IMG/VR virus record: IMGVR_UViG_2690316210_000010
Span: 1 to 23,122 of that record
Reading direction: 5' to 3' (one strand)
Source: a virus
Lineage: Duplodnaviria > Heunggongvirae > Uroviricota > Caudoviricetes
DNA: 23,122 nucleotides
Shown piece by piece: positions 1-23,122 of this stretch. Position 1 is the first letter of the stretch, and every line of letters begins with the position of its first letter. The translations under genes were made by a program, and so were the position numbers. Below the pieces are notes generated by a model. It was not told the DNA's origin. It searched no databases and was given only the letters and a program-made list of their open reading frames with translations.

Positions 1-235
1 ATTCAGCATCCCAGGAATCGAGGGCAGGGCGGGGTATACCAGGTTTATCCTCGCAGACAATAAATTTATAAGCGCAGTCCTGAGCAGCCGGATAATGTTC
101 CAGGAATTGCCAGTGAAATTTTGCGCGGGCGCGGCGTTCGTCGCCGGCTTCAATGGCAGTGGCTACAGGTTTAGCGCCTTCTTCTTTTGTTGCCTTTTCG
201 TCCGGAATGGCGGCGCAAATAAAGACTTTACTCAT
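1..235 (-). CDS. Prophage early-left-operon hypothetical protein, 5' portion only (gene runs off the window start); paralog of 8697..9095, possibly YdfE-like by position
   Basis: Minus-strand ATG at 233-235; about 88% nucleotide identity to 8866-9095; encodes the N-terminus MSKVFICAAIPDEQ... by paralogy. Family not recognised. Confidence 0.5.
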   Translation of the reverse strand, partial: MSKVFICAAIPDEKATKEEGAKPVATAIEAGDERRARAKFHWQFLEHYPAAQDCAYKFIVCEDKPGIPRPALDSWDAE

Positions 236-328
236 TTTGTTTTAACCTCATTACAGATTTAAGGGTGAACAAATCCCTGCCATTGCTGGCATATAAAAAT
301 GAAACCGGATATTTATTACGTGGCTGCT

Positions 329-520
329 TTAAAGACCTGCCGGGACTTCTTTATTATCCTGGTGAATGATTTTATCAACCGGATAACAGTTACCGGGAAT
401 TTTCTGTTCAGCTGCAGCAGCCACGCATTCTTTCATGGAGTTGTATACTCCGGTAACCAGTTCAGCTGGTTCGCCCGTATTAAGAATAACGGTCAGAACG
501 AGTGCAAATGCTGTATTCAT
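329..520 (-). CDS. Small membrane/secreted protein immediately downstream of dicB (YdfD-like by position and length, 63 aa)
   Basis: Start chosen at MNTAFALV (ATG 518-520) overlapping the dicB stop in an ATGA motif, AAGGA Shine-Dalgarno upstream; hydrophobic N-terminus; paralog of 9191..9379. Confidence 0.5.
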   Translation of the reverse strand: MNTAFALVLTVILNTGEPAELVTGVYNSMKECVAAAAEQKIPGNCYPVDKIIHQDNKEVPAGL

Positions 521-705
521 CGCCAGCATCCTTTTTGCATCAGACGCAAACGAGCCAGCATTGAAACAATGCATATTTTATTTAATGACTCCCGTTCGTG
601 TTTTCTCTTGTTAATGGCATCTTCAGTAAATACAGGGTTACTGATAGTGACACCAATTTCAAAACAACCTTCAGACGTATTAACGTTTGGTAATAACGTT
701 TCCAT
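517..705 (-). CDS. dicB: Cell division inhibitor DicB (62 aa)
   Basis: Translation METLLPNVNTSEGCFEIGVTISNPVFTEDAINKRK... matches my recollection of E. coli Qin DicB; GAGGA Shine-Dalgarno upstream; sits downstream of a DicF-like sRNA as in the K-12 dicB operon. Confidence 0.8.
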   Translation of the reverse strand: METLLPNVNTSEGCFEIGVTISNPVFTEDAINKRKHERESLNKICIVSMLARLRLMQKGCWR

Positions 706-715
706 TATCGCGTCC

Positions 716-1273
716 TCAACAATGAATTTTGAGTAATTGCTCTACAGTCATATTTTTAATTGCGCCCCGGTTAACAAGAGTCCATCCCTGTTCTTCCAGA
801 TAAAACCGGAAAGTCTCCATGGTACAGACCCGTGCGCCATCAGGAACGGTTTCGGTGAATCTGATGTTGCCGCGTTCGTCGAAGTGAACAACCAGGGTGC
901 GGCCATCGCCTGGAATTATTTTGTCAGTGGGTGGGGTGTTATTCTGGCGCAGTTCGGCCTCCATGCGATCGAACTCAGCAATGTAGGCTTCTTTAAATGC
1001 AGCGGCTTTTTTGCCAGTGAATCCCATCACCAGGAAAACGAAGCCGTTTTTGGTGATTTGGTACATCGGGCGTTTTTCGCCTTTGGCGTCAGTGTAGGTG
1101 ACGTCCTCAAAATTGAGGGCGTTAAATTCAGGTGAGCATTCAGTATTTGCGATGGCACGTAACACATTGTCGTGACGCTTGCCAAAGAACTCTGCGATCG
1201 CAATAGACGTAGTGACAGCGCGACCATTTTCGATGGTTACGTCAGGGTGAGAAAGGGCAGGGATAGTAGCCAT
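716..1273 (-). CDS. Rha-family phage regulatory protein (antirepressor-like)
   Basis: Start set at MATIPALSHPDVTIENGRAVTTSIAIAEFFGKRHDNVLRAI with GAGGA Shine-Dalgarno; this N-terminal motif is typical of Rha/ORF6N proteins. The ORF track extends to 1570 but that extension overlaps the conserved DicF-flanking repeat. Gene is absent at the equivalent position of P2. Confidence 0.65.
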   Translation of the reverse strand: MATIPALSHPDVTIENGRAVTTSIAIAEFFGKRHDNVLRAIANTECSPEFNALNFEDVTYTDAKGEKRPMYQITKNGFVFLVMGFTGKKAAAFKEAYIAEFDRMEAELRQNNTPPTDKIIPGDGRTLVVHFDERGNIRFTETVPDGARVCTMETFRFYLEEQGWTLVNRGAIKNMTVEQLLKIHC

Positions 1274-1512
1274 GATGGCATCCTCGAGTGATAAGTTAAT
1301 TAACTCACCACCGAGGTTTTCCACGACCATAAGGGTGGTGAGACGTACAGGGGTGGAAATACCGGTCACTCGAGAACCCGGCCAGTCTTGCGACTGCCCT
1401 GCACATCCCACCATAATTTGAATGGAGCTGTGCATTACGCATAAAAAAACCGCTTCAGCGCGGCTATGCGCTCGAGTAACGTTCGGGTTTCCACGCCCGG
1501 CACCCGTTTTAT

Positions 1513-1810
1513 AAGGTGCAGGTGCACTATAATTCCACCCGTTCTGGTTTTCAATAGCTACATTCAACATTTTCTCTTTCCTTTCATCACCGAAGTGAAC
1601 TTTGTTGATGCGGTGCCTGGTGCCTCCAGGTGACGTTAACCAGTTAACAATTAACGCCGGATACAGGGAAACCCATAACCACCCGATACGGGGGAACTAA
1701 TCGCTTTTTAACTGTGCCGCGTGCGCTGAGCCGCATTCACCGCATCACAAAATTCACTTTAAAAAGGGCGGACATCAGCCAGCAATTAAACCGATGCCGC
1801 CAACTGGTAC
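1513..1810. repeat. Direct repeat copy 1 (~300 bp: dicF-dicB intergenic region plus DicF-like gene); near-identical to 3599..3895
   Basis: Visible alignment of 1513-1806 with 3599-3890 with only a few mismatches, diverging at the DicF 5' end; a third, more diverged copy lies at 9590-9800. Confidence 0.8.
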
Positions 1811-1816
1811 TTCACA
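1761..1816 (-). ncRNA. DicF-family sRNA variant (P0)
   Basis: Minus-strand sequence ends ...GGCGGCAUCGGUUUAAUUGCUGGCUGAUGUCCGCCCUUUUU, keeping the DicF GGCGG..CCGCC terminator and U-tail, but the 5' and internal sequence differ from canonical DicF. Ends are approximate. Confidence 0.4.
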
Positions 1817-1879
1817 CAGCAATGTCGTTATTTACAACCGGAGGCGCACTCCCACCATTTAAATTTAACAGACAAGACC

Positions 1880-2517
1880 GGTGATGCTGCCAACTTACTG
1901 ATTTAGTGTATGATGGTGTTTTTGAGGTGCTCCAGTGGCTTCTGTTTCTATCAGCTGTCCCTCCTGTTCAGCTACTGACGGGGTGGTGCGTAACGGCAAA
2001 AGCACTGCCGGACATCAGCGCTATCTCTGCTCTCACTGCCGTAAAACATGGCAACTGCAGTTCACTTACACCGCTTCTCAACCCGGTACGCACCAGAAAA
2101 TCATTGATATGGCCATGAATGGCGTTGGATGCCGGGCAACTGCACGCATTATGGGCGTTGGCCTCAACACGATTTTACGTCACTTAAAAAACTCAGGCCG
2201 CAGTCGGTAACCTCGCGCATACAGCCGGGCAGTGACGTCATCGTCTGCGCGGAAATGGACGAACAGTGGGGCTATGTCGGGGCTAAATCGCGCCAGCGCT
2301 GGCTGTTTTACGCGTATGACAGTCTCCGGAAGACGGTTGTTGCGCACGTATTCGGTGAACGCACTATGGCGACGCTGGGGCGTCTTATGAGCCTGCTGTC
2401 ACCCTTTGACGTGGTGATATGGATGACGGATGGCTGGCCGCTGTATGAATCCCGCCTGAAGGGAAAGCTGCACGTAATCAGCAAGCGATATACGCAGCGA
2501 ATTGAGCGGCATAACCT
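1880..2517 (+). mobile_element. IS1, 3'-truncated (left inverted repeat through mid-insB)
   Basis: Begins with the IS1 terminal repeat GGTGATGCTGCCAACTTACTGATTTAGTGTATGATGG; insA and insB recognisable; IS1 sequence stops after ...GAGCGGCATAACCT, where IS3-family sequence takes over. Confidence 0.85.
1935..2210 (+). CDS. insA: IS1 InsA
   Basis: 91-aa translation [42 protein letters not shown]... matches IS1 InsA. Confidence 0.9.
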
Positions 2518-2701
2518 TTTAGGACAATGGGTTACCGCCGCCAGAAAAGGGCTCGGTACTCCTGGTTCCCGCACGGTGGCTGAACTGGAATCTGAAATTC
2601 TGCAACTGCGTAAGGCGTTAAATGAAGCTCGCCTTGAGCGAGATATATTAAAAAAAGCAACAGCGTATTTTGCACAGGAGTCGCTGAAAAATACGCGTTA
2701 A
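2129..2701 (+). pseudogene. insB: Chimeric ORF: IS1 InsB (first ~129 aa) fused in frame to the C-terminal ~60 aa of an IS3-family OrfA
   Basis: Translation follows InsB up to ...[14 protein letters not shown], then continues [60 protein letters not shown], a typical IS3-family OrfA C-terminus. Confidence 0.75.
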
Positions 2702-3598
2702 TCGAACAATGGCGACAACAATTTCCCATTGAAGCGATGTGTCAGGTATTTGGTGTATCCAGGAGCGGTTATTACAACTGGGTACAGCATGAACCCTCAG
2801 ACAGAAAACAAAGTGATGAGCGGCTAAAACTGGAGATTAAGGTGGCACATATCCGCACTCGCGAAACATATGGAACCCGGCGGCTCCAGACGGAGCTGGC
2901 AGAGAATGGCATCATCGTTGGTCGTGACCGACTGGCACGTCTTCGTAAGGAGCTAAGGCTACGCTGTAAGCAGAAACGCAAGTTCAGAGCGACTACGAAC
3001 TCGAACCACAATCTGCCAGTTGCGCCAAATCTGCTGAACCAGACGTTCGCTCCTACAGCACCAAATCAGGTCTGGGTGGCGGACCTGACGTATGTTGCCA
3101 CACAGGAGGGATGGTTGTACCTCGCTGGCATCAAAGATGTTTATACGTGCGAAATTGTCGGCTACGCCATGGGAGAGCGCATGACAAAAGAGCTGACAGG
3201 TAAAGCCCTGTTTATGGCGCTCAGGAGCCAGCGCCCACCTGCCGGGCTAATCCACCACTCTGATCGAGGTTCACAGTACTGCGCATACGATTACCGGGTC
3301 ATACAGGAGCAGTCTGGTCTGAAAACATCAATGTCGCGTAAAGGTAACTGTTACGACAACGCTCCGATGGAAAGCTTCTGGGGAACGCTGAAAAATGAGA
3401 GCCTGAGCCACTATCGTTTTAATAACCGGGATGAAGCCATCTCAGTAATACGGGAATACATTGAGATTTTCTACAATCGTCAGCGTCGTCACTCTCGTCT
3501 GGGGAATATCTCCCCGGCAGCCTTCAGGGAAAAATATCATCAGATGGCTGCTTAAAAAAAGAACAAATGGTAGTGTCCGCTATTGCCAGTACACCTCA
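2518..3598 (+). mobile_element. IS3-family element (IS600/IS911-like), 5'-truncated, right end intact
   Basis: OrfA C-terminus, A-run slippery motif near 2647-2656, OrfB in the -1 frame, and a right end ...GTACACCTCA consistent with an IS3-family terminal CA. Exact IS name not verified. Confidence 0.7.
2737..3555 (+). CDS. IS3-family transposase OrfB (DDE catalytic domain); coordinates are the first in-frame ATG, natively expressed by -1 frameshift from OrfA
   Basis: 272-aa translation with DDE-transposase hallmarks (...WVADLTYV..., ...HHSDRGSQYCA..., ...CYDNAPMESFWGTLK...). Confidence 0.8.
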   Translation: MCQVFGVSRSGYYNWVQHEPSDRKQSDERLKLEIKVAHIRTRETYGTRRLQTELAENGIIVGRDRLARLRKELRLRCKQKRKFRATTNSNHNLPVAPNLLNQTFAPTAPNQVWVADLTYVATQEGWLYLAGIKDVYTCEIVGYAMGERMTKELTGKALFMALRSQRPPAGLIHHSDRGSQYCAYDYRVIQEQSGLKTSMSRKGNCYDNAPMESFWGTLKNESLSHYRFNNRDEAISVIREYIEIFYNRQRRHSRLGNISPAAFREKYHQMAA

Positions 3599-3895
3599 AA
3601 GGTGCAGGTGCACTATAATTCCACCCGTTCTGGTTTTCAATAGCTACATTCAACATTTTCTCTTTCCTTTCATCACCGAAGTGAACTTTGTTGATGCGGT
3701 GCCTGGTGCCTCCAGGTGACGTTAACCAGTTAACAATTAACGCCGGATACAGGGAAACCCATAACCACCCGATACGGGGGAACTAATCGCTTTTTAACTG
3801 TGCCGCGTGCGCTGAGCCGCATTCACCGCATCACAAAATTCACTTTAAAAAGGGCGGACATCAGCCAGCAATGAAACTGATGCCGCCAAAGGTAC
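3599..3895. repeat. Direct repeat copy 2 (dicF-dicB intergenic region plus DicF-like gene), abutting the IS3-family right end
   Basis: Aligns with 1513-1810; starts immediately after the IS3-family terminus. Confidence 0.8.
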
Positions 3896-3902
3896 CAATC
3901 AA
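3847..3902 (-). ncRNA. DicF-family sRNA variant (P1)
   Basis: Minus strand reads UUGGUACCUUUGGCGGCAUCAGUUUCAUUGCUGGCUGAUGUCCGCCCUUUUU: DicF-like terminator and U-tail with a divergent 5' region. Ends approximate. Confidence 0.4.
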
Positions 3903-4087
3903 CATGGAGTGTTGTGGCGTGGTTGTCACTTAAGCGTATGGTCAACCTGACAACCCGGTGTCCTCAACGGGGAAGGAATAACTCCGCCATACTTACCGCC
4001 GCGTCATTTCGCGTTGTGTGCCTGCTTTTAACCACGTCAGGCGAGGTGGTATCCTTCTTATCCCGAATAACCAAGAAGGAAATCTAT

Positions 4088-4288
4088 ATGACTAAAGAAG
4101 AATTTGTCTCTTATATTTTTGATAAAACGGTTGAAATGTATGCCGCTACTTACGGGTCCTGTAATCCTCTGAATAAACCAGAGGGAAAAGATGATTTCGA
4201 CAAAATTTACCGCTTCTTGGAGGACCGCTATATCAAAAGCTTAGAGGACGCAGGGATCAAATCCCCAGTGAAGTCACCATTGTCCTGA
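4088..4288 (+). CDS. Hypothetical small protein (66 aa) in the variable cassette, antisense to the dicB operon
   Basis: ATG at 4088 with AAGGA Shine-Dalgarno; 3' end overlaps the convergent gene 4257..4634 by 32 nt; no homolog recognised; P2 has an unrelated gene at the same position. Confidence 0.4.
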   Translation: MTKEEFVSYIFDKTVEMYAATYGSCNPLNKPEGKDDFDKIYRFLEDRYIKSLEDAGIKSPVKSPLS

Positions 4289-4634
4289 GAACTTGCAGAA
4301 CGTCATGATCATAACTTCCATCCAAACCGCGACGGCGAATTGCTTCTCGTATTACCGGAAGCAGTTCGCTGGAAATCTCGGTGCATATTTCACCTGATAA
4401 TACGCTTGGCTCAAGTGAGAATATTGGTGAACTTACGGTCTTGGTCTCGACAGTTTCAGAGTCAGTGCCAACATTATAAAGCTCAACGAAAGCGGTCTTG
4501 ATTTTCCGGGCCAGATCTTTTGCTGGCTCGCTTGCAATATCTTTCCCGATTTCTCGCAGCACAGAATGCAATGTATGAGCTGCTGTTTTCTGTACATCAG
4601 ACGGTAAATCTTTAAATTCCATCGTCAGCCTCAT
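4257..4634 (-). CDS. Hypothetical protein (125 aa), variable-cassette gene translationally coupled to the ydfA-like gene
   Basis: Start ATG overlaps the upstream stop (TGATG); first 11 aa MRLTMEFKDLP are identical to the P2 gene 10374..10787, after which the proteins are unrelated. Confidence 0.5.
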   Translation of the reverse strand: MRLTMEFKDLPSDVQKTAAHTLHSVLREIGKDIASEPAKDLARKIKTAFVELYNVGTDSETVETKTVSSPIFSLEPSVLSGEICTEISSELLPVIREAIRRRGLDGSYDHDVLQVLRTMVTSLGI

Positions 4635-4786
4635 CAGTCAGTGTTTCTGGCTAACCAGCAACGCGCGCCAGATTCGGTTTTAAACGTTTTGCTTTTGGTA
4701 TACGTCATGGCGGTAAACGTTCCATCCTGGTTAGGGAACACGCCGCACACCAGAGATTCGTTGTTGCCAAGATCGATAGTATCCAT
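4634..4786 (-). CDS. YdfA/YdaF-like small protein (~50 aa)
   Basis: MDTIDLGNNESLVCGVFPNQDGTFTAMTYTKSKTFKTE... with GAGG Shine-Dalgarno; first gene after the repressor-side promoter, as ydfA/ydaF in Qin/Rac; near-identical paralog at 10787..10939. Confidence 0.6.
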   Translation of the reverse strand: MDTIDLGNNESLVCGVFPNQDGTFTAMTYTKSKTFKTESGARCWLARNTD

Positions 4787-4966
4787 GCTGACCTCATTTC
4801 CCCTTAACGCCGGGGTGGCGGAACAAAAAACCTGCTGCATAGTTAAAGATTGAACCCTGCCGTCATGTTCTTACGCCTCGGGCTGGCTACTTAACCCCTG
4901 ACCACTGTCTGGTAACTCGAAGTATTGCCCTGCATTCTGTGGGGCGGGGTGGGTTGACGCCTGAAA

Positions 4967-5008
4967 CAATAGCATCATTATTTTTTGATGTAAATAGCAT
5001 CGCTATTG
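4967..5008. promoter_or_regulatory. Operator-like inverted repeats (OL-like) of the P1 immunity region
   Basis: AATAGCATCGCTATT (perfect inverted repeat) and a degenerate copy AATAGCATCATTATT; same motif recurs beside the repressor start at 6103-6143. Confidence 0.45.
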
Positions 5009-5024
5009 TTTTTGTTGGGGCAAG

Positions 5025-5050
5025 AAAAAACCACCCTAAGGTGGTTCTGT
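5025..5050 (-). terminator. Rho-independent terminator after the repressor-antitoxin-toxin operon
   Basis: Minus strand reads AACCACC-TTAG-GGTGGTT followed by TTTTTT, just downstream of the ParE-like gene. Confidence 0.6.
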
Positions 5051-5062
5051 CGGCGGGAATAA

Positions 5063-5353
5063 TTAACTGTTTTTGCCTGGATACTGTCTTCGAGAATGCA
5101 CAATATTTACTACTTCTATGCTTGATGCTGTTACTCGGTAAAGGATGATGTAGTTAGGATGAGTTACAATTTCACGAAGACCAAGAACTCGCTCGCTTGG
5201 AGGATACAGGTAAGGATGCTCTGTGAGCGGCAAAACGGATGTTTCAATTCGAATTTTCATTCTGCGTGCTGCCGCGGGATTTTCTTTAGCTATGTAGGCT
5301 ACGATCTGGCGCAAATCATCACGAGCAGATGGTAGCCATAAAACGGGTAACAT
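5063..5353 (-). CDS. ParE/RelE-superfamily type II toxin
   Basis: 96-aa translation MLPVLWLPSARDDLRQIVAYIAKENPAAARRMKIRIE...YIILYRVTASSIEVVNIVHSRRQYP fits the ParE pattern; start overlaps the upstream antitoxin stop (TAATG). Confidence 0.7.
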   Translation of the reverse strand: MLPVLWLPSARDDLRQIVAYIAKENPAAARRMKIRIETSVLPLTEHPYLYPPSERVLGLREIVTHPNYIILYRVTASSIEVVNIVHSRRQYPGKNS

Positions 5354-5547
5354 TATTCACCTCTGTGAGTTGCAGCAGCAATTTGGGCAATAATTTGTTC
5401 CATTTCCGCCATTACCTCATCATGCGGAATCGCCGGGCGGGGATCCGCGAGGCTTGCTGCTACTTTGGCCCGCAGCCATTCGTTGTAACTATTTTCTTGC
5501 TCAACTGTCTCAAATTCTGAAACCATTGGGGAAAGGACTGTACTCAT
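5353..5547 (-). CDS. Type II antitoxin (ParD/CC2985-like) paired with the ParE-like toxin
   Basis: 64-aa acidic protein ...YNEWLRAKVAASLADPRPAIPHDEVMAEMEQII...; AGGAG Shine-Dalgarno; translationally coupled upstream of the toxin. Confidence 0.55.
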   Translation of the reverse strand: MSTVLSPMVSEFETVEQENSYNEWLRAKVAASLADPRPAIPHDEVMAEMEQIIAQIAAATHRGE

Positions 5548-5566
5548 TTTACATATCTCCTCTGAT

Positions 5567-6067
5567 TTAGGCGCGACGGCCTTTTTGTGCAGCTAACCAC
5601 CGCGCAACCGTACGATCCATTGATTCTTTTTTATCTTTCATCTCCTGAAGCATGTGTTCTTGATCTTCTTTCGGAAAAGCTCTGAACGTATGGATTAAAT
5701 CTCGTTCCATCGGCTCTACGGCAAACGGTAGTTCATCCTCTGTTTGTTCTGTGTCTGCTGGTAATGCGACTATGTTATCTTGCTGTGGTTCTCGACAATA
5801 CATCCTTGCAATTTGCAGCAAATCTACCATGTCTGGCCTGATTGACTCAGGGGGAACTTTCAGTAAGCCAGCAAACTTTAGTACAGCCTCAAGGTTTAGT
5901 GGGGTTTGACCATTTAGGTAGTGACTTACCGCCCCTTGTGTTGAAAACCCCATAATTTCCGCCGCACGTTCCTGAGTCAATCCCAACTGAGATTTCTTTG
6001 CCATCCAGATTTCTTTCAGTCTTCTGGCGGCGTTGAGGTCGGTGTCTGACAATGATTTTCTTTTCAT
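5567..6067 (-). CDS. CI-like HTH repressor without a recognisable S24 peptidase domain
   Basis: Start chosen at MKRKSLSDTDLNAARRLKEIWMAKKSQLGLTQERAAEIMGF..., which resembles the lambda CI N-terminal domain; the C-terminus shows no Ser/Lys peptidase motif; divergent from the Cro-like gene. Confidence 0.7.
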   Translation of the reverse strand: MKRKSLSDTDLNAARRLKEIWMAKKSQLGLTQERAAEIMGFSTQGAVSHYLNGQTPLNLEAVLKFAGLLKVPPESIRPDMVDLLQIARMYCREPQQDNIVALPADTEQTEDELPFAVEPMERDLIHTFRAFPKEDQEHMLQEMKDKKESMDRTVARWLAAQKGRRA

Positions 6068-6080
6068 ACATCCAATTCTA

Positions 6081-6146
6081 ATAAGATTGCTAATCACTTT
6101 GAAATAGCATCACTATTTACTTTTAAAAATAACAGTGCTATTAATT
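6081..6146. promoter_or_regulatory. OR-like operator/promoter region between the divergent repressor and Cro-like genes (P1)
   Basis: Operator repeats AATAGCATCACTATT (6103-6117) and AATAACAGTGCTATT (6129-6143); candidate rightward promoter -35 TTTACT (6116-6121), 17-bp spacer, -10 TATTAA (6139-6144). Confidence 0.45.
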
Positions 6147-6178
6147 ATGCATTGGTAACACATCACATAGGGCGGATT

Positions 6179-6442
6179 ATGAATCTTGGAGAATATTTGC
6201 ATCATTTTCATATAACCCAGAGTTCATTTGCTGAGATTGTTGGCGCATCCCAAGGGATGGTCAGCCACGTTATAACGGGGCGTGCAAAACTTACAGGAGA
6301 AAAAATATTACGTTGGTGTGAAGCAACGGGATGGGTGGTGACCCCACATGAGATTGACAGTAAAACCTACCCCAACCCAACTGACGGCTTGCCTGCTGAG
6401 TTTCAGGCTAACACACAACCATCGGCGGGGGTTGATTCATGA
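6179..6442 (+). CDS. Cro/YdaS-like HTH regulator
   Basis: MNLGEYLHHFHITQSSFAEIVGASQGMVSHVITGRAKLTGEKILRWCEATGW...; divergent from the repressor; stop overlaps the next gene start. Confidence 0.6.
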   Translation: MNLGEYLHHFHITQSSFAEIVGASQGMVSHVITGRAKLTGEKILRWCEATGWVVTPHEIDSKTYPNPTDGLPAEFQANTQPSAGVDS

Positions 6443-6864
6443 AAATCAAGCATGAACACATCCGCATGGCGATGAAAGCCTGGGCGCATCCGGACGGTGA
6501 AAAAGTTCCGGCAGCTGAAATAACCAGGGTTTATTTCGAACTGGGAATGACGTTTCCGGTTCTGCATAACGACAGCAAGCACAACACGCTTTATCTCAAC
6601 ACCCAAAAGATTTTCCGTTGGCTGGATAAAGACACCCCTGACGCTGTTGAAAAAATTCAGGCGTTGTTACCTGCGATCGAAAGGGCAATGCCACCTCCGC
6701 TGGTGGCTCGAATGCGCAGCCACAGTTCAGCTTATTTTCGGGAACTGGTGGAGACGCATGAACGACTGGTGAGAGACGCTGATGATTTTGTCGCAGTGGC
6801 AATCGCCGGTTTCAATCAGATGAACCGTGGTGGCCCGGCAGGAAATGCTGTGGCAGTACATTGA
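6439..6864 (+). CDS. YdaT-like protein (141 aa)
   Basis: MKIKHEHIRMAMKAWAHPDGEK...; position after the Cro/YdaS-like gene and length match Rac YdaT; paralog at 11990..12415. Confidence 0.6.
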   Translation: MKIKHEHIRMAMKAWAHPDGEKVPAAEITRVYFELGMTFPVLHNDSKHNTLYLNTQKIFRWLDKDTPDAVEKIQALLPAIERAMPPPLVARMRSHSSAYFRELVETHERLVRDADDFVAVAIAGFNQMNRGGPAGNAVAVH

Positions 6865-6935
6865 CTGACAATAGCCATATCGAATCGCTCCCGGCAACTC
6901 GTGAGTAAAAAGATTCGGTATCAGAAGAGGTGAGT

Positions 6936-7976
6936 ATGGCTAACGCCTGGCTCAGATTATGGCATGACATGCCAAATGACCCTAAGTGGCGAACAATTGC
7001 CAGGGTGTCAGGGCAGCCAATTGCAACAGTGATGGCAGTGTATATCCACCTCCTGGTGAGCGCGTCACGAAATGTCACGCGAGGTCACATTGATGTCACG
7101 ACAGAAGATTTGGCAAGTGCGCTCGACGTGACAGAAGAGGTAATTGATTCAATTTTGCAGACGATGCAGGGGCGGGTACTTGATGGTGATTTAATCACTG
7201 GATGGGAAAAACGCCAGGTGCTTAAAGAGGACAACGGCAATATTTCGCAAACCGCAAAATCTCCTGCAGAGCGCAAGAGGGCGCAGCGAGAGAGGGAAAG
7301 AAAGCGGGAACAAAATGGCGATTGTCACGGCGCGTCACGAAATGTCACGCACATGTCACGACGAGTCACGACAGATACAGATAAAGATACAGATAAAGAA
7401 GATCAAAACACTATGGTCCATGGCGTAAAAAACGCCACGAACCAGGCAGGGGATGTTCAGACCGTCAATCCTGGTCAGCCAGCAGGCTCGACACCGGAAG
7501 CCGATTCGGGCGCTGTGCAGCAGGTGATGACCGCAAGGCCGGAGCAATCACTCCAACTGCAGCAGCCTGAAGCCGATTCCGCCATTCAGCGGGAAGCCGA
7601 TCGGGTAGCCCCGGAAAACACCGGGCAGCCTGTGGGACGAGTGGATTATCCGGATGTGTTCGAACAGGTCTGGCGGGAATACCCGTTGCGTGCCGGGGCA
7701 AACCCGAAGAAATCCGCATTCAGTGCCTGGAAGGCCAGATTGCGCGAGGGGGTGCCACCAGAGACCATGCTGGATGGTGTGAGGCGTTACGCGAGATACC
7801 TGGCGGCGACCGGGAAAGCGGGAACGGAATTTGTTCAGCGAGCGACGACGTTTTTTGGGCCGGACCGGAATTTTGAAAACCCCTGGTTGCTCCCGGTAAG
7901 CGGCACGAACAACCAGCGTTGTGTGAATCATATTTCTGAACCGGATACCGAAATTCCGCCGGGATTCAGGGGGTGA
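6936..7976 (+). CDS. Replication initiator (lambda O / YdaU-like) with embedded origin iterons
   Basis: ATG 6936 with GAGG Shine-Dalgarno; precedes the DnaC-like gene; contains GTCACG iteron arrays; C-terminal 20 aa identical to the otherwise unrelated P2 initiator. Confidence 0.6.
   Translation: MANAWLRLWHDMPNDPKWRTIARVSGQPIATVMAVYIHLLVSASRNVTRGHIDVTTEDLASALDVTEEVIDSILQTMQGRVLDGDLITGWEKRQVLKEDNGNISQTAKSPAERKRAQRERERKREQNGDCHGASRNVTHMSRRVTTDTDKDTDKEDQNTMVHGVKNATNQAGDVQTVNPGQPAGSTPEADSGAVQQVMTARPEQSLQLQQPEADSAIQREADRVAPENTGQPVGRVDYPDVFEQVWREYPLRAGANPKKSAFSAWKARLREGVPPETMLDGVRRYARYLAATGKAGTEFVQRATTFFGPDRNFENPWLLPVSGTNNQRCVNHISEPDTEIPPGFRG
7061..7099. repeat. Iteron set 1: four GTCAC(G) repeats at 10-11-bp phasing inside the O-like gene
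   Basis: GTCAC at 7064, 7074, 7084 and 7095. Confidence 0.6.
7324..7410. repeat. Iteron set 2: five GTCACG repeats at 10-11-bp phasing followed by an AT-rich tract; putative replication origin
   Basis: GTCACG at 7324, 7334, 7344, 7355 and 7365, then ATACAGATAAAGATACAGATAAAGAAGATCAAAACA. Confidence 0.6.
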
Positions 7977-7982
7977 TGTGGC

Positions 7983-8729
7983 ATGAAAAACATTGCGGCA
8001 GCCGGGGTTCTTGAACGTATTCACAGACTTGCACCACAGGGGGCGGTTCCACCGTACCGGACGGTGGAGGAGTGGCGGGAATGGCAACTTGCTGAAGGAC
8101 GAAAACGCAGCGAGGAGATTAACCGCCAGAATCGCCAGTTGCGGGTGGAAAAAATCCTGAATCGTTCGGGCATCCAGCCTCTGCACAGCAAATGCTCGTT
8201 TGCGAATTATCAGGTGCAGAACGACGGGCAAAAATACGCGCTGAGCCAGGCCAAATCCATAGCTGACGAACTGATGACCGGGTGCACGAATTTTGTGTTC
8301 AGCGGTAAAACCGGCACCGGGAAAAATCACCTTGCAGCGGCGATGGGTAACTGGCTGATGGCGAAGGGGCGCAGCGTGATTATCGTCACCGTGTCTGATG
8401 TCATGAGCGTGTTGCATGACAGCTACGACAACGGCAAATCCGGTGAAAAATTTTTACAGGAGCTTTGCGGGGTTGATTTGCTGGTCCTGGATGAAATAGG
8501 CATTCAGCGGGAGACGAAAAACGAGCAGGTGGTATTGCACCAGATAATTGATCGCCGGACAGCATCACTGTGCAGTGTCGGGATGTTAACAAACCTGAAT
8601 CATGCCGCAATGAGTACGCTTCTTGGTGAGAGGATTATGGACCGCATGACCATGAACGGTGGTCGATGGGTGACGTTTAACTGGGATAGCTGGCGTTCAA
8701 ATGTCAGCTTTCCGGGAGTTGTGAAGTAA
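7983..8729 (+). CDS. DnaC-like AAA+ helicase loader (YdaV-like, 248 aa)
   Basis: Walker A FSGKTGTGKNHLAAAMG and Walker B DLLVLDEIG; about 97% identical at protein level to 13407..14153. Confidence 0.8.
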   Translation: MKNIAAAGVLERIHRLAPQGAVPPYRTVEEWREWQLAEGRKRSEEINRQNRQLRVEKILNRSGIQPLHSKCSFANYQVQNDGQKYALSQAKSIADELMTGCTNFVFSGKTGTGKNHLAAAMGNWLMAKGRSVIIVTVSDVMSVLHDSYDNGKSGEKFLQELCGVDLLVLDEIGIQRETKNEQVVLHQIIDRRTASLCSVGMLTNLNHAAMSTLLGERIMDRMTMNGGRWVTFNWDSWRSNVSFPGVVK

Positions 8730-9095
8730 TTTTTGTTGAACCATGACAGCGTTCTGTACTTCAGGGGCCAGCTTGTCAAAAGTGACGTTCATCGGATCTG
8801 ATTCAGTCTCAACCGGGACAAAGGAAGCAGACTCCTCATCCCAGCGGTTTTCCTGCATATATTCAGCATCCCAGGAATCGAGGGCAGGGCGGGGTATACC
8901 GGGTTTATCCTCGCAAACAAGAAATTTATAAGCGCAGTCCTGAGCTGCAGGGAATTGCTCCAGAAATTGCCAATGAAATTTTGCGCGTGCGCGACGCTCA
9001 TCACCGGCTTCAATGGCAGTGGCCACCGCAACAGCGCTATCTTCTTTTATGGCCTGTTCATCAGGAATAGCAGCGCAAATAAAGACCTTACTCAT
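8697..9095 (-). CDS. Prophage early-left-operon hypothetical protein (132 aa), possibly YdfE-like by position; 3' end overlaps the P1 DnaC-like gene
   Basis: Minus-strand ORF MSKVFICAAIPDEQAIKEDSAVAVATAIEAGDERRARAKFHWQFLEQFPAAQD...; last ~11 codons lie antisense inside the DnaC-like 3' end, so the C-terminus may be junction-derived. Confidence 0.5.
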   Translation of the reverse strand: MSKVFICAAIPDEQAIKEDSAVAVATAIEAGDERRARAKFHWQFLEQFPAAQDCAYKFLVCEDKPGIPRPALDSWDAEYMQENRWDEESASFVPVETESDPMNVTFDKLAPEVQNAVMVQQKLLHNSRKADI

Positions 9096-9190
9096 TTTGT
9101 TTTAACCTCATTACAGATTTCAGGGTGAACGAATCCCTGCCATTGCTGGCATTTTTAATCCGTTGGTATGGTGTTAATATGGCTGGAAGG

Positions 9191-9379
9191 TTATCCAGCC
9201 GGTGTTTCGTTATTCAGGTACAGCGATACTTTTTTTAGCGGGAGGCATTCACCAGAAATTTTTTGCTCGTCTCTTGCCTGGAGGCAGGATTCTTTACTTG
9301 CATAAATTCCGGTAATCACATTCTGTGATTCACCCGTTATAAGAAAAACCGTCATCATCAGTGCAAATGCTGAAGTCAT
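9191..9379 (-). CDS. Small membrane protein downstream of dicB (YdfD-like)
   Basis: MTSAFALMMTVFLITGESQNVITGIYASKESCLQARDEQKISGECLP...; start overlaps the dicB-like stop (ATGA); paralog of 329..520. Confidence 0.5.
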   Translation of the reverse strand: MTSAFALMMTVFLITGESQNVITGIYASKESCLQARDEQKISGECLPLKKVSLYLNNETPAG

Positions 9380-9564
9380 TGACGTTCTCCGAAAATACCA
9401 AGTTCAAGAAGAGCAATTCGGGAAAGTATGGAATTATCATTGAGCAGATAAGGCTCATATTTCCTCATATTAATGGCATCTTCAGTAAACTCCCGGTTAC
9501 TGAGCAGAACACCAATATCAAAACAACCTTCAGACGTATTAACGTTTGGTAATAACGTTTCCAT
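9376..9564 (-). CDS. dicB: DicB-like cell division inhibitor with a divergent C-terminal half
   Basis: N-terminal 35 aa METLLPNVNTSEGCFDIGVLLSNREFTEDAINMRK resemble DicB; the C-terminal half differs from the P0 copy. Confidence 0.65.
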   Translation of the reverse strand: METLLPNVNTSEGCFDIGVLLSNREFTEDAINMRKYEPYLLNDNSILSRIALLELGIFGERQ

Positions 9565-9742
9565 TATCGCGTCCTCAACAATGAATTTTGTGATGCAGTG
9601 CCTGGTGCCTCCAGGTGACGTTAACCAGTTAACAATTAACGCCGGGTTAGTTGATGCTCGTTACGCCCGTAAAATACCGCCTTACTGCTTTAACTGTTCC
9701 GCGTGCGCATAGCCGCATTCACCGCATCACAAAATTCACTTT

Positions 9743-9800
9743 AAAAAGGGCGGCAGAGCAGTCACGGAGTAAAACTGATACCGCCAAATGTCACCAGAAA
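9743..9800 (-). ncRNA. dicF: DicF sRNA (canonical-type)
   Basis: Minus strand reads UUUCUGGUGACAUUUGGCGGUAUCAGUUUUACUCCGUGACUGCUCUGCCGCCCUUUUU, matching my recollection of E. coli DicF apart from about one base; located between the ydfA-like/variable genes and dicB as in Qin. Confidence 0.8.
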
Positions 9801-10135
9801 ATTGATAACAGAGGGCGTTGTAGCGGGGTTGTCACTTAAGCGTATGGTCAACCTGACAACCCGGTGCATTTTCTGGAGCAATGGAGGAAACCCCAGCCAT
9901 ACTTACCGCCGCGCCATTTCGCGGAGTGCCACAACCGGAAGCGCACGGTCGAACTAAATTTAACGACACCGTACAGAGAGACCAATTTCGCCGTGCGCTT
10001 TCGCGTTATGCCCTGACTTTTCAGGGACATATCCTTTCAGTAAGCTGTCAGTGCCGGATGCTCACCCGTGTCCGGCGCACGCACTCCACCTGACCCGTGG
10101 AGAACTCCTTAATTACCAACCCTCAGGAGGGTGAA

Positions 10136-10414
10136 ATGGATAAAAAGCAAATTGAGGCCCTGCAATCTATTATTGAAGAACAAGATGAAGCTATCAGGAT
10201 TCTTTCATATCGCACTGATATGATACTAAATATGCTTTCTGCATTAACGGCTGCGCTTGGTGGTACAAAAACAAACGTATACCGCGAAGTTGTTATTCAA
10301 CAGATAGATAAATTTGAAAAAACCATACCAGGTATTAATGCTCATCTTGCAGAACAAGAGAAAGACCATGCTCTTATGGCAATTTCTTCAGTAGCTCTCC
10401 CGAAAGTTGAGTAG
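10136..10414 (+). CDS. Hypothetical protein (92 aa) in the P2 variable cassette, antisense to the dicB operon
   Basis: ATG 10136 with AGGAGG Shine-Dalgarno; MDKKQIEALQSIIEEQDEAIRILSYRTD...; unrelated to the P1 gene at 4088..4288; 3' end overlaps the convergent gene by 41 nt. Confidence 0.4.
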   Translation: MDKKQIEALQSIIEEQDEAIRILSYRTDMILNMLSALTAALGGTKTNVYREVVIQQIDKFEKTIPGINAHLAEQEKDHALMAISSVALPKVE

Positions 10415-10787
10415 TTTTAATTGTTGTTTTGAAATAATCACTGCTTTCACATTTGAGTGATTTCATGGCAATCCAAATGCGGGCCTCTGTGCCTGCATTT
10501 GGTTCCAGTTGCTGTAGACGTTTTGCGTCTTCCAAAAGTAAGGCGATAATGTGTTTCAGCTTCTCATCATTTGCTTGATTCTTGTTTTCAGGCGAATTCT
10601 GTCCGCCGAATAGGCGCTTCTCTTCATACAGACCTATAAAGGCACGACGCACGTTACCGGATATAGTATCGATGGTTTCCTTTTCTACGGTACTCAGGTC
10701 AAGAGTCGCCAGTTGAGAGCGAACCACATTCGATGCCATTTCCTGGAATGGTACTGGTAAATCTTTAAATTCCATCGTCAACCTCAT
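10374..10787 (-). CDS. Hypothetical protein (137 aa), P2 variable-cassette gene coupled to the ydfA-like gene
   Basis: Shares only MRLTMEFKDLP with the P1 gene 4257..4634, then diverges completely; start overlaps the upstream stop. Confidence 0.5.
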   Translation of the reverse strand: MRLTMEFKDLPVPFQEMASNVVRSQLATLDLSTVEKETIDTISGNVRRAFIGLYEEKRLFGGQNSPENKNQANDEKLKHIIALLLEDAKRLQQLEPNAGTEARIWIAMKSLKCESSDYFKTTIKTTQLSGELLKKLP

Positions 10788-10939
10788 CAGTCAGTGTTTC
10801 TGGTTAACCAGCGACGCGCGCCAGCTTCAGTTTTAAACGTTTTGCTTCTGGTATACGTCATCGCGGTGAACGTACCGTCCTGGTTGGGGAACACGCCACA
10901 TACCAGAGATTCGCTGTTGCCAAGATCGATAGTATCCAT
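10787..10939 (-). CDS. YdfA/YdaF-like small protein
   Basis: MDTIDLGNSESLVCGVFPNQDGTFTAMTYTRSKTFKTEAGARRWLTRNTD; near-identical to 4634..4786. Confidence 0.6.
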   Translation of the reverse strand: MDTIDLGNSESLVCGVFPNQDGTFTAMTYTRSKTFKTEAGARRWLTRNTD

Positions 10940-11124
10940 GCTGACCTCATTTCCCCTTAACGCCGGGGTAGCGGAACAAAAACCTGCTGCATAGTTATTA
11001 AAGTTGAACCCTGCCGTCATGTTCTTACGCCTCGGGCTGGCTACTTAACCCCTGACCACTGCCTGGTAACTCGAAGTATTGCCCTGCATTCTGTGGGGCG
11101 GGGTGGGTTGGTATGAAAAGAAGG

Positions 11125-11167
11125 ATACCCATAGGTATTTAAAAAGTAAATACCCATGGGTAAATTT
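11125..11167. promoter_or_regulatory. OL-like operators with candidate leftward early promoter (P2)
   Basis: Palindromes ATACCCATAGGTAT (11125-11138) and TACCCATGGGTA (11151-11162); on the minus strand a TTTACC / 16-17 bp / TTAAAT promoter-like arrangement overlaps them. Confidence 0.45.
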
Positions 11168-11204
11168 TTGCGGTGTCTTAACTGGTGACTAGTTGTTTGG
11201 TGAG

Positions 11205-11624
11205 CTATGATGCGTTTTGTGCTTTCTTTTTACGGATTTCTTCGTAGATCATATTGTAATACTGTTTTTTCTCTTCAAGAGTTTTTAATAATTTATCCGC
11301 TTCACTTTCTGGCAGTTCGTCTAAGAGATCTAAAAAAATACGTTGTCGTGGCGTTAGAACCCTTGTTTCATAACTGGAGGCTGTGTTCGTTGATGATGAA
11401 ACGATACCATCCATCCATCCCCGGGGTAACCCAAAGGACTCTTCGATAATCTCCACCATATCATCAGCGATCCGTTTTTTTCCCTTTTTCCCCTCTGGGT
11501 ACAACATTCTTGATACATAAGAAGGCTCGCGCCCGATCTTTCTGGCCACGTTAACCGCTTTACCATCGCATTTCTCATCACGAATTTTGATGAGTTGCTG
11601 TCGTCTAAATTCATATTTGTCCAT
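11205..11624 (-). CDS. HTH repressor of the P2 immunity region (RacR/DicA-like position)
   Basis: Start chosen at MDKYEFRRQQLIKIRDEKCDGKAVNVARKIGREPSYVSRML... (HTH); divergent from the Cro-like gene; flanked by operator-like repeats. Confidence 0.6.
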   Translation of the reverse strand: MDKYEFRRQQLIKIRDEKCDGKAVNVARKIGREPSYVSRMLYPEGKKGKKRIADDMVEIIEESFGLPRGWMDGIVSSSTNTASSYETRVLTPRQRIFLDLLDELPESEADKLLKTLEEKKQYYNMIYEEIRKKKAQNAS

Positions 11625-11701
11625 AGGTAAATAATAGATGCGATTACCGCAAGGTAAACAACCTGTGGGTATTGACATTTGTTTACCTGTGGGTATTCTT
11701 T
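11623..11701. promoter_or_regulatory. OR-like operators and candidate rightward promoter for the P2 Cro-like gene
   Basis: Repeated TGGGTA-containing half-sites (ACCTGTGGGTAT twice, CATAGGTAAAT); -35 TTGACA (11673-11678), 16-bp spacer, -10 TATTCT (11695-11700). Confidence 0.45.
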
Positions 11702-11724
11702 GCTGTGTTTACTAAGGAGTAGCT

Positions 11725-12006
11725 ATGGAAGAATTAAGAATATTTCTCAATTCTCTTTCGTCAGATGAACAGCGTATGTTTGCATGCGAGTGTGGTACCA
11801 GCATCGGTTATCTAAGAAAGGCATTGAGTAAAGGTCAAGTGTTAGGGGCATCGTTATGTGTCCTTATTGAGCGAGCCAGTAATGGTGAAGTTACACGTCA
11901 GCAACTAAGGCCTTTTGATTGGATGAATATTTGGCCCGAGCTGGAAGATACCAAAACGTTAACACAACCACTTTCTAGGAGCTTGATTCATGAAAATCAA
12001 GCATGA
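11725..12006 (+). CDS. Cro/YdaS-like HTH regulator (P2)
   Basis: AAGGAG Shine-Dalgarno; ...ECGTSIGYLRKALSKGQ...TRQQLRPFDW...; 3' end overlaps the YdaT-like start. Confidence 0.6.
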   Translation: MEELRIFLNSLSSDEQRMFACECGTSIGYLRKALSKGQVLGASLCVLIERASNGEVTRQQLRPFDWMNIWPELEDTKTLTQPLSRSLIHENQA

Positions 12007-12415
12007 ACACATCCGCATGGCGATGAATGCCTGGGCGCGTCCTGATGGCGAAAAAGTTCCAGCAGCTGGAATAACCCAGGCTTATTTTGAGTTGGGTATG
12101 ACGTTCCCAGAACTGTATGACGACAGCCATCCGGAAGCCCTGGCTCGCAATACCCAGAAAATTTTCCGCTGGGTAGAGAAAGACACCCCTGATGCTGTTG
12201 AAAAAATGCAGGCTCTGTTACCGGCGATCGAAAAGGCGATGCCGCCTTTGCTGGTGGCCCGTATGCGCAGCCACAGTTCTGAATATTACCGTGAGATCGT
12301 CGAACGGAGGGATCGGCTGGTGAAGGATGTCGATGATTTTGTTGCGTCAGCGGTTGTTTTGTATGACCAGATGAATCGCGGCGGCCCGGCAGGGAATGCT
12401 GTGGTGATGCACTAA
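11990..12415 (+). CDS. YdaT-like protein (141 aa, P2)
   Basis: MKIKHEHIRMAMNAWARPDGEK...; paralog of 6439..6864. Confidence 0.6.
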   Translation: MKIKHEHIRMAMNAWARPDGEKVPAAGITQAYFELGMTFPELYDDSHPEALARNTQKIFRWVEKDTPDAVEKMQALLPAIEKAMPPLLVARMRSHSSEYYREIVERRDRLVKDVDDFVASAVVLYDQMNRGGPAGNAVVMH

Positions 12416-12437
12416 AAGCACGGTGTTCGGGGGTTTT

Positions 12438-13400
12438 ATGAGCAGCAAGCTTCATGGTCTTGTCTGGGAAGGGTGCGCCTTCACCGGCATGATCTTATCC
12501 AGGGTGGCGGTTATGGCCCGTCTTGCAGACTACAGCAATGACGAGGGCGTGTCATGGCCTGCCATTGAAACTATCCGGCGTCAGATCGGTGCAAGAAGTG
12601 AATCCACAGTGAAATCGGCTATTGCAGAACTGGCGAAAGAGGGCTGGCTGACGAAGGAAGAGCGTAAGGTCGGTGGGCGTAATGTAAGCAATATCTATCG
12701 GCTTAATGTGGAAAAACTCGAAGCAGCTGCGGCGGCGGCGCGTGAGTCATATAAACCGAAAAGAAAAATTAGCCCGGCAAAAAATGACCCGTTAACAGTT
12801 GACCCGTCAAATATTGACCCCTCAACGGTTGACCCGTCAAATTTTGATGGATCAACTGTTGATAAAAAACTGCCGATTAGGGGGGCGATGATTGACCCCG
12901 ATCCGTCAGTATTAAAACCTGATCCGTCAGATAAAAGATCTTCTTGTCCGGACGCTTCGCAACCGGACCCGCAGACGGCTGAACAGGATTTTTTAACCCG
13001 ACACCCTGACGCGGTTGTGTTCAGTGCGAAAAAACGCCAGTGGGGAAGTCAGGAAGATTTGGTGTGCGCACAGTGGATCTGGGGACGAATCGTGAGTCTT
13101 TACGAGCAGGCGGCCAGCTATGATGGCGAGATCACTAGACCGAAAGAACCCAACTGGACAGCATGGGCCAATGACGTTCGCACAATGCGGATGCTGGATG
13201 GCAGAACTCACAGACAAATTTGTGAAATGTTTGGGCGTCTCCAGCGGGATTCGTTCTGGGTAAAAAACATCATGAGTCCGGCAAAACTCCGGGAAAAATG
13301 GGATGAACTGGTTATCCGCCTGGGGCGTTCGCCTGCGCAGCGTTGCGTGAATCACATTTCTGAACCGGACACTGAAATACCGCCGGGATTCAGGGGGTGA
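12438..13400 (+). CDS. Replication initiator (lambda O-like) with an N-terminal winged-helix domain and embedded iterons
   Basis: ATG 12438; N-terminal HTH-like region (...VSWPAIETIRRQIGARSESTVKSAIAELAKEGWL...); TTGACCCGTCAA iterons in a linker; last 20 aa identical to the P1 initiator. Confidence 0.6.
   Translation: MSSKLHGLVWEGCAFTGMILSRVAVMARLADYSNDEGVSWPAIETIRRQIGARSESTVKSAIAELAKEGWLTKEERKVGGRNVSNIYRLNVEKLEAAAAAARESYKPKRKISPAKNDPLTVDPSNIDPSTVDPSNFDGSTVDKKLPIRGAMIDPDPSVLKPDPSDKRSSCPDASQPDPQTAEQDFLTRHPDAVVFSAKKRQWGSQEDLVCAQWIWGRIVSLYEQAASYDGEITRPKEPNWTAWANDVRTMRMLDGRTHRQICEMFGRLQRDSFWVKNIMSPAKLREKWDELVIRLGRSPAQRCVNHISEPDTEIPPGFRG
12783..12860. repeat. Origin iterons: four to five TTGACCCGTCAA-like repeats at 15-bp spacing inside the P2 O-like gene
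   Basis: TGACCCGTTAAC (12783), TTGACCCGTCAA (12798), TTGACCCCTCAA (12813), TTGACCCGTCAA (12828), then a degenerate TTGATGGATCAA. Confidence 0.6.
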
Positions 13401-13406
13401 CGTGTC

Positions 13407-14153
13407 ATGAAAAACATTGCGGCAGTTGGGGTTCTTGAACGTATTCGCAGACTTGCACCACAGGGGTCGGTTCCACCGTACCGGACGGTGGAGGAGTGGC
13501 GGGAATGGCAACTTGCTGAAGGACGAAAACGCAGCGAGGAGATTAACCGCCAGAATCGCCAGTTGCGGGTGGAAAAAATCCTGAATCGTTCGGGCATCCA
13601 GCCTCTGCACAGCAAATGCTCGTTTGCAAATTATCAGGTGCAGAACGACGGGCAAAAATACGCGCTGAGCCAGGCCAAATCCATAGCTGACGAACTGATG
13701 ACCGGGTGCACGAATTTTGTGTTCAGCGGTAAAACCGGCACCGGGAAAAATCACCTTGCAGCGGCGATGGGCAACCGGCTGATGGTGAAGGGGCGCAGCG
13801 TGATTATCGTCACCGTGTCTGACGTCATGAGCGTGTTGCATGACAGCTACGACAACGGCAAATCCGGTGAAAAATTTTTACAGGAGCTTTGCGGGGTTGA
13901 TTTGCTGGTCCTGGATGAAATAGGCGTTCAGCGGGAGACGAAAAACGAGCAGGTGGTATTGCACCAGATAATTGATCGCCGGACAGCATCACTGTGCAGT
14001 GTCGGGATGTTAACAAACCTGAATCATGCCGCAATGAGTACGCTTCTTGGTGAGAGGATTATGGACCGCATGACCATGAACGGTGGTCGATGGGTGACGT
14101 TTAACTGGGATAGCTGGCGTCCAAATGTCAGCAATATGAGGGTTGTGAAGTAA
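13407..14153 (+). CDS. DnaC-like AAA+ helicase loader (YdaV-like, P2)
   Basis: Walker A and B motifs; near-identical to 7983..8729. Confidence 0.8.
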   Translation: MKNIAAVGVLERIRRLAPQGSVPPYRTVEEWREWQLAEGRKRSEEINRQNRQLRVEKILNRSGIQPLHSKCSFANYQVQNDGQKYALSQAKSIADELMTGCTNFVFSGKTGTGKNHLAAAMGNRLMVKGRSVIIVTVSDVMSVLHDSYDNGKSGEKFLQELCGVDLLVLDEIGVQRETKNEQVVLHQIIDRRTASLCSVGMLTNLNHAAMSTLLGERIMDRMTMNGGRWVTFNWDSWRPNVSNMRVVK

Positions 14154-14174
14154 TTTTGTCCGGAGGAAATTTTA

Positions 14175-14945
14175 ATGGAAACCGTATCTGACGCACTGAA
14201 AGCACTGAAAAAAGCCTCTTCACATGTGGTGGCAGCTCGCCTTGGAATCAGTCGTGAAGAGGCTGTCAACGAGCTGTGGGAACTCAAAAGAAAAGGCGTC
14301 GTTGATAAAACTGGTCACACCTGGTTTCTGGCTGGCGAAGGTGAATCCCGGGTAACCGAAGAGCGGCCAGTAAAATCTGAAGCACAGGATATGCTGACCG
14401 GGGAGGTCGAACAAAAAGTTACCGCAGACATGATGATTGAGTTTATCGGTCAGGATGGGGCTAAAACGTGTGAGGAACTGGCGGGTAAGTTCGGTGTCAG
14501 TACTCGCAAGGTTGCTTCCACGCTGGCGGTGGTAACCGCAACGGGGCGGCTGGCACGCGTTAATCAGAACGGTAAATTTCGTTACTGCATGCCGGGCGAT
14601 AATTTACCAGCAGAGCCGAAAGCCGCGCTGGTAACGGAAAGTGATGGTAAGGCCTTTCCTCAGCCAGCAGGTGCTGCGTTACCAGTCCGGGAAGCCGCAA
14701 CACAGGAAGAAATTAAAACAGAAACTGTGGCGGACATTGTGCAGCCGTTGCCATCGTTTACCGAAACGCAAGCAGATGAGCTGATTTTTCCGTCCCTTCG
14801 CAGGGCAAACCTGGCGCTGCGCAGGGCGAAAAGTGATGTTCAGAAGTGGGAGCGAGTCTGCGCCGCGCTGCGGGAGCTGAACAAGCACCGGGATATTGTT
14901 CGACAGATTACTGATTCTTCCCGCCGTGTTGTATCGGAAAAGTGA
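14175..14945 (+). CDS. Hypothetical protein with two winged-helix-like segments (possibly DUF1627-type)
   Basis: GGAGG Shine-Dalgarno; two repeats of an HTH-like segment (...AARLGISREEAVNELWELKRKG... and ...AGKFGVSTRKVASTLAVVTATG...). Family assignment is from memory and uncertain. Confidence 0.4.
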   Translation: METVSDALKALKKASSHVVAARLGISREEAVNELWELKRKGVVDKTGHTWFLAGEGESRVTEERPVKSEAQDMLTGEVEQKVTADMMIEFIGQDGAKTCEELAGKFGVSTRKVASTLAVVTATGRLARVNQNGKFRYCMPGDNLPAEPKAALVTESDGKAFPQPAGAALPVREAATQEEIKTETVADIVQPLPSFTETQADELIFPSLRRANLALRRAKSDVQKWERVCAALRELNKHRDIVRQITDSSRRVVSEK

Positions 14946-14960
14946 TTGCCGGAGGCGCTT

Positions 14961-15386
14961 ATGGCAAAAGTATTTACACAAGAAGAGCGGGAAAAAATTA
15001 AAGGGCAGGTTGTTGAACTTGTACGTCTGAGCGGTCGCGAGACGTTGCGGCAACTGGAAGCCAAGACAGGTGCGACAAGATATCTGATGAGTGTTCTCGC
15101 CAGAGAGCTGGTTGCCAGTGGCGATGTATACAACTCTGGTTACGGGTTATTCCCGTCTGAACAGGCGCGTAAGGACTGGCAAAATGCTCGCAAAAAACTC
15201 TCAAGGGCAAAGGTGAAGAAACCTGCAGTGGTTGATCCGGACCTTATCTGGTCGTTACCAGACGGCGAAATACGCCGCTACGACAGGCGCCTGAATATAA
15301 TCTGTCGCGAGTGCCGGAAGAGCGAAGCTATGCAGCGTGTACTGGCATTTTATCAAGGAAATGTTAGGTATTTTAGACGTTACTAG
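14961..15386 (+). CDS. Hypothetical protein (142 aa)
   Basis: ATG 14961 with GGAGG Shine-Dalgarno 5 nt upstream; no recognised family. Confidence 0.4.
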   Translation: MAKVFTQEEREKIKGQVVELVRLSGRETLRQLEAKTGATRYLMSVLARELVASGDVYNSGYGLFPSEQARKDWQNARKKLSRAKVKKPAVVDPDLIWSLPDGEIRRYDRRLNIICRECRKSEAMQRVLAFYQGNVRYFRRY

Positions 15387-15539
15387 ATTAAAGAGCATTA
15401 GTTCAGATGTGAATTGACATTTTCATGGCGCAGGGTAGAGCCAGCGTGGTTGTCCGCTTTGCGTCAAAACCAGATATTACCAGATTTAGACATATATTCC
15501 CGATAGCCCTGCTCTGATGCTACACTCTGTGCTATTTTC

Positions 15540-16226
15540 ATGACCCCAATAAAAATATTTATGACTATTGCTGATTTCAAACGGCCTAAATTGGAGCTCC
15601 CAAACGGGGCAAACAAACTACTACTGCACTCTTGCTGTGCTCCATGTTCCGGTGAAGTGATGGAGGCGCTTCAGGCCTCGGGAATCGACTACACCATCTT
15701 TTTCTACAACCCGAACATTCATCCTCAGAAAGAGTATTTAATTCGTAAGGATGAAAATATTCGCTTTGCTGAACAACACGGCGTGCCGTTTATCGATGCT
15801 GATTACGACACCGACAACTGGTTTGAACGTGCCAAAGGAATGGAATGGGAGCCTGAGAGGGGGATCCGTTGTACCATGTGTTTTGACATGCGTTTTGAGC
15901 GGACAGCGTTGTACGCTGCTGAAAATGGTTTCAGTGTGATCAGCAGTTCACTGGGCATTTCACGCTGGAAAAATATGCAGCAGGTTAACGACTGTGGGCG
16001 GCGAGCCGTCGCGCATTATCCGGGCATGGTGTACTGGGATTATAACTGGCGCAAGCAGGGCGGCTCGTCCCGTATGATTGAAATCAGCAAGCGCGAAAAA
16101 TTCTATCAGCAGGAATATTGTGGCTGTGTGTATTCTCTGCGCGATACCAATCTACACCGCAAATCTCAGGGACGCCCTCTTATCAAAATTGGTCAACTCC
16201 ACTACGGTAAAGAAGAGAAGGAGTGA
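15540..16226 (+). CDS. QueH-like protein (DUF208, epoxyqueuosine reductase family)
   Basis: N-terminal [11 protein letters not shown] motif plus further conserved Cys/His/Asp residues resemble DUF208/QueH; no obvious Shine-Dalgarno, so start is uncertain. Confidence 0.55.
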
Positions 16227-16453
16227 TTTTATGGGGCACCTTTCTGATTGATTTCATATTGGCGAGGTAAGTAGAATGACTGCGGGTGCTTGAGGCTATC
16301 TGCTTCAGGCATGAACACCAAAAGGCAGATAGAGAAAAGCCCCAGTTAACATTACGCGTCCGGCAAGACGCTTAACATTAATCTGAGGCCAATTTCATGC
16401 TTTGCACATGTAGGTTAGCCTCTTACATGCCGAAAGGCAAGGAGAAGCAGGCT

Positions 16454-16609
16454 ATGAAGCAGCAAAAGGCGATGTTAATCGCCCTGATCGTCATCTGTTT
16501 AACCGTCATAGTGACGGCACTGGTAACGAGGAAAGACCTCTGTGAGGTACGAATCCGAACCGGCCAGACGGAGGTCGCTGTCTTCGTAGACTACGAATCC
16601 AGGAAGTAA
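16454..16609 (+). CDS. hokD: Hok-family type I toxin (HokD/RelF-like); overlapping upstream Mok-like frame begins at 16397
   Basis: MKQQKAMLIALIVICLTVIVTALVTRKDLCEVRIRTGQTEVAVF... matches Hok/RelF; GGAG Shine-Dalgarno. Confidence 0.75.
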   Translation: MKQQKAMLIALIVICLTVIVTALVTRKDLCEVRIRTGQTEVAVFVDYESRK

Positions 16610-16617
16610 GAGTGACC

Positions 16618-16730
16618 GGGCGGGGAGCTGATCCCATCCCCGCCCACCTCTGATGTGTCAGGCATCCTCAACGCACCCGCACTTAACCCGCCCATCGCTG
16701 TGATCTCTCAGCGTTTCGGCGGGTTTTTTG
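16618..16730 (+). terminator. hok mRNA 3' structured region ending in a rho-independent terminator
   Basis: 9-bp stem GGGCGGGGA/TCCCCGCCC (16618-16645), then CCCGCC...GGCGGG followed by TTTTTTG (16688-16730). Confidence 0.5.
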
Positions 16731-16858
16731 TTGTTTATTTCCGGTGAATTTGATTCGCGCACCTTCGCAGATAGAATCGACTCACTTAAGTAGCGCGCAG
16801 GGAGAAGAGGGATGGACCCCGAACAGGGGAGAGCTATTTATCTGGAAGGATTCTGAAG

Positions 16859-17146
16859 ATGAAAATCGAAGAATTGCGTGAAATTTTTAGTGAAAATGGC
16901 CTCTATGCTGTGCGCGTTGAGAATGGAGCGATTGTCAGCCATTGCCGCATTAGATGTTTGCAATCTCAACAAAGGAAGAGCGGTGCTGTGTTATTTTATT
17001 TTTGTAATGGACTTCTGACGGACGGTTTTATTTTGCGTGAGGACGAATTTGTCACATCATTACGGGTTTTGAAAGAGATTGGTTTTAAGGCTGGTTTTCT
17101 GCTTTTGCTGAAGAATAAACTCATCTACAATCTTGAGCAGGATTGA
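16859..17146 (+). CDS. Hypothetical protein (95 aa) at the Rem-equivalent position
   Basis: ATG 16859 with GGAAGGA Shine-Dalgarno; sits between hok and the DUF1367 gene as rem does in Qin; no sequence recognition. Confidence 0.4.
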   Translation: MKIEELREIFSENGLYAVRVENGAIVSHCRIRCLQSQQRKSGAVLFYFCNGLLTDGFILREDEFVTSLRVLKEIGFKAGFLLLLKNKLIYNLEQD

Positions 17147-17184
17147 ACTCCTGCTGTGTAACACCGTGCCACCGGAGAAAGCCG

Positions 17185-17784
17185 ATGGCACATATACAAC
17201 TGGTCAAACAAACCTCTTCCGGATTACTTCTCCCGGCGACGCCGGAGAGTTGCGATTTTCTGCATCAAATCAAAATAGGTGAGTGGATACACGCAGACTT
17301 TAAGCGTGTGTGTAACTACGCATTCCACAAGCGTTTTTTCAAACTCCTGCAACTGGGTTTCGATTACTGGACTCCGGTCGGTGGGGCGATCACGCCTCGC
17401 GAACGAAAACTGGTGTCCGGTTTCGTTGATTACCTGTGTGAATCAGTAGGCCGGGAACATACGCCAGCTCTGAGCGAAGCCGCAGAGCAATATCTGAATA
17501 CAGTTGCGACACGCAGAACCAGTGATACGGCATTGCTAAAGTCGTTTGAGGCTTTCCGCGAGTGGGTAGCCATTCAGGCCGGATTTTACACCGAGCATTT
17601 TTATCCGGACGGTAGCCGTGGGTGTCGGGCGAAATCTATCGCGTTTGCGAATATGGACGAAACCGAGTTTCAGCAGGTTTATAAATCTGTTCTGAATGTG
17701 CTGTGGAACTGGATTCTGTTCCGTAAATTTTCCTCTCCGGAACAAGTCGAAAATGTGGCCGCGCAGCTGCTGGAGTTTGCGTAA
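17185..17784 (+). CDS. DUF1367-like prophage protein, tandem copy A
   Basis: GGAG Shine-Dalgarno; MAHIQLVKQTSSGLLLPATPESCDFLHQIK...; stop overlaps the next gene start (TAATG). Family assignment from memory. Confidence 0.55.
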   Translation: MAHIQLVKQTSSGLLLPATPESCDFLHQIKIGEWIHADFKRVCNYAFHKRFFKLLQLGFDYWTPVGGAITPRERKLVSGFVDYLCESVGREHTPALSEAAEQYLNTVATRRTSDTALLKSFEAFREWVAIQAGFYTEHFYPDGSRGCRAKSIAFANMDETEFQQVYKSVLNVLWNWILFRKFSSPEQVENVAAQLLEFA

Positions 17785-18074
17785 TGGTGGATTTACGTAA
17801 AGCGGCGCGGGGGCAGATGTGCACCGTCAGAATTCCTGGCTACTGCAATCACGATCCGGAAACGTCTGTGCTGGCGCATTACCGACTGGCGGGAACGTGC
17901 GGAACAGCGATAAAGCCACACGATATGCAGGCAGCGATTGCCTGTAGCTCGTGCCACGATTTAATCGACGGGCGGGTAAAAACCAGCGATTACACCAAAG
18001 AAGAATTACGCCTGATGCATGCAGAAGGTGTTTTTCGCACACAAGAAATCTGGAGAAAGGAGGGATATTTATGA
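17784..18074 (+). CDS. YbcO-like (DUF1364) zinc-binding protein, copy A
   Basis: 96 aa with four paired Cys (C..C...C..C) and position before Q as in DLP12 ybcO; identical in copies B and C. Confidence 0.55.
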
Positions 18075-18448
18075 TTTACCCAACGAATACAGGAAAAAGC
18101 GGAGAACACCTTCGTCTCACCACGCTGGAAAGTGTCTGGATTCAGGGAAAACTACGTATGTGGGGGCGCTGGTCGTATATTGGTGGCGGTAAGACGGGGA
18201 ATATGTTTAACCTGATGTTGACCTCTAAAAAGCTGACAAAAACGGCAATTAACGAGGCGCTCCGGAGGATGAAAAAAGCAGGTCTGAACAAGTCTGAACT
18301 TGCTGCCGCCATGAAGCAGATTAAAGAACTCCAGCGCCTGCTCGGCAAGAAAACGATGGAAAATGAACTCCTCAAAGAAGCCGTTGAATATGGACGGGCA
18401 AAAAAGTGGATAGCGCACGCGCCCTTATTGCCCGGGGATGGGGAGTAA
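18071..18448 (+). pseudogene. Truncated Q-like antiterminator (first ~74 aa) fused in frame to the C-terminal part of IS2 InsC
   Basis: [16 protein letters not shown]...NKSEL, then [48 protein letters not shown] (IS2 InsC C-terminus); junction at the shared 10-mer TCTGAACTTG (18293-18302). Confidence 0.75.
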
Positions 18449-19322
18449 GCTTAGTCAGCCGTTGTCTCCGGGTGTCGCGTGCGCAGTTGCACGTCATTCT
18501 CAGACGAACCGATGACTGGATGGATGGCCGCCGCAGTCGTCACACTGATGATACGGATGTGCTTCTCCGTATACACCATGTTATCGGAGAGCTGCCCACG
18601 TATGGTTATCGTCGGGTATGGGCGCTGCTTCGCAGACAGGCAGAACTTGATGGTATGCCTGCGATCAATGCCAAACGTGTTTACCGGATCATGCGCCAGA
18701 ATGCGCTGTTGCTTGAGCGAAAACCTGCTGTACCGCCATCGAAACGGGCACATACAGGCAGAGTGGCCGTGAAAGAAAGCAATCAGCGATGGTGCTCTGA
18801 CGGGTTCGAGTTCTGCTGTGATAACGGAGAGAGACTGCGTGTCACGTTCGCGCTGGACTGCTGTGATCGTGAGGCACTGCACTGGGCGGTGACTACCGGC
18901 GGCTTCAACAGTGAAACAGTACAGGACGTCATGCTGGGAGCGGTGGAACGCCGCTTCGGCAACGATCTTCCGTCGTCTCCAGTGGAGTGGCTGACGGATA
19001 ATGGTTCATGCTACCGGGCTAATGAAACACGCCAGTTCGCCCGGATGTTGGGACTTGAACCGAAGAACACGGCGGTGCGGAGTCCGGAGAGTAACGGAAT
19101 AGCAGAGAGCTTCGTGAAAACGATAAAGCGTGACTACATCAGTATCATGCCCAAACCAGACGGGTTAACGGCAGCAAAGAACCTTGCAGAGGCGTTCGAG
19201 CATTATAACGAATGGCATCCGCATAGTGCGCTGGGTTATCGCTCGCCACGGGAATATCTGCGGCAGCGGGCTTGTAATGGGTTAAGTGATAACAGATGTC
19301 TGGAAATATAGGGGCAAATCCA
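18293..19322 (+). mobile_element. IS2, 5'-truncated (mid-insC to right end ...GGGGCAAATCCA)
   Basis: insC 3' part, insD and the right terminus are recognisable; the left ~300 bp of IS2 is absent. Confidence 0.85.
18406..19311 (+). CDS. insD: IS2 transposase InsD (natively expressed as an InsCD frameshift product)
   Basis: 301-aa translation ...[32 protein letters not shown]... with DDE motifs. Confidence 0.85.
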
Positions 19323-19364
19323 ACGGGCTGAACACCCATTCTACTGCGCCAGCGGAGAACTACG

Positions 19365-19964
19365 ATGGCGCATATACAACTGATCAAACAAACCTCTTCC
19401 GGATTACTTCTCCCGGCGACGCCGGAGAGTTGCGATTTTCTGCATCAAATCAAAATAGGTGAGTGGATACACGCAGACTTTAAGCGTGTGTGTAACTACG
19501 CATTCCACAAGCGTTTTTTCAAACTCCTGCAACTGGGATTCGATTACTGGACTCCGGTCGGTGGGGCGATCACGCCTCGCGAACGAGAACTGCTGTCTGG
19601 TTTCGTTGATTACCTGTGCGAATCAGTAGGTCGGGAACATACGCCAGCTCTGAGCGAAGCCGCAGAGCAATATCTGAATACAGTTGCGACACGCAGAACC
19701 AGTGATACGGCATTGCTAAAGTCGTTTGAGGCTTTCCGCGAGTGGGTAGCCATTCAGGCCGGATTTTACACCGAGCATTTTTATCCGGACGGTAGCCGTG
19801 GGTGTCGGGCGAAATCTATCGCGTTTGCGAATATGGACGAAACCGAGTTTCAGCAGGTTTATAAATCTGTTCTGAATGTGCTGTGGAACTGGATTCTGTT
19901 CCGTAAATTTTCCTCTCCGGAACAAGTCGAAAATGTGGCCGCGCAGCTGCTGGAGTTTGCGTAA
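19365..19964 (+). CDS. DUF1367-like prophage protein, copy B (mosaic of A-type and C-type sequence)
   Basis: About 99% identical to copy A, but carries C-type substitutions at the 5' end (LIKQ, RERELLSGF). Confidence 0.55.
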   Translation: MAHIQLIKQTSSGLLLPATPESCDFLHQIKIGEWIHADFKRVCNYAFHKRFFKLLQLGFDYWTPVGGAITPRERELLSGFVDYLCESVGREHTPALSEAAEQYLNTVATRRTSDTALLKSFEAFREWVAIQAGFYTEHFYPDGSRGCRAKSIAFANMDETEFQQVYKSVLNVLWNWILFRKFSSPEQVENVAAQLLEFA

Positions 19965-20254
19965 TGGTGGATTTACGTAAAGCGGCGCGGGGGCAGATGT
20001 GCACCGTCAGAATTCCTGGCTACTGCAATCACGATCCGGAAACGTCTGTGCTGGCGCATTACCGACTGGCGGGAACGTGCGGAACAGCGATAAAGCCACA
20101 CGATATGCAGGCAGCGATTGCCTGTAGCTCGTGCCACGATTTAATCGACGGGCGGGTAAAAACCAGCGATTACACCAAAGAAGAATTACGCCTGATGCAT
20201 GCAGAAGGTGTTTTTCGCACACAAGAAATCTGGAGAAAGGAGGGATATTTATGA
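19964..20254 (+). CDS. YbcO-like (DUF1364) protein, copy B
   Basis: Identical translation to copies A and C. Confidence 0.55.
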
Positions 20255-21492
20255 TTTACCCAACGAATACAGGAAAAAGCGGAGAACACCTTCGTCTCAC
20301 CACGCTGGAAAGTGTCTGGATTCAGGGAAAACTACGTATGTGGGGGCGCTGGTCGTATATTGGTGGCGGTAAGACGGGGAATATGTTTAACCTGATGTTG
20401 ACCTCTAAAAAGCTGACAAAAACGGCAATTAACGAGGCGCTCCGGAGGATGAAAAAAGCAGGTCTGAACAAGTCTGAACTTGCTGCCGCCATGAAGCAGA
20501 TTAAAGAACTCCAGCGCCTGCTCGGCAAGAAAACGATGGAAAATGAACTCCTCAAAGAAGCCGTTGAATATGGACGGGCAAAAAAGTGGATAAACGCACG
20601 CGCCCTTATTGCCCGGGGATGGGGAGTAAGCTTAGTCAGCCGTTGTCTCCGGGTGTCGCGTGCGCAGTTGCACGTCATTCTCAGACGAACCGATGACTGG
20701 ATGGATGGCCGCCGCAGTCGTCACACTGATGATACGGATGTGCTTCTCCGTATACACCATGTTATCGGAGAGCTGCCCACGTATGGTTATCGTCGGGTAT
20801 GGGCGCTGCTTCGCAGACAGGCAGAACTTGATGGTATGCCTGCGATCAATGCCAAACGTGTTTACCGGATCATGCGCCAGAATGCGCTGTTGCTTGAGCG
20901 AAAACCTGCTGTACCGCCATCGAAACGGGCACATACAGGCAGAGTGGCCGTGAAAGAAAGCAATCAGCGATGGTGCTCTGACGGGTTCGAGTTCTGCTGT
21001 GATAACGGAGAGAGACTGCGTGTCACGTTCGCGCTGGACTGCTGTGATCGTGAGGCACTGCACTGGGCGGTGACTACCGGCGGCTTCAACAGTGAAACAG
21101 TACAGGACGTCATGCTGGGAGCGGTGGAACGCCGCTTCGGCAACGATCTTCCGTCGTCTCCAGTGGAGTGGCTGACGGATAATGGTTCATGCTACCGGGC
21201 TAATGAAACACGCCAGTTCGCCCGGATGTTGGGACTTGAACCGAAGAACACGGCGGTGCGGAGTCCGGAGAGTAACGGAATAGCAGAGAGCTTCGTGAAA
21301 ACGATAAAGCGTGACTACATCAGTATCATGCCCAAACCAGACGGGTTAACGGCAGCAAAGAACCTTGCAGAGGCGTTCGAGCATTATAACGAATGGCATC
21401 CGCATAGTGCGCTGGGTTATCGCTCGCCACGGGAATATCTGCGGCAGCGGGCTTGTAATGGGTTAAGTGATAACAGATGTCTGGAAATATAG
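20251..21492 (+). pseudogene. Q N-terminal fragment fused in frame to IS2 InsC C-terminus and InsD (single 413-aa chimeric ORF)
   Basis: Same Q::IS2 junction as copy A (20473-20482), plus one extra nucleotide near 20593 (TGGATAAACGCACG versus TGGATAGCGCACG in copy A) that merges the InsC and InsD frames. Confidence 0.7.
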
Positions 21493-21503
21493 GGGCAAAT
21501 CCA
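20473..21503 (+). mobile_element. IS2, 5'-truncated, second copy
   Basis: Same structure and right end as 18293..19322. Confidence 0.85.
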
Positions 21504-21545
21504 ACGGGCTGAACACCCATTCTACTGCGCCAGCGGAGAACTACG

Positions 21546-22145
21546 ATGGCGCATATACAACTGATCAAACAAACCTCTTCCGGATTACTTCTCCCGGCGA
21601 CGCCGGAGAGTTGCGATTTTCTGCATCAAATCAAAACAGGTGAGTGGATACACGCAGACTTTAAGCGTGTGCGTAACTACGCATTCCACAAGCGTTTTTT
21701 CAAACTCCTGCAACTGGGATTCGATTACTGGACTCCGGTCGGTGGGGCGATCACGCCTCGCGAACGAGAACTGCTGTCTGGTTTCGTTGATTACCTGTGC
21801 GAATCAGTAGGTCGGGAACATACGCCAGCTCTGAGCGAAGCCGCAGAGCAATATCTGAATACAGTTGCGACACGCAGAACCCGGGATACGGCATTGCTAA
21901 AGTCGTTTGAGGCTTTTCGCGAGTGGGTAACCATTCAGGCTGGATTTTACACCGAACATTTTTATCCGGACGGTAGCCGCGGGCGTCGGGCAAAATCCAT
22001 CGCTTTTGCGAATATGGACGAAACCGAGTTTCAGCAGGTTTATAAATCTGTTCTGAATGTGCTGTGGAACTGGATTCTGTTCCGTAAATTTTCCTCTCCG
22101 GAACAAGTCGAAAATGTGGCCGCGCAGCTGCTGGAGTTTGCGTAA
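21546..22145 (+). CDS. DUF1367-like prophage protein, copy C (most diverged)
   Basis: Several substitutions relative to A and B (KTGEW, RVRNY, TRDTALL, WVTIQ, RGRRAKS). Confidence 0.55.
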   Translation: MAHIQLIKQTSSGLLLPATPESCDFLHQIKTGEWIHADFKRVRNYAFHKRFFKLLQLGFDYWTPVGGAITPRERELLSGFVDYLCESVGREHTPALSEAAEQYLNTVATRRTRDTALLKSFEAFREWVTIQAGFYTEHFYPDGSRGRRAKSIAFANMDETEFQQVYKSVLNVLWNWILFRKFSSPEQVENVAAQLLEFA

Positions 22146-22435
22146 TGGTGGATTTACGTAAAGCGGCGCGGGGGCAGATGTGCACCGTCAGAATTCCTGG
22201 CTACTGCAATCACGATCCGGAAACGTCTGTGCTGGCGCATTACCGACTGGCGGGAACGTGCGGAACAGCGATAAAGCCACACGATATGCAGGCAGCGATT
22301 GCCTGTAGCTCGTGCCACGATTTAATCGACGGGCGGGTAAAAACCAGCGATTACACCAAAGAAGAATTACGCCTGATGCATGCAGAAGGTGTTTTTCGCA
22401 CACAAGAAATCTGGAGAAAGGAGGGATATTTATGA
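22145..22435 (+). CDS. YbcO-like (DUF1364) protein, copy C
   Basis: Identical translation to copies A and B. Confidence 0.55.
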   Translation: MVDLRKAARGQMCTVRIPGYCNHDPETSVLAHYRLAGTCGTAIKPHDMQAAIACSSCHDLIDGRVKTSDYTKEELRLMHAEGVFRTQEIWRKEGYL

Positions 22436-22986
22436 TTTACCCAACGAATACAGGAAAAAGCGGAGAACACCTTCGTCTCACCACGCTGGAAAGTGTCTGG
22501 ATTCAGGGAAAACTACGTATGTGGGGGCGCTGGTCGTATATTGGTGGCGGTAAGACGGGGAATATGTTTAACCTGATGTTGACCTCTAAAAAGCTGACAA
22601 AAACGGCAATTAACGAGGCGCTCCGGAGGATGAAAAAAGCAGGTCTGAACAAGTCTGAACTTGAGGCTTTTTTGCGGGATATGATTAACGGTAAGCAAAA
22701 GAGCTGGCTGGCGCATTGTACTGATGCAGAGGCGTTATGTATTGATCGGGTCATAAGTGAGGTGCTGGCAGAGCATCCAGGATTGATTAGCGTCCTTCGG
22801 CAACGGTATGAGGGGCGGGGGATGACCAAACGCAAAATGGCTGAACTGCTGAATGATGCACACCCGAAATGGAGTTTAAGAACCTGTGAAAGACGCATTG
22901 AGCATTGGCTAAAGGTGGCAGAATTTATTTTGTACAAACCAATGGTTATGGCTTTTGGTATAGAGAAAAAAGTTATTGCTTTTTGA
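22432..22986 (+). CDS. Putative late-gene antiterminator Q-like protein, intact copy (184 aa)
   Basis: ATG 22432 with AGGAGG Shine-Dalgarno; position after the YbcO-like gene and before a terminator-containing intergenic region; assignment is by synteny, not by recognised sequence. Confidence 0.5.
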   Translation: MIYPTNTGKSGEHLRLTTLESVWIQGKLRMWGRWSYIGGGKTGNMFNLMLTSKKLTKTAINEALRRMKKAGLNKSELEAFLRDMINGKQKSWLAHCTDAEALCIDRVISEVLAEHPGLISVLRQRYEGRGMTKRKMAELLNDAHPKWSLRTCERRIEHWLKVAEFILYKPMVMAFGIEKKVIAF

Positions 22987-23062
22987 CGTAAAAACTGCTT
23001 CAATTCTTGTACGCTTCGCAAAGCTGTACCGCGAGGCGAATAGCAGACATGGACATTTGAAA

Positions 23063-23088
23063 GAGCCCGCTTTATGCGGGTTTTTTTA
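23063..23088 (+). terminator. Rho-independent terminator downstream of Q (candidate tR'-like terminator of the late leader transcript)
   Basis: Hairpin CCCGC-TTTAT-GCGGG followed by TTTTTTT. Confidence 0.6.
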
Positions 23089-23122
23089 TACCTGAAAAAC
23101 GGCACAGGACGTTAAACGTGCT

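Follow-up and report, generated by a model that had tools for sequence, protein, structure and literature searches.

Members of the QueH family have been shown genetically to replace QueG in the conversion of epoxyqueuosine (oQ) to queuosine (Q). Escherichia coli makes no cobalamin de novo, and oQ reduction in this species and in Salmonella is reportedly cobamide-dependent (Frey 1988). QueG (YjeS), a cobalamin/[4Fe-4S] enzyme (PMC5175355, PMC4646009), requires cobalamin together with two [4Fe-4S] clusters and is core in E. coli, which has the full queuosine pathway (PMC9508795). QueH has been described as cobalamin-independent (PMC5615194, PMC6461909); proteins of this family carry a [4Fe-4S] cluster with an adjacent iron and no cobalamin (PMC13443448, PMC6461909, PMC5615194). 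The same reaction, oQ34-tRNA to Q34-tRNA, is predicted for both enzymes (PMC5175355, PMC9508795), yet they have no sequence or fold relation. Staphylococcus aureus possesses both and expresses them differently, which the authors credit to cofactor availability (PMC13443448). Queuosine influences how fast and how accurately four amino-acid codon families are decoded, and in E. coli it has been linked to stress and metal phenotypes (PMC9508795).

Queuosine-pathway genes are also carried by phages, in 7-deazaguanine DNA-modification clusters (DpdA with FolE/QueD/QueE/QueC), which use the early pathway and a DNA transglycosylase. A survey of phage queuosine-pathway genes found the Q-specific steps to be missing altogether, with no QueA, QueG or QueH in the viruses analysed (PMC6884629). 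Lambdoid phages, for their part, have cargo hot spots in which accessory genes, or morons, reside.

Here we analysed a stretch of 23,122 nucleotides of caudoviricete DNA (hereafter the window; positions 1 to 23,122 of IMG/VR record IMGVR_UViG_2690316210_000010), in which the first-pass annotation had noticed a QueH-like gene. Judging from sequence and predicted structure, we think it rather likely that the gene encodes a functional QueH, a cobalamin-independent back-up that would convert oQ to Q in host tRNA when cobalamin is unavailable.

Coding sequence, family and catalytic residues

The open reading frame lies exactly where it had been placed, at 15540-16226 (+), running from ATG to stop over 228 aa, and the 11-residue motif from which the family had been suggested occupies residues 27-37 (nt 15618-15650; residue numbers follow the 228-aa form throughout). 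Its stop at 16226 stands; its start needs correction. ATG 15561, seven codons further in, is invariant across the aligned QueH copies, whereas ATG 15540 is replaced by ATT in Enterobacter, Klebsiella-plasmid and Salmonella-plasmid copies and by ATT or ACA in non-Escherichia copies; RefSeq annotates the 221-aa form, and residues 1-10 of the 228-aa AlphaFold2 model are of low confidence (pLDDT 52). For these reasons ATG 15540 was dropped in favour of 15561. The real coding sequence is probably 15561..16226 (+; 221 aa, stop included in the coordinates), supported by Pfam, AlphaFold2, Foldseek and dN/dS, and the seven in-frame codons before it (15540..15560, +) are probably leader rather than coding. 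The internal ATG 15660, with its Shine-Dalgarno-like GGTGA, serves as the start in PHROG members; it was rejected here because codons 8-40 are under purifying selection (pN/pS 0.04-0.21 for this N-terminal part, which includes CCAPC) and encode invariant cysteines. Neither ATG 15540 nor ATG 15561 has a Shine-Dalgarno-like sequence upstream, in keeping with the weak ribosome-binding context remarked on in the first-pass annotation.

The assignment to QueH/DUF208, for which a profile search had been proposed as the check, is borne out by four lines of evidence: the profile search itself, the match to Thermotoga maritima QueH, the invariant residues and the predicted fold. The match to Pfam PF02677 (QueH, formerly DUF208) scores 220.6 bits, where the gathering threshold is 23.5 (E 1.9e-65), and so lies far beyond chance; residues 27-201 of 228 align with profile positions 1-174 of 175. 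A PDB sequence search returned the T. maritima QueH structures at E 5e-22. The AlphaFold2 model of the window protein (pLDDT 94.3) superimposes on 7LC5 in Foldseek with E 2.7e-14, a target-normalised TM of 0.92 and an rmsd of 1.2 Å over 179 columns; the runners-up are PP-loop folds of TtuA/TilS type at E ~1e-4.

All family-invariant residues are kept, as judged from alignments A1 and A2 of 31-36 diverse QueH: C32, C33, C36, N59, E65, R69, E106, R110, C111, C114, K144, Q191, C194, G195, C196 and S199. They lie in part within the three cysteine motifs that bind the metal centres in this family, CCxP(C/D), CxxC and CGC: here the CCAPC motif (Cys32, Cys33, Pro35, Cys36; 15633..15647, +), of which C32 and C33 are invariant, the CxxC motif (Cys111 and Cys114; 15870..15881, +) preceded by the invariant Glu106 and Arg110, and the CGC motif (Cys194, Gly195, Cys196; 16119..16127, +), the latter two falling in invariant columns of both alignments. 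The window protein is thus like T. maritima QueH (7LC5, 7LC7, 9DEU) in its full-length domain, its CC..C, CxxC and CGC cysteines and its predicted fold. It differs in sequence (31-33% identity), in having Cys36 in place of Asp13, in some 19 extra N-terminal and 25 extra C-terminal residues, and in being borne by a prophage in a host that presumably already has QueG.

Nearer relatives are the chromosomal queH of Erwinia, Serratia, Rahnella, Pectobacterium, Proteus and Providencia, whose products have the same length and 78-86% protein identity. Several Erwinia also have a TACACT/TACAAT-like box at a similar upstream distance. These genes sit in genus-conserved chromosomal neighbourhoods, in contrast to the window copy, which lies between phage genes and has counterparts in 18% of E. 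coli. With a QueH of E. albertii NBRC 107761 and those of E. coli prophages (IHE3034, CE10) the window protein shares ~99.6-100% identity, and with one of Shigella flexneri 98%.

The first-pass annotation had allowed for a different function within DUF208, and the substrate of an enzyme of QueH fold might be an epoxide or similar group carried by a free nucleoside, a base or DNA, in place of oQ34 in tRNA. In favour of this, Cys36 corresponds to Asp13 of the T. maritima enzyme, a residue mutated by crystallographers (the PDB holds mutants C9S and D13N at precisely the CCAPC-motif positions), and the N- and C-terminal extensions of the clade are absent from that enzyme. CCAPC is, however, the majority form of the family and Asp the exception: C36 is invariant in 36 diverse QueH, and in the 31-sequence alignment T. 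maritima alone departs from it. The extensions, likewise, are common to the syntenic chromosomal queH of many gammaproteobacteria. In addition, no DpdA/TGT-like transglycosylase or preQ0-synthesis gene was found by Pfam among the 20 largest ORFs of the window (23 kb of prophage visible), a further difference from the 7-deazaguanine clusters. We therefore regard another substrate as very improbable. The window gene is an ordinary member of the QueH family in a mildly surprising context.

The prophage cargo site

The prophage setting that had been claimed is evident from the flanking genes, which encode YdaS/YdaT, O-like and DnaC-like replication proteins, DUF1627, DUF977, hok/sok, DUF1367 and YbcO, and queH occupies the same place in 80 IMG/VR viral contigs. 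It lies in the lambdoid early-right operon, in the same orientation, between DUF977/lygF and hok/sok. The left border of the site is formed by the DUF977/LygF ('Ren-like') gene (14946..15386, +; Pfam PF06163, E 7.4e-28), which precedes queH in 66 of the 73 IMG/VR contigs with room on that side. On the right are the hok/sok regulatory RNA region (16284..16459, +; Rfam RF01794 (sok), 117 bits with a gathering threshold of 59, E 1.2e-27) and a Hok/Gef-family toxin reading frame (mok/hok; 16397..16609, +; Pfam PF01848, E 9.8e-23). The prophage region of the window is heavily rearranged by IS elements, and the queH gene is intact within this decayed prophage.

Comparison with phage mEp460_ev081 gave the limits of the insert: homology with the window breaks off after 15467 and sets in again from 16229, the gap being filled in that phage by another insert, of 2.18 kb. 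The whole QueH cargo cassette, a segment of ~760 bp replacing other cargo at the site, thus spans ~15468..16228 (+), with junctions at 15467/15468 and 16228/16229. Copies in other replicons share different extents: the Enterobacter hormaechei chromosomal copy is homologous over 15496-16233 and that of Scandinavium over 15511-16230, and a Shigella prophage copy diverges upstream of 15490. Stx phages have only the hok/sok flank in common with the window.

The cassette resembles lambdoid morons such as PD-T7-1 of mEp460_ev081: it is a sharply delimited insert among conserved phage genes, which sister phages lack and in whose place unrelated cargo can stand. It differs from these in that its cargo is a tRNA-modification enzyme of housekeeping type, not a defence, toxin or virulence gene, and in having no detected terminator and only a putative promoter.

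The identical junctions enclose PD-T7-1 in mEp460_ev081 (PADLOC E 4e-157), a PDC-S15 candidate in Tritos (E 1e-98) and a methyltransferase in PhiR42_1. Such company is what one might expect if QueH guarded the lysogen against superinfecting phages or toxins, through anticodon modification of Q-tRNAs or by acting on a 7-deazaguanine compound of other phages, and a preprint reportedly ties Q status to phage resistance in Shewanella. Nevertheless, the hot spot holds non-defence genes too, plasmid copies of queH do not adjoin defence genes, and the retention of all housekeeping catalytic residues, with the above identity to syntenic Enterobacterales queH, speaks for the ordinary substrate. No known or candidate defence model of PADLOC-DB 2.0 matches QueH. 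A role in such conflicts consequently appears highly unlikely. Membership of a defence system was rejected for QueH on this ground; of its neighbours, DUF977, orf95 and DUF1367 are likewise without PADLOC match, and DUF1627 drew only faint HTH-type matches.

Distribution, selection and expression signals

As the first-pass annotation had expected, queH is not part of the E. coli core. Its coding sequence is present in 995 of 5426 complete genomes (18%), near full length in 985 of the 995, whereas queG was found in 5426/5426; on paper, queH is for this reason always redundant in E. coli. IMG/VR contains 189 contigs with QueH, and a single one of 50,697 deposited phage genomes has this queH allele. 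Matches were obtained in 233 plasmid records, 99 of them from Klebsiella; the best 25 of the 233 (E. coli, Salmonella, Enterobacter and Klebsiella) show 90-99.5% protein identity. Accessory copies on the chromosomes of Enterobacter, Kluyvera and Scandinavium and on IncF plasmids of Klebsiella and Salmonella stand closest to the window gene; the syntenic chromosomal queH of Erwinia, Serratia, Rahnella, Pectobacterium and Proteus are further removed. The cassette was independently acquired by prophages with differing immunity and replication modules, by IncF plasmids and by Enterobacter chromosomes. This queH is not a phage invention; it is a mobile cassette.

Values of dN/dS range from 0.02 to 0.10 against every copy compared and from 0.07 to 0.10 among phage-borne alleles (0.07 against the Shigella copy; 13 nonsynonymous and 30 synonymous differences from that of phage HannyBb). 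Because of these low ratios we conclude that the QueH protein is maintained. They also bear on the question of whether the enzyme works and is irrelevant in a QueG-bearing host, being common because its carrier prophages are common. Such a neutral or nearly neutral passenger would fit the presence of queG in every E. coli genome examined, the failure to call an independent promoter, a terminator or a Shine-Dalgarno sequence (see below) and the IS rearrangement of the window's prophage region. It fits poorly with constraint that persists even among phage-borne alleles, with the near full length of almost all E. coli copies, with independent acquisition by three kinds of replicon and with a gene left intact in a decayed prophage, and we hold it to be improbable.

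A conserved 5' block, consisting of a promoter-like region and a short leader, travels with the gene (15496..15560, +). The sequence ATTCCCGATAGC..GCTCTGATGCTACACT is common to prophage, Klebsiella IncF plasmid, Salmonella IncF plasmid and E. hormaechei chromosomal copies, beyond which the upstream DNA is unrelated, and the block with TGCTACACT recurs in prophage, IncF plasmid and Enterobacter copies. Within it, 'ATGCTACA' is invariant (alignment A3). The block contains an extended -10-like element, TGcTACACT (15518..15526, +), 35 nt before ATG 15561; GCTACA is found 39-43 nt before the conserved ATG in all Escherichia/Shigella copies, in Enterobacter, Scandinavium and Kluyvera, and in one Erwinia sp. 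(L016).

A classical arrangement of sigma-70 promoter and intrinsic terminator around queH was discarded, since the scans called neither. The simple two-hexamer scan upstream of queH returned no sigma-70 promoter; TGcTACACT has no -35 match, and there was no terminator-like site in 14900-16900, so that the terminator of its own expected for a moron was not seen; the 3' flank of queH folds no better than shuffled sequence (z = 0.02). A preQ1 or cobalamin riboswitch, suggested by the resemblance of GCUACAC in the 5' block to preQ1-I, was likewise discarded after a permissive Rfam scan of 15300-16700 gave only the downstream sok RNA. With no Shine-Dalgarno sequence, promoter or terminator called, the case for expression in a repressed lysogen comes down to the conserved 9-nt element, which may be used as a promoter.

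The absence of a detected terminator between queH and its neighbours would also suit a gene that serves the phage, with delayed-early transcription from pR during lytic growth and completion of Q on host tRNAs for optimal phage NAU/NAC, frameshift or readthrough decoding. The position within the early-right operon, in the same orientation and between the replication genes and the nin/Q region, agrees with this, as do the fixed position across 80 viral contigs and the tRNA genes that many QueH prophages carry downstream of Q. However, none of the tRNAs encountered in the prophages (Ile, Arg, Lys, Thr, Gly) is a Q-tRNA; the site is a swap-in cargo site outside the conserved phage core; most lambdoid phages lack the gene, as the single deposited genome with this allele illustrates; and the cassette is kept with its 5' block on IncF plasmids and Enterobacter chromosomes, which have no lytic programme. 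We consider service to the phage unlikely.

A putative cobalamin-independent step in host tRNA modification

The account we prefer is that of a back-up for the host. The cassette comprises the short conserved 5' region with its extended -10-like element and the coding sequence, and is lodged in a variable cargo site of Escherichia/Shigella lambdoid prophages. Its product would act as a cobalamin-independent iron-sulfur epoxyqueuosine reductase, converting oQ to Q at position 34 of tRNA-Asp, -Asn, -His and -Tyr, so that the lysogen could finish Q synthesis without cobalamin. This would amount to lysogenic conversion by a 'moron' whose target is host translation, and in this sense the effect on host queuosine status proposed in the first-pass annotation would be expected. 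We assume that queG, tgt and queA are present in the window's own host. Since the host QueG needs cobalamin and E. coli makes none de novo, the likely benefit of an enzyme active in E. coli would be the completion of Q without this cofactor.

Several considerations temper the proposed benefit. The gut usually supplies corrinoids, which counts against cobalamin sparing as an advantage there. QueH is itself an Fe-S enzyme and so would be of no help to cells short of iron or exposed to oxidative stress. The selective value of the last step is uncertain, because a functional difference between oQ-tRNA and Q-tRNA is not established, and deletion of queG left the growth of E. coli unaffected under one set of growth conditions (PMC11841063).

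Were the cassette active, roughly one E. coli strain in five would finish queuosine without vitamin B12. The E. coli with the cassette include ST95, ST131 and O157:H7 isolates, and the trait is not predictable from K-12-based work. An active cassette would also represent a clear case of a tRNA-modification enzyme moved between hosts by temperate phage and conjugative plasmids. A broader proposal is that this QueH clade circulates horizontally among Enterobacteriaceae, entering on lambdoid prophages and IncF plasmids hosts that all have QueG, as 'translation-tuning' cargo: with a promoter of its own driving expression in lysogens, it would free the final Q step from its dependence on cobalamin supply and alter NAU/NAC decoding, and possibly the translation of virulence genes, in cobalamin-poor niches such as urine and blood. 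A stronger version would explain its presence at a defence hot spot by a part in phage-phage or toxin conflict, played through anticodon modification. This proposal strikes us as rather doubtful.

We found no paper dealing with QueH borne by prophages or plasmids of E. coli or Klebsiella, nor any on oQ-to-Q activity, queG complementation, transcripts or protein for this clade. RefSeq already labels the protein 'epoxyqueuosine reductase QueH'; no NCBIfam model matches the window QueH, so the RefSeq name must come from another rule. The gene thus has a name in databases and seems never to have been studied. Phage catalogues list the family as of 'unknown function' because many gene calls begin at an internal ATG and lose the catalytic CCAPC; as a practical point, it is these calls that hide the QueH family in such catalogues.

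QueH identity and translation start

The open reading frame reported in the first-pass annotation is intact on the plus strand (ATG 15540 to stop 16226, 228 aa; residues are numbered from this ATG). Its assignment to QueH (DUF208), based on an 11-residue motif (residues 27-37, nt 15618-15650), was confirmed by the profile search: PF02677 (QueH, formerly DUF208) matched over profile positions 1-174 of 175 with E 1.9e-65 and a score of 220.6 bits (cut-off 23.5). The crystallised QueH of Thermotoga maritima was matched in sequence comparison at E 5e-22. No NCBIfam model for the protein was found, and PHROGs assigns it to phrog_3217, of ‘unknown function’. A family search of 1.84 billion cluster representatives gave 4755 matches at E ≤ 0.001. 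Aligned with 30-35 diverse members from this search, the protein keeps all invariant columns (C32, C33, C36, N59, E65, R69, E106, R110, C111, C114, K144, Q191, C194, G195, C196 and S199). The sole difference from the crystallised enzyme at these columns is Cys36, which is Asp13 in T. maritima. CCAPC is the majority form in the family and the Asp variant the exception, so there is no positive evidence for action on a different substrate. The T. maritima equivalent of this motif is represented in the PDB by C9S and D13N mutants, indicating that crystallographers judged its residues important.

The alignment-based AlphaFold2 model (pLDDT 94.3, pTM 0.90) superposes on 7LC5 with a target-normalised TM of 0.92 and rmsd of 1.2 Å over 179 columns; the runner-up structures, TtuA/TilS-type folds, were ten orders of magnitude weaker. 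Taken together, sequence and predicted structure make membership of the QueH family practically certain, and epoxyqueuosine (oQ) reductase activity very probable. The identification itself is not new, as the RefSeq name is already QueH. Two segments common to gammaproteobacterial QueH, the N-terminal RPKLxLP (residues 15-26, nt 15582-15617) and the C-terminal G.PPIKIG..FYG (residues 205-228, nt 16152-16226), are absent from the T. maritima enzyme; both are modelled with high confidence and may be tRNA-binding additions.

The weak ribosome-binding context noted in the first-pass annotation was upheld: neither ATG 15540 nor ATG 15561 is preceded by a Shine-Dalgarno sequence, but the start in question is probably the one 21 nt further in, at 15561. 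This ATG (Met8) is invariant among the copies compared, whereas position 15540 has no ATG in the Enterobacter and Scandinavium copies or in those on Klebsiella and Salmonella plasmids, which read ATT or another triplet there. The RefSeq form has 221 aa, and residues 1-10 of the model are of low confidence. An internal ATG at 15660 (Met41), preceded by a Shine-Dalgarno-like GGTGA, is the start used by many automatic gene calls, and residue 41 is the first residue of the phrog_3217 profile and of several cluster representatives. We rejected this start: it would remove the CCAPC motif, and codons 8-40 are evidently translated, since their pN/pS is 0.04-0.21 (window versus nine other copies). Truncated calls from Met41, devoid of the catalytic CCAPC, probably explain the ‘unknown function’ label in phage catalogues.

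Prophage setting and the cargo site

The prophage is lambdoid (Rac/YdaS-YdaT type), and QueH belongs to its early-right operon. A divergent repressor-like gene is followed in turn by YdaS, YdaT, HTH_36 O-like, IstB/DnaC-like ATPase, DUF1627, DUF977 (LygF), QueH, hok/sok, DUF1367 and YbcO, all but the repressor-like gene on the plus strand. Phage genes lie on both sides, in keeping with the prophage-borne reading. E. coli IHE3034 and CE10 are annotated with the same gene order. Of 80 IMG/VR viral contigs examined, 73 extend far enough upstream to show what precedes QueH, and it is DUF977 in 66 of them; Hok usually lies after QueH. The adjoining downstream type I toxin-antitoxin hok/sok is complete (16284-16609; sok RNA 16284-16459, Rfam sok model, 117 bits; Hok/Gef ORF 16397-16609), and its segment also occurs in Stx phages without QueH.

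Homology of phage mEp460_ev081 to the window runs up to 15467 and resumes at 16229. Between these junctions it carries a 2.18-kb insert (locus L167, 321-2500), including a 449-aa gene for the defence protein PD-T7-1 (PADLOC E 4e-157). The same site holds a PDC-S15 candidate defence gene in Tritos (E 1e-98; L168, 4020-5354), a regulator and an acetyltransferase in Evi (L169, 3848-5061), a methyltransferase in PhiR42_1 (L170, 3781-4137) and ead-type genes in Rac-SA53. In lambdoid phages, the stretch from lygF to hok is a cargo hot spot, in which QueH is one cassette. Its defence content suggests a conflict-related function for QueH too, against which stand the lack of a PADLOC match for QueH and its resemblance to a housekeeping enzyme. 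In phage HannyBb (L002), the QueH stop and hok/sok are separated by an extra ~373 bp (4788-5159), and a short ‘DNA methyltransferase’ fragment lies upstream of QueH; hence the site can take more than one insert.

The window is a rearranged region, which none of the complete E. coli genomes holds contiguously. It comprises two related, tandem immunity/replication modules (5567-8733 and 11205-14157), with DnaC-like genes 97% and YdaT genes 78% identical, and positions 1-731 and 8861-9590 are 75% alike. IS1 (2129-2701) and an IS3-family element (2737-3555) are flanked by 291-bp direct repeats (1513-1803 and 3599-3889, 99.3%). A 2180/2181-bp unit is present in about three head-to-tail copies at 17168-22663 (17168-20482 versus 19348-22663, 99.2% match). 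Besides an IS3-family element, DUF1367 and YbcO, each unit contains a DUF1133 Q-like antiterminator, of which only the 5' part is present. The repetition stems either from IS-driven tandem amplification or from an artefact of assembly.

Distribution and selection

As the first-pass annotation expected, queH is not part of the E. coli core genome: its CDS occurs in 995 of 5426 complete genomes (near full-length in 985), at 1014 chromosomal and three plasmid places, with two copies per genome at most. Every listed copy with annotation is labelled ‘epoxyqueuosine reductase QueH’. All 5426 genomes encode queG, and hence no QueH-positive strain lacks QueG. In a search of 50,697 deposited phage genomes, the window allele was found only in temperate HannyBb, annotated as hypothetical; the other matches were either short fragments from metagenomes or very large contigs whose viral nature is doubtful. 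In IMG/VR, relatives were found in 189 contigs. The main survey of viruses for genes of the queuosine pathway detected no QueA, QueG or QueH homologues (PMC6884629), and our full-text literature search returned no paper on QueH carried by prophages or plasmids in Enterobacteriaceae.

In the set of species-representative genomes, near-identical copies in phage context occur in E. albertii and S. flexneri. Enterobacter, Kluyvera and Scandinavium copies are 86-91% identical in varied contexts, and those of Erwinia, Serratia, Rahnella, Pectobacterium, Proteus and others 78-86%, in genus-conserved chromosomal neighbourhoods. Klebsiella accounts for 99 of 233 matching plasmid records; the best 25 of the 233 are 90-99.5% identical and mostly from Klebsiella, with E. 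coli, Salmonella and Enterobacter also represented. The two plasmids inspected, K. pneumoniae IncFIB/IncFII p90CM2-172k (L165, QueH at 7001-7669) and a Salmonella IncFII plasmid (L166, 6001-6669), are conjugative IncF. Their cassettes keep the prophage 5' TGCTACACT block, and their neighbours are IS elements, TonB fragments or fec genes. At the nucleotide level, the window and non-phage copies are homologous over ~15496-16233, which takes in ~65 nt 5' to the CDS and the CDS itself up to its stop codon. This distribution across prophages, plasmids and chromosomes marks this queH clade as a mobile accessory gene of Enterobacteriaceae, with ordinary chromosomal queH as its ancestors. Service in the lytic cycle would fit the location and orientation of the gene, but the fact that plasmids and chromosomes keep the same cassette argues against it.

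The gene is under purifying selection: in pairwise comparison with 20 other copies, dN/dS is 0.02-0.10 where dS is not saturated. Phage-borne alleles compared with each other fit this range as well (HannyBb 0.098, from 13 nonsynonymous and 30 synonymous differences; Shigella 0.069). Judging by these substitution patterns, the protein is maintained during residence on phages. The dN/dS values speak against a neutral passenger, as does independent acquisition on repeated occasions.

Proposed role and putative promoter

E. coli lacks de novo cobalamin synthesis. Frey reportedly found in 1988 that E. coli and Salmonella depend on cobamide for the reduction of oQ. QueG uses cobalamin and [4Fe-4S] (PMC5175355, PMC4646009), and QueH is an alternative that needs no cobalamin (PMC5615194, PMC6461909). 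In the simplest reading, the cassette would let a lysogen deprived of cobalamin turn oQ34 into Q34 on tRNA-Asp, -Asn, -His and -Tyr. We regard such a cobalamin-independent back-up, with whatever fitness benefit it might confer, as moderately probable. S. aureus naturally has both QueG and QueH, and their differing expression was ascribed to cofactor availability (PMC13443448). The enzyme is an ordinary one in a moderately surprising setting, and the proposal is easily testable.

An extended -10-like TGcTACACT is located at 15518-15526, within the conserved 5' block. In all Escherichia/Shigella copies its GCTACA precedes the conserved ATG by 39-43 nt, and it does so as well in Enterobacter, Kluyvera, Scandinavium, one Erwinia sp. 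and the Klebsiella and Salmonella plasmid copies; DNA upstream of the block is unrelated among these. From consensus resemblance and conservation we infer that QueH carries its own, putative, promoter. Around QueH, a two-hexamer promoter scan called nothing, and searches for terminators and riboswitches found none. A second extended -10-like string, TGcTATTTT (15530-15538), just upstream of ATG 15540, is seen only in Escherichia/Shigella phage copies and may serve as a promoter element, alternative or additional, or be due to chance.

What the first reader, a model, noticed from the sequence alone, without database searches (positions are those of the whole stretch)
17185..22986. Tandem triplication of a DUF1367 / YbcO-like / Q module created by microhomology junctions between Q and the middle of IS2
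Three head-to-tail copies occur with a 2180-2181-bp period. In copies A and B the Q gene stops at codon ~74 and continues directly into IS2 at mid-insC, sharing the 10-mer TCTGAACTTG; this is an illegitimate or microhomology-mediated join, not a transposition, since no IS2 left end is present. Each partial IS2 runs to its normal right end and is followed by an identical 42-bp flank and the next copy. Only copy C has an intact Q with the downstream terminator, so the array holds two dead Q fragments and one live Q. This is either an ongoing amplification at the late-gene switch or an assembly artefact.
Basis: seen in the sequence. Interest (0 to 1): 0.8.

Follow-up and report, generated by a model that had tools for sequence, protein, structure and literature searches.

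The report
Scaffolding artefact, not a real triplication
The three tandem copies of a prophage late-regulator module are in the sequence as described, but the window is a scaffolded, gap-filled short-read contig (probably Shigella sonnei) that strings together prophage loci lying far apart in a closely related finished genome, so the triplication is an assembly construct.

Summary
The repeat is present as described. There are three head-to-tail units (periods 2180 and 2181 bp), each holding DUF1367, YbcO and a DUF1133 Q-like gene. Q is cut at codon 77 and joined in frame to mid-insC of IS2 through the shared word TCTGAACTTG.

The window is the whole of draft contig CXAQ01000120.1. The deposited record has single N scaffold gaps at 3599, 8739 and 20594, and the window shows A at those positions. 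One gap lies inside the IS2 part of unit B.

In the finished relative CP180280.1 the pieces come from four prophage loci between 1.87 and 3.57 Mb. Copy A equals "locus A", where Q is intact. Copy C equals "locus C", where a complete IS2 with an ACGGG target duplication sits exactly where the window's partial IS2 copies end. Copy B occurs nowhere else and is a pure A/C mosaic. Its phase switches only across SNP gaps of 30 nt or more, as 30-mer gap filling would give.

The junction is absent from 5,426 E. coli genomes, IMG/VR, JGI metagenomes and a 153-billion-gene index. It may still be read-supported, as one isolate-specific duplication or as chimeric reads. Verdict: not a real triplication; low interest.

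The parts
17163..19342 (+). Unit A. It holds DUF1367 haplotype A (17185-17784), YbcO (17784-18074), truncated Q' (18071-18302) and partial IS2 (18293-19322), followed by the first 20 nt of the 42-nt flank.
   Evidence: Window 15918-18302 is identical to 'locus A' of finished relatives (L020, L022), where Q is intact.
18293..18302 (+). First junction: the 10-nt word TCTGAACTTG shared by the Q-like gene (codons 75-77, SEL) and IS2 insC.
   Evidence: The IS2 match begins at 18293. Copy C diverges from A and B at r=1140. The fusion is in frame.
18293..19322 (+). Partial IS2 (IS2 positions 302-1331). It carries the 3' part of insC, the A6G slippery site and all of insD, and ends at the normal right end.
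   Evidence: It is identical to the IS2 at locus C of CP180280.1 (L031).
19323..19364 (+). The 42-nt flank between the IS2 right end and the DUF1367 start codon. It begins with ACGGG, the target-site duplication of the complete IS2 in the relative.
19343..21523 (+). Unit B. It holds the DUF1367 mosaic haplotype (19365-19964), YbcO (19964-20254), Q' (20251-20482) and partial IS2 (20473-21503).
   Evidence: This exact DUF1367 protein is found only in this contig. At all 27 sites where A and C differ, B carries either the A or the C allele. Phase switches occur only across SNP gaps of 30 nt or more.
20473..20482 (+). Second copy of the TCTGAACTTG junction.
20594..20594 (.). Scaffold gap: 'N' in the deposited record, shown as 'A' in the window. 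It lies inside the IS2 part of unit B, 111 nt after the junction. The base before it (20593, A) disagrees with canonical IS2 (G).
   Evidence: It creates the spurious 413-aa Q'-InsC'-InsD open frame at 20251-21492.
21524..23122 (+). Unit C. It holds DUF1367 haplotype C (21546-22145), YbcO (22145-22435), the intact DUF1133 Q-like gene (22432-22986) and 136 nt running to the contig end.
   Evidence: Window 21503-23122 is 100% identical to locus C of S. sonnei 53G (L029). Window 20473-23122 is colinear with L031 apart from the N site. Pfam: DUF1133 at 2e-107 and Phage_antitermQ at 29.4 bits.
15918..15991 (.). A 74-nt interval inside queH where the contig switches from prophage P_2 of the relative (1.87 Mb) to locus A (3.57 Mb).
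   Evidence: Window 8740-15991 has 1 mismatch to L043 and then diverges. Window 15918-18302 is identical to L022.
8739..8739 (.). Scaffold gap ('N' in the record). It joins the 3' flank of prophage 1's DnaC-like gene to a truncated ydfE of prophage P_2.
   Evidence: The 132-aa ORF that spans this join is unique to this contig.
3599..3599 (.). Scaffold gap ('N' in the record) between the IS600 right end and the second copy of a 291-nt prophage segment.

Best explanation
The array is a product of short-read assembly, scaffolding and gap filling. It is not a triplication in the chromosome.

The window is the complete draft contig CXAQ01000120.1. This is inferred to be Shigella sonnei assembled with the Sanger Velvet + SSPACE + GapFiller pipeline. 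The contig consists of four scaffold pieces separated by single Ns: 1-3598, 3600-8738, 8740-20593 and 20595-23122.

The genome most likely holds two ordinary copies of the DUF1367-YbcO-Q module at different prophage loci. Locus A is Rem-DUF1367(A)-YbcO-Q. Locus C is a complete IS2, then the 42-nt flank, then DUF1367(C)-YbcO-Q. The two loci are identical from the middle of DUF1367 to the end of the contig, more than 1.1 kb, which is longer than typical short-read inserts of 300-500 bp.

The assembler attached locus A to locus C. The sequence between them, including the middle copy, was written by greedy extension from a pool of reads from both loci. That explains the A/C mosaic, the repeated traversal and the unclosed N inside IS2.

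Shown here: the Ns, the locus assignments, the mosaic and the uniqueness of the junction.

Inferred: which software was used and the order of its steps.

The origin of the junction word stays open. Because an N lies 111 nt beyond the second junction, junction-spanning reads probably exist. They could come from one real isolate-specific duplication or circle at locus C, or from chimeric fragments. The alternative is a gap closure on GapFiller's minimum overlap of 10 nt.
For: 1. The window equals a 23,122-bp draft contig. The record has N at 3599, 8739 and 20594 where the window has A.

2. Sibling drafts carry the same marks. CXDS01000125.1 has a single N exactly at a pseudo-tandem DicB-DUF1482 duplication, and CXCY01000166.1 has a run of 198 Ns.

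3. Accession prefixes CXAA to CXAO are listed as S. sonnei (ERP001362) assemblies of the Velvet/SSPACE/GapFiller pipeline. The authors state that its greedy steps can make false joins.

4. In the finished relative CP180280.1 the pieces map to four loci:
- 2.24 Mb (window 1-1803 and 3599-8738)
- 1.87 Mb (8739-15991, 1 mismatch)
- 3.57 Mb (15918-18302, identical)
- 2.03 Mb (20473-23122)

5. At 2.03 Mb the relative has a complete 1331-bp IS2 with an ACGGG duplication, ending exactly where the window's partial IS2 copies end, followed by an intact Q.

6. Copy A equals locus A and copy C equals locus C at all 27 differing sites. Copy B has no private base and alternates C/A/C/A. Phase switches occur at 0 of 20 SNP gaps under 30 nt and at 3 of 6 gaps of 30 nt or more. 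This matches GapFiller's 30-mer extension.

7. Products that exist only in this contig among 153 billion gene positions are the 125-aa Q'::InsC' fusion, DUF1367-B and the ORF that spans the join at 8739. Haplotypes A and C are common.

8. The junction is absent from 5,426 complete E. coli genomes, from IMG/VR and from JGI metagenome contigs.

9. The shared word is exactly 10 nt, which is GapFiller's default closing overlap. It is also the first word of 10 nt or more shared with IS2 after the last allele-specific site.
Against: - I could not see the reads, so depth and junction support are untested.
- CXAQ itself is not in the stored part of the pipeline's accession table; only neighbouring prefixes are.
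- The comparison genome is a relative, not the same isolate. Shigella genomes do rearrange at IS elements.
- I could not reconstruct the exact software steps. GapFiller's gap-size check should resist insertions of about 2 kb.
- A closure on the 10-mer cannot by itself explain why IS2 sequence continues for 111 nt on the left side of the N in unit B. That points to real junction-spanning reads.
- Three distinct haplotypes in one contig is also what a real three-copy array would give.
Confidence: 0.85

Rival explanations
1. One real, isolate-specific tandem duplication (or an excised circle, or a subpopulation carrying either) exists at locus C. It formed by RecA-independent, microhomology-mediated exchange between TCTGAACTTG in the Q-like gene and the same word in insC of the IS2 upstream. 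The assembler then went round the resulting cycle once too often and attached locus A. This is nested inside the best explanation: the junction is real, but the copy number and linkage are artefactual.
For: - The junction geometry is exactly what such a duplication of locus C would give: IS2 lies upstream in the same orientation, and IS2' continues into the locus C flank.
- IS2 sequence continues for 111 nt beyond junction 2 before the N. Under 30-mer extension that requires reads spanning the junction.
- The pipeline's improvement step uses only reads that are not proper pairs, which would enrich junction reads.
Against: - The junction is found in no other assembly.
- Exactly 10 nt equals the gap closer's default overlap.
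- Recurrent chimeric library fragments could give the same reads.
- No read data could be examined.
Confidence: 0.35
2. The triplication is real exactly as drawn. It would be a three-unit amplification at a hybrid locus A/locus C prophage, with two truncated Q'-InsC' fusion genes and one live Q.
For: - Three distinguishable haplotypes and two identical junctions are present in the deposited sequence.
- Shigella genomes are rich in IS-driven rearrangement.
Against: - There is an N inside unit B.
- The units contain identical stretches of more than 660 nt and of 1030 nt that short reads cannot bridge.
- Copies A and C are separate loci 1.5 Mb apart in the relative.
- The same contig also chains two further distant prophages through N joins.
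- Copy B would need three exchanges within 480 bp.
Confidence: 0.05
3. The joins were made by IS2 itself, through aberrant or one-ended transposition or a minicircle or figure-eight intermediate.
For: The partial IS2 copies end at a genuine right inverted repeat next to a genuine target site.
Against: - The left boundary lies inside insC at IS2 position 302, not at an inverted repeat.
- There is no left end in the window.
- The join uses a 10-nt word shared with the target gene, which is not how IS3-family transposases cut (established knowledge of IS3-family copy-out/paste-in transposition).
Confidence: 0.02

Closest known systems
False joins and repeat over-expansion from greedy scaffolding and gap closing (SSPACE/GapFiller) of short-read assemblies across multi-copy prophage and IS repeats
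   Same: - Single-N joins are present.
- The pieces map to distant loci in a finished relative.
- Repeats longer than the insert size are traversed.
- The filled sequence is a phase-switching mosaic of two paralogous loci.
- The shared word equals the closer's 10-nt minimum overlap.
   Different: I could not reproduce the exact steps. An insertion of about 2 kb is larger than GapFiller's size check should allow, so some part (the junction) may rest on real reads.
Microhomology-mediated (short-junction) tandem duplication and amplification in enterobacteria
   Same: The units are head to tail, with a novel join at a 10-nt shared word between two unrelated sequences. No transposase site is involved.
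   Different: The copies derive from two different loci plus a mosaic. There is an unclosed gap inside the array. No independent assembly carries the join.
Ordinary IS2 insertion upstream of DUF1367 in a Shigella sonnei lambdoid prophage remnant (locus C of CP180280.1)
   Same: It has the same right end, the same 42-nt flank, the same downstream DUF1367(C)-YbcO-Q and the ACGGG target site.
   Different: The relative has the complete 1331-bp element with both ends. The window shows only positions 302-1331, preceded by Q'.
Lambdoid late-regulation module DUF1367 / YbcO (DUF1364) / DUF1133 Q-like gene, as annotated in many E. coli prophages
   Same: The gene order and families are the same. It is 99% identical to prophages of E. 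coli FDAARGOS_944.
   Different: Nothing differs in copy C. Antitermination activity of the DUF1133 protein was not tested here.

Membership tests
Genuine tandem gene amplification | Head-to-tail units with the same novel junction at each unit boundary | tested here: met
   Spacing is 2180 and 2181 bp. The TCTGAACTTG joins at 18293 and 20473 are identical.
Genuine tandem gene amplification | Units derive from one parental locus, so copies are identical or differ only by new mutations | tested here: not met
   Copy A equals locus A and copy C equals locus C of finished relatives at all 27 differing sites. Copy B is a mosaic of the two.
Genuine tandem gene amplification | Uninterrupted sequence evidence across the array | tested here: not met
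   The deposited record has an N at 20594 inside unit B. Identical stretches of 660 nt and 1030 nt exceed typical short-read insert sizes.
Genuine tandem gene amplification | Raised read depth over the unit, and reads or long molecules spanning the junction | not testable with these tools
   There is no access to the reads of this isolate.
Scaffold / gap-filling misassembly | The sequence comes from a scaffolding pipeline and carries gap marks at the joins | tested here: met
   Ns lie at 3599, 8739 and 20594. Sibling drafts carry N joins too. Neighbouring accession prefixes are listed for the Velvet/SSPACE/GapFiller pipeline. The pipeline assignment of CXAQ itself is inferred.
Scaffold / gap-filling misassembly | Adjacent segments are non-adjacent in a finished close relative, with breakpoints at repeat boundaries | tested here: met
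   The pieces map to four loci at 1.87, 2.03, 2.24 and 3.57 Mb of CP180280.1. The switches occur at a 74-nt shared stretch, at IS ends and at the ends of shared homology.
Scaffold / gap-filling misassembly | The filled sequence shows consensus or phase errors of the filling algorithm | tested here: met
   The copy B mosaic switches only across SNP gaps of 30 nt or more (0 of 20 against 3 of 6). There is a wrong base next to the N. GapFiller's k-mer is 30.
IS2 transposition event | Both inverted repeats present, flanked by a 5-bp target duplication | tested here: not met
   There is no IS2 left end in the window and the left boundary is at IS2 position 302. The complete element with the ACGGG duplication exists only in the relative.
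Phage Q-type antiterminator (Pfam Phage_antitermQ / DUF1133) | Sequence match to the family above the curated cut-off | tested here: met
   Copy C matches DUF1133 at 2e-107 and Phage_antitermQ at 29.4 bits against a cut-off of 26, over residues 69-163. The truncated copies keep only residues 1-77.
Phage Q-type antiterminator (Pfam Phage_antitermQ / DUF1133) | Antitermination at a late promoter and terminator | not tested
   No promoter-like or terminator-like site was found at 22300-23122 by the simple scan. There is no functional assay.

The most novel reading that the evidence does not exclude
The Q'::IS2 junction is real in this isolate. A 10-bp microhomology exchange between the Q-like gene and the IS2 upstream would have produced a tandem duplication, or an unstable amplification present in part of the culture, of the DUF1367-YbcO-Q' unit at locus C. 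Each extra unit would encode an in-frame Q'(1-77)-InsC'(C-terminal) protein. With the normal IS2 frameshift it would also encode a Q'-InsC'-InsD protein lacking the InsC DNA-binding domain.
Probability: 0.3. Interest if true: 0.25.

Novelty: not a real feature. Interest (0 to 1): 0.08.

Why it matters
If the array were real, it would be a small example of microhomology-driven amplification at a prophage late-gene switch. That process is already well documented, so even then it would be a minor finding.

As it stands, the value is cautionary.
- Contigs of scaffolded, gap-filled short-read drafts of IS-rich genomes can contain invented tandem arrays, mosaic paralogues and fusion ORFs.
- Replacing N by A when the window was prepared hid the gap marks and created a false 413-aa in-frame transposase fusion.

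Tried and rejected
- **Junction in public data.** I searched for it in 5,426 complete E. coli genomes, IMG/VR, JGI metagenome contigs and the exact-protein index. It occurs only in this contig.
- **Apparent matches in E. coli.** The whole-region hits H1-H4 looked like a similar structure, but they are an unrelated IS2 in another gene of a single-copy module.
- **A real constitutive-fusion mutation.** I considered that the 'G to AA' change just after the IS2 slippery site was a real mutation making a constitutive InsCD-type fusion. It is rejected because the second A is an N in the record.
- **IS1|IS600 join as a second computational junction.** I first took the blunt IS1|IS600 mid-element join (2517|2518) for another such join. 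It is rejected because the same join exists in the finished relative.
- **10-nt GapFiller closure as the sole origin of both junctions.** This is weakened because IS2 sequence continues for 111 nt on the left of the N in unit B.
- **IS2-mediated mechanisms.** Rejected from the position of the junction.
- **Literature search by accession.** It found nothing.
- **Look-up of the IS1'::IS600' chimeric ORF with my chosen start codon.** It found nothing.


Full report
**Observation.** The repeat is in the sequence as described.
- Three head-to-tail units start at 17163, 19343 and 21524, with spacings of 2180 and 2181 bp.
- Each unit encodes DUF1367, YbcO/DUF1364 and a DUF1133 protein. The DUF1133 protein also passes the Pfam cut-off for Phage_antitermQ.
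- In units A and B the Q-like gene is cut after codon 77 and continues into IS2. The IS2 match starts at 18293.
- TCTGAACTTG is common to both partners and the identity is exactly 10 nt.
- The join is in frame. It predicts a 125-aa Q'(1-77)-InsC'(C-terminal) protein.
- No IS2 left end exists in the window.
- Each partial IS2 (positions 302-1331) ends at its normal right end and is followed by the same 42 nt and the next DUF1367 start codon.
- Copy C has an intact 184-aa Q-like gene.
- A simple scan finds no terminator-like site after that gene.

**The copies are not equal.** Below, r is the offset from the unit start.
- A differs from B at 14 sites in the first 290 nt.
- B differs from C at 13 sites at r=113-480.
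- All three are identical from r=481 to the junction.
- A and B also differ by 'G' against 'AA' just after the IS2 A6G slippery site. In the window this opens a 413-aa Q'-InsC'-InsD frame.

**Where the window comes from.**
- The 125-aa fusion protein is on record in one place only: contig CXAQ01000120.1 of GCA_001261215.1. That contig is 23,122 bp, so it is the whole window.
- Exact proteins of the window recur in finished genomes of about 4.9 Mb, including HE616528.1, which I know as Shigella sonnei 53G.
- The supplement of Page et al. 2016 lists accession prefixes CXAA to CXAO as S. sonnei (study ERP001362) assembled by the Sanger Velvet + SSPACE + GapFiller pipeline, with 373-451 contigs each. 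CXAQ is not in the stored part of the table, so its assignment is an inference from the adjacent prefixes.
- The authors say the scaffolder and gap closer are greedy and can make false joins. They also say the improvement step uses only reads that are not proper pairs.

**Hidden gap marks.**
- Comparing the window with the deposited contig shows three differences. The record has 'N' at 3599, 8739 and 20594 where the window has 'A'.
- The window is therefore four scaffold pieces: 1-3598, 3600-8738, 8740-20593 and 20595-23122.
- The 'G to AA' in unit B is in fact a wrong base followed by an N. It is an unclosed gap inside the IS2 part of unit B, 111 nt after the second junction.
- The 413-aa fusion frame is an artefact of the N-to-A replacement.
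- Sibling drafts show the same marks. CXDS01000125.1 has a single N exactly at a pseudo-tandem DicB-DUF1482 duplication that other assemblies lack. CXCY01000166.1 has a run of 198 Ns.

**Comparison with a finished close relative.** CP180280.1 shares with the window a peculiar blunt IS1|IS600 mid-element join, so it is close kin. In it the parts of the window lie at four prophage loci.

| Window segment | Locus in CP180280.1 | Match |
|---|---|---|
| 1-1803 and 3599-8738 | 2.24 Mb | continuous there, with no insert |
| 8739-15991 | 1.87 Mb (prophage P_2) | 1 mismatch |
| 15918-18302 | 3.57 Mb (locus A) | identical |
| 20473-23122 | 2.03 Mb (locus C) | identical apart from the N site |

- In prophage P_2 of the relative, ydfE is intact, and queH-hok is followed by DUF968-RusA and a different antiterminator.
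- At locus A the gene order is Rem-DUF1367(A)-YbcO and an intact Q.
- At locus C the relative has a complete 1331-bp IS2 flanked by the 5-bp duplication ACGGG. It ends exactly where the window's partial IS2 copies end, and it is followed by DUF1367(C)-YbcO and an intact Q.
- Loci A and C are identical from r=481 to the end of the contig, more than 1.1 kb. Short-read pairs cannot tell which upstream half belongs to which downstream half.

**The middle copy.**
- At all 27 sites where loci A and C differ, copy A carries the A allele and copy C the C allele. Copy B carries one or the other with no private base, in the order C, A, C, A.
- Its DUF1367 protein exists nowhere else among 153 billion gene positions. 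Haplotypes A and C are common.
- Phase never switches between SNPs closer than 30 nt (0 of 20 gaps). It switches at 3 of the 6 gaps of 30 nt or more, which are 73, 47 and 70 nt long.
- GapFiller extends gap edges one base at a time with 30-mers and a majority vote. Random phase at every gap longer than the k-mer is what such filling from a mixed read pool gives.
- A real recombinant would need three exchanges within 480 bp.

**The junction itself.**
- It is absent from 5,426 complete E. coli genomes, from IMG/VR, from JGI metagenome contigs and from all other assemblies in the gene index.
- Two origins remain.
  - It may be computational. GapFiller accepts a closure on an overlap of at least 10 nt, which is exactly the length seen. 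The word is also the first one of 10 nt or more shared with IS2 after the last allele-specific site.
  - It may rest on reads. In unit B, IS2 sequence continues for 111 nt on the left side of the N. Under 30-mer extension this needs reads that span the join.
- Such reads could come from one real duplication, or an excised circle, of the locus C unit in this isolate or in part of the culture. They could also come from chimeric library fragments, which the pipeline's read selection would enrich.
- I put about 0.3-0.35 on a real single junction and about 0.05 on the three-unit array being real as drawn.

**Mechanism rejected.** IS2 transposition does not explain the join. The boundary is inside insC and not at an inverted repeat, and the join uses homology with the target gene.

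**Verdict.** The triplication is best explained as a scaffolding and gap-filling construct that links two ordinary, separate copies of a common lambdoid late-regulation module through an invented middle copy. Interest is low. The only open point is whether a single microhomology duplication exists in this isolate, which its reads or one PCR would settle.

Noticed in passing
window 3599, 8739, 20594: The window shows 'A' where the deposited contig has 'N'. Replacing N by A hides scaffold gaps and creates false ORFs, for example the 413-aa frame at 20251-21492.
   Followed up: yes
window 1881-3598; L031 2611-4337: A blunt mid-element join of IS1 (positions 1-637) to the interior of IS600 (through to its right end) gives a chimeric IS1-DDE/IS3-OrfA ORF at 2129-2698. 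The same join exists, with different flanks, next to locus C in the finished relative CP180280.1. It is therefore a real, lineage-specific IS fossil.
   Followed up: partly
window 1513-1803 and 3599-3889: A 291-nt direct repeat (99.3% identical) flanks the IS1'::IS600' block. The relative has this segment once and uninterrupted, and an N sits at 3599. This is a second pseudo-duplication made by scaffolding.
   Followed up: partly
window 1-8738 vs 8739-14157: Two lambdoid early regions (dicB, repressor/cro-like genes, ydaT, O-like and DnaC-like genes) appear to lie in tandem at 75-97% identity. They belong to two different prophages, at 2.24 Mb and 1.87 Mb in the relative, joined at an N.
   Followed up: yes
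window 5063-5547 (- strand): A PaaA2/ParE-type antitoxin-toxin pair sits next to the repressor of prophage 1, by precomputed Pfam hits.
   Followed up: no
window 7323-7399 and 12764-12862: Short tandem repeats (periods 10-12 and 15/30) lie inside the two O-like replication genes. They look like lambdoid origin iterons.
   Followed up: no
window 15540-16226: A prophage-borne queH (epoxyqueuosine reductase) is followed by hok and a Rem-family gene. The contig switches from one prophage's queH allele to another's within a 74-nt identical stretch (15918-15991).
   Followed up: partly
L008 11330 (CXDS01000125.1): A sibling draft from the same accession series has a single-N join that creates a tandem, 90%-identical second DicB-DUF1482 copy. 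This suggests that such pseudo-duplications recur in this batch of assemblies.
   Followed up: partly
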